A DNA stretch of 64,000 nt from Actinomycetota bacterium (lineage in GTDB: Bacteria > Actinomycetota > Acidimicrobiia > IMCC26256 > VFJJ01). The translations under genes and the position numbers were made by a program. The DNA is taken from contig VFJJ01000069.1 of NCBI GenBank assembly GCA_009886115.1, positions 1 to 64,000 of the forward strand, in the 5' to 3' direction. This document shows, piece by piece, positions 1-64,000 of this stretch (positions within the stretch are counted from its first letter, which is position 1; every line of letters starts with the position of its first letter). The notes under the pieces were generated by a model. It saw nothing but the letters and a program-made list of their open reading frames with translations. It did no database searches and had not been told where the DNA came from.

Positions 1-175
1 CAGGCGGCGTGACGTGGATCACCTCCCCCGCAGCCACCAACGCCAGGCCCGCACCACGGCCCTCATGGTCTTCGGCCTGGCGTTGGTGGTCGCACTGATC
101 TCGGCGTGCTCCCCGAGACCTCGCTCGAGAACGTCACGCTACGGGCGACCGTCACCCTCCCCGCGATCGACCGAG

Positions 176-919
176 TCAGCCGGACGAGCTCAGCTCCTCG
201 AGACGACGCAACCAAGGATGCGATGGCGCCGAGTGCGAGATGGCCGACGCCAGCCATTCCCGGCTCTCCGCGTCGAGGCGTGGGGCTGCGGCCTCGAAGT
301 CGGGAATGTCCTTCTGCCTGAGGTACCGGCTCTTGAACAAGAGCGCGATCTCCGGCGGGCTGTAGGGGATGCCCGCGAGCTCGTCGGGCGTCCAGAGCAT
401 CCTGACGCTGCGGTCGTAGCGATACACCCATTCGTCGCCCTCGAGCTTGGTCGCGAGCCATTCGACGGCCCAGGGCTGATCGGGGCCGCGTCGACTGACG
501 TAGCGGCGGATGTCGGGCGGCGGTCGGCGGTCACGCCACCGGATCCACGCGCCGTTGTCCACGTAGAAGTGCTCCCACGTCGGCATGGCCTTCAGGATCA
601 GATGCGCATCGTCGGACGCGATCTCGATGTCGAGATCGTGGGGCGGGCGCACGTAACCGACCTGTGCATTGACACAGAACATCCCGCTGACCCGCCAGCG
701 GATCCCTGAGCCCACGAGACACTGCTTCAGCTCGTTGAGCGGAAGCGGAGCGTGGTTCTCCCGGTCGACGAAGCGTCGACGGCGGAGCACGGCGCGGCGC
801 ACCCGTCGCATGTTGTACAGCAACGCCGACCGCTCGATCGGTCCGGACCCCGCCATCGCGTGGGTCGGCGGAACGGCGAGGTCGGAAGCTCGCTGCAGGA
901 GTTGCTGGAGGTTGCGCAC
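176..919 (-). CDS. Nucleotidyltransferase domain protein (ANT(2'')/LinA-like superfamily), atypical motif
   Basis: RPPHDLDIEI (DxD), W.YRYD, GIPYSPPEIALLFKS, RQKDIPDF and HPWL match the family layout; start uncertain (919 or 856). Confidence 0.6.
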   Translation of the reverse strand: MRNLQQLLQRASDLAVPPTHAMAGSGPIERSALLYNMRRVRRAVLRRRRFVDRENHAPLPLNELKQCLVGSGIRWRVSGMFCVNAQVGYVRPPHDLDIEIASDDAHLILKAMPTWEHFYVDNGAWIRWRDRRPPPDIRRYVSRRGPDQPWAVEWLATKLEGDEWVYRYDRSVRMLWTPDELAGIPYSPPEIALLFKSRYLRQKDIPDFEAAAPRLDAESREWLASAISHSAPSHPWLRRLEELSSSG

Positions 920-1033
920 ACCGGGGACATCGGCCCCCCGGGGGCGTCACCTGAGAGTTCGAGGAGCAGCTCTTTGCACCTTTCCGGGACATCTGAGCGG
1001 GCCGTCCCCATTCCGTCGGGACTGACGCCGACC

Positions 1034-1810
1034 TCACTGGATCGTGTAGCCCCCGTCGATGGCAACGGCGGCGCCCGACATGAACGATGCCGCCGGAGAC
1101 GCCAGCCAGATCACCAGCGCGGCGATCTCCTCGGGCTCGGCGATGCGACCGATCGGGTGCAGGGCGACCACCTGGGCCTCGTTCTCGGCGAGGTGATCGG
1201 GCCCGGCCGAGCCCAGCCAGTCGTTGACCATCTTGGTGCGGGCCGTGCCGGGGCAGATGGCGTTGATGCGTATCCCCTGAGCGCCGTACTCGAGCGCGGC
1301 GGTGCGCGTGAGGCCGATGACGCCGTGCTTGGCGGCGACGTAGGCGCACATCCCCGGGAAGCCGATCAGCCCGGCACCCGACGACGTGTTCACGATCGCT
1401 CCGCCGTCGCCATGCGCGAGGATCGCCGGGATCTGGTACTTCATCCCGTAGAAGACACCGCTCAGCATGACGCCGATCCCGCGCTCCCAGTCGTCGATCG
1501 GGTAGTCGGGGATGGGTTGGCCGGCGCCGACGATGCCCGCGTTGTTGTGGGCGATGTCGAGGCGGCCGAACTCCCCCACGGTCGTCTGCACGAGCTGCTC
1601 GACGGCTTCCGGTCGCGAGACGTCGGTGTGCACGAACAGCGCCGTGCCGCCCTCGGCGGTGATGGCATCCACCGTGGCTGCCCCACCGGCGTCGTCGACG
1701 TCGGCGCAGACCACCCGGGCCCCGAGGCGGGCGAGCATCGCTGCCGACGCCCGTCCGATCCCGTTGGCCGCACCGGTCACCATCGCCACCCGACCGTCGA
1801 ACTGAGCCAT
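1034..1810 (-). CDS. Classical SDR oxidoreductase
   Basis: TGAANGIG, NNAG, YVAAK; ATG at 1810 with purine-rich RBS upstream. Confidence 0.92.
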   Translation of the reverse strand: MAQFDGRVAMVTGAANGIGRASAAMLARLGARVVCADVDDAGGAATVDAITAEGGTALFVHTDVSRPEAVEQLVQTTVGEFGRLDIAHNNAGIVGAGQPIPDYPIDDWERGIGVMLSGVFYGMKYQIPAILAHGDGGAIVNTSSGAGLIGFPGMCAYVAAKHGVIGLTRTAALEYGAQGIRINAICPGTARTKMVNDWLGSAGPDHLAENEAQVVALHPIGRIAEPEEIAALVIWLASPAASFMSGAAVAIDGGYTIQ

Positions 1811-1972
1811 GCGCGATCCACCCTCCCCCACTGCGTCGTTCGCAGCCCGTGGCTCGGAGCCTAGGGAAACGGCCGGAGGGGCGCCGAGCCTCGGCCTCAC
1901 CGGCGAGCCGTGTCGGCGTGCGGGCTGCCGATCTACGCTCGCCCGACGAGCTCTCGACGCGACCGGGGTGAC

Positions 1973-3391
1973 ATGACGGTCCTTGGAACCACCGCACCCG
2001 TGCCCCCGCTGCTGCGACGGATCTCGAACGACGAGGTTGCGCCGCTCCCTCACGGACCGGCCGACCTGGCGGCGTTGGCCCGTCTGGCCCACGAGCTCCC
2101 CGACCGGGCTCGGCGGATGGGGCAGGGGATTCACGCCTACACCGAGCAGCGACGAGCGACGGCCGCGACGCTCCGGGCGATCGACGCGGCCCACGGGGGC
2201 GGCTTCTACCCCCTGAGCGAGGACACGACGCTCGATGTCGAAGCCGCCGACGCCGCGTTCTCGGGGCTGACCCCGGTGATCGACGTGCAGACGCACCTCG
2301 TCGACCCGCAGCGCTTCTCGGGCGCCCGCCAGGAGGCGCTGGCGGGCTTCTTGCGCATGGTCGACCCCGAGCGTTGGCCGGGTGCCGTCGACGGCCACGA
2401 GATCGACGCCGCCGCCTGGGCTGCGCTCGTGTTCGGCTCGAGCGAGACGGCGATCGCGTTGCTCACCTCGACCCCGGGACCGCACGACGACAACGTGCTC
2501 ACGAACCGCCAGATCGCCGCGGCTCGCGACCTCGTCGACCGCTACGCCGGCAGCGGACGCGTCCTCACGCACACGATCGTGCACCCCAACCTCGGCCGCC
2601 ACGAGATCGACGCCATCGACGACCTGCGCCGATCGCTGCGACCCTCGGCGTGGAAGGTCTACACGCTGTTCGGCCCTCCGACGCCAAGCTCGCCCGACGG
2701 CGGCTGGTTCCTCGACGACGACATCGGGATGGCGTTCCTCGACCGGGTGAACCAGGTCGGCCCGAGGATCGTCTGTGCGCACAAGGGCCTGGGCGGACCG
2801 ATCCCGTCGGCGTCGGTTCGGACGGCCTCCCCGCGCGACATCGGACCGGCCGCCGCGGCCTTCCCCGGGATCGACTTCGTCGTCTACCACTCGGGCTACG
2901 AGCGCGATCCCGACGGTCACGAAGGCGCGTACGACCTTCGCGCTCCCCTCGACGGGCTCACCGGCGTCGACCGTCTCGTGCGCTCCGTGTCGGATGCCGG
3001 TCTGGGCGCGGGAGCAAACGTCTACGCGGAGCTCGGCAGCACGTGGTTCCTCATGCTGCGCCGCCCTCGCGAAGCGGCTCACGTGCTCGGCAAGTTGCTC
3101 ATGGCCTTGGGGCCCAAACGCATCCTCTGGGGCACCGACAGCATCTGGTACGGCTCGCCGCAGCCGTTGATCGACGCCTTTCGCGCCTTCGAGATCCCCG
3201 AGGCCATGCAGGAGCAGCACGGGTATCCCGCGCTCACCACGGCGATCAAGGAACGGATCCTCGGCGGCAACGCCCAGGCTCTGTACGCCATATCCGACGA
3301 ACACCTCGGCCGCGCGGTCAACGATCGGGAGCGCACCTGGACCAGCGAGGCGGCGACCGACCTGCGCGCCGCCGTCGACGCCGCGAGCTGA
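1973..3391 (+). CDS. Amidohydrolase_2 family protein with N-terminal extension
   Basis: IDVQTH, CAHKG, VYHSG, NVYAELGSTW, LWGTDSIW, ILGGNA. Confidence 0.85.
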   Translation: MTVLGTTAPVPPLLRRISNDEVAPLPHGPADLAALARLAHELPDRARRMGQGIHAYTEQRRATAATLRAIDAAHGGGFYPLSEDTTLDVEAADAAFSGLTPVIDVQTHLVDPQRFSGARQEALAGFLRMVDPERWPGAVDGHEIDAAAWAALVFGSSETAIALLTSTPGPHDDNVLTNRQIAAARDLVDRYAGSGRVLTHTIVHPNLGRHEIDAIDDLRRSLRPSAWKVYTLFGPPTPSSPDGGWFLDDDIGMAFLDRVNQVGPRIVCAHKGLGGPIPSASVRTASPRDIGPAAAAFPGIDFVVYHSGYERDPDGHEGAYDLRAPLDGLTGVDRLVRSVSDAGLGAGANVYAELGSTWFLMLRRPREAAHVLGKLLMALGPKRILWGTDSIWYGSPQPLIDAFRAFEIPEAMQEQHGYPALTTAIKERILGGNAQALYAISDEHLGRAVNDRERTWTSEAATDLRAAVDAAS

Positions 3392-3496
3392 CCGGCTCGG
3401 CTCGACCGCGTCACGAGCGGCCGCCCAGGGGAAACGAATGGCCCGAGACGACCGAGCGAGAGCAGCCCGGCCGGGAGCCGATCGTCGAGGCCGGGG

Positions 3497-3525
3497 TTGA
3501 CGAGTTCCGGATCCGGTCATAATGT
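3497..3525 (+). promoter_or_regulatory. Sigma70-type promoter of the sulfur operon
   Basis: TTGACG (3497-3502), 17-bp spacer, TAATGT (3520-3525); spacer contains palindrome CCGGATCCGG (3507-3516). Confidence 0.6.
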
Positions 3526-3552
3526 ACGGACATTCGGCTATCTGGTACGTTG

Positions 3553-3610
3553 AGAGCACCAGAGCACCAGAGCACCAGAGCACCAGAGCACCAGAGCACC
3601 AGAGCACCAG
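3553..3610. repeat. Tandem repeat (AGAGCACC)x7 plus AG
   Basis: Seven perfect 8-bp units ending 21 bp before ATG 3632. Confidence 0.97.
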
Positions 3611-3631
3611 ATCCCGAGCCTGGGAGTTCGC

Positions 3632-5067
<1,436 letters not shown>

Positions 5068-5071
<4 letters not shown>

Positions 5072-6594
5072 CGCGCTACGCCTTCTTGATCGACCACGAC
5101 ACCTGCATCGGCTGCCACGCCTGCACCGTGGCGTGCAAGGCCGAGCACGAGGTGCCGGTCGGGGTCAATCGCACGTGGGTGAAGTACATCGAGAAGGGGC
5201 TCTTCCCCGACTCGCGCCGCTTCTACTCGGTGAATCGCTGCAACCACTGCGACGACGCTCCGTGCGTGGCGATCTGCCCCACCACGGCGCTCTTCCGCCG
5301 CGACGACGGCATCGTCGACTTCGACGACTCGTCGTGCATCGGGTGCAAGTCGTGCATGAACGCCTGCCCGTACGACGCGATCTACATCAACCCCGAGACC
5401 CAGACCGCCCACAAGTGCAACTTCTGCGCCCACCGCATCGAGGTGGGTCTCGAGCCCAGCTGCGTCATCGTGTGCCCGACCCAGTCGATCTTCGCCGGCG
5501 ACATCGAAGATCCGACCAGCAGCATCAGCGTCATGCTGAGCCGCCACCCCACCAAGGTGCGCTCGCCCGAGCAGGGCACGCGCCCTCACGTGTTCTACAA
5601 GGGCGCCGACGAGGCCGCCCTCGATCCGCTGCGGACGCGGATCGCCTCCGACGGGATGATCTGGGCCGACACGACCGAGCACCATCCGACCCTCGCCGTC
5701 GAGCCGTCCGGGCACGGGAGCCAGGTCGTGGCCCGCACCGCGTACACCACCGAGCACCCGATGGCCTGGAAGGGCAAGGTCTCTGCCTACCTCGTCACCA
5801 AGGCCGTCAGCGCCGGCGCGCTCATGGTGGGCGCGCTCGCGGTGCTGCTGGGCCATGCCGACGAGCGGGCCTTCGTGGGGATCGCCCTCCCGATCGTGGC
5901 CCTCATCTTCGCCGGCGTCACCGGGGCTCTGCTGGTCGCAGATCTCAAGCAGCCCAAGCGGTTCCTGTACATCTTCACCCGCCCCCAATGGGGCTCGTGG
6001 TTGGTACGCGGCGCCTTCGTCCTCCTCGGGTACGGCCTCCTCGCCTCGCTGTGGCTGCTCGGCGGCCTGCTCGACGCGCCGGGCCTCATCGAGGCCATCG
6101 CCGCCCCCTCGGCCCTCTTCGCTGCGGGCACGGCCGGCTACACCGCATTCCTGTTCGGCCAGTGCGAGGGACGCGACATGTGGCAGACGCCGCTCCTCCT
6201 GCCGATCCTGTTGGCCCAGGCGGGCATCGGCGGGGCCGGGACCGCGCTGGTGCTCGCTCCGTTGTTCGATCTCCCCGGCGAGTTGACGACGGCGTCGCGC
6301 TGGATGCTGCTCGCCAGCGTGCTGCTGGCTGGGTTCCTGATCGCCACCGAGCTCACGAGCAAGGGCACGGTGCATGTGGAGCTAGCCCAGGGCGCCATGA
6401 CCAGGGGCCCGTACCGGGGCCGGTTCTGGGCCAGCATCGGCATCGGGATGGTGGCGGCAGGTGTGCTCGCCGCGATCGCGATCGGGGCCGACTCCGAGAG
6501 CGTGGCGCTCCTCGCCGGGATCGCTGCCATCGCCGGGGTTGCGTTGTACGAGGACGCCTTCGTTCGGGCCGGGCAATCGGTCCCCCTCTCGTGA
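5068..6594 (+). CDS. 4Fe-4S dicluster protein fused to NrfD/PsrC-type membrane anchor
   Basis: CIGCHAC, CNHCDDAPC, CIGCKSC, KCNFC; then multiple TM helices with DLKQPKRF; ATGA overlap with upstream gene. Confidence 0.9.
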
Positions 6595-6603
6595 GGATCG
6601 GCC

Positions 6604-9555
6604 GTGGCTCTGCTCGATGACCTGCACCGCGCGGCCCAGGCCAACCTGGCCCGCATCGTGCCCGGCAGCCAGCTCACCAACTACGCGCCCGTCGAGCGGT
6701 GGGACGACTGGGAGGAGCTTGATGCCAAAGCGTGGGCGCACGGCGAGCGCAAGAAGCGCCGTTTTCGGCTGATCCCGACGACGTGCTTCAACTGCGAGGC
6801 ATGTTGCGGCCTGCTGGCCTACGTCGACAAGGACACGGGCCAGATCGCCAAGTTCGAAGGGAACCCGACGCACCCCGCGAGCCGCGGACGTAACTGCGCC
6901 AAGGGACCGGCGACGATCACCCAGGTCTACGACCCCGAGCGCATCCTGTATCCGCTCAAGCGAGCCGGGCGCCGGGGCGAGGGGAAGTGGGAACGGGTCA
7001 CCTGGGACCAGGCATTGAGCGAGATCGGCAGCCGTATCGGAACGGCCTTTCGGGAAGGCCGCCACGACGAGGTCATCTACCACGTCGGCCGGCCGGGCGA
7101 CGACAGCTACATGGAGCGGGTGCTCAACGCCTGGGGCATCGACGGCCACAACAGCCACACCAACATCTGCTCGTCGGGCGCCCGGGTCGGTTATGCGGTG
7201 TGGATGGGCTTCGACCGTCCGTCGGGCGACCACGCGAATGCCAAGGTCATCTTCCTCATCTCGTCGCATCTCGAAGCTGGGCACTACTTCAATCCGCACG
7301 CCCAGCGGATCATCGAGGGCAAGATGCGCGGCGCCAAGATCATCTGCGTCGACCCCCGCCTCTCGAACACGGCGTCGATGAGCGACCACTGGTTGCCCGT
7401 GTGGCCGGGCACCGAAGCGGCCATGCTCCTCGCTGTCGCCCGGCTGCTCGTGCAGAAGGGCGCGTGGGACAAGGAGTTCGTGCGGCGCTGGGTGAACTGG
7501 GAGCACTTCCTGGCCGAGTCGCGTCCCGACCTCGAGTGCACGTTCGAGAACGTGGGGCCGGCGCTCATCGAGCACTACGCCGAGTTCACGCCCGAGTACG
7601 CGGCCCGGATCTGCGGTATCGACGAGCAACGCATCCGAGATGTCGCCGACGTCGTGGCCACGTCGGTTCCCGGGCGGTTCAGCTCGCACAACTGGCGTGC
7701 TGCGGCGGCTGGGAACGAGGGCGGCTGGCAGGTGGCCCGGTGCCTGTGGTTGCTCAACGTGCTCACCGGATCGGTCGGCACCGAGGGCGGGGTGAGCCCC
7801 AACGGGTGGAACAAGTTCATCCCCGTCCCCCCCAAGCCCGTGCATCCTCAGGGACGCTGGAACGCTCTCACCTGGCCGGCCGAGTACCCGCTCGCGCACC
7901 ACGAGGCCTCGATCCTGCTACCCCACTTCCTCAAGGAAGGTCGGGGCAAGATCGACACCTATTTCAGTCGGGTGTACAACCCGGTGTGGACCAATCCCGA
8001 CGGCTTCTCCTGGCTCGAGGCGCTCACCGACGAATCGCTGGTGGGCTGTCACGTGGCTCTCACGCCCACGTGGTCGGAGAGCGCGTGGTTCGCCGATTAC
8101 GTGCTGCCGATGGGCAACGGCGCCGAGCGCCACGACCTGGCGTCGTACGAGACCCACAGCGGGCGCTGGATCGGCTTCCGTCAACCGGTGTTCAGGGTCA
8201 ACGCCGAGAAGGAAGGCCGGCCCGTCCACCGCACGTACGAAGCCAACCCGGGTGAGGTGTGGGAGGAGCAGGAGTTCTGGATCGACCTGTCGTGGCAGGT
8301 CGATCCCGACGGCTCGCTCGACATCCGCCGGCATTTCGAGTCGGTGAAGAACCCTGGCGAGCCGCTCGGCATCGACGAGTACTACGAGCTCCTGTTCGGC
8401 ACCTCGATACCGGGCCTGCCCGAAGCGGCCGCTGCCGAGGGGCTCATGCCCTTGGCGTACATGCGCAAGTACGGCGCTTTCGAGATACCAGGGAACCAGT
8501 ACGCCGTACACGAGCGTGAGGTCGGCGCCGACGAGATCGAGCGTCTGGGCGCGGTGCGCGACGACGGCGGCGTGTACCGGGTTCCCGGCACCGCCGGCAT
8601 GTACGACTCGCTCGACGAGATCGACGGGCACATGCCGTTCATCGGAGACGGCTCGCTCGGTGTCGAGATCGACGGACGGGTGAGGTTCGGGTTTCCCACG
8701 CCCTCGCGCAAGCTCGAGATGTACTCCGACGTGCTGCGCGACTGGGGCTGGCCCGAGTACGTGATGCCCGGCTTCATCAAGAGCCACGTGCACTGGGAAG
8801 ACCTCGATCTGGCGGCCGGCGAACGGATCCTGTTACCCACCTTCAGGATTCCGACGCTCATCCACACACGGTCGGCTCAGGCCAAGTGGTTGGCCGAGAT
8901 CAGCCACTCGCACCCGATGTGGATCCATCCGAGCGACGCCGAGCAGCTCGGTATCGCGCCCAACGGCCTCGTGCGGATCACGACGAGCATCGGCCACTTC
9001 GTGATCAAGGCCTGGCGCACCGAGGGGATCCGCCCCGGCGTCGTCGGTGTGTCGCACCACATGGGCCGATGGCGCCTCGACGAGAGCTCGGGGACGTCGC
9101 GTTACTCGTCCGGCCTCAGCGCCATCGCCGGTCCCGACGCCACCTTCGGCCCCGCCGAGGTGCCGAGTGGTCAGCCCGGCCAGTGGAACATGACCCAGGT
9201 TCACGGTGCAGCGCCGTTCGAGTCGTCCGACCCCGACAGCTCACGGGTGTGGTGGAGCGATGCCGGCGTGCACCAGAACCTCACGTTCGGAGTCCAGCCC
9301 GACCCGGTATCGGGCATGCACTGCTGGCTCCAGCGAGTCACCGTCGCCCCGGCCCGGCCCGACGATCGCTACGGCGACATCGCGGTCGACACCCGGAAGT
9401 CGACGCTCATCTATCGCGAGTGGTTGGCCAAGACCAGGCCCGGCCCCGGACCCGGCGGGCTGCGCCGCCCGTTGTGGTTCGCCCGCCCGGTGAAGCCACA
9501 GGCGACGGCGTACGGCACCGCACCGACACCCGCATCGACACCCGGTGAAGGGTGA
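6604..9555 (+). CDS. Mo-bisPGD oxidoreductase catalytic subunit (polysulfide/thiosulfate reductase-like), no Tat signal
   Basis: CFNCEACC...CAKG FS0 cluster, ERILYPLKR, HTNICS (putative Cys ligand), C-terminal WIHPSDA dinucleotide-binding domain. Confidence 0.88.
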   Translation: MALLDDLHRAAQANLARIVPGSQLTNYAPVERWDDWEELDAKAWAHGERKKRRFRLIPTTCFNCEACCGLLAYVDKDTGQIAKFEGNPTHPASRGRNCAKGPATITQVYDPERILYPLKRAGRRGEGKWERVTWDQALSEIGSRIGTAFREGRHDEVIYHVGRPGDDSYMERVLNAWGIDGHNSHTNICSSGARVGYAVWMGFDRPSGDHANAKVIFLISSHLEAGHYFNPHAQRIIEGKMRGAKIICVDPRLSNTASMSDHWLPVWPGTEAAMLLAVARLLVQKGAWDKEFVRRWVNWEHFLAESRPDLECTFENVGPALIEHYAEFTPEYAARICGIDEQRIRDVADVVATSVPGRFSSHNWRAAAAGNEGGWQVARCLWLLNVLTGSVGTEGGVSPNGWNKFIPVPPKPVHPQGRWNALTWPAEYPLAHHEASILLPHFLKEGRGKIDTYFSRVYNPVWTNPDGFSWLEALTDESLVGCHVALTPTWSESAWFADYVLPMGNGAERHDLASYETHSGRWIGFRQPVFRVNAEKEGRPVHRTYEANPGEVWEEQEFWIDLSWQVDPDGSLDIRRHFESVKNPGEPLGIDEYYELLFGTSIPGLPEAAAAEGLMPLAYMRKYGAFEIPGNQYAVHEREVGADEIERLGAVRDDGGVYRVPGTAGMYDSLDEIDGHMPFIGDGSLGVEIDGRVRFGFPTPSRKLEMYSDVLRDWGWPEYVMPGFIKSHVHWEDLDLAAGERILLPTFRIPTLIHTRSAQAKWLAEISHSHPMWIHPSDAEQLGIAPNGLVRITTSIGHFVIKAWRTEGIRPGVVGVSHHMGRWRLDESSGTSRYSSGLSAIAGPDATFGPAEVPSGQPGQWNMTQVHGAAPFESSDPDSSRVWWSDAGVHQNLTFGVQPDPVSGMHCWLQRVTVAPARPDDRYGDIAVDTRKSTLIYREWLAKTRPGPGPGGLRRPLWFARPVKPQATAYGTAPTPASTPGEG

Positions 9556-10747
9556 CGGACCTCGTGCATCGTCTCGGCAAAGCGGCGGGCTGACGGTGAC
9601 CACCGACCTCGCGCAGCTCGCCGACCGCCGGGCGGGGTTGGCTGCGCTGCTCGGCCTGTTGTTGTTGGAGGAACCTGGGCCCGGCTTGGCTGATCTGGTG
9701 GCGACCGTCGCCGCTGTGGCCCCTCTGGCTTCAGGTGAGCCAGGAATCGCCGCCGAGTACGAGCGCTGTTTCCTGCGCGGCGTGCCGCTGTACGAGAGCG
9801 TGTTCCTCGGCGACGACGGCCGGTGCGGCGGTCCCGTGGTCGCCGATGTGGTCGAGAGCTACGCCCGGCACGGATTCACCGAGCACAGCGAACGGCGGTG
9901 GCGGGTTGCTGGCCCCGACCACCTCGGACTCGAGCTGCGCTGCTACGCATCGCTGTGCCGGGAGGAGGCGCACGCGTGGCGCAGCGACGTCACCGACGCA
10001 GCCGTCGCGGCCGTCGAGACCGAACGGGTCTTCCTCGCGCGTCACCTGGCTCGATGGGCCGAGCTGGCCCTGCTCGCGTGTGCCCGGCGGGCCGGCGACG
10101 GCCCGTACGCCCCCGCGATCGACGCCGTGCTGGGCTTCGTGCGCGAGGAGCACGACCGCCTCCGCCCGGCACCCACGCTCTCGATGCACGCACCCGGCGT
10201 CGGCGCGTCCGCGGCGTCCGACGACGCCTCGGACGCGCCGAGCCTCCCGACCAACCTCGGACCGGCCCGCCTGGCCCGACTGCTCCTCGCTCCGCAGTCC
10301 TGCGGCACGTGGCTCCCGCACGAAGCGATCGAGGCCGCGGCCCGCTCGATCGGGGTTCCGTGGCGGCCGAGCGACACGCGCAGCGCGCTCAGGCACGTCA
10401 TCGAGTCGGCTCACGACGAGGGGCGCCTCGGTGCGGTGCTGTCGGTGCTGGCCGTCGTCGTCGAGGAGGAGGCGGTGGCGCATGCCGCCCGCGCCGCTGC
10501 CGAGCCGGGCACCGCCGCAACCTGGATGGGCTGGGCCCGCCGAGCAGAAGCCATGGCTCTGCTCCTCCGGAGGATCATCGCCGACGGTCGACTGGGGCGA
10601 GCCGGGCACGCGGTGTCGGAGACCCTGGTCGTCCGCGGGCCTGTCGACGGTGACGGCGCGGCTCTGGCCGACATCATCGACCGCATCGTCGTCGAGCTCA
10701 CCGCTGCCGGTCTTCATGTCGAGCGGAGCTCCTCTCCCCACGAGTGA
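9545..10747 (+). CDS. TorD/DmsD-family redox enzyme maturation chaperone with C-terminal extension
   Basis: PLYESVF, PDHLGLEL, FLARHL; start may be GTG 9596. Confidence 0.78.
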   Translation: MKGDGPRASSRQSGGLTVTTDLAQLADRRAGLAALLGLLLLEEPGPGLADLVATVAAVAPLASGEPGIAAEYERCFLRGVPLYESVFLGDDGRCGGPVVADVVESYARHGFTEHSERRWRVAGPDHLGLELRCYASLCREEAHAWRSDVTDAAVAAVETERVFLARHLARWAELALLACARRAGDGPYAPAIDAVLGFVREEHDRLRPAPTLSMHAPGVGASAASDDASDAPSLPTNLGPARLARLLLAPQSCGTWLPHEAIEAAARSIGVPWRPSDTRSALRHVIESAHDEGRLGAVLSVLAVVVEEEAVAHAARAAAEPGTAATWMGWARRAEAMALLLRRIIADGRLGRAGHAVSETLVVRGPVDGDGAALADIIDRIVVELTAAGLHVERSSSPHE

Positions 10748-10975
10748 TCGCGATGGTGTGCTGTCGAGCCCGTGCCGGCACGGAGATGCGCCAGCACTCG
10801 CCGACCCCTCGCATCGCACGGGTGGGCGGGCGGGCGCCTGCGTGAACAGCATCACCGTCAGCTCGACGCGCTCGTCACCCGACGCCTCGGCGACCGAGCC
10901 CAACGAGCGCAGGCGGACGATCCATTTCCGCTGCGCCATGGACCCAGGCTCGCGCGTTCGGCCGACGGGCGCCCG

Positions 10976-11692
10976 TCAGACGCCGGGGTTCCAGACGATC
11001 GAGTCGTCGACGGGCCGGCGGGGCGACGGCGTGAAGTCGCCGCCGGTCGGATAGGCCACGGGGATCAGCGCGGTCTGGTACCACGATTCGGGAATCCCGA
11101 GGATCGCCGCCATCGCCGGCTGGTCGAGCTGGTGCGCGGTCGTGAGCGCCGAGGCCAGACCCCGGCTGCGAACGGCGAGCTGGAAGCTCCACACCGCCGG
11201 GTAGATCGACGCGAACATCCCCGACTCCATGGTTGCCGGCACGTGCGACGGCCCGATCAGCGTGCCGTAGCGGGCCTGGGCCGCCACGATGTCGTAGCAG
11301 GGGATCACGAGGATGGGCACCTCGCCCATGTGCTGGGCGAGGTGGATGATCGAGCTCGAGATGCGGGCGCCCGCCTCGTCGCCCGCGGCCAGCTTCGCCG
11401 CCAGCATGGTGGAGACGACGGGCTCGGTGAGGATGCGGTACTGCTCACCGACCGTCCGCTTGAGCCCGGGATCGTCGATCACGATCCACTTCCACTCCTG
11501 GGCATTGGATGCGTTCGGTGAGTAGGCGGCGAGCCGGATGCACTCGACGATCATCTCCCGGGGCACGGGCCGTTCGAGATCGAGCCGCCGCCGCACCGCC
11601 TTGGTGGTGGTGAGGAGCCGATCGGTCTGAGCCGTGTCGAACGGAACCCCGCTGAGCCCGGCGACCTCGGGCGGGTCGGGCTGCTCGGCCAC
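10976..11692 (-). CDS. Nitroreductase family protein
   Basis: TTTKAVRRRLD, SPNASNAQEW, FQLAVRSRGL. Confidence 0.88.
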   Translation of the reverse strand: MAEQPDPPEVAGLSGVPFDTAQTDRLLTTTKAVRRRLDLERPVPREMIVECIRLAAYSPNASNAQEWKWIVIDDPGLKRTVGEQYRILTEPVVSTMLAAKLAAGDEAGARISSSIIHLAQHMGEVPILVIPCYDIVAAQARYGTLIGPSHVPATMESGMFASIYPAVWSFQLAVRSRGLASALTTAHQLDQPAMAAILGIPESWYQTALIPVAYPTGGDFTPSPRRPVDDSIVWNPGV

Positions 11693-11722
11693 GGGGCTAT
11701 CTCCCTCGTACGTGGACCATCG

Positions 11723-14056
11723 TCAGAGCGCGATGTCGTGGGGTCGAACGGGGGTGCGGGGCAGCTCCCGACCGGTGGCGTTGCGGATGGCCGCCACGAC
11801 CGCGGGCGTGGAGGAGATCGTGGGCGACTCGCCAGCGCCCTTGGCCCCGAACGGCGCGCCGGGCTCGGGAACCTCCACCAGCTGAGCCACGTTCACCGGA
11901 GGCATGTCGAGCGCGGTGGGTATCAGGTAGTCGGTGAAGCTGGGGTTGCGGACCTTCCCGGCCGTGAGGAGGATCTCCTCCATCACCGCCAAGCCGATGC
12001 CCTGCGCCGTACCCCCTTCCACCTGACCCAAGAGCTGCAACGGATTCAGGACCTTCCCCACGTCCATCGAGGTGGTGATCTCGACCACCCGTACCAGGCC
12101 CAGCTCGACGTCGACGTCGACGACGGCCCGATGGGCGGCGACGGCGAACGAGACGTGGGCGTTGCCCTGGCCGTTCTCGTCGAGCCGGAACGTAGGCGCA
12201 TGGTGATGCTCCTCGACGGCGGAGAAGGCAACACCGGGTGCGGCGTCGGCCACGTCGAGGTCGATCACGGGCTTCGCCGAGTGGCGGGACACGATGCGGC
12301 GGTCGACGATGTCGAGATCGTCGACCGACACCCCGAACGCTGCTCCCACATGGCTCAGGAGCTTCTGGCGCACCGTTCGACAGGCCAGCTCGATGGCCCC
12401 GCCGCTCATCCAGGTCTGGCGTGACGCCGAGGTGGAGCCGGCCGATCCGATGTGGGTGTCGGCCGGCGCCAAGATCACGTCGTCGACGCCGAGCACCGTG
12501 CGGGCGATCTGCTGAGCCAACGTCACGAATCCCTGACCCACCTCGGCGCAGGCCGACTTCACGGTGGCGACACCGTCGAGCAGGTGGCACGAGGCGGTCG
12601 AGAAGTCGTCGAAGCCCTCCGAGAACATGAGGTTCTTCCAGCCCAGCGCGAAACCCACGCCCCGCTTCACGCCAGCGGCGTCGGCGGTGCGGCCCGCCCC
12701 GCCCGGAAGCGCCATCATCGGCGAATCGACGGGTTCGGCCAGCACGGGCATCGGCGCCTCAGCGCACGATCGGATGACCTCCTCAACCGGCAGGGCGCCC
12801 GTGACGATCTGGCCGGTGATGCAGCTGTCGCCCGTCTGCATCGCGTTGAGCAGTCGCAGCTCGATCGGGTCGATGCCGAGCGTCGTCGCCAGCTTGTCCA
12901 TCTGGGCTTCGTGACCGAAGCAGGTCTGCACCGCTCCGAAACCCCGCATCGCTCCGCAGGGCAGGTTGTTGGTGCGAGCAGCCAAGCCGAGCAGGTCGAC
13001 AGCGGGAACCTTGTAGGGCCCGGTGGAGAAGCACGTGGCGTTGGCCAGCACCGCAGACGACGTGGAGGCGTAGGCCCCGCCGTCGAACACGAAACGCCCT
13101 TCCACCTTGACGATACGGCCATCGCGCGTTGCATGGTGGCGGTACCACATCCGGGCCGGATGGCGGTGGACGTGGCCGAAGAACGACTCCTCGCGGCTGT
13201 AGACCATCTTGACCGGGCGACCGGTCTGCAGCGCGAGCAGGCAGATGTGGATCTGGAGCGAGCAGTCCTCACGAGCGCCGAACGCCCCGCCGACACCGGC
13301 CAGATGCAGTCGCACCTTGGCCTCGGGCAGCGCGAGCGATGCCGCGACCTGAGCCTGGTCGGCATGGAGCCATTGGGTGGAGATCCACAGGTCGATGCCG
13401 CCGTCGTCGTCGGGGACGGCCAGCCCCGATTCGGTGCCCAGCGGCGCCTGGTCCTGCATCCCCACCTCGTAGGTGCCCTCGACGACCACGTCACCGGAGA
13501 CGGACATGTCGCCCCGGCGAATCACCAAGCGACGAAAGAGGTTTCCGTCGGGGTGAATCGGCGGGGTGCCTTCGGCGATGGCGATCTCGGGATCGACCAG
13601 CGGGGTGAGGATCTCGTAGTCGACGACGATGGCCTCCATCGCCCGGCGGGCTGTGTCGGGATGGTCGGCGGCCACCGCAGCGATCGGTTCACCGTGGAAC
13701 CGCACGACATCGTGAGCGAAGACCGGCTGATCGGCGTGCTCGAGCCCGAACATCTTGTTCCCCGGGACGTCGTCGTAGGTGACGACCGCCCGCACCCCGG
13801 GGATCTGCCACGCTCCCGAGAGGTCGATCGAACGGATGCGGGCACTGGGATGCGGCGAGCGCACCGTGGCGCCCCACAGCATTCCCTCGGCCCACAGGTC
13901 AGACGAGAACGCGAACCGCCCCTGCACCTTGGGCGTGCCGTCGGGTCTGCGCACGCTCTCGCCGATGACACCGCGACCGGACGCAGAGACGACCGACGGA
14001 TCGGTGACGATCGAGAGACCCGTGCCACTGTTGACCACCGCGCCCACTCCTGTCAT
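11723..14056 (-). CDS. pucD: Xanthine dehydrogenase molybdopterin-binding subunit (PucD-like)
   Basis: RSPHPSA, GGAFGARED, GAMRGFG, SAGSTSASRQT, GAKGAGE; ATG 14056 overlaps stop of 2Fe-2S gene. Confidence 0.85.
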   Translation of the reverse strand: MTGVGAVVNSGTGLSIVTDPSVVSASGRGVIGESVRRPDGTPKVQGRFAFSSDLWAEGMLWGATVRSPHPSARIRSIDLSGAWQIPGVRAVVTYDDVPGNKMFGLEHADQPVFAHDVVRFHGEPIAAVAADHPDTARRAMEAIVVDYEILTPLVDPEIAIAEGTPPIHPDGNLFRRLVIRRGDMSVSGDVVVEGTYEVGMQDQAPLGTESGLAVPDDDGGIDLWISTQWLHADQAQVAASLALPEAKVRLHLAGVGGAFGAREDCSLQIHICLLALQTGRPVKMVYSREESFFGHVHRHPARMWYRHHATRDGRIVKVEGRFVFDGGAYASTSSAVLANATCFSTGPYKVPAVDLLGLAARTNNLPCGAMRGFGAVQTCFGHEAQMDKLATTLGIDPIELRLLNAMQTGDSCITGQIVTGALPVEEVIRSCAEAPMPVLAEPVDSPMMALPGGAGRTADAAGVKRGVGFALGWKNLMFSEGFDDFSTASCHLLDGVATVKSACAEVGQGFVTLAQQIARTVLGVDDVILAPADTHIGSAGSTSASRQTWMSGGAIELACRTVRQKLLSHVGAAFGVSVDDLDIVDRRIVSRHSAKPVIDLDVADAAPGVAFSAVEEHHHAPTFRLDENGQGNAHVSFAVAAHRAVVDVDVELGLVRVVEITTSMDVGKVLNPLQLLGQVEGGTAQGIGLAVMEEILLTAGKVRNPSFTDYLIPTALDMPPVNVAQLVEVPEPGAPFGAKGAGESPTISSTPAVVAAIRNATGRELPRTPVRPHDIAL

Positions 14057-14562
14057 CGGGCTTGCCCCCCGACCTGGCGAAGCCGCACGGTCGTCCACAC
14101 CGCTTCCATGATGCGGCCGTATCCCGTGCAGCGACAGAGGTTCCCGGAGATGGCCTCGCGCACCTCGAGGTCGGTTGGAAGGGGCACGCGGTCGAGCAGG
14201 TCGTGCACCGCCATGATCAGGCCCGGGGTGCAGAAGCCGCACTGGACCGCGCCCTCGGTGAGGAACGCCTCCTGCACGTCGGACAAGACCGCATCGGAGC
14301 CGTCGATCGCGCCGGCTATCCCCTCCACGGTCACGATGTCGCGTCCGACCGCCGACGCCGCCAGCACCAGGCACGCGCACACCAGGCTGCCGTCGACGAG
14401 TACCGAGCAGGAACCGCACTCGCCCTGCTCGCAGGCGTTCTTGGCGCCGGGGAGATCGAGCCGCTCCCGGAGCACCCAGAGCAGGCTCTCGCCGAGCCAC
14501 CCGTCGCTCACCTCACGATCGCGCCCGTTCACCCGTAACGTGTAGGCGCAGTACTCACTCAC
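14053..14562 (-). CDS. pucE: Xanthine dehydrogenase (2Fe-2S) subunit (PucE-like)
   Basis: CEQGECGSC, QCGFCTPG, NLCRCTGY; GGAGGA before GTG 14562; alternative in-frame start 14625. Confidence 0.88.
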   Translation of the reverse strand: MSEYCAYTLRVNGRDREVSDGWLGESLLWVLRERLDLPGAKNACEQGECGSCSVLVDGSLVCACLVLAASAVGRDIVTVEGIAGAIDGSDAVLSDVQEAFLTEGAVQCGFCTPGLIMAVHDLLDRVPLPTDLEVREAISGNLCRCTGYGRIMEAVWTTVRLRQVGGQAR

Positions 14563-14625
14563 GCTCCTCCACTCCTGGCCCTCCGGACCGGGCCGTTCGG
14601 GCCCCCGCTCGCTGCGCTCGCTCAC
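14563..14625 (-). repeat. Small 'SERSER'-type intergenic element (63 bp) at the pucC/pucE junction
   Basis: Starts GTGAGCGAGCGCAGCGAGCG on the pucC stop, in frame with pucE, ends at a second GTGAGTGAG. Confidence 0.5.
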
Positions 14626-15503
14626 GTTCCGACCACCTGGGGGGAGAGCGCTCGCAGCAGCGCTCGGCGGGCACACACGCTGACGGCGTGGCGACGGTAG
14701 ACGGCGGACGAGCGGTGGTCGTCAATGGGACGCGACGCTCCGGCGACCATGCGACCGAACTCCTCGGCGAGCGTCTCGGGATCACCGTCGCTCGAGATCC
14801 CGAGGGGATCGAACGCCAACCGCTCGGCGATCCAGCGCTCGGCCTCGCGAGCTCGCAGCGGGGCGGGTCCCACCGAGCCCAGGCCCACGGCCACCGTCGC
14901 GGCGTCGAGGTCGACCACCAACGCCACCGAAGCAACCGCGATCACCATGGCGTTGCGGGTACCCACCTTGAGGAACTCCTGCGGTCCCCGGCGCACAGGC
15001 AGTCGAGCGCCGAGGATGATCTCGTGGGGCTCACGGGCCGTGCGCTTCACCCCCACGATGAACTCGTCCCAGGGCAGCTCCCGCTGAGCCCCGCCGGCAG
15101 CGCCGAGCACCACCGTCGCGTCGAGCGCCGCCAACACCGGCAGGGTGTCGCCCGCGGGCGAGGCCGTTCCCAGATTGCCTCCGAGGGTGCCGGCGTTGCG
15201 GATCTGCGGACCGCCGACCGTGCGGGCGGCCTGGGCCAGGGCCGGGAAAGACTCCGCCAGCTCACCGATTTCCATCTCGGTGTAGGTGAGCCCCGACCGT
15301 ACCAGGACGCTCCGACCGTCGGCTGAGCGCTCCCAGCCCCGGAGCTCGGGCACCCGATCGAGCGACACCACCGCAGTAGGGCGGCGATGGCCGTAGTTCA
15401 CCTCGACCATGAGATCGGTGCCCCCCATGAGCAGATGGGCATCGGGCTCGGCAGCCAAGGCGGCAAACGCCTCGTCGAGGGATCGGGGAACGGCGACGGT
15501 CAC
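14622..15503 (-). CDS. pucC: Xanthine dehydrogenase FAD-binding subunit (PucC-like)
   Basis: MGGTDLMV, QIRNAGTLGGN, SPAGD, KVGTRNAMVI, PIDDHRSSAVYR. Confidence 0.88.
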   Translation of the reverse strand: MTVAVPRSLDEAFAALAAEPDAHLLMGGTDLMVEVNYGHRRPTAVVSLDRVPELRGWERSADGRSVLVRSGLTYTEMEIGELAESFPALAQAARTVGGPQIRNAGTLGGNLGTASPAGDTLPVLAALDATVVLGAAGGAQRELPWDEFIVGVKRTAREPHEIILGARLPVRRGPQEFLKVGTRNAMVIAVASVALVVDLDAATVAVGLGSVGPAPLRAREAERWIAERLAFDPLGISSDGDPETLAEEFGRMVAGASRPIDDHRSSAVYRRHAVSVCARRALLRALSPQVVGT

Positions 15504-15518
15504 GGCTGAGGATGGTAC

Positions 15519-15535
15519 TTCAACAGATTGTTGAA
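15519..15535. promoter_or_regulatory. Palindromic operator TTCAACA-gat-TGTTGAA upstream of pucC
   Basis: Perfect 7-bp inverted repeat, AT-rich, next to minus-strand -10 TACCAT (15512-15517). Confidence 0.8.
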
Positions 15536-15580
15536 CGAGGTGGGATGGTCGGGCGCCGATGATTGTCCGAACGTCGCTTG

Positions 15581-16423
15581 TCAGGCCCGGAGGGTGCTCA
15601 CCGGCTCCCAGTGCATGACCCAGGCCGGGGCCGGTCCCGGGCCGGGGTCGGCGCCGTCGACCGCCCCCGCCGAGCTGCCGAAGATCGTCTGGTAGGGCGG
15701 CAGCGGCGACATCCCCGGCGTCGCCAGGCCGTGCCACGATTCGGCCACCGCAACGGCGTCGCGAACGCTCGGGAACACGGCGAGATGGTGGCCCGCTCCG
15801 CGACCAGCCGGGTCGCTCGTGGCCAACCACCGAGGCCCGCCGCCCAGACGGGTGAGAGCCTGCGAGCCTGCGCCCTGGGCGAAGGCCCCGTACCAGCTGG
15901 CCGCATCGGCGGCCGTCCCGGGATGGCGCCAGTCGTTCTGCACCGTCGTGAGGACGGCCACCGGCTCGCACGGCTGCTCCGGCGTTGGGTGCTCCGCCGT
16001 CGGATGCCCGAGCGTCGGCTGTCCGGGCGCAGGTTGCTCCGACCCGCCGGCATCGAGTCTGGCGGCGAAGAGCATGATGGCGAAGCGGACCGAGGCGATG
16101 TCGCCGACCCGTCCGGCTTCGCGCAGCGCCTGGGCGCGAGGCCCGATGTAACCCCACGCCTCGGCCTCCGAGGCGAAGCGCCCCTCCCACAGGGCCAGGA
16201 ACGGCGCGGCACGATGCCCGGGGCCCACGGCGCGGAAGCGATGGACGGCCGTGAACGATCCGTTGGCGATGGCGTCGGGACCGTGCACCGTGTCGTACCA
16301 CTCGTGGAACTCGTCCTCGCGGCCCTCCGGCGGATCGCCCAGAGCCACGAACAACGTCGAAGGGCACTGCGGATCGAAGCGCACGGGCGTCCCTGCGGGT
16401 CGGGTCGGGTCGAGCCGGGTCAC
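15581..16423 (-). CDS. Hypothetical protein, EthD/dimeric alpha-beta barrel-like
   Basis: PPEGREDEFHEWYDTVHGPD motif; GTGA coupling to upstream NTF2 gene. Confidence 0.6.
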   Translation of the reverse strand: MTRLDPTRPAGTPVRFDPQCPSTLFVALGDPPEGREDEFHEWYDTVHGPDAIANGSFTAVHRFRAVGPGHRAAPFLALWEGRFASEAEAWGYIGPRAQALREAGRVGDIASVRFAIMLFAARLDAGGSEQPAPGQPTLGHPTAEHPTPEQPCEPVAVLTTVQNDWRHPGTAADAASWYGAFAQGAGSQALTRLGGGPRWLATSDPAGRGAGHHLAVFPSVRDAVAVAESWHGLATPGMSPLPPYQTIFGSSAGAVDGADPGPGPAPAWVMHWEPVSTLRA

Positions 16424-16869
16424 TCCCGGTCGAGCGGGTTGTCGCGGAGGTGCTGGGTGAGGTTGCCCACGAGATCGCCGAAGATCAAGCGGTGCTTGAA
16501 CCGCCACCGGCCGTCGACCTTCTCGAAGGTGTCGTGATAGCGGCCGGCGATGACGATCTGGAGCGGCAGCTCGGGCGTGGCCTGGTACACGGTGAAGTAC
16601 GACCGGGTGCGGGCCTCGTCGGCTCCGTCGTCGTGCTCGAGGATCGTGTTGGTGGTGACGTGCTTGGTGCGCAGCGTTCCGTCGTCGTACACCTTGTCGT
16701 GCTTGGTCTTGAGCGCGTAGACCTCGTCGAAGCCGACGTGCGAGTCGCCGTTGTGCACGGCGTAGGTGGAGTGGCGGAACAGCTCGGCGACCCCGACGAA
16801 ATCGGCCGCGTCCTGGAGCTCGCAGTAGCGGTGGAGCAGGTTGAGGATCGCTCGTTCGTCAGAAGCCAC
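16420..16869 (-). CDS. NTF2/SnoaL-like protein
   Basis: ILNLLHRYCELQD, TKHVTTN, AGRYHDTFEKVDGRWRF. Confidence 0.88.
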   Translation of the reverse strand: MASDERAILNLLHRYCELQDAADFVGVAELFRHSTYAVHNGDSHVGFDEVYALKTKHDKVYDDGTLRTKHVTTNTILEHDDGADEARTRSYFTVYQATPELPLQIVIAGRYHDTFEKVDGRWRFKHRLIFGDLVGNLTQHLRDNPLDRE

Positions 16870-16972
16870 GGATCCATCCTGGTGAGAGTTCGAGCGACGC
16901 CGGGGGCTCGCAGGTCGCTCGCGACGGTTCGAGGCTAGCGTTGGCGCCGATGCCGGCACAGGAGAGCAGCCG

Positions 16973-17071
16973 ATGAGCGAGCCGCAGGCGAGCGAATCAG
17001 AAGGCACAGCGCTGTCGACGCCACGCAGTGGCGGTGGGGTCACGGGCGCATCCCGAAGGGTGCGACCATGA
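16973..17071 (+). repeat. Second 'SERSER'-type element: 32-aa mini-ORF coupled to the SDR start
   Basis: ATGAGCGAGCCGCAGGCGAGCGAATC...; ATGAGCGAG repeated at 16973 and 17068; stop overlaps SDR ATG (ATGA). Confidence 0.5.
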
Positions 17072-17919
17072 GCGAGAAGGTCGCCTTCGTGACGGGAGCC
17101 AGCCGAGGCATCGGCAAGGCGATCGCCGTCGAGTTGGCGCACGCGGGCTACGACGTGGCCATCACGGCCCGCACCGTGCACGAGGGTGAGAGCCGCGAGC
17201 ACAGCTCCACACTCAAGCGCTCCGACACCACACCGCTGCCCGGCTCGCTCGACTCGACGGCTCAGCAGATCGAGGCCACGGGACGGCGGTGCCTCACGGT
17301 CCCGGCCGACCTGCTCGACCACCCGTCGCTCGTGAGCGCGGCCGACCGGGTGCTGGCCGAGCTGGGCCGGGTCGACGTGCTCGTGAACAACGGGCGCTAC
17401 ATAGGCCCCGGGCACATGGACCTCATCCTCGACACGCCCATCCGCATCTTGCGCGACCACCTCGAGGCCAACGCCCTGGCGCCGGTGGTGCTGGTGAAGG
17501 CCTTGGTGCCGCAGATGGTCGAACGAGGCAACGGCACAGTCATCAACATCACCTCGGGTGTGGCCTATGGCGATCCGCCGGCCCCGGCAGGCCAGGGCGG
17601 ATGGGGTCTGGGGTACGCGTTCAGCAAGGGTGCGCTGCACCGCATCGCCGGCGTGCTCGCGGTCGAGCTGCGCGACCGGGGGATCAAGGCGTTCAACGTG
17701 CAACCCGGTTTCATCGCCACCGAGCGCATCGCCCAGGACATGGCGGCGTTCGGTTTCGACGCCTCGACCGGAGCCCCGCCGGCGGTCATCGCCAAGGTCT
17801 GCCGGTGGCTGCTCGAATCGCCCGACGCCGCGCTGCGCAACGGCCAGAACATCGAGGCCCAGGACGTGTGCAGCGCCCTGGGCTTGTTGCCGGGCTGGTC
17901 GCTCGCACCAGCAGGCTGA
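17068..17919 (+). CDS. SDR oxidoreductase
   Basis: TGASRGIG, VLVNNG, YAFSK. Confidence 0.9.
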   Translation: MSEKVAFVTGASRGIGKAIAVELAHAGYDVAITARTVHEGESREHSSTLKRSDTTPLPGSLDSTAQQIEATGRRCLTVPADLLDHPSLVSAADRVLAELGRVDVLVNNGRYIGPGHMDLILDTPIRILRDHLEANALAPVVLVKALVPQMVERGNGTVINITSGVAYGDPPAPAGQGGWGLGYAFSKGALHRIAGVLAVELRDRGIKAFNVQPGFIATERIAQDMAAFGFDASTGAPPAVIAKVCRWLLESPDAALRNGQNIEAQDVCSALGLLPGWSLAPAG

Positions 17920-18030
17920 GCCACTGAACGCACGAGCATTGGCCGCAGCACCAACGACGGCGGCAGCATCCACGCAAACGGCATCCACGCAAGCGGCATC
18001 GACGGCGCCGATCGATCGGCAGGAGGGTTC

Positions 18031-19299
18031 GTGGCCGGGATCAAGCTCGATGAGATGGAGAACCGGCCCGGCTTCATGCGCTCGAAGAAGCCCGAGACCG
18101 TCACGCTGTTGCCCGACCCGCCCCGGGCCCGTCGCCATGTGCCGATCATCTCGACCGACGACCACCTCGTGGAGCCGCCCGACATGTTCGAGGGACGGCT
18201 TCCGTCGCGCTTCGCTGCGCTGTCTCCCCGAGTCGTCGACAACCCGGGCCCGGCCGGCGGCCAAGCCTGGCTGTACGACGGCCGCCTCAATCCCCAGATC
18301 GGCCTGGCCGCCGTGGCCGGACGGCCCATCGAGGAATGCTCCTATGAGCCGGTGCGCTTCGACGAGATGCGCAGGGGCTCGTGGGACGTGCACGCACGAA
18401 TCGCCGACATGGACCTCGACGGCGTGTACGCGTCGGTGAACTTCCCCTCGGCCATGGCCGGGTTCTGCGGGCACCGGCTGCAGCTCGGCGTCAGCGATAC
18501 CGAGCTGGCCCTGGCCGTCACCCGGGCCGCCAACGACTGGCATCTCGAGTCGTGGGCCGGGGCGTATCCCGAGCGGCTCATCCCGTGCCAGATCCCGTGG
18601 CTGCTCGATCCCGAGGTGGCCGCCGCCGAGGTGCGCCGCAACGCCGCCCGGGGGTTCAAGGCCGTGTCGTTCAGCGAGAACCCCGAGCCGCTCGGGCTCC
18701 CGTCGATCCACACCGGCCACTGGGACCCGTTCCTTCGAGCCTGTGAGGAGACCGAGACCGTGGTGTGCCTGCACGTCGGCTCGTCGGGCTCCACCCCGAC
18801 CACGTCGAGCGACGCGCCGGGCGACTGCATCGGTGTGCTGTTCTTCGGGTTCGCCATGTTCGCCACGGTCGACTGGCTCTACTCGAAGATCCCGGTGCGC
18901 TTCCCGAACATCAAGATCTGCCTGGCCGAAGGCGGGATCGGCTGGGTTGCCGGGCTGCTCGACCGTCTCGACCACATCGGCAAGTACCAGGCGATCTACG
19001 GCACGTGGGAGGGCATCGACCTCACCCCCCGCGAGGTCGTGGCGCGCAACTTCACCTTCTGCTCGTTGGAGGACGGCTCGGCGTTCGACGTGCTCGACCA
19101 CATCGGCGTCGACACTGTGACCGTCGAGACCGACTATCCCCACCTCGACGGCACCTGGCCCGATTCTCAGGAGATCCTGTGGCGCCAGATCGGCCATCTG
19201 CCACCGGCCACCATCGCCAAGGTCGCATGGCAGAACGCTTCGGAGCTGTTCCGTCACCCCGTGCCCGCCTCGGTGATCACCGATCCCGAGTCGTGGTGA
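18031..19299 (+). CDS. Amidohydrolase_2 family protein (paralog A)
   Basis: STDDHLVEPP, CLHVGS, EGGIGW, ETDYPH. Confidence 0.9.
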   Translation: MAGIKLDEMENRPGFMRSKKPETVTLLPDPPRARRHVPIISTDDHLVEPPDMFEGRLPSRFAALSPRVVDNPGPAGGQAWLYDGRLNPQIGLAAVAGRPIEECSYEPVRFDEMRRGSWDVHARIADMDLDGVYASVNFPSAMAGFCGHRLQLGVSDTELALAVTRAANDWHLESWAGAYPERLIPCQIPWLLDPEVAAAEVRRNAARGFKAVSFSENPEPLGLPSIHTGHWDPFLRACEETETVVCLHVGSSGSTPTTSSDAPGDCIGVLFFGFAMFATVDWLYSKIPVRFPNIKICLAEGGIGWVAGLLDRLDHIGKYQAIYGTWEGIDLTPREVVARNFTFCSLEDGSAFDVLDHIGVDTVTVETDYPHLDGTWPDSQEILWRQIGHLPPATIAKVAWQNASELFRHPVPASVITDPESW

Positions 19300-19312
19300 G
19301 GGCAGTCGCCGA

Positions 19313-21055
19313 ATGACTCGCTCGACCGCCGATCTGGTGATCACGGGTGGCATCGTCGTCGACGGCACGGGCGCGCCGGCACGGCGGGCCGACGTGGCCG
19401 TGGCCGCAGGGCACGTCGTCGCGGTCGGCGACGACCTCACGGGCGCCACCGTGGTCGACGCCCGTGGCCGGTATGTCACCCCCGGTTTCTTCGACATCCA
19501 CACCCACTACGACGCCCAGGTGTTCTGGGACCCGGGCCTCTCGTCGTCGTGCTGGCACGGGGTCACATCGGTCGTGGCCGGGAACTGTGGCTTCTCGATC
19601 GCCCCGACCCGGCCCGAGCACCGGTCGGTGATCGTGCGCACGCTCCAGGCCGTGGAAGACATGTCGGAGCGGATGCTCGACGCCGGCATCGAGTGGAGCT
19701 TCGAGACCTTCGGCGAGTATCTCGATCTCGTCGAACGGCGAGGCACGATCCTCAACTTCGGCTGTTACATCGGCCACAGTCCGGTGCGGTTGTTCGTGAT
19801 GGGCGACGCCGGCTACGAGCGCGAGGCAACGCCGGAGGAGATCGTCGCCATGCGCGACGTGGTGGCCGACGGAATGCGCGCCGGCGCGCTCGGGTTCGCG
19901 TCGAGCTACTCGGCCAACCACCGCGGCGATCGCGGGTTACCCGTCCCACCGCGTCACGGGACGCGCGACGAGTTCGTGGCGCTGGCATCGGTGCTCGGCG
20001 AGCTCGGCTACGGAGCCGTCTGTTATGCACCCGGGCAACCGGTGACGTGGCGCGACAGCTACGAGATACAGCCCGAGATCGGCCGGCCACTCATGTGGAC
20101 GCCCATGCTCACGACCTATCCCGAGACCGACCACCGAGCGATGATGGCGTTCCACGCCGCCGGCCGGGCAGCCGGAGCCGACGTACGGCCTCAGGTCACA
20201 TGCCTCCCGCTGAAGATCCAGTTCAAGATGGACAACCCTTATTACTTTCGGACGGTCCCCATCTTCTTGGAATTACTCGGCTACCAGCCATCGGAGTTCT
20301 CCCGGTTCTACGCCGACCCGTCCTGGCGGGCCGAGGCGGCGCGGCAGGCCCCCGATGTGAAGCCGCCCGTGATCTGGGACCGTTTTCTCGTGGCCGAGAC
20401 CGGCACTTCCCCCGAGCTGGTCGGACGCGACGTTGCGTCGATCGCCCGCGAGCGACGCTGCACCGAGATCGACGTGTTGTGCGACCTGGCCCTGGCCGAC
20501 GACCTCGAGACCCGGTTCCTCGTCACGCTGAGCAACTACCAGGACGGCCCGGTGGCCGAGCTCATGCGCCAGCCCGGCGCCGTGTTCGGCCAGTCTGACG
20601 CCGGGGCGCACGTGGCGCAGCTGTGCGACGCCAACATGCCCACGGAGCTGCTCGCCCACTGGGTGCGCGAGCGCGGCGTGTTCAGCGCGGAAGAGGCCAT
20701 CCACAAGCTCACCGCCGAGCTGGCCGACCTGTACGGCCTGGCCGACCGCGGCCGCCTGGTTCCCGGGGCTGCGGCCGATATCGTGATCGTCGACATGGAA
20801 ACCGTCGACCCGGGCCCGTTGCGCAGGGTGCGCGACCTTCCCGGCGACGAGGAGCGGCTCATCGCCGACCAGCCCACCGGGATCGACCACGTCTTCGTGA
20901 ACGGCGTGGCCATCACCAGGCACGGGGAGTCGCTGGTGTCGACCATGCCCGAACGACCAGGCCGTGTGCTTCGGGCCCACGGCGGCGTCTCGACGGATGG
21001 CCCCTCTGGCGGCGGGCCGCGCGGCGGCCCGTCGAACAGTGGGGGGCGGTCGTGA
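19313..21055 (+). CDS. N-acyl-D-amino-acid deacylase family amidohydrolase
   Basis: GGIVVDGTG, PGFFDIHTHYD, GNCGFS, SDAGAH, DRGRL. Confidence 0.88.
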   Translation: MTRSTADLVITGGIVVDGTGAPARRADVAVAAGHVVAVGDDLTGATVVDARGRYVTPGFFDIHTHYDAQVFWDPGLSSSCWHGVTSVVAGNCGFSIAPTRPEHRSVIVRTLQAVEDMSERMLDAGIEWSFETFGEYLDLVERRGTILNFGCYIGHSPVRLFVMGDAGYEREATPEEIVAMRDVVADGMRAGALGFASSYSANHRGDRGLPVPPRHGTRDEFVALASVLGELGYGAVCYAPGQPVTWRDSYEIQPEIGRPLMWTPMLTTYPETDHRAMMAFHAAGRAAGADVRPQVTCLPLKIQFKMDNPYYFRTVPIFLELLGYQPSEFSRFYADPSWRAEAARQAPDVKPPVIWDRFLVAETGTSPELVGRDVASIARERRCTEIDVLCDLALADDLETRFLVTLSNYQDGPVAELMRQPGAVFGQSDAGAHVAQLCDANMPTELLAHWVRERGVFSAEEAIHKLTAELADLYGLADRGRLVPGAAADIVIVDMETVDPGPLRRVRDLPGDEERLIADQPTGIDHVFVNGVAITRHGESLVSTMPERPGRVLRAHGGVSTDGPSGGGPRGGPSNSGGRS

Positions 21056-22173
21056 AGGCGGTGGTGTGCTACGGGCCGGGCGATGTGCGGGTCGACGACA
21101 TCGACGATCCGACACCGCTCGCCGGCGAGGTGAAGATCAGGGTCGCGGCGGTGGGCGTGTGCCACACCGACTTGAACTTCACCACCGGTCAGGTGCCTGT
21201 TCCCTTCCCGATCGTGTTGGGCCACGAGGCGGCCGGTGTCATCGTCGAGCTGGGGCCGGAGGTGCGAGCGCTGCACGTTGGCGACCACGTGGTGTGCTCG
21301 ATCATCGGGCCGTGCGAGCACTGCTTCCAATGTCTGCGCGACGACCCGGCGCTGTGCGAGAACGCCCCGCTGTTCACCGGGCGCATGCTCGACGGCACCA
21401 CCCGCCTGTCGAAGAACGGATCGCCCATCCACACCCTCCACTTTCAGGGTTCCTACGCCGAGTACGCCGTCGTCCCCGAGCGGTTCGTCACCGCGATCAG
21501 GGCCGACGCTCCACTCGACGTGATGTGCGGGCTGGCGTGCGGTGTGAGCACCGGGTTGGGCGCCGCGATCGTGCGGGCGCAAGTGAAGCCGGGCTCGAGC
21601 GTGGTGGTAATCGGATCGGGAGGCGTCGGGCTGTCCACGATGATGGGTGCACGTTTTTGTGGTGCGACCACCGTGATCGCCGTCGACCGGTTGGCCCACA
21701 AGGTCGACAAGGCTCTCGAGCTCGGGTTCGCCACGCACGGCATCGACGCGTCGATGACCGACCCGGTCGCGGCAGTGCTCGAGCTCACGGCGGGGCGCGG
21801 CGCCGACTACGGATTCGACGCCGTCGGGGTCGACGGCACCTTCGACCAGGTGATCGCCGCCACCCGGCCCGGGGCAACCTGTGTGGTGATCGGACGGGCG
21901 CTCGGGCTCGTCGAGGTCACCGTGAACACCGCGATGCTGCTGCGCCAACGGATTCTCACCGGCACCTACGGCGGCTCGATCCACCCGCGGCGACACATCC
22001 CCGAGTTCGTCGAGCTGTGCATGCAGGGACGACTGAACCTGGCCGGCATCCTCGACACCCGCTACTCCATCGATCAGGCGCCCCAGGCGCTCGACGATCT
22101 CCACCACGGGCGCGTCACCCGCGGGGTGATCGTGTTCCCCTCGCCAGGCGACGAGTTGGGTGGCCATCCATGA
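21052..22173 (+). CDS. Zinc-dependent alcohol dehydrogenase
   Basis: CHTD, GHEAAG, CEHCFQC...C, GSGGVG; GTGA coupling. Confidence 0.92.
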   Translation: MKAVVCYGPGDVRVDDIDDPTPLAGEVKIRVAAVGVCHTDLNFTTGQVPVPFPIVLGHEAAGVIVELGPEVRALHVGDHVVCSIIGPCEHCFQCLRDDPALCENAPLFTGRMLDGTTRLSKNGSPIHTLHFQGSYAEYAVVPERFVTAIRADAPLDVMCGLACGVSTGLGAAIVRAQVKPGSSVVVIGSGGVGLSTMMGARFCGATTVIAVDRLAHKVDKALELGFATHGIDASMTDPVAAVLELTAGRGADYGFDAVGVDGTFDQVIAATRPGATCVVIGRALGLVEVTVNTAMLLRQRILTGTYGGSIHPRRHIPEFVELCMQGRLNLAGILDTRYSIDQAPQALDDLHHGRVTRGVIVFPSPGDELGGHP

Positions 22174-23438
22174 CCGGGTCGATCAGCTTCGACGAGATCG
22201 AGTCACGCCAAGGGTTCCTGGCCACCGGAGCCAAGCCCGAGACCATCGACTGGCTCCCCGAGCCGCCCCGGGCGTTCCGGCACGTGCCCATCATCTCGGT
22301 CGACGACCATCTCGTCGAGCCGCCCCACATCTTCGAAGGTCGGGTATCTGCCCGATATGCCGACCTGGCCCCGCGGGTGATGGCCGAGGACGACGGCCGT
22401 TCGGAGTACTGGCTCTACGACGGCAAGAAGCACTACAAGGTGGGCCTGAACGCCGTTGTGGGCAAGCCGCTGCACCAACGCACGTTCGACCCCGCCCGCT
22501 TCGACGAGATGCGCCGAGGTGCCTGGGACATCCACGCCCGCATCGCCGACATGGACCTGAACGGCGTGTATTCGTCGGTCTGCTTCCCCTCGTCGCTTGC
22601 CGGTTTCGCCGGGCAGCGTTACCAGCTCGGCGTGAGCGACCGCGAGCTGGCCCGGGCCGTGGTGCGCGCGGCCAACGACTGGCATCTCGAGGAGTGGGCC
22701 GGCACCTACCCCGGTCGCATGATTCCCTTGCAGCTCCCGTGGTTGCTCGATCCCGTCGAGGCTGGCGACGAGATTCGCCGCAACGCAGCGCGGGGCTTCA
22801 CCGCCGTCACCTTCCCCGAGCTGCCCGAGCGGCTGGGCCTGCCGTCGCTGCACACCGGGTACTGGGATCCGTTCGTCGCAGCCTGCGAAGAGACCGAGAC
22901 CGTCATCTGCCTGCACGTCGGATCGTCATCGTCGGCGCCGGCCACGTCCACGGGCGCACCGTCCGACACGATCGGCGTGCTGTTCTTCGGTTGGGCCATG
23001 TTCGCAGCCGTCGACTGGCTCTACTCGTTGATACCGGTGCGCTTTCCCAACGTGAAGATCTGCATGTCGGAAGGCGGCATCGGCTGGGTCGCCGGCCTCC
23101 TCGACCGGCTCGACCATGTGGGCCGCTACCAACGGATCTTCGGCACCTGGGAGGGCATCTCGCTCACGCCACGTGAGGTGATGCAACGGAACTTCTGGTT
23201 CTGCACGATCGACGATCTCGCCGGCCTCGAGCAGCGCCACCACATCGGCGTCGACCACGTGATGGTCGAGTCCGACTACCCCCACCAAGACGGCACCTGG
23301 CCCGACACCCAGGCCATCGTGTGGTCCCAGATCTGCACCTTCCCAGCCGACGAGATCGAGCGCATCGCCTGGCGCAACGCGGCCGCGCTCTTCCGTCATC
23401 CCGTCCCCGATTCGGCGATAACCGACTTCGGTTCATAG
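22170..23438 (+). CDS. Amidohydrolase_2 family protein (paralog B)
   Basis: SVDDHLVEPP, CLHVGS, EGGIGW, ESDYPH; ATGA coupling. Confidence 0.9.
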   Translation: MTGSISFDEIESRQGFLATGAKPETIDWLPEPPRAFRHVPIISVDDHLVEPPHIFEGRVSARYADLAPRVMAEDDGRSEYWLYDGKKHYKVGLNAVVGKPLHQRTFDPARFDEMRRGAWDIHARIADMDLNGVYSSVCFPSSLAGFAGQRYQLGVSDRELARAVVRAANDWHLEEWAGTYPGRMIPLQLPWLLDPVEAGDEIRRNAARGFTAVTFPELPERLGLPSLHTGYWDPFVAACEETETVICLHVGSSSSAPATSTGAPSDTIGVLFFGWAMFAAVDWLYSLIPVRFPNVKICMSEGGIGWVAGLLDRLDHVGRYQRIFGTWEGISLTPREVMQRNFWFCTIDDLAGLEQRHHIGVDHVMVESDYPHQDGTWPDTQAIVWSQICTFPADEIERIAWRNAAALFRHPVPDSAITDFGS

Positions 23439-23593
23439 TCGGTGCTGGTCGTATCACTCCACGGTCGTCAAGGCCCGGGCGTTACGTCCGGTCAGTGCGA
23501 GGGATGCGCTCGCGCAGCGTCTCGGCCAAGGCAGCGTCCGCACACGGCGCGGTAGGTTCGTCGCACGGAGATCAGAAGCGGAGGGGAAAGCAC

Positions 23594-24451
23594 GTGGGGA
23601 ACGAGGCATACGGCGACATCAGGGTGCTCACGCCAGAGGAGCATTGGAAGCACTTCGAGTTGTCGTGGCGAGCGCTGAAATCGTACACATACCTGGGGAA
23701 GACGACCCCGTTCCTCGACATCGGCGTCGAGAGCGAGGCGATGCCGTTGCGCCACGACATGCGCAACTCCACCGGAGGGCTCACGGCCGGTCCGCTGTGC
23801 ATCCTGGCTCCCGAGCCCTACTGGCGCGACGACGAGTGCGTCCCGGCGCCCGTCACGATGACCTACGACATCCTCGACCCGGCGTACGACGTCACCCGTC
23901 TCGAAGCCGTCCGCGACGTCATCTCGGTGGGACGCACCATGGGTTACAGCCGCACCCGCATCGTCGATGCCGACAACCCCGAGCGGGTCATCGCCATCTC
24001 CACCGGGAGCGGGGCCAGCCTCGGTGACGTGCCTCCGGGCTTCTACCCCGTCGACAACCCCGTCAACGATGTGGCCGACTCCCCCGCCCTCCCCCCGTTG
24101 CGCGACGTCTTCGGGGTCGTGCAACGACCCGACGGCGCCCTCGAGATCGAGAAGGTGACGCCGATGATCGCGTCGCCGCACTCGGCGCTGCACCAGGGCC
24201 CGATCAACTTCGCCCTCGAAGCCGCGGCCATGGACGAGCTCGAGCGTGTGCTCGGAACGACCGACCTGCAGATCGACCACTACACCGTGATGTTCGTCAA
24301 GCCCGGTTACCACGGCCCATTCGTTTCCACCGCGACCCTCGTGAACCCGCGCGGGCCTCGGTACGGCGTCGAGATGACCATGCGCGACGAAGGCCACAGC
24401 AACCGCATCATCGCCACCGCCTCGGCCTCCTTCCACCGCGTCGCTCCGTGA
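23594..24451 (+). CDS. Double hotdog-fold (PaaI-like) protein
   Basis: DMRNSTGGL and SALHQGPI half-motifs; FVKPGYHGPF; GAGGGG RBS before GTG. Confidence 0.65.
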   Translation: MGNEAYGDIRVLTPEEHWKHFELSWRALKSYTYLGKTTPFLDIGVESEAMPLRHDMRNSTGGLTAGPLCILAPEPYWRDDECVPAPVTMTYDILDPAYDVTRLEAVRDVISVGRTMGYSRTRIVDADNPERVIAISTGSGASLGDVPPGFYPVDNPVNDVADSPALPPLRDVFGVVQRPDGALEIEKVTPMIASPHSALHQGPINFALEAAAMDELERVLGTTDLQIDHYTVMFVKPGYHGPFVSTATLVNPRGPRYGVEMTMRDEGHSNRIIATASASFHRVAP

Positions 24452-24493
24452 CCTGACCTGACCTGACCTGACCTGACCTGACCTGAGCTGACC
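24449..24493. repeat. Tandem repeat (TGACC)x9, one variant unit
   Basis: Begins on the TGA stop of the upstream gene. Confidence 0.95.
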
Positions 24494-24585
24494 GTCCACG
24501 GCGGGGCCTCCGGTTTCTTCGCGCTTTTTCACCGGGGCTGCGCAAAATCGCGGAGAAACGCCCGCCGCCGCCACTGCAGCTCAGG
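24482..24585. terminator. Long imperfect inverted repeat between convergent genes (bidirectional terminator or REP-like)
   Basis: CCTGAGCTG/CAGCTCAGG outer arms; GTTTCTTCGCG/CGCGGAGAAAC inner arms; T and A runs. Confidence 0.55.
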
Positions 24586-25462
24586 AAGACAGCACTTGGG
24601 CGCCGGTGGGGGCGATGTGGGTGACAAGCACCTCGGCCTCGGCTCCGACGCACCCGAGGGCCGTGAGGGCCCGGGTGACGCGGGTGACGGCCTCGGGTGC
24701 GGGGTCGACGAGTGTCGCGATGGCGGGGCCCGAACCGGAGAGCCAGGCGCACCATGCTCCGGCAGCCAGGGCGGCGTCGAGCGCGGAGCGAGACCGGGGG
24801 CGCAGAGCCAGGCGCACGTCCTGGTGGAAGCGGTCCTCGGTGGCCGCCCTCAGCGCTTCCACGTCGCCGGCCGCCAGCGCGGCGCACAACAGTGACGAGC
24901 GGCCGACGTTGAACACGGCATCGCCGAACGGCACCTGAGCTGGCAGAGCAGTCCTCGACTCGTCGGTTGAGGTCTCCTCGGGTGGAACCCACAGCACCAC
25001 GGCGGCCGAAGAGATCACCGGGGCCAACGGGATCTGCACCGCATGGCCTCCGGCTGCGGCGACGACACCACCGTAGAGCGATGCAGCCACGTTGTCGGGG
25101 TGGCCTTCGAGCTCGGTTCCGATGGCCAGGACCTCGCGGTGCGATTCGGCGAGCGACCCTCCGCGTTGGAGGATCGCCGCGATGATCCCCCCGACGCGAG
25201 CGGCGCCCGAGAAGCCGAGACCGCGTCCGGGCGGGATGGCGCCGGTCCAGCCGAGCGGGCCCACCCCACCGGCCCGGCGGAAGCCCTTCAGCGCCGGATT
25301 GCGGTGCGGATCGTCGCCGTCGAGGCTCGGATCGCCGAGCACGACGTCGAGGTGCAGATCGAGGGCCAGGCCCAGCACGTCGAAGCCTGGTCCGAGATTG
25401 GCCGAGGTGGCCGGGACCCTGATCCGGATCGGTACGTCCGACGACGACGGTGATCGGGGCAT
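24581..25462 (-). CDS. thrB: Homoserine kinase (GHMP family)
   Basis: VPATSANLGPGFD, PPGRGLGFSGA, EGHPDNVA, SGSGP. Confidence 0.9.
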   Translation of the reverse strand: MPRSPSSSDVPIRIRVPATSANLGPGFDVLGLALDLHLDVVLGDPSLDGDDPHRNPALKGFRRAGGVGPLGWTGAIPPGRGLGFSGAARVGGIIAAILQRGGSLAESHREVLAIGTELEGHPDNVAASLYGGVVAAAGGHAVQIPLAPVISSAAVVLWVPPEETSTDESRTALPAQVPFGDAVFNVGRSSLLCAALAAGDVEALRAATEDRFHQDVRLALRPRSRSALDAALAAGAWCAWLSGSGPAIATLVDPAPEAVTRVTRALTALGCVGAEAEVLVTHIAPTGAQVLSS

Positions 25463-25479
25463 GGTCTGGCAGGATAGAC

Positions 25480-25496
25480 GTTGACAAATTGTTGAA
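25480..25496. promoter_or_regulatory. Operator copy GTTGACAAATTGTTGAA in divergent thrB / PLP-enzyme promoter region
   Basis: Close match to 15519 and 31492 motifs; contains TTGACA; minus-strand -10 TATCCT at 25471-25476. Confidence 0.75.
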
Positions 25497-25559
25497 GAAT
25501 GCTCGCACCGTCCGCCATCCCGGTGGGTACGGGCCACCGGAACGACCAGAGAGGCCATC

Positions 25560-27113
25560 GTGAGCGCCATACCCGACCCTCAGAAGCTCGGTCTCGAACG
25601 TGACGTCGTCGATCAGGCGATCCTCGAACGGTCGGTCGAGCGGTTTCGCGCCGAGCGGATCGTGCTCCCCACGTTCGCCGAGCTGGCCGACCCGTCGACC
25701 ATCCACCCGGCTGTCCGCAACGCCACCGGTTCGGTCGACGCCAACGGCCCGCATGCGCTCAACCTGTTCCGGGTGCACTGGCACAACGTGGCCGCCGACG
25801 CCGCGGCGCAGGCGCCGACCCCCGAGCACGTCGTGCTGCCCAAGAGCCTCACCGGCGTCGACACCCCGATCGTGGTGGCCTTCGGGAACCGGTTCCCGAT
25901 GATCGGCGCCCACAAGGTGCTGGCGGCCTACTCCTGCCTCGCGCCCCGAGTCGTGAGCGGGCAGTACGACCCCACGGTGCACCGCGCCGTGTGGCCGTCG
26001 ACGGGGAACTATGCCCGGGGCGGCGTGGCCATCAGCCGGATCATGGGGTGCCGCGGCGTCGCCGTGCTGCCCGAGAACATGAGTCGCGAGCGCTTCGAGT
26101 GGCTCGATCGCTGGATCGCCGACCCCGCCGACATCATCCGTACCCCGGGATCGGAGAGCAACGTCAAGGAGATCTACGACGAGTGCGCCCGGCTCGCCGC
26201 CGACCCGGCCAACTTCATCCTCAACCAGTTCTCGGAGTTCTCGAACCATCTCGGCCACTACACGGTCACCGGACCGGCGCTCGAACACGTCTTCGAGACG
26301 GTGGCCGCGGCGCATGCCAGCACTGGCGACGCCACGACCCTGCGCCTCGCAGCCTTCGTGTCGGCATCGGGGTCGGCGGGCACGCTCGCCGCCGGCGACT
26401 ATCTCAAGGACCGTCACGGCACCCGCATCGCCGCCGTCGAGGCGCTGGAATGCCCGACCATGCTCTACAACGGTTTCGGGGAGCACAACATCCAGGGGAT
26501 CGGCGACAAGCACATCCCGCTCATCCACAACGTGATGAACACCGACTGGGCCGTCGGCGTGTCCGACCGGGCGTGCGACGAGCTGGGCCTGGTGTTCAAC
26601 ACCGCGGCCGGGACGGCCTTCCTCCGCGACCGGGTCGGCGTCGACGCGGCCGTGATCGACGCGCTCCCCGGCTTCGGACTGTCGTCGATCTGCAACGTGC
26701 TCGCGGCCATCAAGATCGCCAAGCAGGCCGGCCTCGGCGCCGACGACGTGATCGTGACCGTGGCCACCGACGGCGCGGTGCTCTACGGTTCCGAGCGCGA
26801 GCGGCTGCTCACGGGCTCGGGCCGTTACGCGACAACGGGTTTCGGTGAAACCGAGGCTGCCGCGGCGTTCGCCCGTCATCTCGAAGGGGCCACGGTCGAT
26901 CACACGATCGAGTGCACGCAGCTCGACCGGTCTCGGATCTTCAACCTGGGGTACTTCACCTGGGTCGAGCAGCAGGGCGTCGAGCTCGAGCTGTTCGAGG
27001 CCCGACGTTCGCAGGCCTTCTGGCGGGAGCTGCGGGGCTACGTGCCCGTATGGGACGACATGATCCGCGAGTTCAACGCTCGCACCGGGGTCCTCCGGGA
27101 GCTCACGGCGTGA
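25560..27113 (+). CDS. PLP-dependent fold-type II enzyme (cysteine synthase/TrpB-like, uncharacterised subfamily)
   Basis: GAHKV (PLP Lys), STGNY, ASGSAGT, HNIQGIG. Confidence 0.82.
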
Positions 27114-28546
27114 TCCTGCGTTGCCACGGCTGCGGTTGGACGGCCCCGGCCGATCGACCGCTCACGTTCCGGTGCGCCAACGCCGGCCGGGCCGACGACA
27201 CCGACCACGTGTTGACGATCGTCGACACCGGTGACGGGCGCCCGGCTGCGGCCCCGGCTGCGGCAACGGGAGCAGGCGGCGGCGCAATCGACGGCACCGC
27301 AGACGACGGAACCGTGGATGGCCGCTCCGGGAATCCGTTCGTCCGATACCGGGATCGCCTGTATTCCCATGATGTCGCGCTGCGTCACGGGCTCAGCGAC
27401 GACCGGTATCTCGAGCTCGTCATCGAGCTCGACGAGGCCGTGGCTCGCGTCGACGGACGGGGGTTTCGCGTCACGCCGTTCGGGCCGCAGCCTGCCTTGT
27501 CGGAACGACTCGGCGTTGCCGTTCTCGTGAAGGATGAGACCGGCGCGGTCTCGGGATCGCACAAGGCCCGCCATCTCATGGGAGTCATGATCCATCTCCT
27601 GGTGGCCGAGGCCATCGCGGGCGGCACGCAAGGCCGTGGCCCGGCTCGCGTCCGTGACCGGCTGGCGATCGCCTCGTGCGGCAACGCCGCCTTGGGTGCG
27701 GCAGTGGTGGCCCGGGCCGCCGACTGGCCCCTCGAGGTCTTCGTGCCACCCTGGGCCCCACCGACGGTCGTCGAGCGGCTCCACGAGCTCGGGGCTCACG
27801 TGACGCGGTGCCCCCGACGCGACGACGATCCGCCCGGCGATCCCTGCGTGCACCGCTTCCGTGAAGCGGTGGCCGCCGGGTCGGTGCCATTCAGCTGCCA
27901 GGGCCCCGACAACGGCCTCACGATCGACGGCGGTCGGACGCTGGGCTGGGAGCTGGCCGAGCAACGGGTGCATCAACCCTTCGGGCGCATCCTCGTGCAG
28001 GTCGGCGGCGGGGCTTTGGCGTCGAGCGTCGCTCAGGGGCTGCGGGTCGACGGCCCTCTCCCGATCGTGCATCCGGTGCAGACCGAGGGATGCGCTCCGC
28101 TCGCCCGCGCGTGGGACCGGGCCGGCCCGATCCTCGAACGAGTCGCTGGCGTGAGCCGGAGTGGCATCGACGGGGAGGGCCGCCCGGTCGAGCTCGACCG
28201 GGCGGCCGTTGTGGCGCTCTCCCACCGGCGCTCGGAGCTGATGTGGCCGTGGGAGACCGAGCCCCAGTCGGCCGCGCACGGGATCCTCGACGACGAGACC
28301 TACGACTGGTGGGAGATCGTGGCCGCGACGCACGAGAGTGGCGGTCGCCCCGTCGTGGCCCACGAAGCCGACATCATCGAGGCGCTCCGGCTGGCCCGCA
28401 CGCTCACGACCGTCCCGGTCGACGCCACCGGCAGCGCCGGGCTGGCCGGTCTGCTCAGGCTGCTCGCCGACGACCCGGGCGTCCGCAACGACGAGCTGCC
28501 CGTCGCCGTGGTCTTCACCGGCCTCGACCGCACCCTCAGCCGCTGA
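27110..28546 (+). CDS. Threonine synthase-like PLP-dependent enzyme with N-terminal Cys motif
   Basis: CHGC...[40 protein letters not shown] coupling. Confidence 0.8.
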
Positions 28547-28730
28547 AGCGACAACCCGGCTCCGTCGACGGAGACGTCGTGGCGACAGGGCAGACGGGTC
28601 GCCCCAGCGCGCCCGGCCACGTGCCGCCCGGCCGCCTACCCGGCGTCCACCGTCGTCACGACAGACCAGCAGCTTGCCTGGCGTGACGCGCTCGGCGTGC
28701 GCCAGGGCCAAGGCGTCGTCGCGCCCGCCG

Positions 28731-30590
28731 TCACGGCGGCGGCGGGGGTGCTCGGGTCGTGGTGGGCCGTGGTTTCGTGGTCGTGGTGGGCGCCAGCTTG
28801 GTGGTGGTCGTCGGCGCGATCGTCGTGGTGGTGGGGGCGATCGTCGTGGTGGTGGGCGCCGTTGTGGTGGTGGTGGTGGTGGTTGCGGCAGGCACGGTCG
28901 GTACAGGCGTCGTCGGAGCCGTCGTTGCCGGGACGGGCGCGGTCGTCGCGGGAGCCGTGGGCGCGGGAACGTCGCCGCCACCCGGACCAGGACCGGTCGG
29001 GGCGGTCGTGTCGACCGTGCCCGGATCGTCGGGCGTGGGCACGGTGGGCTCGGCGATCGGCGCCGGCTCGACCGAGGTTGCCGGAGTCGAGCGCCTGCGG
29101 GTGGTCGTGGGGACGGGCGCCGTGGTCGTGGGCCCGGTGACCTCGACCGGGCTCCCGAGCGACCTGGTCGTGTTGGTGGACGTCGACACCGTCCGCGTCG
29201 TACTGGTGCGTAGCGAAGACGGTGCCGGCGAGCTCGGCGACGATGTCAACGGCCGCGATGACGTCAGCGTGGCACTCGGCTCGTTGCCCGTGGCGTCAGG
29301 GCCCCGGGCAGGCACGGTCGTGCCCGTGTCGGTTGCCGGCTCCTCGGAGACGACCGCCACCACGGCCGTGCGGCCGGGCACGTCGGGGTCGGGCTCGAAG
29401 ACCACCATGCTGGCAACCACCAGGAGAGCGATGACCGCCGCCAGCGCCGAGCCCACCAGGCTTCGTCGGTGACGCGCCCGTCGACCCGCGTGCGCGTACA
29501 CACTGGCCGACGATCGAACGAGCGGCTCATCGTCGGCCGCGAGCGCGCCGGCGTCCACCGGGACGTCGTGATCGACCTGCGGCCCCGCCTGGCCGTTCTC
29601 GCCCACAGGGCCAGCCGCCCCGCGCGCCCCACCCGCACCGGCAACCGCAGGCTCGCTGGGCAGTTGACCAGCAGCCGAGAAATGATCGGTCCCGACGACG
29701 GCGATTCCCGCTGCAGTGCGCTCGGCGATGCCAGCCGAGGAAGCGACAGCTGCGAGATAGCGCTTGGTGAATCGCCCGAGCGCCAAAGGCGCCACGGCGG
29801 CCACCAGGGCGGTATCGAGATCGAGCACCGACTCGGCCACCGCTCGACAGCGGTCGCACTCGTCGAGGTGAGCGTTGACACTGCTCTGCCGGCGCCCGAG
29901 GTCGCCCCGCACGAACGACGGGAGCAGGCGGACGACCGCCGCACACGCCGGATCCGCTGCAGGGTCCAGGTGCTCGTTCACGATGGCCTGGCGCAAGCCC
30001 TCCCGGGCCCGGCCTTCGAGGCGCTCTACCCGAACGGCGTCGATCGCCAGGATCTCAACCAGATCCCGGGCCTCGGCCCGCTCGATCGCCATGTGCCACA
30101 ACACGACCTGATAGCGGTGGGGTTGCGACGCGAAGGCCCGCACGAGCGGATCGACCTGACCCGGATCGGCGAGCTGGACAGCGAAGAGGAGCCGGCGCAC
30201 CGGGGCGGCTCGACCGGGGTCTGCGTCATCGCGCTGCTGGCGGCGAGAGCGGTCGATCACGACGTCGATCGCGGCGTTCAGGGCCTGAGGGCGGAAGGCG
30301 AACGCGTGGCCCCGACCGGCGCCGAGCTCCCGGTGCAGCAGCTCGAGCCCGGCGTCGACGACCGACGAGGCCACTTTCGGCGAGCGCGTGAGCACGCCGG
30401 CCATCGTCTCCAGCCCGAAGCGATGACGCTCGACGAGAACCGACCAGGCGTCGCCATCTCCGTCGCCGACACTGCCCATCAGGTCACGGTCGGAGCGCGT
30501 CACGTACCCGGCATCGTCCGGTACTCGGGGTTGACCACCAGGCGTCACGGCACCGGCTTCGTCTGCTCGATCGTTCGCTTCGCCACTCAC
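28731..30590 (-). CDS. ECF sigma factor-like protein fused to zf-HC2 domain, TM helix and Thr/Pro-rich tail
   Basis: SDRDLM..GDGDAWSVLVERH, RAFASQPHRYQVVLW, RAREGLRQA, HLDECDRC, TM LAAVIALLVVASMVVF, PTTTT repeats. Confidence 0.72.
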   Translation of the reverse strand: MSGEANDRADEAGAVTPGGQPRVPDDAGYVTRSDRDLMGSVGDGDGDAWSVLVERHRFGLETMAGVLTRSPKVASSVVDAGLELLHRELGAGRGHAFAFRPQALNAAIDVVIDRSRRQQRDDADPGRAAPVRRLLFAVQLADPGQVDPLVRAFASQPHRYQVVLWHMAIERAEARDLVEILAIDAVRVERLEGRAREGLRQAIVNEHLDPAADPACAAVVRLLPSFVRGDLGRRQSSVNAHLDECDRCRAVAESVLDLDTALVAAVAPLALGRFTKRYLAAVASSAGIAERTAAGIAVVGTDHFSAAGQLPSEPAVAGAGGARGAAGPVGENGQAGPQVDHDVPVDAGALAADDEPLVRSSASVYAHAGRRARHRRSLVGSALAAVIALLVVASMVVFEPDPDVPGRTAVVAVVSEEPATDTGTTVPARGPDATGNEPSATLTSSRPLTSSPSSPAPSSLRTSTTRTVSTSTNTTRSLGSPVEVTGPTTTAPVPTTTRRRSTPATSVEPAPIAEPTVPTPDDPGTVDTTAPTGPGPGGGDVPAPTAPATTAPVPATTAPTTPVPTVPAATTTTTTTTAPTTTTIAPTTTTIAPTTTTKLAPTTTTKPRPTTTRAPPPPP

Positions 30591-30847
30591 CGATGCACTC
30601 CACCCTGATGGTCTCGCCCCGCGACCATCGTTCCTGCTGCCCTGATCTCAGCCCCGTTCACTGCCCGTCGTTGCCCCGTCGGCACCCGCGATGTCCGGGA
30701 TGCCGGTCTCCGGCGAGCGTACAGGGTCGTTCGTAACGGTCGAAGGCGGCGAAAAGGGTGGAACCTCCCATGGGTGCTGTTGTAAGCCAGATCGGCGCCT
30801 CGTACGCAGGCACCTCCGAGGCTCACAGAACGCTGCGGGAGCGGCGG

Positions 30848-31366
30848 TCAGGCGTCGCGGTTGGCGGCCTGGGTGACGGGGGGCAGGCACGACCATGGGA
30901 ACTCGATCCATCGATCGGTGTGTCGCCAGACGTAATCGCAGTTCACGATGGACTGCGGCTTCTCGTAGAGCACTGCGGTGCGGAGCTCGGCGACCTCGCC
31001 GCTGCAGTAGTCGACGACGAGCTTGAGGGTGTGCCCGGTGTCGGCCACGTCGTCGACGACGAGCACCCTCGTGCCCCGGATGTCGACCATGTTGAGCACC
31101 GGGGGGAGCATCACCGGGAAGTCGAGCCGCTGGTTGACCCCCGTGTAGAACTCGACGTTCATCACGTGCACGTTCTTGACCGCCAAGGCGTAGGCGATGG
31201 CCCCGCCCAGCAGCATCCCGCCACGCGCGATCGTGAGCACGATGTCGGGGGCGTATCCGGAGTCGTGCACCTCGGTCGCGAGCTGGCGCACCGCGGTTCC
31301 GAACTCCGTGTAGCCGAGCACCTCACGCGGCGGCGGCCCTGCCCCCGTTTCGACGATTTCGCTCAC
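30848..31366 (-). CDS. Type I phosphoribosyltransferase (purine PRT-like)
   Basis: IARGG, VLVVDDVADTGHTL, WIEFPW. Confidence 0.88.
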   Translation of the reverse strand: MSEIVETGAGPPPREVLGYTEFGTAVRQLATEVHDSGYAPDIVLTIARGGMLLGGAIAYALAVKNVHVMNVEFYTGVNQRLDFPVMLPPVLNMVDIRGTRVLVVDDVADTGHTLKLVVDYCSGEVAELRTAVLYEKPQSIVNCDYVWRHTDRWIEFPWSCLPPVTQAANRDA

Positions 31367-31491
31367 CGATCGCCCTCCCCGCTCTCGCAGCCGGAAACCT
31401 CGCTGCCGGCTCCGGGTTCCACCCTATTCGCTCCGATGCGGAGCCATCGGTTGGACGGCGCTCGACATGCTCTAGCGAGCTCGTGCTCAGC

Positions 31492-31521
31492 ATTGACAAA
31501 ATGTTGAATTCGGTCGACGAT
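31492..31521 (+). promoter_or_regulatory. Promoter with overlapping operator ATTGACAAAATGTTGAA
   Basis: TTGACA (31493-31498), 17 bp, GACGAT (31516-31521), GTG 6 nt later; operator 31492-31508. Confidence 0.78.
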
Positions 31522-31527
31522 GGCTCT

Positions 31528-34206
31528 GTGACCACACAGTTCTCCGTCAACGGGCGTGATGTCGCGGTGCGCGACGACCACCCCCACCTGCTCTCGGCGC
31601 TGCGCGACGAGCTCGACATCACCTCACCGAAGGACGGCTGCTCGCCGACGGGGCAGTGCGGCTGCTGCACGGTGATCATCGACGGCAAGGCCCAGGTCTC
31701 GTGTCAGGTGTCGCTGGCGAAGGTCGCCGGGCGCAGCGTCAGCACGCTCGAGGGCTTCGACACCGACGAACGCACCCGGTTGGCATCGGCCTTCGCCGCG
31801 TGTGGAGCGCTCCAGTGCGGGTTCTGCACCCCGGGGATCCTGGTGCGCACCAAGGCGCTCCTCGACAAGAAGGGCGCCGGGCTCACCCGCGACGACGCCG
31901 CACGCCATCTCGGTGGGCACCTGTGCCGCTGCACCGGGTACGTGAAGATCCTCGACGCCGTCGAGATGCTCGCCGCCTCCCACGACGCACGTCACGACCA
32001 GAGCGACCAGGGCGGCCCCGGCCCCGGTCTCGGGGGCGACACGGTCGACGGGGGCACGGCGCTCGAGCTGCCGAGGGGCATCGGGCAACGGGGCATCCGC
32101 TACGAGGCAGCCGAGCTGGCCCTTGGTGATCGCGACTACGTCGACGACATGCGGGTGCCCGGGATGCTCCATGGAGCGCTGCGCCTCACCGACCATGCCC
32201 GTGCCGACGTCATCGGCATCGACACCGCAGCCGCTCGTGCCGCCGCTGGTGTCGTGGCCGTGTTCAGCGCAGCCGACATCCCCGGCGAGCTGCGCGTGGG
32301 CATCATCCACAAGGACTGGCCGATCATGATCCCCGAGGGCGGCCGTACGTCGTATCTCGGCGACGTGCTGGCGATCGTGGTGGCCGACACCCGAGAACAG
32401 GCCCGGGCCGCGGCGGCGCTGATCTCGGTCGAGTACCGGGTGCTGAGCCCCATCACCGATCCGGTCGCCGCGGTGGCCGAAGGCGCCGAGAGCGCCGTCT
32501 GGGGCCTCGAGGGCAACATGCTGTCGCACTCCGCCTACCAGCGCGGCGACGTCGATGCCGCGCTGGCCGCATCGGCCCACACGGTGCACGAGACCTTCGA
32601 GACGGCCCGGATCGAGCACGCGTTCCTCGAGCCGGAATCGACGCTCGTGGTCCCCGAGATCGGCGCCGATGGCGAGCTTCGCCTGCAGGTGTACTCCGGC
32701 GGTCAGGGCGTGTGGGACGACCGCAACCAGATCGCGTCGGTGCTCGGCATCGACACCGGGCGGGTGACCGTCACCCTGGTGAGCAACGGCGGGGCCTTCG
32801 GCGGCAAGGAGGACATGGCGAACCAGGCCCAGACGGCGCTCGCCGCCTGGCTCCTGCAGCGTCCCGTGAAGTGCACGCTGTCACGTGAGGAATCACTCCT
32901 GATGCACCCCAAGCGTCACCCCATCCAGATGGAGTACTGGGCGGGGTGCGACGCCGACGGGAAGCTCACCGCGCTCAAGGCCCGCATGGTCGGCGACTCC
33001 GGCGCCTACGCCAGCGTGGGCATGAAGGTTCTCGAACGTGCGGCCGGCCACGCCAGCGGCCCCTACGTGGTACCGACGATCGATGTCGACGCCGTGGCGG
33101 CTCGAACCAACAACCCGGTCTGCGGAGCGTTCCGCGGGTTCGGCGCCAACCAGGCCCAGTTCGCCATGGAGGGAGTCATCGACCGCCTCGCCGAGATGGT
33201 GGGGATCTCGGGTTGGGAGATGCGCTGGCGCAATGCGATCGTCCCCGGCGTCGTGTGGGGTCCCGGGCAGATCATGGACGACGGCTGCGCCGGGGTTCGG
33301 GCCTGTCTCGAAGCGGTGCGACCCGCATACGACGCTGCGGTGGCCGCCGGCAAGGCGGTCGGGCTGGGGATCGGGCTCAAGAACTCCGGGCTGGGCAACG
33401 GTTTCAAGGAGCTGGCCCGGGCCGTCGTGCACTTTCGTGAGACGCCCGACGCGAACGGACGCGACGTCGAGGTGCGCCATTGCTGGACCGAGATGGGCCA
33501 GGGGGTGCACACCGTCGCCATGCAGGTCGCCGCCGAGGAGCTGGCGATCGCGCCCGAGCGCATCGAGGTGATCGTCGACACGACCCGCGAGCTCGGGGCC
33601 GGTCAGACCACGGGCTCACGGGGAACCCTCATGGGCGCCGGCTCCGTCGCCGACGCCTGCAAGACCGCCATCGCCGACGGATGCCGGACCGGCGTCGACT
33701 ACGAGGGCGAGTGGCGTGTCGACTGGACCAACGCGCTCTACGAAGGGCTCGAGAACCCGGTGATCCATTCGGCGTTCGGGTATGCCGCGCAGCTCGTCGT
33801 CATCGACCGCGAGACCGGCAAGCTCGAGAAGGTTGTGGCCGTGCACGACGTGGGCCGGGCCATGAACCCCACGCTGTGCGAAGGACAGGTCGAGGGCTCG
33901 GTGCACATGGGGCTCGGCTACGCGTTCACCGAGGAGTTCCCCGCCGACACCGACGGCCGTCCGCTCAACATGACCTTGCGCTCATTGGCGATCATCAGGC
34001 CCAAGGACATGCCGGAGGTCGAGACCATCCTCATCGAGGTACCCCAGCCCCGGGCGCCGTACGGCATCAAGGGGGTGGGCGAGATCGGACTCGTCCCGAC
34101 GGCCGGTGCCTGCGCGGCCGCGTTGCGCGACCTCGACGGGATCTGGCGCACCCGGTTGCCGATGGGCCTTCCCGGCAAGGGCGGCGGCGCTCCATCAGAC
34201 GACTGA
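31528..34206 (+). CDS. Fused (2Fe-2S)2-molybdopterin hydroxylase (Se-dependent xanthine dehydrogenase/XdhD-like)
   Basis: CSPTGQCGCC, QCGFCTPG, CRCTGY, EHAFLEPE, GGAFGGKED, GAFRGFG, GQTTGSR, GIKGVGE; no FAD domain. Confidence 0.85.
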   Translation: MTTQFSVNGRDVAVRDDHPHLLSALRDELDITSPKDGCSPTGQCGCCTVIIDGKAQVSCQVSLAKVAGRSVSTLEGFDTDERTRLASAFAACGALQCGFCTPGILVRTKALLDKKGAGLTRDDAARHLGGHLCRCTGYVKILDAVEMLAASHDARHDQSDQGGPGPGLGGDTVDGGTALELPRGIGQRGIRYEAAELALGDRDYVDDMRVPGMLHGALRLTDHARADVIGIDTAAARAAAGVVAVFSAADIPGELRVGIIHKDWPIMIPEGGRTSYLGDVLAIVVADTREQARAAAALISVEYRVLSPITDPVAAVAEGAESAVWGLEGNMLSHSAYQRGDVDAALAASAHTVHETFETARIEHAFLEPESTLVVPEIGADGELRLQVYSGGQGVWDDRNQIASVLGIDTGRVTVTLVSNGGAFGGKEDMANQAQTALAAWLLQRPVKCTLSREESLLMHPKRHPIQMEYWAGCDADGKLTALKARMVGDSGAYASVGMKVLERAAGHASGPYVVPTIDVDAVAARTNNPVCGAFRGFGANQAQFAMEGVIDRLAEMVGISGWEMRWRNAIVPGVVWGPGQIMDDGCAGVRACLEAVRPAYDAAVAAGKAVGLGIGLKNSGLGNGFKELARAVVHFRETPDANGRDVEVRHCWTEMGQGVHTVAMQVAAEELAIAPERIEVIVDTTRELGAGQTTGSRGTLMGAGSVADACKTAIADGCRTGVDYEGEWRVDWTNALYEGLENPVIHSAFGYAAQLVVIDRETGKLEKVVAVHDVGRAMNPTLCEGQVEGSVHMGLGYAFTEEFPADTDGRPLNMTLRSLAIIRPKDMPEVETILIEVPQPRAPYGIKGVGEIGLVPTAGACAAALRDLDGIWRTRLPMGLPGKGGGAPSDD

Positions 34207-34245
34207 CGACCGACAACCGACAACCGACGACTGACAGCCGACAGG
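34204..34245. repeat. Imperfect heptamer tandem repeat (consensus CGACAAC) x6
   Basis: TGACGAC CGACAAC CGACAAC CGACGAC TGACAGC CGACAGG, starting on the stop codon. Confidence 0.75.
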
Positions 34246-34304
34246 TGACCGACCAGGCGGCCGGCCAGACCGGCGAGCGACACACGACCACGGAAGGCCA
34301 TCGG

Positions 34305-35384
34305 ATGGGCTCCACGACCCCGGGGATGGTGTGCGGCCACCATCATCTGTACTCGGCCCTGGCTCGGGGGATGCCCGCGCCGCCGATGACCCCGACGAAC
34401 TTTCGCGAGGTTCTCGAACAGGTCTGGTGGCGGCTCGACTGTGCCCTCGACCTCGAGATGATCCGGTGGTCGGCCACCCTCGGCGCCGTCGAGGCGTTGG
34501 CGGCGGGGTGTACGGCGATCGTCGACCACCACGAGTCGCCCCATGCCATCGAAGGCTCGCTGTCGGTGATCGCCGAAGCCTGCGCGGAGGTCGGCGTCCG
34601 GGTGTCGTGCGCGTACGGGGTGACCGACCGGCACGGGCCCGACGGGGCGCGACGGGGCCTCGCCGAGAACGAGCGGTACCTCCGCTCGGGCGGCCGGGGT
34701 CTCGTGGGGGTGCACGCCGCGTTCACCTGCTCCGACGACACGCTCAGGGCCGCAACCGGGCTGGCAGCCGATCTCGGTGTGGGCGTGCACATCCACGTGG
34801 CCGAGGGCATCGACGATCGCGACGCCGGGAAACGCTTGGCGCCCTTGGCTGCGAGCGACTGGCTGCTGGTGCATTGCGTGCATCTCGACGAGCCGCTGCC
34901 GGGGACGATCGCCCACAACCCCCGCTCCAACATGAACAACGCGGTCGGGTACGCGCGGCCCACCCGCTTCGCGGCGCCCCCGTTCGCGGCACCGGGCACG
35001 GGCACGGGCACGGGCACGGGCGGCGGCGGGAACCCGGTCGTGCTCGGTACCGACGGCATCGGCGCCGACATGCTCGACGAGTTCCGTCTGGCCTACGTGA
35101 AGCTGCGCGAGAGCGACATCACCGCGACCCCGCAGACGCCATGGAACTGGCTGGCCAACGGCTGGGACCTCATGCCGGAGGCCCACAGCGACGACACCGT
35201 CACCTGGTCGTACGAGCACGCCGACGATCCCTGGTGCCTGGCCTTCACGACCGGTGTGCACCCGATCGAGGTCACGGTCGCCGGCGAGGCAGTCTGGCGT
35301 GACGGCGCCCCGACCCGGGTCGACATCGTCGAGGTGCGCGCCAAGGCCGCCGAGCAGGCGGCGCGGCTGTTCGCCCGGCTCTGA
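34305..35384 (+). CDS. SsnA-like amidohydrolase (compact)
   Basis: PGMVCGHHHLYSALARGM, LEQVWWRLD, DHHESP, GVHAAFTCS, HIHVAE, HNPRSNMNNAVG, GTDG; alternative start 34245. Confidence 0.82.
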   Translation: MGSTTPGMVCGHHHLYSALARGMPAPPMTPTNFREVLEQVWWRLDCALDLEMIRWSATLGAVEALAAGCTAIVDHHESPHAIEGSLSVIAEACAEVGVRVSCAYGVTDRHGPDGARRGLAENERYLRSGGRGLVGVHAAFTCSDDTLRAATGLAADLGVGVHIHVAEGIDDRDAGKRLAPLAASDWLLVHCVHLDEPLPGTIAHNPRSNMNNAVGYARPTRFAAPPFAAPGTGTGTGTGGGGNPVVLGTDGIGADMLDEFRLAYVKLRESDITATPQTPWNWLANGWDLMPEAHSDDTVTWSYEHADDPWCLAFTTGVHPIEVTVAGEAVWRDGAPTRVDIVEVRAKAAEQAARLFARL

Positions 35385-35455
35385 CAGCCTGAAACTTTCC
35401 GCACCCCTCCCCGTCCCGCAGTCGAAACCCACCTCCGACCCAGGAGACACCTCCC

Positions 35456-36475
35456 ATGGCCACCCCGGTCGCCCTGTACCTGCAAGACGCCCATCCCATC
35501 CGAGAGGCCATGGGCTACGCCGCGTACGCGGAGGCCCGGGGCTTCCACGCGGTGTGGCAAGCCGACAGTCGACTGGTGCGGGAGGCGTGCGTGCCCATGG
35601 CGGCGTTCGCGGCGACGACCGAGCGCATCCGCATCGGATCGGGCGTCGTCGACTGCTGGACCCGCAACCCGGCCCGTCTGGCCGCCACGTTCTCGACGCT
35701 CGACGACCTCGCGCCGGGCCGCATCATCCTCGGGATCGGCGCCTGGTGGGACCCGCTCGCGGCGGCCGTCGGCGTGAGCCGGGCCCGCCCGCTCACCGTG
35801 ATGCGCGAGATCGTCACGACCGTGCGGGCCTTGCTGGCCAACGAGACCGTCACGTTCCACGGCGAGTACGTCCACCTCGACGGGGTCGAGCTCGACTACG
35901 TGCACCAGGAGCGCCGACCCAAGGACGTCCCCATCTACGTGGGCGCCACGGGCGACAAGATGATGGAGCTCACCGGAGAGATCGCCGACGGCGTCGTGCT
36001 CAACTATCTCGTCTCGCCGGGCTACAACCGCAAGGCCATGGAGCTGCTGGCGACGGGAGCGGCGCGCGCCGGGCGGACCGTCGACGACATCGACCGGCCG
36101 CAGCTCGTCGTCTGCTCGATGGCCACCGGCGACTCCGATGCCGAGCGGAAGGCGGCGCTCGATGGTTCACGGGAGCTCGTCACCCAGTACCTGGGCCAGC
36201 AGCCCCACATCATGAAGGCCTCTGGCGTTCCCACCGAGCTGCTCGACGAGATCGGCAAGGTCCTCACGTGGCCGGCGACGCACGAGCAGGTGATCGCGGC
36301 GTCGAAGCTCGTCCCCGACGACGTCGTCCAGATGATCACCGCATCGGGGACGGCCGACGAGTGCCGGGCCAAGGTGGCCGAGTACGTGCGCGACGGCTGT
36401 ACCTGTCCGATCCTGTATCCCCTGGGACCCGATGTCGAGGGGATGATCGACGCCTTCGCCGACTGGACGGCGTGA
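35456..36475 (+). CDS. LLM-class oxidoreductase, Mer-like (possibly F420-dependent)
   Basis: [51 protein letters not shown]. Confidence 0.85.
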
Positions 36476-36484
36476 GGTTCGGTC

Positions 36485-36886
36485 GTGGCGCATCGCTATC
36501 TCGAGGCCATTGCGGGCCTGGCCTCGGCGCTCGGGGCTCAGGTCGTCACGGTTGACGAGATCCGCGCCGGTGACATTCCCCTCGTATGGGAGGGTCACAC
36601 GATCGGCGGGTTCCGGCCCCCCGATCTTCACGGCGCGCTCGAGCGGTTGATGGGCGACGTCGAGCGCGACTTCGGGATGACGCTGCCGTCGCTCAGCCGG
36701 GAGGACAAGCAGATGGCCGTCAGGATGCTCGAGGAGCGGGGCGCATTCACCCTTCGCCGGTCGGTCGAGGAGGTGGCCGATGCCCTGGGCGTCAGCCGCT
36801 TCACGGTCTACAACTACCTCAACCGCGACGACATCAACCGCGACGACATCAACCGCGACGAGCTCAGCCGAGGGGTGCCGAGGTGA
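36485..36886 (+). CDS. HTH transcriptional regulator (YheO-like C-terminal HTH)
   Basis: LSREDKQMAVRMLEERGAF, VEEVADALGVSRFTVYNYLN; 15-bp repeat (NRDDI) at 36821-36865. Confidence 0.85.
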   Translation: MAHRYLEAIAGLASALGAQVVTVDEIRAGDIPLVWEGHTIGGFRPPDLHGALERLMGDVERDFGMTLPSLSREDKQMAVRMLEERGAFTLRRSVEEVADALGVSRFTVYNYLNRDDINRDDINRDELSRGVPR

Positions 36887-37143
36887 GCGCAGCCACGACA
36901 CCGGCGGAGCTGGTGGCCGAGTTCACCGTCGAGCCCTTCGTCGAGGGCCATCCCGGGCCCCATGTGCTCGCCGCGCTCGAAGCGGCCAGAACCGCCGGGC
37001 TGCACGTCGAGGTCGGGCCGTTCGGAACCGAGGTGCAGGGCGACGCCACCCGTGTGAGTGACGCCATCGCCCAGGTGATAGCCAGTGCCATGGCCCAGGG
37101 AGCGACCCGGGTCTCGATCCAGGTGCAGCGGAGGTCGACGTGA
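36883..37143 (+). CDS. Small thiamine-binding/YkoF-like protein
   Basis: AEFTVEPF, VEVGPFGTEVQG, GATRVSIQV; coupled on both sides. Confidence 0.72.
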   Translation: MSAATTPAELVAEFTVEPFVEGHPGPHVLAALEAARTAGLHVEVGPFGTEVQGDATRVSDAIAQVIASAMAQGATRVSIQVQRRST

Positions 37144-37505
37144 AGCAGTTCCGGTTCGTGATGGGTTCCGACCGCTATGACGACTGCGCGGCCTTCTACG
37201 GCCAGCTCCTCGAGCTCCCGGTCTTCGACGAATGGGCCGACCCGACCCGGGGCACGATCTGGCAGTTCAGCGACGGGCTCATCGAGGTCGCCGAACCTCC
37301 GGCCGGGGAGCGAGCCGCGGCCGTCACCGGGGTCTTCCTCGCCATCGAGGTCGACGACGCGCAGGTCTGGCACGATCGCCTCACCGGTCGGGGTGCGGTG
37401 ATCTCGAGCCCGCTGACGACCAAGCCGTGGGGTCATCACAGCTTCGGCGTCGTCGACCCCCACGGTCTCGAGCTGGTGCTCTTCGAGGTCGTCGGTCAGC
37501 ACTGA
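37140..37505 (+). CDS. VOC/glyoxalase family protein
   Basis: FYGQLL, LAIEVDD, KPWGHHSFGVVDPHG. Confidence 0.85.
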   Translation: MKQFRFVMGSDRYDDCAAFYGQLLELPVFDEWADPTRGTIWQFSDGLIEVAEPPAGERAAAVTGVFLAIEVDDAQVWHDRLTGRGAVISSPLTTKPWGHHSFGVVDPHGLELVLFEVVGQH

Positions 37506-37523
37506 CCGGTACGCTCGAAGTCG

Positions 37524-38768
37524 ATGGCCGACACTGCACACCCCGAACTGCGGATCGACGGCGAGCGTCTGCTCGCCCGCATCCAGGCGCTGCACGAGGT
37601 CTCGCCCATCGATGGCGGCGGCAACTGCCGGCTGGCGCTCACCGACGACGACCTGGCCGGACGCGACCTCGTCGTCACGATGATGCGCGACCTGGGGCTC
37701 ACCGTGTCGATCGACGTCGTCGGCAACGTCGTCGCGGTGCGCGCCGGGCACACCCACACGGCGCCGGTCATGTGCGGCTCCCACATCGACACCGTGCGCA
37801 CCGGAGGCCGCTACGACGGCAACTACGGAGTGCTGGCCGGGCTCGAGATCATCGAGACGCTCGACACCGCGGGTGTGATCACCAAGCGCCCCTTGGCCGT
37901 CGGCTTCTTCACCGACGAGGAGGGCGCCCGCTTCGCCCCCGACATGCTGGGCTCACTCGTGTACGTGGGCGGCCTGGCCGTCGAGGAGGCGCTCGACACC
38001 GTGGCCATCGACGGGGCCCGCTTGGGTGACGAGCTGAGCCGCATCGGGTACGCCGGATCGACGCCGTGCCCGGGTGTCGTGCCGCACGCGTTCGTCGAGC
38101 TGCACGTCGAGCAGGGCCCCGTGCTCGAGCTCGAAGGTGTCACGATCGGCGCAGTCGAGTCGGTGCAGGGCATCTCGTGGACCGAGTTGACGATCGTCGG
38201 CCAGTCGAACCACGCCGGCACGACGCCGATGCGTCTCCGACACGACGCCGGATACGCGGCTGCGAGCGTCGCCGTGTTCGTGCGCGGCCTCGCCGGCGAG
38301 CTCGGCGGCAACCAGGTGGCAACGGTCGGTGCGTGCGACCTGCACCCGAACCTCGTGAACGTCGTCGCCGGCCGCGCCGTGCTCACCGTCGACCTGCGCA
38401 ACACCTCCGAGGACGGGCTGCGCGAAGCCGAGCGCCGGCTCTTCGGGTTCCTCGACGAGCTCGCCGTCACCGAGGGCGTCACGATCACCAAGCGGACGTT
38501 GGCCCGGTTCGAGCCGGTGATCTTCGACCCCGGGGTCGTCGACCTCGTCGAGCAGACCGCCCTCGCCCAGGGCCACACCGTGCGGCGGATGCCGTCGGGG
38601 GCCGGCCACGACGCGCAGATGCTGGCCCGGGTGTGCCCGACCGCGATGGTGTTCGTGCCGTCGGCGAAGGGACTTTCGCACAACCCGGCCGAGCACACCG
38701 AGCCGGCCGATCTGGAGGCCGGGGCCAACGTCCTGCTCCACGTCATGCTGGCGCTGGCCGCGGAATGA
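37524..38768 (+). CDS. M20 Zn-dependent hydrolase (N-carbamoyl-L-amino acid / beta-ureidopropionase / allantoate amidohydrolase family)
   Basis: GSHIDT, GRYDGNYG, DEEGARF, ELHVEQGP, NHAGTTPM, SGAGHDAQ, SHNPAE. Confidence 0.92.
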   Translation: MADTAHPELRIDGERLLARIQALHEVSPIDGGGNCRLALTDDDLAGRDLVVTMMRDLGLTVSIDVVGNVVAVRAGHTHTAPVMCGSHIDTVRTGGRYDGNYGVLAGLEIIETLDTAGVITKRPLAVGFFTDEEGARFAPDMLGSLVYVGGLAVEEALDTVAIDGARLGDELSRIGYAGSTPCPGVVPHAFVELHVEQGPVLELEGVTIGAVESVQGISWTELTIVGQSNHAGTTPMRLRHDAGYAAASVAVFVRGLAGELGGNQVATVGACDLHPNLVNVVAGRAVLTVDLRNTSEDGLREAERRLFGFLDELAVTEGVTITKRTLARFEPVIFDPGVVDLVEQTALAQGHTVRRMPSGAGHDAQMLARVCPTAMVFVPSAKGLSHNPAEHTEPADLEAGANVLLHVMLALAAE

Positions 38769-38781
38769 TCGAGGTGACGCA

Positions 38782-39717
38782 GTGAACCGTTCCGTCGTGG
38801 TGGGCGCGGCCCAGCTCGGACCGATCGCCCGATCGGAGTCTCGCGCCGACGTCGTCGATCGCCTCATCGCACTCCTGAGCGAGGCCCACCGGGCCGGCTG
38901 CGAGCTCGTGGTGTACCCCGAGCTGGCCCTCACGACGTTCTTCCCCCGTTGGTACACCGAAGACAGCGACGAGATCGACGGCTACTTCGAACGGTCGATG
39001 CCCGGCCCCGAGACGTCGAGGCTCTTCGACGAGGCCGCGCGCCTGGGGATCGGGTTCTGCCTCGGGTATGGCGAGCTCACCCCGACCGGCGAGCACTTCA
39101 ACACCCAGATCCTCGTCGAGCGCGACGGCTCGGTGGTCGGGCGCTATCGCAAGGTGCACCTCCCCGGTCACGAGGAGCACGAGCCCTGGCGGAGGTTCCA
39201 GCATCTCGAGCGCCGTTACTTCGATCCCGGGCCCGACGGATTCGGTGTCTGGAAGGCGTTCGGCGGCGTGGTGGGCATGGCGATCTGCAACGACAGGCGC
39301 TGGCCCGAGACCTACCGGGTGCTCGGGCTCCAGGGCTGCGAGATGGCCCTCATCGGGTACAACACGCCGATCCACTACGCCCCCGACCCGTCGCAGGATT
39401 CCTTGGCGGGCTTCCACAACAACCTGGTGATGGCCGCCGGCGCGTACCAGAACGGGATGTTCGTCGTCGGGGTGGCCAAGGGCGGCGTCGAGGAAGGCGT
39501 CGACGGGCTGTGCCAGTCGCAGATCATCGCCCCGTCGGGGCAGGTGCTGGCCCAGTGCATCACCAACGGCGACGAGCTCGCCGCGGCTCGCTGCGACCTC
39601 GATTGGTGCGCGCGCTACAAGAAGACGCTCTTCGACTTCGACCGCTACCGCAGGCCCGAGATGTACCGGCTCATCGTCGACCAGGTCGGTGTCGTCGTTC
39701 CGCCGCACGCCCGGTGA
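38782..39717 (+). CDS. N-carbamoyl-D-amino-acid hydrolase (nitrilase superfamily)
   Basis: YPELALTTFFPRW, YRKVHLPGH, HLERRYF, ICNDRRWPE, GYNTP. Confidence 0.9.
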   Translation: MNRSVVVGAAQLGPIARSESRADVVDRLIALLSEAHRAGCELVVYPELALTTFFPRWYTEDSDEIDGYFERSMPGPETSRLFDEAARLGIGFCLGYGELTPTGEHFNTQILVERDGSVVGRYRKVHLPGHEEHEPWRRFQHLERRYFDPGPDGFGVWKAFGGVVGMAICNDRRWPETYRVLGLQGCEMALIGYNTPIHYAPDPSQDSLAGFHNNLVMAAGAYQNGMFVVGVAKGGVEEGVDGLCQSQIIAPSGQVLAQCITNGDELAAARCDLDWCARYKKTLFDFDRYRRPEMYRLIVDQVGVVVPPHAR

Positions 39718-40907
39718 GCGCACCCTACGTCGTCGCTACTGCCCCGTGGGTGGGCCCCGACGAGCTGCGCGAGCAGGCCCGGAGCGTGCTACCCCAACCC
39801 ATCTTCGACTACGTCGATTCCGGCGCGGATTCCGAGGCGACCGTCGCCGCGAACCGATCGGCGTTCGCCGCGGTACGGCCTCGACCCCGCGTGCTCACCG
39901 ACGTGACCGAGCGGGCGACGACCACCTCAGTGCTGGGACGGGAGGTCGCGCTGCCCGTCCTCCTGGCGCCCACCGGGCAGCACCGGCTCTACCACCCCGA
40001 CGGTGAGATCGGCGTCGCCCGGGCCGCGGCGTCGATCGGGACGGTGGCCGCCATGAGCACCGCGGGCTCGACGGGCATCGTCGACGTGGCGGCGGCCGTG
40101 CCCGAGGCCCGGTTGTGGTTCCAGTTCTACATGCCCGCCGATCGGGGGGCGGCCGAGGTGATGCTGGCGGCGGCCGAGCGAGCCGACGTCGAGGCGCTGT
40201 GTCTCACGGTCGACACGCCGCTGCCGGGCTTTCGCGAGCGAGACGTGCGTAACCGCATGGCCTTCCCACCGGCCGTCGACCCGAGCGATCCGGTGTGGGC
40301 CGACCGTCCGGAGTGGACGGCGGCCTATCTGGCCGGGCCGCCGCCCGCCCAGCCGAACACGGCCCACCTGGCCGCGGTGACGCAGGTGATGAACCCGGCC
40401 CTGTCGTGGGCCGACGTCGAGTGGCTCCGCGCTCGATGGCCGAAGCCCTTGGTGCTGAAAGCGATCACCCGAGGTGACGACGCCCGGCGAGCGGTCGAGA
40501 TCGGCATCGACGCCATCATCGTGTCGAACCACGGGGGCCGTCAGCTCGACACGATGCCCGGCACGCTCGAGTGCCTGCCCGAGGTCGTGGCCGCCGTTCG
40601 AGCCGCCGAGGCCGGCGGGTTCGGCGGGTTCGGCGGGCCGGTCGGCGCCCGGGCCCCGGTCGAGGTGTATCTCGACGGAGGGGTGCGGCGCGGCCTCGAC
40701 GTCGTGAAGGCCGTCGCCCTCGGTGCACGGGCGGTCTTCATCGGCCGTCCCTACGTCTGGGCGCTGGCCGTCGGCGGCAGCGCCGGCGTCGCGACACTGT
40801 TGGCGTCGATGCGCGGCGAAGTCGACCGGAGCCTCGCCCTGCTCGGCTGCGCGACCGTCGACGCGCTCGACGCGTCGTTCTTCAGCGTGCCGGCTGCCTG
40901 GAGCTGA
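39714..40907 (+). CDS. FMN-dependent alpha-hydroxy acid oxidase/dehydrogenase
   Basis: FDYVDSGA, LWFQFY, LTVD, SNHGGRQLD, DGGVRRG, GRPY. Confidence 0.92.
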   Translation: MSAPYVVATAPWVGPDELREQARSVLPQPIFDYVDSGADSEATVAANRSAFAAVRPRPRVLTDVTERATTTSVLGREVALPVLLAPTGQHRLYHPDGEIGVARAAASIGTVAAMSTAGSTGIVDVAAAVPEARLWFQFYMPADRGAAEVMLAAAERADVEALCLTVDTPLPGFRERDVRNRMAFPPAVDPSDPVWADRPEWTAAYLAGPPPAQPNTAHLAAVTQVMNPALSWADVEWLRARWPKPLVLKAITRGDDARRAVEIGIDAIIVSNHGGRQLDTMPGTLECLPEVVAAVRAAEAGGFGGFGGPVGARAPVEVYLDGGVRRGLDVVKAVALGARAVFIGRPYVWALAVGGSAGVATLLASMRGEVDRSLALLGCATVDALDASFFSVPAAWS

Positions 40908-42092
40908 TCAGCCCCAGTGGGAGCCGTCGAGCATCCGTTCGGCCATGGCGCGGAAGGTGATGAGGTCGTCGGGATCATCGGGACGTGACGCCAGCCCGTA
41001 CTCGATGCTCCGCAGGGTCGTGCGCAGCGTGATGATCTCGAAGCGCACCAGGGCGAACATCTCGAACCACCGGAGGTGCTGGGGCCGGTAGCCCGTGAGC
41101 TCCTCGTAGGTGGCGCTCACCGTGTCGCGACCCAGGAGGTCGGGGATGCCGGGGAAGCCGTAGTTGACGGCGATTCCGTGGAAGAAGTCGTGGAGGTGGA
41201 CCGACCAGGCGATGTCGATCTCAGGCGGGCCCAGCGCCGCCATCTCCCAGTCGAGGACGGCCACCGGCGTGTGATCTCGCCAGAGGATGTTGGCGAGCCG
41301 GGCGTCGCCCCAGTTGAGCACGGTCGGGAACTCCGCATCCGGTCGGTGGTCGTCGATCCACTCGAAGGTGCGCTCGATCAACGGCACCCGCAGCCCCTCC
41401 CGGGCCCAGTCGTAGTACGAGCGCTGGTAGCCGAGGTGCTGGTCGAGCGCGGTCGCGCCGTGCTCGGGTCGGTCGAGGAACGCCAGGTCGACCGTGGCGA
41501 CCGCAACGACACCCGCGTCGTTACCAGCGTCGTTACTGCCAGGGGGACCGCCACCGCTGGGACCCGGTCGCAGCGCGTGCAGCCGGGCCAACACCGACAC
41601 GAGGTTGCGCTCGATCTGCCGACGCTGCTCGGGCGTGGAGTCGTGGATCCAACCTCCGAACACGTAGGGCGGCATGTCGGTTGCGGCGACCCCGTCGACC
41701 CGACCCATCACCAGGAACGGTGAGCCCAACCAGCGGGGGTCGCTCTCGTACCACGGCGCGTCGGGCACGGGCACGTCGGTGTGGGCCCGTACCGTCTGCA
41801 GGCATCGCTGCTGGAGCACCAGGTCGTAGTCGGGGAAGATCGGGTAGCTCCCCGGATCGGGCGCGAGGCGGGCCACGTAGCGGCGCGTCGTGCGAGCGCC
41901 GTCTTCGCTCAGCTCCACGTCGAAGAGCATCGTCTCACTCGACATGCCGGTGCCCTCGGGCATCGTCAGCTCCCCGACGGTCGGGTCGGAGCCCCCCGGC
42001 AGCACATGGTTGAACCACTGTTCGAGCCGCTCACCCAACCCGGCCGGGTCGCGCCGCCATGGGATCGAGTCGAACGTCATGTCGCTGGTCAT
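40908..42092 (-). CDS. Phosphotransferase (APH/ACAD10-like) family protein
   Basis: GMSSET, PFLVMGRVDG, WGDARLAN, LDWEMA. Confidence 0.88.
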   Translation of the reverse strand: MTSDMTFDSIPWRRDPAGLGERLEQWFNHVLPGGSDPTVGELTMPEGTGMSSETMLFDVELSEDGARTTRRYVARLAPDPGSYPIFPDYDLVLQQRCLQTVRAHTDVPVPDAPWYESDPRWLGSPFLVMGRVDGVAATDMPPYVFGGWIHDSTPEQRRQIERNLVSVLARLHALRPGPSGGGPPGSNDAGNDAGVVAVATVDLAFLDRPEHGATALDQHLGYQRSYYDWAREGLRVPLIERTFEWIDDHRPDAEFPTVLNWGDARLANILWRDHTPVAVLDWEMAALGPPEIDIAWSVHLHDFFHGIAVNYGFPGIPDLLGRDTVSATYEELTGYRPQHLRWFEMFALVRFEIITLRTTLRSIEYGLASRPDDPDDLITFRAMAERMLDGSHWG

Positions 42093-42250
42093 CGGACGAC
42101 CTAAGGGATGCCGGGGCTGGGACTGGCATGCTACGAGCCCGCGGGCAGCGGCGACGGCCCCGGTCGCGCCAAGATGACCGGGATCCCCTCGGCGGGCCCG
42201 TCCCCGCCCCATTTCCCAGACCCCTCACCATTCCGAACCGGAGCGAGACC

Positions 42251-42754
42251 ATGAGCAACGACCAGCCGATGGGCCACGGCAAGAACCAGCGCGCCCAGAT
42301 CAAGATGTCGGACGACGAGGTCACGGCGTTCCTCGCCGGGCGGCGGTCGATGACGTGGAGCACGATCAACGCCGACGGGACGATCCATTCCGTGGCCATG
42401 TGGTACGGCTTCCTCGACGGCAAGATCGCCATCGAGACCAAGACCAAGTCGCAGAAGGTCAAGAACCTGTTGCGCGATCCCCGCACCACGGTGTTGGTCG
42501 AGGACGGCGAGTACTACGACGAGCTTCGAGGGGTGACGATCAGTGGCACCATCGAGTTCGTCGAAGACCAGGATCGTCAATGGGCCCTTGGTGTTTCGGT
42601 GTTCGAGCGCTACACCGGTGCGTACAACGACGAGATGGCTCCGTTCGTCGAGGCAATGCTGCGCAACCGCTCGATCATCATGCTGAACCCCACCAAGACC
42701 GTCACGTGGGACCACCGCAAGCTCGGGCTCCCCTCGATGCGTCCACCGTCGTGA
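42251..42754 (+). CDS. Pyridoxamine 5'-phosphate oxidase-like (PPOX class, possibly F420-binding) protein
   Basis: STINADGTIHSVAMWY, SQKVKNLLRDPR, LRGV, TWDHRK. Confidence 0.85.
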   Translation: MSNDQPMGHGKNQRAQIKMSDDEVTAFLAGRRSMTWSTINADGTIHSVAMWYGFLDGKIAIETKTKSQKVKNLLRDPRTTVLVEDGEYYDELRGVTISGTIEFVEDQDRQWALGVSVFERYTGAYNDEMAPFVEAMLRNRSIIMLNPTKTVTWDHRKLGLPSMRPPS

Positions 42755-42821
42755 TCGCGGTCGTGATCGACGCCCGCGGTCTCGACCGATCGATGCTCGA
42801 CCCTACCGAGGAGCCGGAGTC

Positions 42822-43721
42822 ATGGGATTGCAGGACAAGAGCGAGGCGAGCGACATGAGCGACCTGAGCGACATGAGCGACCTGAGCGGGAAGGTGGCGG
42901 TCGTCACCGGCGCCGCCAGCGGCATCGGCCTGGCGCTCACCGAGCGGTTCGCAGCCGAGGGCCTGTCGGTCGTGATGGCCGATGTCGAGGAGGCCCGCCT
43001 CTCCGAAGAGGCGACCCGTCTCGGACAGGGTGGAGCCGACGTGCTCGCCGTGTTGTGTGACGTGAGCCGACCCGACGACATCGCCGCGTTGGCCGAGCAG
43101 ACACTGTCGCACTATGGGGCCGTGCACATCCTGTGCAACAACGCCGGGGTGGGCCCGGGCGGGCCGATGCTGGCGACGACGCCGGCTGACTGGCAGTGGA
43201 CGGTGGGGGTCAACCTGCTCGGGGTGGCGTACGGGGTGACGACGTTCGCGCCGCTCATGGTGGCGCAGGGCTCGGGGCACATCGTCAACACCGCATCGGA
43301 GGCCGGGCTCGTCACCACGTCGCTGCTGGGCATGTACTGCGCCACCAAGCACGCCGTCGTCGGCTTGTCCGAGGCGCTGTACCGCGAGCTCGAAGGCACC
43401 GGCGTCGGCGTGTCGGTGCTGTGCCCGAACCTGGTGCGCACGAACATCTTCACGTCGGAGCGCAACCGTCCCGACGGCTCACCTCTGAGCGCCGCAGAGA
43501 ACGCGGCCATGGCACCGCTGCGAGAGATGCTCGACGCCGCCGGGATGGCGCCGGCCGACGTCGCCACGACGGTGCTCGATGCGGTGCGCGCCAAGCGGTT
43601 CTGGGTGTTCACACATCCCGTGACTCTTCCAGCAGCGCTCGTCCGCTTCGAGGATCTCCAGGGGAGACGCAACCCGACCGATCCCTACGGGCCGCCCCGA
43701 GGAGCCCAAGGGCCGCAGTAG
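42822..43721 (+). CDS. SDR oxidoreductase
   Basis: TGAASGIG, NNAGV, YCATK; 9-bp repeats (SDM/SDL) at the N-terminus give alternative ATGs 42855 and 42873. Confidence 0.92.
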   Translation: MGLQDKSEASDMSDLSDMSDLSGKVAVVTGAASGIGLALTERFAAEGLSVVMADVEEARLSEEATRLGQGGADVLAVLCDVSRPDDIAALAEQTLSHYGAVHILCNNAGVGPGGPMLATTPADWQWTVGVNLLGVAYGVTTFAPLMVAQGSGHIVNTASEAGLVTTSLLGMYCATKHAVVGLSEALYRELEGTGVGVSVLCPNLVRTNIFTSERNRPDGSPLSAAENAAMAPLREMLDAAGMAPADVATTVLDAVRAKRFWVFTHPVTLPAALVRFEDLQGRRNPTDPYGPPRGAQGPQ

Positions 43722-43882
43722 CGCTCGCCGCGCCCGGGTGCACCCACACTCCGGGGCCGACGGCGGGCGGGCGGGCGGGCGGGCGACGGCGCGTGCTGGA
43801 TGAGCGATCGGGGCTGAGCCTGGCGGAACCCGATCCAGTCCGGCGAGCTCACCCGGACTCCGAGCGCGGGGTCCCCCTGGCA

Positions 43883-43985
43883 CTTACGCGCCGATTCTGC
43901 GCCAGATTCGGCGGTCTGGGAGGACCGTATGCGCGGCTGTGACCCCAGGGACTCCGTCGATTCTGAGCCAGATTCGGCGCGTAAG
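43883..43985. repeat. Intergenic palindromic (REP/MITE-like) element
   Basis: 12-bp terminal inverted repeat CTTACGCGCCGA/TCGGCGCGTAAG; two copies of GATTCTG(C/A)GCCAGATTCGGCG. Confidence 0.7.
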
Positions 43986-44096
43986 CACAGGAGGGGCGCA
44001 CGGTGGGTAGGGAGAGTGAGGAGGAGTCGGCCTCGGGCCGCGGCGCGCGACGAGAGACCACGATCGCTGATCTTGATCACGGCGACCCGTGATTGA

Positions 44097-44118
44097 TGTC
44101 ACACCCCCTTGGTATGGT
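44097..44118 (+). promoter_or_regulatory. RecA-NDp/PafBC-type promoter-like motif
   Basis: TGTCAC-N10-TATGGT versus the mycobacterial consensus TGTCGG-N10-TA-N3-T. Confidence 0.45.
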
Positions 44119-44309
44119 GCCCGAGACCGGTTGCGAAGCGTCACCGGTCGCCTCCGAGCACGCTTACGGTCGGCGACACAGTCGCCCGTCGCCCGTCCTC
44201 CGAGCTGCTCGGCCAGCGCACCGCCACACCGCCGCATCATCGCCCGCGCAGACGCCTCCCTCGACGTTCAGATGAGGACAGAGACGACGAATCCGCGGAG
44301 GGCACCAGC

Positions 44310-45203
44310 ATGTCGATCAGCTCCCGACGCTTTCTTGAACACCGTGCCGACATCGAGGCCGAGCGTGAGCTCCTCCTCGCCGAGAAGATCGAGCTCGATG
44401 CGCAGCAGCAGGTGCTCGCTGCTCGGATGGCCTCCATCAACCGCCGCTTGCACGAGCTCAGGGACGAGCTGTGGCCCCGATCGAAGTACCGCATGGGCTG
44501 GATCCTCAAGCGTCCACCGATCGGGGGCCCTCCGGCCATTCCGCCACCGGCACCCGATGCCACACCGCTGTCGGGTGCCCAGCTTCGATACGCCGCCCTC
44601 GCCATCGTGCACCGCGCCCGACGAGCGATCACGCTCACCGAGATCCACCGGGCCATCGTCCTCGGCGGCTATCGCATCGACAGTCGCACCCCGGTCAAGG
44701 CCTTGGGCGACGCGCTCGGCTACGAAGATCGGCGCGGCACGGCGATTCGGGTCGAGCGCGGCACGTACCGGATCGGCGAGATCAACGCTGGTGATCGGCG
44801 ACGCCTCGCTCGGGCATTCCCCAAGCGTCACTCACACCCGATCGTGGGTCGGGCGGGCGGTCTCGACCAGCCCGACCTCGATGAGCACACCAACCGCCGC
44901 TCGGGAGTCGCCTGGTATCACGACCACCAGGAATCGGATTCGATCGACGATACCTGGCCACAACGCCGAGCCGGTTCCGCTGACGGCGTCGCGCCCAGCA
45001 CGTCGAACCACGACGTTGTTCACGACGTTGTTCACGACCGTGACGCGGAATCCCGGCTCTCCGAGCACGAGTCCACATCTCCCGGCTGGGAGACACCGGC
45101 ACTACCGGCCGACCCGCTCAACCGGGAGGTCGGCCGCCGCGCCCGGGCGGACCACTCCGCGAGCGACCGTTCCCCCGATGAACCCGGCCTCGGGACGGCA
45201 TGA
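44310..45203 (+). CDS. Hypothetical protein: coiled coil, winged-HTH (HARE-HTH-like), disordered acidic tail
   Basis: Heptad-rich N-terminus; ITLTEIHRAI..GY...TPVKALGDAL....VERGTYRI; GGAGG RBS. Confidence 0.6.
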   Translation: MSISSRRFLEHRADIEAERELLLAEKIELDAQQQVLAARMASINRRLHELRDELWPRSKYRMGWILKRPPIGGPPAIPPPAPDATPLSGAQLRYAALAIVHRARRAITLTEIHRAIVLGGYRIDSRTPVKALGDALGYEDRRGTAIRVERGTYRIGEINAGDRRRLARAFPKRHSHPIVGRAGGLDQPDLDEHTNRRSGVAWYHDHQESDSIDDTWPQRRAGSADGVAPSTSNHDVVHDVVHDRDAESRLSEHESTSPGWETPALPADPLNREVGRRARADHSASDRSPDEPGLGTA

Positions 45204-45338
45204 TCGATCGCCGAGTCGTCGCTCACCCCGACCACGAGATGCCCGAACGCGACATCCACGGCGCTCAACGGCTGAAGCCGACCCAGCCCACACAGCAGGT
45301 GCAGCACCCGACCACCATCCCAGAAGATCCCATGGTTC

Positions 45339-47960
45339 TCATGGTTCACGTCCGGGGCCCGTCGCGTCGACAGGCCGAACGGTGACCTCTTCGCCGAACC
45401 GGCCGATGGAGACGAGCGCCAAGGCGGGCGCGCCCTCGGCCCGGGCGGCGACGAGATCGACGTGCGCCGTGAACCGCCAGTCGCCGTCACCGGCGGGGTC
45501 GGCGAGCCGTTGCACGATCGTCCACGCCTCGTACGACCCCTCCGCGCCCCGGTGCTCGTGGAGCTCGAAGAACTCCGCCGATCGGGCAGCGGCGTCGATG
45601 CCCACGAACTCGTGGTCGGCCCAGTACGGCGCCATGGCCATCGTCAGGCCGTAGGCCGTCCAACCCTCGCCGGCCCTGGCCGCCAGCGCGTCGAACGCCC
45701 GCCGGGCGAGCAGCTCGACCCAGGCGAACGCCGCGGTCCGCACGGCGGTGCGCCAGGCCCGCGGGGGCTCCACCGGACCGAGTGCGCCAGCGAACCCGCC
45801 CGGTTCCGTTGGATCGTGGCCGTGGCGGGCGATACCGGCTTCACCGCCGATCCCGGCGAGGTGGGCCCACTCCTCGAGCAACGACGCATCGGTGGCGCGG
45901 ATCAGACCGCCCAGCCAGTCGATGACGTCTTCGAGCATGTCGGTGTACGCGTCGTCGGGCAACGAGCGATCGAGCGCCCGCCAGGCGTCGGTGAGATAGC
46001 GCAGCACAAGCCCCTCGCTGCGCTCGAGGCCGTACCGGCGAACGTAACCGGTGAACCCTTCGCCGCTCTCGAGCATCTCGCGCAGGATCGACTTGGGTGA
46101 CGGCTCGTCCTCGATCCAGGGATGATGGCCGCGGTACTCGGCGAAGCACCCGTCGATCAGGTCGTGCAGCGGCTTGGGCCAGGTGATGTCGTCGAGCATC
46201 GTGATGCGGTCCTCGTAGGCGACGCCCTCGGCCTTGAGCCGGGCCACCTCGGCGCCCTTGGCCGCCGATCGTTGCGCGTACAGCACCGCCATGGGATCGT
46301 CGAGGACCGACTCGAGCACACTCACCACGTCGAGCACGTACGCCGGGTCGTCGGGGTCGAGCGTGGCCACGACCTCGATGGCGAACGGGGCGAGCGGCGC
46401 CGCGAAACGCAGCACCGAACGGTCGTCGCTGCCCTCGACGATCGACCCGACGCGAACGCCCGTGCAGCGTCCCGACTCGTCACGGAGACGCTCGGCCACG
46501 CCCGCCGCCTCGAGCGAGCGGTACACGGCGATGGCACGGCGGATGTGCCGTCGTCGGTCGGCCTCGGCGTCGTGGTTGGTCCGCAGCAGGTCCTTCAGCG
46601 CATCGGCGCCATCGGGCCGGGCCAGCACCGTCGCCACCAGATCGGCAGACACCCGGAAGCGCGACCGGAGCGGCTCGGGTCGGGCCGCGATGAGGCGCTC
46701 CATGGTCTTGTCGTCGTAGTGGATGAAGCCCTTGGGCGGCTGGGCCCGCGACACCCGCCGACGGGCCTTCGGATCGTCGCCGGCGCGGGCCAACGCCCGC
46801 TGGTTCTCGATCACATGATCGGGGGCCTGGGCCCACACGTGGCCGTCGGGGTCGAAGCCCGGCCTCCCGGCGCGACCCGCGATCTGGTGGAACTCGCGCA
46901 CCGAGAACACCCGCACCCGGGTCCCGTCGAACTTCGTGAGTGCCGTGAACAGCACCGTGCGGATGGGGATGTTGACGCCCACGCCGAGCGTGTCGGTTCC
47001 GCAGATCACGGGCAGCAGCCCGTCGCCGGCGAGCTTCTCGACCAAGCGGCGATAGCGGGGCAGCATCCCGGCGTGATGAACGCCGATCCCGTGCCGGAGG
47101 AAACGCGCCAGCGTCTGCCCGAAGCCGGTCGTGAGCCGCACCCCGGCGAGCGCGGCGGTGATGGCCTCACGCTGCTCGCGGCTCGTGAGCGGCAGGCTCG
47201 TGAGGGCCTGCGCACGCTCGACGGACGACGCCTGCGTGGTGTGCACGACGTACACCGGCGCCAGCCCGGCCCCGATCGCCTCGATCAGGGTCTCGGCGAC
47301 GGGCGTGGCCCGCCATTGGTGGTAAAGCGGGGTCGGGCGGGTGACCGACGTGACCTCGATGACCTCACGGCCGCTGCGCCGTTCGAGGTCGGCCGCGATG
47401 GTGCTCATGTCGCCCAGGGTCGCCGAGGCCAGGAGGAACTGGCACCGGTGCATGGTGAGCAACGGCACCTGCCAGGCCCATCCCCGATCCCGCTCGCCGT
47501 AGTAGTGGAACTCGTCGAGGCAGGCGAAGCCCACGTCCGTGTCGGTTCCGTTCGCCAGGGCCGAGTTGGCCAGGATCTCCGCGGTGCACACGAGCACCGG
47601 TGCATCCGGGTTGATCGACGCGTCACCCGTGGCCAGCGCGACCTGCTCGGCGCCGAGCAGATCGACGAGCTCGAAGAACTTCTCGGCCACCAACGCCTTG
47701 ATGGGCGCGGTCCACACCGCCCGGCGGCCGGCGTTGCGGGCCAGCACGATCCCGGCCAACGCCACCAGGCTCTTGCCCGAGCCGGTCGGCGTCGCCAGCA
47801 CCACGTGGGTCTCAGCCGCCAGGGCCAGCGCCGCGTCCTCCTGGTGGGGATACAGCGGCCGACCCGTGGCCGCGGCCCAGGAGCCGAAGGCATCGAGCAC
47901 GTCAGCCGGGTCGGCGCCCGGCGGGGGCAGAGCGTCGACCAGACGGGGCGGGTTCACCAC
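45339..47960 (-). CDS. Ski2/HelY-like DEAD/DEAH-box helicase (DUF3516-type C-terminus)
   Basis: TPTGSGKS, PIKAL, DEFH, SAT, HHAGMLP, TDTLGVGVN, QIAGRAGR. Confidence 0.92.
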   Translation of the reverse strand: MVNPPRLVDALPPPGADPADVLDAFGSWAAATGRPLYPHQEDAALALAAETHVVLATPTGSGKSLVALAGIVLARNAGRRAVWTAPIKALVAEKFFELVDLLGAEQVALATGDASINPDAPVLVCTAEILANSALANGTDTDVGFACLDEFHYYGERDRGWAWQVPLLTMHRCQFLLASATLGDMSTIAADLERRSGREVIEVTSVTRPTPLYHQWRATPVAETLIEAIGAGLAPVYVVHTTQASSVERAQALTSLPLTSREQREAITAALAGVRLTTGFGQTLARFLRHGIGVHHAGMLPRYRRLVEKLAGDGLLPVICGTDTLGVGVNIPIRTVLFTALTKFDGTRVRVFSVREFHQIAGRAGRPGFDPDGHVWAQAPDHVIENQRALARAGDDPKARRRVSRAQPPKGFIHYDDKTMERLIAARPEPLRSRFRVSADLVATVLARPDGADALKDLLRTNHDAEADRRRHIRRAIAVYRSLEAAGVAERLRDESGRCTGVRVGSIVEGSDDRSVLRFAAPLAPFAIEVVATLDPDDPAYVLDVVSVLESVLDDPMAVLYAQRSAAKGAEVARLKAEGVAYEDRITMLDDITWPKPLHDLIDGCFAEYRGHHPWIEDEPSPKSILREMLESGEGFTGYVRRYGLERSEGLVLRYLTDAWRALDRSLPDDAYTDMLEDVIDWLGGLIRATDASLLEEWAHLAGIGGEAGIARHGHDPTEPGGFAGALGPVEPPRAWRTAVRTAAFAWVELLARRAFDALAARAGEGWTAYGLTMAMAPYWADHEFVGIDAAARSAEFFELHEHRGAEGSYEAWTIVQRLADPAGDGDWRFTAHVDLVAARAEGAPALALVSIGRFGEEVTVRPVDATGPGREP

Positions 47961-48052
47961 GGTGTTCTACCAGGGGCTGCGCTGGGCCCGGCACCGGGGT
48001 GTCCCCGAATCCGGTGGGAGCCCCGTGCCCGCCCGCACGCCGCCACCACTGC

Positions 48053-48595
48053 TCAGGCCTTGACCGCCTCGATGTCGAGTCCGATCTTGATCTTCTCGCC
48101 CACGAGCACCCCTCCGGTGTCGAGCGCCACGTTCCATTCGAGGCCCCAGTCCCTGCGATTCACCTCGGTCTCGGCAGAGAAGCCGACCCGGGTGCCACCC
48201 CACGGATCGGTCGTGACGCCGTTGAACTCGAGCTCGAAGGCAACCTGGCGGGTCACGTCCTTGATCGTCAGGTCGCCGAAGAGCTCGAGGTCACCGCCTT
48301 CATCCTTGATCCCCGTGCTGGTGAAGCTCATCGTCGGGAACCGCTCGACGTCGAAGAAGTCCGCCCCACGCAGATGCTCGTCGCGGGTGTCGTCACCGGT
48401 GGTCACCGACGCCAGGTCGACGATCGCCGACACCGATGACGAGAGCGGATCATCGGTGATGATGAGCGCACCCGAGAACGAGGCGAAGCGGCCGCGAACC
48501 TTGGAGATCATGAGATGGCGAGCCGTGAACCCGACCACGGAATGGGACGGGTCGACGGTCCAGGTACCAGGTGAGACATCGGTGACTGCTGACAT
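48053..48595 (-). CDS. YceI family protein
   Basis: WTVDPSHS, VRGRF, RDEHLRGADFFD, GDLTIK, NRRDWG. Confidence 0.93.
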   Translation of the reverse strand: MSAVTDVSPGTWTVDPSHSVVGFTARHLMISKVRGRFASFSGALIITDDPLSSSVSAIVDLASVTTGDDTRDEHLRGADFFDVERFPTMSFTSTGIKDEGGDLELFGDLTIKDVTRQVAFELEFNGVTTDPWGGTRVGFSAETEVNRRDWGLEWNVALDTGGVLVGEKIKIGLDIEAVKA

Positions 48596-48645
48596 GGGAG
48601 CTCCTTTGGCTTCCGGGCGATGATGCACTGCACGGTTGGAAGATC

Positions 48646-48698
48646 ACTTGCGCCCACAACTATTCCCGCCAGCAACTTTTTTTCTTGTACGCGCAAGC
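48646..48698. promoter_or_regulatory. Two TTG-N6-CAA boxes between divergent yceI and marR (putative MarR operators)
   Basis: CTTGCGCCCACAAC (48647-48660) and CTTGTACGCGCAAG (48684-48697). Confidence 0.6.
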
Positions 48699-48734
48699 TC
48701 TCGGAGAGAATCGCGAACTGGGTACCATCGATCC

Positions 48735-49208
48735 GTGACCAGATGGCTCGACGACGACGAGATGCGGGCCTGGCGCAGCCTGGTCGAGGTGTACACCGAC
48801 CTCGGCGCCTCGCTCGAGGCTGATCTCCAATATCAGCACGGCATCGGCAACGGTGAGTACGCGGTGCTCGTCAACCTCTCGGAAGCGCCCGAGCAGAGGC
48901 TCCGCATGTGCGACCTGGCCCAGCGCCTGCACCTGTCGCCCAGTGGCCTCACCCGCCGCCTCGATGCCATGGTGCGCCAGGGTCTCGTCGCCCGGCAACC
49001 GTCGCCCGACGATCGACGTGTGATCCTCGCCGTGCTCACTTCGGTCGGAGTCGACGCGCTGGAATCTGCGGCCCCCGACCATGTCGAGTCCGTGCGCCGC
49101 AATCTCCTCGACCATCTCAGCCGAACGCAGATCCGCCAATTGGGCACCGCGCTCACGGCGGTTCAGCGGGGTCGCCTCGGCCCGGTACCGGAGCGGACCG
49201 AGGGGTAA
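48735..49208 (+). CDS. MarR family transcriptional regulator
   Basis: WLDDDEMRAWR, LRMCDLA, SPSGLTRRLD, DDRR; -10 TACCAT 6 nt before GTG. Confidence 0.92.
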   Translation: MTRWLDDDEMRAWRSLVEVYTDLGASLEADLQYQHGIGNGEYAVLVNLSEAPEQRLRMCDLAQRLHLSPSGLTRRLDAMVRQGLVARQPSPDDRRVILAVLTSVGVDALESAAPDHVESVRRNLLDHLSRTQIRQLGTALTAVQRGRLGPVPERTEG

Positions 49209-49267
49209 CGTGCCGGTTCACCGAATTGGCGGTCCCTTTCCCGCTCCCTCGACCCTCGGAGGCTGCC

Positions 49268-50017
49268 ATGGCCCGGTCTGCGCTCGAACTCGTCCAGGCC
49301 ACGGCGGCGCCGATCAACGCCGCTGGCGCCCCGTGGTTCTTCTCTCCGGCCACGATCGAGCGTGGCACCGCGGTCGGGTTCCCCAACGTCTTCGTGCTCT
49401 ACGGACGCGGCCGCGGCGGGGTGCTCGGTGAGGTCGATGCCGACGTGGTCGCGGCTGCCTTCGGGTACTTCAACCCGACGACGGTGCGCGACATCTGGGA
49501 TCAGGGCCGTGCGGTCATGGAGGCCCGAGCGGCGGGCGACCACTACGCAGCATCCTGCGCGGCGTTCTACCGCGACAAGCTCGCGACGTTCGCCGGCGCG
49601 GCCCGCCTGGCTGAGCTGGCCGAGACGCTCGTCGACGCCGTCGAGCCGTGCGGGCTCCCGCTGTTCGCAGCGTGGCGGGCTCAGCCCCTCCCCGACGACG
49701 CTCCGGCTCGGGCCGGTCAGCTCCTCCAGGTGATGCGCGAGTTGCGGGGCAGCGCGCACATCGTGGCCACGACCTCGGTGGGGCTCTCGCCGTCCCAGGC
49801 GATCCTGGCGAACCCCAAGGCGGGGCCGGCCCGAGCCACGTTCTTCGGCTGGCCCGAGCCCTATCCCGACCCGGTGCCGAATGCCGACCGGTTCCCGAGG
49901 GCCGAGGCCATCACCGACGAGCAGCTCGTGGCCTCACACCAGATGCTGGTCGAGGCCGGCGCGGGCGACGAGTTCGCCGACCTGGTGCTCGCCGCCCACG
50001 GCATCATCACCAGCTGA
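49268..50017 (+). CDS. SCO6745-like actinobacterial conserved protein
   Basis: YGRGRGGVLG, VVAAAFGYFNP, PLFAAWR, MRELRGSAH, FGWPEP. Confidence 0.75.
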   Translation: MARSALELVQATAAPINAAGAPWFFSPATIERGTAVGFPNVFVLYGRGRGGVLGEVDADVVAAAFGYFNPTTVRDIWDQGRAVMEARAAGDHYAASCAAFYRDKLATFAGAARLAELAETLVDAVEPCGLPLFAAWRAQPLPDDAPARAGQLLQVMRELRGSAHIVATTSVGLSPSQAILANPKAGPARATFFGWPEPYPDPVPNADRFPRAEAITDEQLVASHQMLVEAGAGDEFADLVLAAHGIITS

Positions 50018-50043
50018 CGGCCCAGGCCGCGGCCGGCGTTCGC

Positions 50044-50856
50044 TCACGGGCGCTCGGCCTCGGTCATCGACAACCCGAAGTCCTCGACGGCGGCCTCGGG
50101 CTCGGGGGCGCGGAGGAACAGGGTCTCGACCCCCATACCGGCGCTGGCGAAGAGGGCCTCGTAGGTCGATGCGATCTGGACGGCCACATCGTCGGCCGCC
50201 ATCATCGCCGTCCTGAACCCCTGGCGTTGCCAGTGCGGGATGAGCGCTGCCATGTGCTCGGGCAGGAACTGGTCGCCGAACTCCGTTGGCCACGTGGGAC
50301 CGATCACGATCTTCATGAAGCGCCGCCCGCCAACCTCTTCGGTGCGCCAGCACCGCAGCGTGCTCTCGAGCGCGGCCTTGGCGGCGGCGTACGCACCGAG
50401 CGAATGACGCGGTTCCTCGACCGAGTCGGACGACACGCAGGCCACCACCGAGTCGGCGCTGAGGTGTCGGAGCGCGGCGGCGATCACGAGGTTGGGACCG
50501 AAGGTGTTCACCGCGAAGATCCTGTGCCACTGATCGGCAGTGAGGTCACGCAGGCGCGCCAGCGGCGACATCCCCGCGGTGTAGAGCACGCCGTCGAGTC
50601 CACCAAGTCGCTCGGCAGCCTCATCGACGGCTCGCGGGACGTCGGCCGGGTCGAGCACGTCGATGGTGACAGCGATCCCCGAACCGGCTTCGGCCACGGC
50701 CTCGTCGAGGCGCTCGCGCCGGCGGGCTGCGAAGGCCACGGAGGCTCCGCAGCGCGCGAACGCCATCGCGGTGGCTCGACCCATCCCCGACGACGCGCCG
50801 ACGACCAGCACACGACGACCTTCGAGAGCTCCCACGTTCGTTTCCTCCATCGTCAT
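50044..50856 (-). CDS. SDR oxidoreductase
   Basis: VGASSGMG, YAAAK. Confidence 0.85.
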   Translation of the reverse strand: MTMEETNVGALEGRRVLVVGASSGMGRATAMAFARCGASVAFAARRRERLDEAVAEAGSGIAVTIDVLDPADVPRAVDEAAERLGGLDGVLYTAGMSPLARLRDLTADQWHRIFAVNTFGPNLVIAAALRHLSADSVVACVSSDSVEEPRHSLGAYAAAKAALESTLRCWRTEEVGGRRFMKIVIGPTWPTEFGDQFLPEHMAALIPHWQRQGFRTAMMAADDVAVQIASTYEALFASAGMGVETLFLRAPEPEAAVEDFGLSMTEAERP

Positions 50857-50932
50857 CGGGTCGCGATCATCACGCGCCGACAGCTTCACGCGCCAGGTTG
50901 AACTCATGCATCATCGAGCCGCGCACCCGGGG

Positions 50933-52117
50933 TCAGAGCCGGTAGAACGTGCGGGCCGTGGCGCCCATGACGAGCCTCTGCGACGCCTCGGGGAGCGACG
51001 CGACCGCGCTCCGGAGCTCGTGCACGACGCCGGGGATCTTGGCGTCGGGATGCGGGTAGTCGGACGCCCACAGGATCTTGTCGGCCCCGAGGTGCTCGGC
51101 CGTGAACGCCAACGCCGTCTCGTCGGGATCGAAGCTGATCATGCACTGGCGGGCGAACATCTCGCTGGGCAGGCTCGACTGGTCACGGCTGCCGAAGATC
51201 TTGATCTGGTGGTCGAAGCGCTCGAGCATGGGCACGATCCAGCCTCCGGTGCCTTCGAGGAACGCCACCCGCAGATCGGGATGGCGTTCGCAGATCCCCC
51301 CGAGCACGAAGTACGCAAGTGCCATCTGGAGATCGAGGGCGTTGGTGAGGCCCTGCCGCAACGCCAGACCGTCGGACGGGTCGGTGACGCCATCGGCCAA
51401 CCCCATGAGCCGGCAGACGTTGGGCATGTCGCCGTGCGGTGACGGGTGCACGCCGATCGGGCATCCCAGCGCGGCGGCCGCGGCCCAGAACGGGTCGTAG
51501 TCGGGGTGGTTCAGCTTCTTCGTGCCGAGGTAGGGGGCGGGCCTCACCATCACGGCCTTGAAACCCAACTGGTCGACACACCGCCTCATCTCGACGATCG
51601 CCGCGTCGATGTCCTGGACGGGCAGCACGCCCACGCCGTAGAGCCGGCTCGGCGCCGCCGCGCAGTAGTCGCGTAGCCAGTTGTTGTAGGCCCGGCAGGC
51701 CGCGCCCAGCACGTCAGCCTCCTCGACCCACGAGAGCATCGCCGTGGGATACAACACCGCGGCGTCGATCCCTTCCTCGTCCATGTCGACGAGACGAGCG
51801 TGGGGATCGCGTCCTCCGGGGCGCGACATGTGCGAGCGCGCGGCCTCGTCCCACAGATCGGTACCCACGGCGTCACCGGCCCAGCTGGCCTCGGGATCGT
51901 TTCGCGCCCCGCCATAGGCCGCGGCGGCGCTGGCGGCCGGGTAGGCCCGACCGATCGCCGTGGCCTGGACCCAACCGCCCGGGCACGACAGCTGCTCCCG
52001 AAAGGCCGGCTCTGCGTACTCGCTCCACACGGTGTCGGGCTCGATCACGTGCCCGTCGGAGTCGATGACCTCGATCCGCGGCGTCGGGTCGGTCGGGATC
52101 GCGGGGATGCTCGACAT
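50933..52117 (-). CDS. Amidohydrolase_2 family protein
   Basis: IDSDGHVIEP, DMDEEGID, AYNNWL, LEGTGGW, WASDYPHPD. Confidence 0.9.
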   Translation of the reverse strand: MSSIPAIPTDPTPRIEVIDSDGHVIEPDTVWSEYAEPAFREQLSCPGGWVQATAIGRAYPAASAAAAYGGARNDPEASWAGDAVGTDLWDEAARSHMSRPGGRDPHARLVDMDEEGIDAAVLYPTAMLSWVEEADVLGAACRAYNNWLRDYCAAAPSRLYGVGVLPVQDIDAAIVEMRRCVDQLGFKAVMVRPAPYLGTKKLNHPDYDPFWAAAAALGCPIGVHPSPHGDMPNVCRLMGLADGVTDPSDGLALRQGLTNALDLQMALAYFVLGGICERHPDLRVAFLEGTGGWIVPMLERFDHQIKIFGSRDQSSLPSEMFARQCMISFDPDETALAFTAEHLGADKILWASDYPHPDAKIPGVVHELRSAVASLPEASQRLVMGATARTFYRL

Positions 52118-52174
52118 GCGTGCTCCGTCCTCGATGGTTGGTGAGACGGTGTCGGAAGCGTCGCCGCCCCGGAG

Positions 52175-53020
52175 CTACCAGAGCTCGTCGATGTAGGCGT
52201 CGGTACCGATCTTGGTCGCGATGAACGGGGCGGCGAAGACGATCTGCGCCAGTCCGCTGGCAGCCAGGGCATCGGCGAGGCGGTGCTGCTGCTCCCACGA
52301 GTCGAGCGGATCGCCTTCGACGAACTGGAGGAGGAAGGTGCGCCGAGCCCCTTCGGGATCGTCGGGCACGAACTCGGCCTTGGTGGGCAGCAACGGGATG
52401 TAGGACCAGCTCGAAACGTTCGCGACGGGCGTGTCGGCGATCCAGGCCGACAAGTTGCCGTCGAACCAATCGTCGATGCGGGCCTGCTCGACGCCTTCCG
52501 CGGCCTCGACCCACATGGCGACCATGCCGGGATAGCGGTAGTCGGGCGCCATCTCGAGGAGGACAGGGTCGCGGTCACGGTACGCACGCCACTCGTAGCG
52601 GTAGGTCCCGGTGTTGTAGTGGGTGCGCGAGTTGAAGCCCCGGTCGAGTTCGTAGAGCTCCAGCGCCTGGGGCGTCGACCATTCCAACCAGCTCTCGTGG
52701 GCCCCGTCGAGCATGTAGTAGACGCAGGCGTACGAGCCGGCGTCGCGAGCGAACGGCATGTCGGGATGGTCGGGGAAGCGGGCGTCCTTGTGGCGACGGG
52801 TGGCGACCCAGCGGCTCCCGGCGAAGTTGTTGGCGCCGATCATGCAGCCCGCGTAGTAGTGGTCTCGTTCGTACCACCGGTTGTACGCGAACTCATGACC
52901 CCGATGCGGGTCGGTGAACACCCACAGCATGCTGCCCACCTTGATGGGCTCGGCGTGCTCGCGAAGCACCCGTCCCGGCGCAAACGCGTTGGGATGGGCG
53001 TAACGCTCTTCGGTCGTCAT
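52175..53020 (-). CDS. Hypothetical protein, EthD/alpha-beta barrel-like
   Basis: DPHRGHEFAYNRWYERDH motif; strong GC3 coding pattern; GGAGAG RBS. Confidence 0.7.
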   Translation of the reverse strand: MTTEERYAHPNAFAPGRVLREHAEPIKVGSMLWVFTDPHRGHEFAYNRWYERDHYYAGCMIGANNFAGSRWVATRRHKDARFPDHPDMPFARDAGSYACVYYMLDGAHESWLEWSTPQALELYELDRGFNSRTHYNTGTYRYEWRAYRDRDPVLLEMAPDYRYPGMVAMWVEAAEGVEQARIDDWFDGNLSAWIADTPVANVSSWSYIPLLPTKAEFVPDDPEGARRTFLLQFVEGDPLDSWEQQHRLADALAASGLAQIVFAAPFIATKIGTDAYIDELW

Positions 53021-53066
53021 GGCTCTCTCCAGGTGCGCACGCTGCCAGCTCGGCAGGTGGAGCCGG

Positions 53067-53591
53067 TCACGGGCTCGCGACGGCGAACGTATCGCAGCTC
53101 GCGGGGTCGCCGGGAGCGCCGAGCTGCTCGGCCAGCTGCGCCATGAACGTGGGGGCGATGTACACCAGGTTGTCGCCCGGCGCCGGGCAGCAGAAGGGCC
53201 CAGCCTGGGCCTGCCCCAGACCACAGCCGGTCTGGATGGCCTCGGTGTACACCTGGAGCCTCGTGCGGGTGTAGGTCTGGCCCGCCTCGTCGAAATGCTG
53301 CTGCCACACACCTTGCACGTTGTCGAGCACGAACCCCATGAAGGCCTCGAACTCGTCGACGTCGGCACCCACGCCCGGCGAATCGGGCGGAGGGCTCCCA
53401 CTCACGGCCTGACCGCCGCCCGTCAGGATCTGACCCAGGATGTCGTCGATCCCCCCGGCGCCCGAGCCCGCGCCGTCACCACCGGTGCCCCCGCAACTCC
53501 GGCTCAGCACGACGATGGCCAGGATCACGAGGATTCCGGGTCCGCCGATCTTGCCGCCCAACGGAATCCCGCCCGGTCCACGTGCTCTCAC
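53067..53591 (-). pseudogene. Truncated neutral zinc metallopeptidase (YpfJ-like)
   Basis: Gly-rich segment plus TM, VLDNVQGVW, QTGCG, GPFCCP, VYI, LGAPGD; stops just where the HExxH motif should follow. Confidence 0.7.
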
Positions 53592-53615
53592 CTGCGGTCT
53601 CGGTAGCCTCTGGCG

Positions 53616-54647
53616 ATGCCTGATCCCCGGGGTCTCGTCGACCTGCGCTCCGACACGGTGACCCGTCCCACGAACGCGATGCGGGCTGCCATGGCCACCG
53701 CCGATGTGGGCGACGACTGCTACGGGGAGGACCCCACCGTCAATCGCTTGCAGGAGAAGGCGGCCGCCCTCCTCGGCATGGAGGCCGGCCTGTTCGTCCC
53801 CAGCGGCCGGATGGCGAACCTGCTGGCCCTGCGCGTGCTCGCCCGGCCCGGCACCGAGGTGCTGTGCCCGGCCCGCTGCCACATCCGCTCGTTCGAGGAC
53901 GCCGCGGCGCCCGTCATCGCTGGCGTGCAGCCGCACCCGCTACCCGACCTGAACGGCAGCTTCGTGCCCGAGTCGATCGATGCCGCCATGGCCGACACCC
54001 ACGAGCACCTCGCGGCCATCTCGCTCGTCACCATCGAGAACACCCACATGGCTTCGGGCGGGCAGGTCTCGAACCGGGCGCACGTTCAGGCCGTGGCCGA
54101 CGCGGCGGCGCGCCACGGTCTCCCGGTCTACTGCGACGGCGCCCGGATCTTCAACGCCGCGGCGGCGTTGGGGGTCGAGCCGGCCGCGCTCGTCGCTCCG
54201 GTCACGGCGGCGATGTTCTGCTTCTCCAAGGGATTGTGCGCTCCCGTGGGCTCGATGCTCGTCGGCACGACCGACACGATCGCGGCGGCGCGCTACGAGC
54301 GAGCCCGTCTGGGTGGCACCATGCGCCAGGCCGGGGTGATCGCCGCAGCCGCCGAGGTCGCGCTCGACTCGATGATCGACCGTCTCGCCGACGACCACGT
54401 CCGAGCGCGCCGGCTGGCCGACGCGCTGCGTGAGCGCTTCGCTCGGTCGGTCGATCCCGAGACGGTCGTCACCAACATCGTCTGTGTCGATGCGACCGGA
54501 ATGCCCATCGACTTCCTCGATCGCCTGGCCCGACACGGGATCCTGGGTGGCATGCTCGGCGCGGGCACAATCCGGTTCGTCACCCACCACGATGTCGATG
54601 ACGCCGACATCGATCGCGTCATCGTCGCGCTCGACGCGATCGTGTGA
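53616..54647 (+). CDS. ltaE: Low-specificity L-threonine aldolase
   Basis: [44 protein letters not shown]. Confidence 0.9.
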
Positions 54648-54665
54648 CCCGACGCAGGATGTGAC

Positions 54666-56762
54666 GTGATCAGGAGCATCCCCGTTGCCGAGCCGTTGTG
54701 GACCCCGTCGCCCGAGCGGATCGGGGCCACGGCCATGGCCCGCCTCCTGCGCTCGACCGGGTTCGCCGACTACGAGGCGCTCCACGCGTGGTCGGTCGCC
54801 GAGCCGGGGCCGTTCTGGCGCACGATGTGGGACGACATGGGCATCATCGGCAGCCGGGGCCCTGACGATCGGGCGCTCGTGCGGCGTGCCGGGACCACGG
54901 ACGTCGCCCACGACAGCGACCTCGGCGGGTCGATGCGCGATGCCCGCTTCTTCCCCGACGCCCGTCTGAACGTGGCCGAGAACCTGCTCGACGGCCGGGG
55001 GCAGCCCCCCGATTCCCCCGCGCTCATCTTCCGCGGCGAGGACGGGCGCCGCGAGGTCTGGTCGTGGGGGAGGCTGCGCACGACCGCCACCGGGGTCGCC
55101 CGTGCCCTCCGAGACGACGGCGTGGCACCAGGCGAGCGGGTCGTGGCGTGGATGCCCAACGTCCCCGAGACCGTGGCCTTCATGCTCGGGGCCACGAGCA
55201 TCGGCGCCGTGTTCTCGTCGACCTCGCCCGACTTCGGGGTCGACGGGGTCATCGACAGATTCGGACAGATACAACCTGTCGTGCTCTTGGCCGCGGCGCG
55301 TTACACCTATGGCGGCAAGGAGCTCGACTGCCTCGAGCGCCTCGGGCAGATCGTCGATCGCCTGCCGAGCCTGCGCCGAGCCGTCCTCCTCGGCCCAGAC
55401 GACCCGATGCACAGCAGCACGACGTCGACGTCTTCCTGGGAAGCATGGCTCGGCGACGACACCAACGACACCAACGACACCAACGACACCCACGGCTCCG
55501 GGACGCCCGAGGCGTTCGAGCGGTTCCCGTACGACCTCCCGTGGTACGTGCTCTACAGCTCGGGCACGACCGGGCCGCCCAAGTGCATCGTGCACCGGAC
55601 CGGGGGTGTGCTGCTCAAGCACCTCGTCGAGCAGCAGCTCCACTGCGACGTGCGGCCCGGCGACCGCGTCATGTACTTCACGACCACCGGCTGGATGATG
55701 TGGAACTGGTTGGTGTCGGCGCTGGCCTCGGGCGCCACGGCGATCCTCTACGACGGCTCACCCCTGTACCCCGGGCCCGAGGCGTTGTTCCGTATCGCCG
55801 ACGAGGAGGCCGTCACGCTGTTCGGCGTGAGCGCCAAGTTCATCGACTCGGTCAAGAAGGCCGGTTACCACCCTCGCGACAACACAGGCCTCTCGAAGCT
55901 CCGCACCATCTGCAGCACGGGATCGCCCCTGTCACCCGAGTCGTTCGCGTTCGTGTACGAGGCGATCGCCGACGATGTTCACCTGGCCTCGATCTCCGGC
56001 GGCACCGATCTGTGCGGTTGCCTCGTAGCGGGCGATCCGATGTCGCCCGTGTTCGCCGGCGAGATCCAACGCGCCGCGCTGGGCATGGCGATCGAGGTGT
56101 GGGACGACGACGGCCACCCCGTGGTGGACGAGCGGGGTGAGCTGGTGTGCACGGCCCCGTTCCCCTCGATGCCACTCGGGTTCTGGGGCGACGACGACGG
56201 CCGGCGCTACCGCAGCGCCTACTTCGAGCGCTTCGCCGTGCGAGACGATGCCCACGACGGCCAACCGGGCGAGGTGTGGGCCCAGGGCGACTTCGCGACC
56301 CACACGTCGAACGGGGGCTTCGTCATCCACGGGCGCTCCGACACGACCCTCAACCCGGGCGGCGTGCGGATCGGCACCGCAGAGATCTACCGCCAGGTCG
56401 AGCAGATCGCCGATGTGGTCGAGTCGCTCGTGTTCGGGCAGGAGGTGCCCGACGCAGCCGGCGCGCTCGACACCGAGATCGTCCTGCTCGTTCGCCTCGC
56501 GTCCGGGCTGACCCTCACCGACGACCTCGAGGTCGACATCCGGCGACGCATCCGGACGGGCTGCACGCCCCGGCACGTCCCGGGCCTGATCGTCGCCGTC
56601 GACGACCTGCCCCGCACGCGGAGTGGCAAGTTGGCCGAGCTGGCCGTCACCGACGCCGTCAACGGCCGGGCCGTTCGCAACACCGAGGCCCTGGCCAATC
56701 CCGAGACGCTGCACGACATCGCCCGGCGAGTGACCGAGCGGAGAGAGACGAGGACGCCATGA
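54666..56762 (+). CDS. Acetoacetate-CoA ligase
   Basis: LWTPS, LYSSGTTGPPKCIVH, TTTGWMMWNW, SISGGTD, GRSDTTLNPGGVRIGTAE, RTRSGK; in-frame (GACACCAAC)x3 at 55458-55484. Confidence 0.92.
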   Translation: MIRSIPVAEPLWTPSPERIGATAMARLLRSTGFADYEALHAWSVAEPGPFWRTMWDDMGIIGSRGPDDRALVRRAGTTDVAHDSDLGGSMRDARFFPDARLNVAENLLDGRGQPPDSPALIFRGEDGRREVWSWGRLRTTATGVARALRDDGVAPGERVVAWMPNVPETVAFMLGATSIGAVFSSTSPDFGVDGVIDRFGQIQPVVLLAAARYTYGGKELDCLERLGQIVDRLPSLRRAVLLGPDDPMHSSTTSTSSWEAWLGDDTNDTNDTNDTHGSGTPEAFERFPYDLPWYVLYSSGTTGPPKCIVHRTGGVLLKHLVEQQLHCDVRPGDRVMYFTTTGWMMWNWLVSALASGATAILYDGSPLYPGPEALFRIADEEAVTLFGVSAKFIDSVKKAGYHPRDNTGLSKLRTICSTGSPLSPESFAFVYEAIADDVHLASISGGTDLCGCLVAGDPMSPVFAGEIQRAALGMAIEVWDDDGHPVVDERGELVCTAPFPSMPLGFWGDDDGRRYRSAYFERFAVRDDAHDGQPGEVWAQGDFATHTSNGGFVIHGRSDTTLNPGGVRIGTAEIYRQVEQIADVVESLVFGQEVPDAAGALDTEIVLLVRLASGLTLTDDLEVDIRRRIRTGCTPRHVPGLIVAVDDLPRTRSGKLAELAVTDAVNGRAVRNTEALANPETLHDIARRVTERRETRTP

Positions 56763-57757
56763 CCGGTTTCGGGCTGCGATTCGACATGCGGGCGCCGGAG
56801 ATCGCCCCCACGACGCTGACCGAGCGTTACGCCGCGGCGCTCGACATGTGCGAGTGGGCCGACGGGCTGGGTTGCGCCAACATCGTCGTCTCCGAGCACC
56901 ACGGCTCGGCCGACGGGTACCTTCCGTCGCCGATGGTGTTCGCGGCTGCGGTGGCCGCTCGCACCACGAACGCCAAGATCGTGCTCAGCGCGCTCATCGC
57001 TCCGCTCCACGACCCGCTGCGGGCTGCCGAGGACCTGGCGATCCTCGACGTGATCTCGGGCGGCCGCTTGATCGTCACGGTGGGAGCGGGCTACGTGCCG
57101 TCGGAGTTCGCCATGTTCGACCGCCGCCTCGACGACCGGGCGGCCCTGGTCGAGGAGGCGGTGACGGTCTTCCAGCAGGCGTGGACGGGCGAGGAGTTCG
57201 AGTTCCGTGGGCGAACGGCTCGCATCACCCCGAAGCCGGTGCAGCAGCCCCGGCCGCCGATCCTGCTCGGGGGCTCGACCAAGGGAGCCGCTCGACGAGC
57301 CGCCCGCCTGGGCGACTGGTTCAGCCCCGGGGCGCCCGGCCTGTGGGAGACCTACCGGGCCGAGGTGCAACGACTCAAGGGCTTCGACCCCGGACCCGAG
57401 CTGGGAGGCGGACCCATCTATCTCCACATCGCCGACGATCCCGACGCGGCGTGGGAACGGATCGCCCCGTACGCCATGCACGAGATGAACTCGTACGGCA
57501 CGTGGTGGCGCGAGAGCAACGACGCCGGGTACCCGATGGCCTCGCCGTACTCGCCGGTCGCCGACGCCGACGCGTTGCGGGCCATGGGCGTGTACCCGGT
57601 GCTCACGCCGGCTGAGACCGTCGAGCTCGCCGGGACCCTGGGCGAGACCGGCCTGTTGATGTTCCACCCGCTGATGGGGGGCACCGACCCCGAGCTGGCG
57701 TGGGAGAGCCTGCGCCTGTTCGAGACCGACGTGCTGGCCGTGCTCAAGGGTTCGTGA
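56759..57757 (+). CDS. LLM-class flavin-dependent oxidoreductase
   Basis: RFDMRAP, SEHHG, YLPSP, AEDLAILD.ISGGR, RAARLGD. Confidence 0.9.
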   Translation: MTGFGLRFDMRAPEIAPTTLTERYAAALDMCEWADGLGCANIVVSEHHGSADGYLPSPMVFAAAVAARTTNAKIVLSALIAPLHDPLRAAEDLAILDVISGGRLIVTVGAGYVPSEFAMFDRRLDDRAALVEEAVTVFQQAWTGEEFEFRGRTARITPKPVQQPRPPILLGGSTKGAARRAARLGDWFSPGAPGLWETYRAEVQRLKGFDPGPELGGGPIYLHIADDPDAAWERIAPYAMHEMNSYGTWWRESNDAGYPMASPYSPVADADALRAMGVYPVLTPAETVELAGTLGETGLLMFHPLMGGTDPELAWESLRLFETDVLAVLKGS

Positions 57758-58226
57758 CCGCACCTGGAGCGACCACCGGCACGAAGTACGGGAGCGTGAT
57801 CTCGTCGTCGATCGCGCGGAACTCGACCCTGACCCGCATCCCGATGGCGACATCGTCGGGCCGACAGCCGATCACGTTGCTCATCATCTGGTAGCCCTCG
57901 TCGAGGTCGACGATCGCCACGGCGTAGGGCACGGTGAACGCCGGGGTCTGGGGTCGGTGCACGACGGTCCACGAGTAGACCGACCCCACGCCAGCGCTGC
58001 GCTCCCACGCCAGATCGGACGACAGGCACTGCCGGCAGGCCGGCGCCGGGTTGAACACGGTGGCCGAGCAGGCGCGGCAGCGTTGGAAGAGGAGCTCGCC
58101 GCGCCGGCACCCGTCCCAGTAGGGCTTCGACACCACGGTCGGGCGGGGTAGCGGGATCCCGGCCCCCTGGGCGTCGAGCTCTCCCTCGGCCAGGCTCCAC
58201 TCGCGGCTCGGACCCCCCGCGGTCAC
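57744..58226 (-). CDS. Zn-ribbon/OB-fold protein (DUF35)
   Basis: QRCRAC, CRQC, VYSWTVVH, PYAVAIVDLDEG. Confidence 0.9.
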   Translation of the reverse strand: MTAGGPSREWSLAEGELDAQGAGIPLPRPTVVSKPYWDGCRRGELLFQRCRACSATVFNPAPACRQCLSSDLAWERSAGVGSVYSWTVVHRPQTPAFTVPYAVAIVDLDEGYQMMSNVIGCRPDDVAIGMRVRVEFRAIDDEITLPYFVPVVAPGAVTNP

Positions 58227-59395
58227 GCCGCCTCCTTGCCGAGCAGCATCACGTCGGTGAACAAGGCGCCGGGCCCGCCGTTGCTGCACATGGCGACCTC
58301 GGCCCCGGCGACCTGTCGGCTCAGGCACCCACCCCGGAGCTGCTGCACCGACCGGATGACACGTTGCAACAACTGCACCGTCGCGCCGCCGTGCGAGAAG
58401 GCCATCAGCCCGCCGTCGGTCGTGATGGGAGAGCGACCCCCGACCTCGATGGTGCCGTCCATCACGAACTCGCCGCCTTCGCCCTCGCCGCAGAAGCCGA
58501 ACGCCTCGAACTGGCGGATGATCTCGAACGAGAACGGATCGTAGAACTCGCACACGTCGACGTCGCTGGGAGTCAAGCCGCACATGGCGAACGCTCGCTG
58601 CGCCGCCAGCCGCCCCGCCCACCCGTTGGCGTACTCGGTCCCGAGACGGCCGGTGAGGTCGAAGACGGGAGGATGCTGGTACGACGGTCCGTAGCTGTCG
58701 CCCCCTCCGCCGAGCAGCCAGACCGGAGCCTGCGCCAGATCACGCGCCCGCTCCCCGGTGGTGAGCACCAAGGCGGCGCCGCCCTCACTCGTCATCGAGC
58801 AGTCGAGGAGGTGGAAGGGATCGGCGACCATGCGCGAGTCGAGGATGTCCTGCGGGGTGAACGGGCCCCGCCCGGAGTAGATGGCGTCGGGGTGGACGTG
58901 GCCGTTGTTGCGGATCGTCGCCGCGACCGTGGCCAGGTGCTCGGGTTTCGTGCCGTACATGTGCATGTGGCGCCGGGCGATCAGGGCGAACTCGGCTGCG
59001 GTGAACAAGCCCCACGGCACGACGAACTCGTTCGCGGGACGGGTCCACGGCGCGGTCGACTCGCGCTCGGTGTACACCCCGGCCGAGCCCGCCGCGATGA
59101 CGACCGTGGTGGCGAGGCCGGTGGCGATGGCCGATGCCGCTTCGAGCACCTGAGGGATCCCGTCGCCCCGGCCGCTGCGCCAGGCTGGGCCGCAGCCGAG
59201 CTGATAGATCCACTGCGTGCCCTGACCGCCGATCGACACGCCGTCGAGGTCCTTCGGCCCGAGCCCGGCGTCGGCCAGCACACCGCGAACGGCGTCGAGG
59301 GTGATCGTGTCCGACGTGTGACCGTCGAGCACCCGGGCCTGCGCTGTGTTGTGGACGCCGACGATGGCGACGTCGTGCAGCGGGTGTCGGGCCAT
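58223..59395 (-). CDS. Thiolase-like protein (SCP2/Ltp2 type)
   Basis: VAIVGV, PFHLLDCS, YDPFS, TDGGLMAFSH; no N-terminal catalytic Cys motif. Confidence 0.88.
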   Translation of the reverse strand: MARHPLHDVAIVGVHNTAQARVLDGHTSDTITLDAVRGVLADAGLGPKDLDGVSIGGQGTQWIYQLGCGPAWRSGRGDGIPQVLEAASAIATGLATTVVIAAGSAGVYTERESTAPWTRPANEFVVPWGLFTAAEFALIARRHMHMYGTKPEHLATVAATIRNNGHVHPDAIYSGRGPFTPQDILDSRMVADPFHLLDCSMTSEGGAALVLTTGERARDLAQAPVWLLGGGGDSYGPSYQHPPVFDLTGRLGTEYANGWAGRLAAQRAFAMCGLTPSDVDVCEFYDPFSFEIIRQFEAFGFCGEGEGGEFVMDGTIEVGGRSPITTDGGLMAFSHGGATVQLLQRVIRSVQQLRGGCLSRQVAGAEVAMCSNGGPGALFTDVMLLGKEAA

Positions 59396-59506
59396 GGAAC
59401 GGAGGCTAACGCCGAGGCGCTCTCGGTGCTCGGCCCCCGACGGGCACGATCACCGACTCCGGCAATAGTCTCCGACTACTACACCGACCCGTCCCAGGAG
59501 ACCCAG

Positions 59507-59812
59507 ATGATCGTCGTCGCCGGCACCCTGCCCATCAACCCTGCCAAGCGTTCCGAGGCCGAAGCGGCGTGCCGGTCGATGTCGGCTGCATGCAAGAGCA
59601 ACGAGCCCGGCTGCCAGGCCTACGAGTTCTCGTGGGACATCACCGAAACCGACACTCTGCGAATCTTCGAGGTCTACACGAGTGCCGACGACCTGGCGTC
59701 GCACATGCAGACCGAGCACTTCAAGGCGTTCGGCGGGCAGCTCGGCGGGCTGCTCGGCGGCGCCCCGGTCTTGGTGAAGTACGAGGTGTCGGCATCGGGC
59801 CCGCTGTTCTGA
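59507..59812 (+). CDS. ABM/putative quinol monooxygenase
   Basis: EPGCQAYEF, FEVY, HMQTEHF; AGGAG RBS. Confidence 0.85.
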   Translation: MIVVAGTLPINPAKRSEAEAACRSMSAACKSNEPGCQAYEFSWDITETDTLRIFEVYTSADDLASHMQTEHFKAFGGQLGGLLGGAPVLVKYEVSASGPLF

Positions 59813-59846
59813 GACGCTGTTTCGAGACGCTGTTTCGAGACGCTGT
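59811..59846. repeat. Tandem repeat (GAGACGCTGTTTC) x about 2.8
   Basis: Begins within the stop codon of the ABM gene. Confidence 0.85.
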
Positions 59847-59855
59847 CCTGAGAGC

Positions 59856-61298
59856 TCAGACCGGCCGGGGTGAGGGGCGTCGGCGTTCGGCCGCGCCCCT
59901 CACCCCGGCCGCGATCACCAGCACCATGATCAACGCACAGCCGAGGAACACGTCGGAGAAGGCGTCGGCGTCGACCACGGTCTTGGCCCCGACGATCGAC
60001 ACCACGGCTGCGACGCCGAGGGAGTTCCCGATCCGCTGCAGCGTCTGGTTCAGGCCGGCGCCAGCGGGGACGAGCTCGATCGGGAGCTGGCGCATGATGA
60101 TCGGGAACAGGGCGCCCCAGAGGAACCCCGATCCCACGCCGGCCAACGACACAGCAGCCAACCACAACGGGCGATCGCGCTCCGCGCCGAGCTCGAACGA
60201 CATCCACGTGCACGCGCCCGCCCAGGTGACCCCGCCCGACACGATGATCCATCGGTAGCCGAACCGCTCACCGAGACGTCCTCCGACCGCCGTCGTGATC
60301 GCGGTCGTCACGAACACCGGGGTCGCCAGCAGCCCCGCCTCGGCGATCGAGTGCCCCCACACCTCGGTGAGGAACCGCACGCACGCGAACTGGAAGCCGA
60401 AGAAGCTCACCGCGTAGGTGCACATCGCCAGCGTTCCGAAGCTGAAGCCTTCGAAACGCAGCAGATCCAAGCGCAGCAAGGGATTCGAGAGGCGGCGCGA
60501 CCTCACGACCACCCAGACCAGGAGTGCGGAGCCGAACGCGAACGCGGCAATGGTTCGTTGATCGTCCCAGCCCCACGTGCGGCTCTGCACCAGGCCCAGG
60601 ACCACCCCGGCCACGCCGGCGAACAGCGCGACGCAGCTCACCAGGTCGGGCCACGGCGTGTGACGGTCCGACGGGGACACCGCGGGCCCGGAGTTGGGGA
60701 CCACCTTGATCGCAGCCACCACCGAGCAGACGCCCAAGGGAACGTTCATCCAGAAGGCCCATCGCCACGATCCGACACCGATGAGGAAGCCTCCGAGCGA
60801 CGGCCCGACGGCACCCGCGGCAGCGCCCACGGCCGACCAGGTGGCGATGGCCGTCCCTCGATGGCTCGGCGGGAACTGGGCCAGCACGATCGTGTTCGCC
60901 GTGGGTAGCAAGGCTGCGGTCGCCAGTGCCTGCACGCAGCGGAAGCCGATCAGCACGCCGACCGTCGGCGAGAGTGCCGCACCCACCGAAGCCAGCGTGA
61001 ACACGGCCGTGGCCCCGACGAGGATCCGCTTGCGCCCGAACCGTTCTCCCGCCACACCGCCGAGCACGAGCGTGGAGGCCGAGACGATCGTGAAGATGTT
61101 CACGACCCACGACAGCTCGGCGGTCGACGAATCGGGGAACGAGCTCGCCAGCGCGGGGAAGATCACGAAGATGATCGACAGCGACATGGCCGTCTGGAAG
61201 CTGCTCAGGCTCACGACGGCCAGGGTCAGCCACGCCCGGCGCAGATCGGGCGGGGTGACCTGATCGAACTGCCCGACCGCCGACGTGGCCTCCACCAT
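59856..61298 (-). CDS. MFS transporter (DHA2-like)
   Basis: GERFGRKR, GPSLGG, WRWAFWMNVPLG, many TM segments; start uncertain. Confidence 0.9.
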   Translation of the reverse strand: MVEATSAVGQFDQVTPPDLRRAWLTLAVVSLSSFQTAMSLSIIFVIFPALASSFPDSSTAELSWVVNIFTIVSASTLVLGGVAGERFGRKRILVGATAVFTLASVGAALSPTVGVLIGFRCVQALATAALLPTANTIVLAQFPPSHRGTAIATWSAVGAAAGAVGPSLGGFLIGVGSWRWAFWMNVPLGVCSVVAAIKVVPNSGPAVSPSDRHTPWPDLVSCVALFAGVAGVVLGLVQSRTWGWDDQRTIAAFAFGSALLVWVVVRSRRLSNPLLRLDLLRFEGFSFGTLAMCTYAVSFFGFQFACVRFLTEVWGHSIAEAGLLATPVFVTTAITTAVGGRLGERFGYRWIIVSGGVTWAGACTWMSFELGAERDRPLWLAAVSLAGVGSGFLWGALFPIIMRQLPIELVPAGAGLNQTLQRIGNSLGVAAVVSIVGAKTVVDADAFSDVFLGCALIMVLVIAAGVRGAAERRRPSPRPV

Positions 61299-61413
61299 GC
61301 GGACCCTATCCCCGTGCACCACCCTGTTCCCGGTGGTGGGCTGGTTCGGGCCCGTGCACCGAGTCGGGCGGAAAAGGCCTTACCGGCCGAGATGATGTCG
61401 TCACAATGGGCCC

Positions 61414-62571
61414 ATGGAATGGATCACCCCCCACCTGGCCTCCTGGGCTTCCGAGGTCGATGACGTCACGATGGCCCAGGCGTTACGGCTCTCGCGGCTG
61501 CCCGTCATCGCGGGTCACGTTGCGCTCATGCCCGACGCCCATCTCGGTATCGGCGCCACGGTCGGCAGCGTCATCGCGACCGAAGGTGCCGTGATCCCAT
61601 CGGCGGTCGGTGTCGACCTGGGCTGCGGGATGGCCGCAGTCCACACCACGTTGCGGGCCGAGGACCTGCCCGACGACCTCGCGCGTTTCATGCCTGTCGT
61701 CGAGAAGGCCGTCCCGGCAGGCATCGGCCAGCACTTCCGCGGCGCCGACACGCCCGGCCGAGCCTGGCTGGCCGCCAACCCCGCGCCGACGCTGCTCGAG
61801 CACCGGCTCGAGACCAAGACCGTGCAGCAGTTCGGGTCGCTCGGCTCGGGCAACCACTTCTTCGAGATCTGCCTCTCGAGCGAAGACGAGGTGTGGCTGG
61901 TGCTGCACTCGGGCAGCCGCGGAATCGGCAACATCCTCGCCACCGGGCACATCGGCCGGGCCCGCGGCGCTATGAAGGAGGCGCTGGTGACGCTCGAGGA
62001 CCCCGAGCTGGCCTGGTTCGTGGAGGGCACGCCCGAGTTCGAGGCCTACGTGGCCGACATGCTGTGGGCCCAGCGCTACGCCCGGGCCAACCGGGACTGC
62101 ATGCTCGACCGGGTAACTGCCGAGTTCCTGCGTTTCGTCGGTCACGGTACGGAGCGCACGAGGGTCAACTGCCATCACAACTTCTGCCAGCGCGAGCACC
62201 ACCACGGTCACGACCTCTGGGTCACCCGCAAGGGTGCGATCAAGGCCGACCTCGGCGACTGGGGGATCATCCCCGGTTCGATGGGCGCCCGGTCATACAT
62301 CGTGCGCGGCAAGGGGCAGCCCGACAGCTTCCGCTCGTGCGCCCACGGCGCCGGCCGGCGGCTGTCACGCAACGCGGCACGAAAGCGTTACACCGCGTCG
62401 GATCTCGCCGAGCGCATGAGCGGCCGAGTGTGGAACGACAGCGCGGCCGAGAAGCTGATCGATGAGATCCCCGACGCGTACAAGCCCATCGAGCAGGTGA
62501 TGGCCGACCAGGCCGACCTGGTCACCGTGGTGACCGAGCTGCGGCAGATCCTCAACCACAAGGGGAGCTGA
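61414..62571 (+). CDS. rtcB: RtcB family 3'-phosphate/5'-OH RNA ligase
   Basis: MPDAHLG, GVDLGCG, GSGNHF, HSGSRG, HHN, PGSMG, HGAGR, DEIPDAYK. Confidence 0.93.
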   Translation: MEWITPHLASWASEVDDVTMAQALRLSRLPVIAGHVALMPDAHLGIGATVGSVIATEGAVIPSAVGVDLGCGMAAVHTTLRAEDLPDDLARFMPVVEKAVPAGIGQHFRGADTPGRAWLAANPAPTLLEHRLETKTVQQFGSLGSGNHFFEICLSSEDEVWLVLHSGSRGIGNILATGHIGRARGAMKEALVTLEDPELAWFVEGTPEFEAYVADMLWAQRYARANRDCMLDRVTAEFLRFVGHGTERTRVNCHHNFCQREHHHGHDLWVTRKGAIKADLGDWGIIPGSMGARSYIVRGKGQPDSFRSCAHGAGRRLSRNAARKRYTASDLAERMSGRVWNDSAAEKLIDEIPDAYKPIEQVMADQADLVTVVTELRQILNHKGS

Positions 62572-62584
62572 ACCACTCCCGGTG

Positions 62585-62629
62585 TCACCGGGCTCACCGG
62601 GCTCACCGGGCTCACCATGTTCACCGGGA
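62585..62629. repeat. 9-bp tandem repeat (TCACCGGGC) x5, imperfect
   Basis: On the minus strand gives five in-frame TGA codons including the kinase stop. Confidence 0.85.
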
Positions 62630-63763
62630 GAGCTGATCGGCAACTGCTTTTCTCGCCTCGAGATCGCCGAGCGCCGCTTCGGCCCGGGCGAGGAAGGCGG
62701 CTGCGAACACCTGGCGGGCCGCGGTCGCGTTCGCCGGGAACGTCACGATCTGGCAACAGGCCGGGACGGTGTAGGCCGCATGGAGCCGATGGGCGAGCCA
62801 AGCCTCGTCGTAGCTGATGGGGGCGGCGCCGAGCGCCCGTCGGACGTCGAGATAGTGGCGCAGGAGAGCGCGCTCGTGGGCTCGGCGGTCGTCGACCGAC
62901 AGGGCCATGTTCATGAAGTAGCTCACGTCGCGCATGGGGCTCGTGATGTTGATGATCCCCCAGTCGAGGAAGCCCACCCTCGCGCCAGAACCCGCGGCCA
63001 CGTCGACGACGCTGCCGCTGTCGATGTCGATGTCGATGTCGATGAACAGGTTTCCGATGTGCGGATCGCCGTGAACGACCGTGAGCGGGCCCCGGTGCCA
63101 CAAGTGGTGCAGCGCTCGGTTGTCGGAGATGTAGAGCTCGGCGATCGCCGCGAAGTCCGTGCTCAGCCGGTCGCCGTGATGATCGAGCCCGTAACGCAGC
63201 ATGTTCGCCCCGTAGCTGCGCCCGTGCGTGGCCTCGGGTATCCACGGCACCTCCAGCTCGCGCCGAGCCGGATCTTCGAAGCGCGCGTGGAGCTGGGCCA
63301 GGGCGGCGAGGGCCCCCATGGCGGCCTCGGGCGAGACGCCCCAGGTGCCGTCCGAAATCAGACAGTTACTACTATCGAGATCGTCGAGGGCGACGATGAA
63401 TGCTCCGGTCTCATCGTCGAAGAGCGCAAGGTGCGCGTGCGGAAGCCGCATTGACAGCGTTGGCGCCAGCTCACGGTAGAAGCGCGCCTCGCGCTGTCCC
63501 ATGCCGGTGGCGGCAACGGCGTCACGGCGAGAGCTCTCGAGTGGAAGCATCTTGACGAACAGGCTCGATGAGACCGGGTCGCTCCCCCCAGCTTCGACCT
63601 CGATCCGGAGCCGCACGTGCGTGTTCGTCACCTCACGAACGTCGAGCACCTCGACCGACGAGACGACGACACCAGGCTGGTGCTGCGAGAGTGCCGCCGT
63701 CAGCCACTCGGCGGTGATCTCCTCTGGAGTGGCCGGTATCCCCGTCGTCGAACCTCGGGACAC
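62621..63763 (-). CDS. Phosphotransferase (ecdysteroid kinase/APH-like)
   Basis: ITAEWLT, REARFYREL, HGDPHIGN, FLDWG, RDVSYF. Confidence 0.88.
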   Translation of the reverse strand: MSRGSTTGIPATPEEITAEWLTAALSQHQPGVVVSSVEVLDVREVTNTHVRLRIEVEAGGSDPVSSSLFVKMLPLESSRRDAVAATGMGQREARFYRELAPTLSMRLPHAHLALFDDETGAFIVALDDLDSSNCLISDGTWGVSPEAAMGALAALAQLHARFEDPARRELEVPWIPEATHGRSYGANMLRYGLDHHGDRLSTDFAAIAELYISDNRALHHLWHRGPLTVVHGDPHIGNLFIDIDIDIDSGSVVDVAAGSGARVGFLDWGIINITSPMRDVSYFMNMALSVDDRRAHERALLRHYLDVRRALGAAPISYDEAWLAHRLHAAYTVPACCQIVTFPANATAARQVFAAAFLARAEAALGDLEARKAVADQLSR

Positions 63764-63774
63764 GTCGTCCGTCC

Positions 63775-64000
63775 TCAGGTCGGGTCGGTTGCGGACTCGG
63801 TCGACAGCAGGCGGCCGGCCGTCTCACTCACCCGGGCACCCAGTTCGGTCCGGCAGATGAGGAGGTCGGGCAGCCATGGCCGTTCCTGGTTGTACATCAG
63901 CGGTGCGCCGTCGAGGCGTGTGACGTGCAGCCCGGCTGCGGTGGCAACGCCGGCGGGTGCGGCATTGTCCCACTCCCATTGGCCACCGGCGTGGGCGTAC
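63775..64000 (-). CDS. cysQ: 3'(2'),5'-bisphosphate nucleotidase CysQ, C-terminal part (window edge)
   Basis: Manual translation: [53 protein letters not shown] at 63775-63777. Confidence 0.82.

Follow-up and report, generated by a model that had tools for sequence, protein, structure and literature searches.

A putative rewired reductive urate/purine degradation operon in an Acidimicrobiia-type actinobacterium

Results

The window (the whole stretch of DNA analysed, 64 kb, approximately 70% GC) was characterized using Pfam and NCBIfam profiles. Nine co-directional, closely packed genes occupy 31528-40907 on the forward strand (Table 1), with successive intergenic gaps of 98, 71, 9, -4, -4, 18, 13 and -4 bases, and the nine reading frames show the GC3 bias typical of real genes. 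Profile calls and gap lengths thus bear out the tightly spaced operon, with the same domains, described in an earlier sequence-only reading. That reading had also seen no YgfK, YgeW or HyuA homologue, and tblastn searches of the whole 64 kb with E. coli K-12 proteins agreed: ygfK, ygeW, ygeX, ygeY, yqeA, yqeB and yqeC gave no match, and the hyuA match was confined to 89 residues at the N-terminus of an unrelated Amidohydro_3 protein. YgfM, hydantoinase, hydantoin racemase and F420 biosynthesis genes were likewise not found within the window. For comparison we used 80 related loci, all from Acidimicrobiia-type genomes, with subsets of 60 loci with enough upstream sequence and 35 with full flanks.

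Table 1. Features of the operon and of its surroundings in the window.
Position	Strand	Feature	Basis
11726-15503	-	Canonical three-subunit xanthine dehydrogenase (XDH; Mo, 2Fe-2S and FAD subunits), 16 kb upstream of the operon	NCBIfam
25560-28546	+	Two atypical fold-type-II PLP enzymes: PALP1, 25560-27113; PALP2, 27110 (or 27314)-28546	PF00291
30848-31366	-	Purine-type phosphoribosyltransferase, divergent from the operon	PF00156, 80.8 bits
31528-34206 (alternative start 31483)	+	Fused 2Fe-2S/Mo hydroxylase, no FAD domain; candidate urate/2,8-dioxopurine oxidoreductase (DOPDH, XdhAC-like)	Pfam, NCBIfam
34305-35384 (alternative GTG start 34245)	+	Short SsnA-like amidohydrolase, 359 aa; candidate ring-opening hydrolase	Amidohydro_1; best NCBIfam family SsnA
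35456-36475	+	Mer-like luciferase-like (LLM) oxidoreductase; candidate F420H2-dependent 2,8-dioxopurine reductase	PF00296 Bac_luciferase, 221 bits
36485-36886	+	HTH_22 DNA-binding protein	PF13309, 76.3 bits
36883-37143	+	YkoF/Thiamine_BP-like protein, 86 aa	PF01910, 32.3 bits (cut-off 24.9)
37140-37505	+	VOC/glyoxalase-fold protein	PF00903, 32.9 bits
37524-38768	+	M20 carbamoylase, hydantoinase/carbamoylase amidase family; candidate 3-ureido (beta-ureido) hydrolase	Peptidase_M20
38782-39717	+	N-carbamoyl-D-amino-acid hydrolase, nitrilase superfamily; candidate 2-ureido hydrolase	CN_hydrolase
39714-40907	+	FMN-dependent alpha-hydroxy-acid oxidase/dehydrogenase	PF01070 FMN_dh, 404.8 bits

The first gene carries the Fer2_2, Ald_Xan_dh_C, MoCoBD_1 and MoCoBD_2 domains on a single polypeptide. 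Its product scored 807.8 bits on the NCBIfam family TIGR03311, just under the cut-off of 830.45, with pucD next at 434 bits, and is 24% identical to E. coli XdhD over the full length. C. sporogenes XdhAC, a demonstrated 2,8-dioxopurine dehydrogenase, has the same architecture of Fe-S plus MoCo without FAD (preprint 10.1101/2025.04.24.650524). In a low-identity alignment, the column of E. coli XdhD Glu606, a residue whose role is modelled only, holds Asp in 10 of 10 SsnA-adjacent Mo enzymes versus 1 of 7 of the three-subunit XDH type. No electron donor for the FAD-less enzyme was evident, and YqeB/YqeC selenium-cofactor genes occur in none of the 80 loci, even though the known DOPDH depends on selenium. 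The Mo subunit of the separate XDH scored 826.1 bits on TIGR03196 pucD (cut-off 783.65) and is followed by XdhC-like and XdhB-like subunits; the same XDH type adjoins the core cluster in relatives (FAD subunit in 11 of 35 full-flank loci).

The amidohydrolase reached 233 bits on NF005540 (SsnA), about half of the cut-off of 444, matching profile positions 58-347 of 444. It lacks about 55 N-terminal residues of SsnA and shares 33.5% identity with the E. coli protein. SsnA-like relatives of about 340 aa are conserved, and SsnA was the top family for 12 of 13 more distant representatives (144-460 bits, one above the cut-off). The predicted fold (pLDDT 88.7, confident) resembles isocytosine-deaminase-like amidohydrolases.

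For the LLM protein, F420 LLMs make up all of the best NCBIfam matches, with Mer (NF002619) at 169 bits and the first FMN family at 44.8 bits, and the score is below every curated F420-family cut-off. A comparison with PDB structures returned F420 enzymes as the top 11, Mer being best (8qq8, 136 bits, full length) and the first FMN enzyme reaching 36.5 bits. The most likely hydride donor is F420H2, the sequence being unable to fix the cofactor with certainty. An F420-dependent PPOX protein (TIGR03618, above cut-off) is encoded at 42251-42754, and F420 biosynthesis is reported in related marine Acidimicrobiia (PMC7771536). The protein shares with Mer, which transfers hydride to a carbon bonded to ring nitrogens, the TIM-barrel LLM fold; unlike Mer, it falls under the equivalog cut-off of 276, comes from a non-methanogen and has a purine rather than a C1 context.

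Two hydrolases of ureido compounds are encoded downstream. The M20 enzyme exceeded the cut-offs of TIGR01879 (370 bits, cut-off 204) and NF006771 (399.6 bits, cut-off 399); its solved relatives are 5thw (357 bits), the N-carbamoyl-beta-alanine amidohydrolase 8c46 (286 bits) and L-carbamoylase (282 bits), and it gave no BLAST match to E. coli YgeY. The CN-hydrolase matched the D-carbamoylase (DCase) 8i99 over its full length (399.7 bits, E 8.7e-119), with the PEL, RKxHLPG and AICNDRRW stretches kept, and beta-ureidopropionase at only about 60 bits; judged by these matches, it is a genuine N-carbamoyl-D-amino-acid hydrolase. Since a D (R) configuration has been proposed for the ureido intermediates (PMC12990295), a D-carbamoylase would fit the pathway stereochemistry. 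Like the DCase of the industrial hydantoinase process, the protein retains conserved catalytic-site stretches along a full-length match; unlike it, the gene lies within a purine-type cluster with no hydantoinase beside it, which suggests a natural substrate such as D-2,3-diureidopropionate. The earlier idea that the two carbamoylases remove the two ureido groups fits this pairing of a D-carbamoylase with an M20 enzyme of the L-carbamoylase/N-carbamoyl-beta-alanine amidohydrolase family. The CN-hydrolase gene is present in 27 of 35 full-flank loci and the M20 gene in only 16.

The remaining genes are less widely shared. HTH_22 genes were found in 10 of 80 loci (4 of 35 with full flanks), nine of which also have a YkoF-like gene, with the pair 7.7 kb apart in one (L049). 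Here the start of the YkoF-like gene overlaps the HTH_22 gene by 4 bases, and the two products are probably a local regulator and its ligand-binding partner. The VOC gene recurs only in the closest relative (L001). The FMN oxidase, which among solved structures best matches L-lactate oxidase and hydroxyacid oxidase (278-288 bits), had been counted as a member of the pathway operon; none of the 80 loci, L001 included, carries it, and the gene is a lineage-specific addition. Relatives of the phosphoribosyltransferase (best NCBIfam match xanthine PRTase, 55 bits, cut-off 138) occur in 6 of 35 full-flank loci.

The PLP enzymes at 25560-28546 had been assigned to the YgeX step and taken to be co-regulated with the operon. 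Neither assignment was upheld. PALP1 and PALP2 matched none of the diaminopropionate ammonia-lyase families of NCBIfam, their best matches being weak ones to cysteine synthase and serine dehydratase, and co-regulation is not supported because the genes form a separate transcription unit, with an oppositely oriented gene between them and the operon. PALP enzymes are nevertheless associated with the pathway in some relatives: PALP1 comes immediately after the SsnA-like gene in two of them (L036 and L054) and immediately before M20 in three (L023, L056 and L067). A YgeX-family diaminopropionate ammonia-lyase (NF006058, 310.7 bits, cut-off 276) adjoins the core in 16 of 80 loci.

The Mo-SsnA-LLM core is kept in the same order in relatives, often together with M20 and CN-hydrolase genes, which argues for an arrangement beyond chance. 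Of the 60 informative loci, 38 have a Mo gene no more than 500 bases upstream of the SsnA-like gene. Immediately downstream of the SsnA-like gene, 54 of 80 loci have an LLM gene, and one more has it on the opposite strand. In eight loci an F420-type LLM of a second kind is found immediately upstream, and 66 loci contain an LLM-type gene in some position. In four loci a homologue of the N-terminal half of YgfK (TIGR03315, 434 bits) is found next to, or close to, the SsnA-like gene instead, and none of these has an LLM within the available locus sequence. The proposal that the LLM takes the place of YgfK therefore withstood this synteny test of mutual exclusion beside ssnA. YgfK-linked rows do not group together in a quick tree of SsnA-like proteins: well-supported branches force at least two changes, and one such row is nested beside an LLM-linked row (98% support). 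This scatter indicates repeated non-orthologous replacement between LLM and YgfK. HyuA-like genes were found in five loci, the rest having no HyuA within 10 kb. YgeW- plus YqeA-like genes occur in one locus, a MocA-like gene in two and Bmp-type ABC transporters in several.

Discussion

We consider that the operon probably encodes a rewired reductive (2,8-dioxopurine, or 'yanthine') urate/purine degradation pathway, each step being assigned by homology or synteny. The canonical XDH would likely supply urate, which the fused 2Fe-2S/Mo enzyme would dehydroxylate at C6 to 2,8-dioxopurine. The Mer-like LLM may then donate a hydride, most likely from F420H2, and dearomatise the ring, a step for which E. 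coli uses YgfK and C. difficile uses UacX. Hydrolysis at the C4 amidine carbon by the short SsnA-like amidohydrolase would open the pyrimidine ring. An enzyme encoded outside the window would open the hydantoin ring to give 2,3-diureidopropionate; more speculatively, the same SsnA-like enzyme might attack C4 a second time. The D-carbamoylase would remove the 2-ureido group, that of an N-carbamoyl-D-alpha-amino acid, and the M20 carbamoylase the 3-ureido group, leaving 2,3-diaminopropionate. Conversion of the latter to pyruvate and ammonia would fall to a lyase absent from the window, in the position where relatives have a YgeX homologue.

The same chemistry could serve to degrade some other N-heterocycle, oxidised or modified (8-oxoguanine, another oxopurine, or a pterin such as isoxanthopterin), instead of urate via 2,8-dioxopurine, a reading that we regard as unlikely. 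The Mo enzyme's sub-threshold TIGR03311 score and distance from XdhD would be compatible with it, as would the pterin derivative used by Mer, the nearest characterised relative of the LLM, and a near-8-oxoguanine-deaminase enzyme (NF006055, 523.5 bits, cut-off 532) encoded after the core in 11 of 35 full-flank loci. The product of 8-oxoguanine deaminase is urate, however, so this enzyme would supply the proposed pathway, not rival it. The recurrent YgeX-type lyase points to a C3 diamino product, which is what the C4-C5-C6 unit of a purine should yield, and YgfK, the stand-in for the LLM in four loci, showed specificity for 2,8-dioxopurine when three xanthine isomers were compared (preprint 10.1101/2025.04.24.650524). 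It is also conceivable, if quite improbable, that the LLM is not the ring reductase but an accessory enzyme, such as an FMN-dependent monooxygenase or an F420 enzyme that uses a later intermediate, with the 2,8-dioxopurine reductase encoded elsewhere. Its scores below all curated cut-offs would allow this, five adequately flanked loci lack both LLM and YgfK-like genes, and L023 and L056 hold both LLM types. Against it, LLM and YgfK-like genes share the slot beside the SsnA-like gene and never occur together in the 80 loci, the LLM is better conserved across loci than SsnA (72-96% versus 62-84% identity), and it resembles F420 enzymes much more closely than FMN enzymes.

Very improbable, in our view, is pyrimidine or hydantoin catabolism, in which the LLM and SsnA-like proteins would serve for dihydropyrimidine dehydrogenase and dihydropyrimidinase, and the carbamoylases would be beta-ureidopropionases or hydantoin-process enzymes. 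D-carbamoylases are classically paired with hydantoinases, and beta-alanine synthases are among the M20 relatives. SsnA is, moreover, related to PydB, and UacX is a PydA homologue (Li et al., 2025; PMC12507026). Yet the Mo hydroxylase, so often adjacent, has no role in pyrimidine reduction, the CN-hydrolase resembles alpha-amino-acid D-carbamoylases far more than beta-ureidopropionase, diaminopropionate lyase neighbours do not fit a beta-alanine end product, and the window holds neither hydantoinase nor hydantoin racemase.

The urate/purine reading thus looks like a rebuilt form of the reductive uric acid pathway of gut bacteria, with other ring-reducing and ureido-cleaving enzymes and the same layout recurring in many environmental relatives. 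The E. coli/Clostridium cluster is described as xdhD-ygfM (or xdhAC), ygfK (or uacX), ssnA, hyuA, ygeW plus yqeA (or uacY), ygeY and ygeX (PMC12507026; preprint 10.1101/2025.04.24.650524). In both arrangements a fused Fe-S/Mo hydroxylase is grouped with a reductase and an SsnA-type amidohydrolase, two hydrolases that cleave ureido groups come next, and relatives of this locus add YgeX-, HyuA-, YgeW/YqeA- and YgfK-type genes. Here, however, the reductase would be a Mer-like LLM rather than YgfK or UacX, SsnA is shortened (about 340-360 aa) and below the curated family cut-off, a nitrilase-family D-carbamoylase would take over the 2-ureido step from YgeW or UacY, M20 is of the AllC/L-carbamoylase subfamily rather than YgeY, HyuA, YgeX, YgfM, YqeB and YqeC are absent from the window, and the hosts, in place of gut anaerobes, are Acidimicrobiia from the environment.

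The sequence-only reading knew of no description of this configuration, which was partly right: an F420 luciferase-family substitute for YgfK has already been printed for Chloroflexota. There, Li et al. (PMC12507026) note, for loci without YgfK/UacX, a PF00296 enzyme next to SsnA and propose, from bioinformatics only, a coenzyme-F420-dependent yanthine reductase, the same idea as here. Theirs is a one-sentence neighbourhood remark on IPR017700 members of another phylum; the SsnA-like family described here, at 215 bits against the TIGR03314 cut-off of 455.5, would not be expected in that set.

Organization of the operon and its surroundings

Genes were placed by third-position GC bias in the window, whose G+C content is about 70%, and were then assigned by Pfam and NCBIfam domain searches. 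All nine genes listed in the sequence-only reading were present, separated by intergenic gaps of 98, 71, 9, -4, -4, 18, 13 and -4 bases. The operon is real and conserved. A divergent gene for a purine-type phosphoribosyltransferase lies upstream of it, and its 3' end faces a convergent phosphotransferase gene. Rfam searches of the whole window returned no riboswitch or other family at gathering scores and, near the operon, nothing credible at E <= 1. A promoter and terminator scan was uninformative (no promoter-like sites; three terminator-like sites against 1.7 expected).

Positions and strands of features in the window and in one related locus
Feature	Position	Strand	Product or remark
Operon	31528-40907	+	nine genes
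Operon gene 1		+	fused 2Fe-2S/molybdenum hydroxylase (Mo enzyme)
Operon gene 2		+	SsnA-like amidohydrolase
Operon gene 3		+	Mer-like luciferase-like oxidoreductase (LLM)
Operon gene 4		+	HTH_22 protein
Operon gene 5		+	YkoF/Thiamine_BP-like protein, 86 residues
Operon gene 6		+	VOC protein
Operon gene 7		+	M20 amidase, hydantoinase/carbamoylase family
Operon gene 8		+	CN-hydrolase
Operon gene 9		+	FMN-dependent alpha-hydroxy-acid oxidase
Tandem repeat	34988-35021		GGCACG, 5.5 copies, in frame within the SsnA-like gene
Second molybdoenzyme cluster	3632-10747	+	
Three-subunit XDH	11726-15503		
Homoserine-kinase-like gene	24584-25462	-	thrB-like
Two PLP enzymes	25560-28546	+	PALP1, PALP2
Aldolase, ligase and second LLM, in a row	53616-56759 and 56759-57754	+	
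8-oxoguanine-deaminase-like gene	L043:13100-14449		related locus L043

Synteny supports replacement of YgfK by the LLM

No homologue of YgfK (TIGR03315) or UacX (PF01180) was detected in the window, and the LLM lies in that slot. The LLM had been proposed to replace YgfK, to be checked by asking whether the two genes exclude each other next to ssnA. A single genome scan, queried with the SsnA-like protein and covering one genome per species, gave at least 600 matches, among them at least 492 confirmed stretches, and 80 loci (L001-L080), all from Acidimicrobiia-type metagenome-assembled genomes, were compared. Neighbouring genes were identified with tblastn, the queries being the window's own proteins plus representatives of neighbour clusters that recurred, and all counts rest on tblastn. 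The closest of the listed loci, L001, has the gene order of the window without the FMN oxidase, at 74-96% protein identity.

Gene content of the related loci
Feature	Loci
LLM directly downstream of SsnA-like gene, same strand	54/80
LLM directly downstream of SsnA-like gene, opposite strand	1/80
LLM only elsewhere in locus	3/80
Second LLM type (best family TIGR03619, also F420) directly upstream of SsnA-like gene	8/80
583-residue YgfK-like protein beside or near SsnA-like gene	4/80
Neither LLM nor YgfK-like gene	10/80 (5 with under 1100 bases on one side)
Mo enzyme	32/35 with full 10 kb flanks
LLM, either type	32/35 with full 10 kb flanks
D-carbamoylase	27/35 with full 10 kb flanks
M20	16/35 with full 10 kb flanks
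YgeX-type lyase	10/35 with full 10 kb flanks
8-oxoguanine-deaminase-like amidohydrolase	11/35 with full 10 kb flanks
XDH-type FAD subunit	11/35 with full 10 kb flanks
PALP1	6/35 with full 10 kb flanks
FMN oxidase	0/35 with full 10 kb flanks

Over positions 1-410 of the TIGR03315 YgfK profile, the 583-residue protein scores 434 bits; it shares 40% identity with E. coli YgfK. An LLM is missing from all four loci with this protein, as mutual exclusion predicts. In a tree of 81 SsnA-like proteins (quick maximum-likelihood IQ-TREE search, SH-aLRT support only), the YgfK-linked rows were scattered, well-supported branches forcing at least two changes, and one YgfK-linked row adjoins an LLM-linked row with 98% support. 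One amidohydrolase family has therefore changed its reductase partner on more than one occasion, which is the strongest available argument for the LLM doing the job of YgfK. The substitution is well supported by synteny; the cofactor and activities are predicted. This exchange within a single SsnA family is a clean natural experiment, and the function of the LLM is directly testable. The FMN oxidase and the VOC protein of the operon are lineage-specific.

Several loci showed peculiarities of their own. An amidohydrolase scoring just under the 8-oxoguanine deaminase cut-off (523.5 versus 532) lies 3' of the LLM or the lyase (e.g. in L006, L031, L043, L049 and L080); together with the canonical three-subunit XDH that often precedes the cluster, it makes up a compact purine-to-pyruvate gene set. 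In three Ilumatobacteraceae loci (L051, L052 and L079) the SsnA-like gene stands without other pathway genes, downstream of a conserved protein of 102 residues that belongs to no known family; an L,D-transpeptidase-like gene follows in L052 and L079, and L051 ends 144 bases past the gene. L060, labelled Bifidobacterium breve, has the same SsnA-LLM pair, and its SsnA-like protein clusters with those of L012 and L026 in a clade of Ilumatobacteraceae type; mis-binning or mislabelling of this contig is the probable explanation.

The LLM resembles F420-dependent enzymes

The LLM has a luciferase-like TIM-barrel domain (PF00296, 221.2 bits versus a Pfam cut-off of 27.9). It reached no curated cut-off for F420-dependent LLMs, the best being Mer NF002619 (169 bits, cut-off 276) and TIGR03841 (124 bits, cut-off 213.65). 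The top 16 NCBIfam families listed were all F420 families, the first FMN family following at 44.8 bits. Among structures in the PDB, the top 11 matches were F420 enzymes, except for one entry named only 'Luciferase family protein'; Mer (8qq8) scored 136.5 bits versus 36.5 for the first FMN enzyme. By these similarities the LLM is nearer to F420 enzymes than to FMN enzymes. The window encodes an F420-PPOX protein (TIGR03618, above cut-off) and, within its 64 kb, no F420 biosynthesis genes; related Acidimicrobiia have been reported to synthesize F420 (PMC7771536). This report and the F420-PPOX protein are indirect support for F420 production by the organism.

The Mo enzyme and a possible supply of urate

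The Mo enzyme scored 807.8 bits against TIGR03311 ('selenium-dependent xanthine dehydrogenase'; cut-off 830.45), with the next NCBIfam family at 434. Pfam domains place Fe-S and MoCo modules in one fused chain without an FAD domain. The Mo enzyme shares only 24% identity with E. coli XdhD; its fused, FAD-less Fe-S and Mo architecture is common to C. sporogenes XdhAC, for which reduction of urate to 2,8-dioxopurine has been demonstrated by experiment (10.1101/2025.04.24.650524). Li et al. proposed from a model that Glu606 of XdhD orients urate (PMC12507026). In an alignment of 19 Mo subunits that column held Asp in all 10 SsnA-adjacent enzymes versus 1 of 7 three-subunit XDH-type enzymes; given the poor alignment in this region, the evidence is weak. 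The Mo subunit of the three-subunit XDH in the window passed the pucD cut-off (826.1 bits versus 783.65).

A short form of SsnA

SsnA was the best family for the amidohydrolase, with scores below cut-off for both NF005540 (233 bits versus 444) and TIGR03314 (215 bits versus 455.5). The protein is 33.5% identical to E. coli SsnA, and the first ~55 residues of the profile are missing. That the gene is a broken pseudogene was considered and rejected, because the short form is kept in relatives (the best 120 listed are 332-359 residues long and 70-86% identical, the window's own entry being 100%), all 38 aligned sequences keep the HxH metal motif and the C-terminal Asp region unchanged, the predicted structure is confident (pLDDT 88.7, pTM 0.89), and isocytosine and 8-oxoguanine-type deaminases can be superposed on it (TM 0.79). 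Deaminases of these types carry out hydrolysis at ring amidine carbons. The next relatives, at 40-55% identity, are full-length proteins of ~400-455 residues (50%-identity cluster representatives); SsnA was the top family in 12 of the 13 examined, at 144-460 bits, with one above cut-off. The short form is thus a derived branch of the SsnA lineage. The GGCACG repeat in the gene encodes a Gly/Thr-rich stretch, part of a 19-residue loop insertion that is missing in most relatives and 12-13 residues long in the two closest; pLDDT in the modelled loop falls below 50.

Carbamoylases and candidates for the remaining steps

The sequence-only reading had the two carbamoylases replace YgeY and YgeW. No orthologue of YgeW, UacY or YgeY was found in the window, which holds a D-carbamoylase and an AllC-type M20 enzyme instead. 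The CN-hydrolase aligned over its full length (residues 1-304) with a solved D-carbamoylase (DCase) at E 8.7e-119. The PEL, RKxHLPG and AICNDRRW stretches are conserved, and their Glu, Lys and Cys are presumably the DCase catalytic triad. Judged by this alignment, the CN-hydrolase is a genuine N-carbamoyl-D-amino-acid hydrolase. The M20 enzyme groups with L-carbamoylases and N-carbamoyl-beta-alanine amidohydrolases (AllC-type), not with YgeY.

The 64-kb window contains no homologue of the hydantoinase HyuA or other candidate for hydantoin ring opening, and no YgeX diaminopropionate ammonia-lyase or other candidate for the final lyase. Among the related loci, tblastn with E. coli YgeX placed a YgeX-type lyase (NF006058, 310.7 bits, cut-off 276) beside the core in 16 of the 80, HyuA-like genes of 39-42% identity occur in five, and YgeW with YqeA in one; YqeB and YqeC were found in none of the 80.

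Assignment of the YgeX step to PALP1 and PALP2 did not hold up, as family searches showed neither to be YgeX-like and both lie outside the operon. In L036 and L054, PALP1 immediately follows the SsnA-like gene; in L023, L056 and L067, which also carry the true lyase, it immediately precedes M20. PALP1 is pathway-associated, with a role probably other than that of YgeX; in the protein atlas it fell in unannotated PALP clusters only. Divergent from the two PLP enzymes is the homoserine-kinase-like gene (thrB, 165.7 bits, cut-off 168.25), and the same arrangement recurs in L001, which hints at a phosphorylated or beta/gamma-substituted amino acid as a possible substrate of the PLP enzymes.

A probable modified reductive urate pathway

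The operon most likely represents a modified form of the reductive urate pathway already known, here in actinobacteria of aerobic lineages. Urate would plausibly come from the canonical three-subunit XDH and be reduced to 2,8-dioxopurine by the Mo enzyme. The LLM would then transfer hydride from F420H2 to 2,8-dioxopurine, dearomatizing it, and the short SsnA would hydrolyse at C4; the D-carbamoylase and the M20 enzyme would take off the ureido groups, and diaminopropionate would yield pyruvate and ammonia. We infer all of these steps, those of the Mo enzyme, LLM and SsnA from homology and synteny, and the removal of the ureido groups from enzyme family and the D configuration that has been suggested for the intermediates (PMC12990295). 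Since most relatives also lack HyuA, one may speculate that the short SsnA attacks C4 twice.

D-carbamoylase is not known to have an established natural substrate. A more far-reaching reading, which we regard as rather doubtful as a whole, is that in aerobic environmental Acidimicrobiia (freshwater, marine, sponge-associated and activated-sludge lineages) an F420-driven version of this 'anaerobic' pathway is a main purine-nitrogen route. YgfK, an Fe-S flavoenzyme, would have given way repeatedly to the LLM, the truncated SsnA would cut C4 twice to open both rings with no hydantoinase, and D-2,3-diureidopropionate would be the natural substrate of the D-carbamoylase.

The reductive urate pathway was worked out only in 2025 and is described as confined to obligate or facultative anaerobes (PMC12990295). 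If the proposal is correct, the pathway would extend to a large group of environmental actinobacteria (at least 492 stretches with relatives, one genome per species). The LLM family, very abundant, highly conserved and at present labelled no further than 'LLM class flavin-dependent oxidoreductase' or 'Mer', would then gain its first physiological role; the Fe-S enzyme YgfK would have an F420-dependent, possibly oxygen-tolerant substitute, and a natural substrate of D-carbamoylase would be indicated. The configuration, first taken to be undescribed, is so only in part: its central idea, an F420 luciferase-family enzyme in the place of YgfK, is in print for Chloroflexota as a bioinformatic remark by Li et al., who built a similarity network of SsnA (IPR017700) (PMC12507026). 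In the literature covered, which excludes most subscription journals, 'F420' and 'SsnA' occurred together only in that work, and no link of the pathway with Acidimicrobiia, truncated SsnA or D-carbamoylase was found.

Other gene sets in the window

The second molybdoenzyme cluster encodes a rhodanese/metallo-beta-lactamase protein, a fused 4Fe-4S/NrfD protein, a NarJ-like chaperone and a molybdopterin oxidoreductase whose best matches, all sub-threshold, are thiosulfate and DMSO-family reductases. By these families the cluster resembles a polysulfide/thiosulfate/tetrathionate-type reductase set. Further downstream, a GntG-family PLP aldolase (363.7 bits, cut-off 230), an acetoacetate-CoA ligase (823 bits) and a second LLM, whose best family is TIGR03619 (below cut-off), form a row that appears unrelated to the operon.
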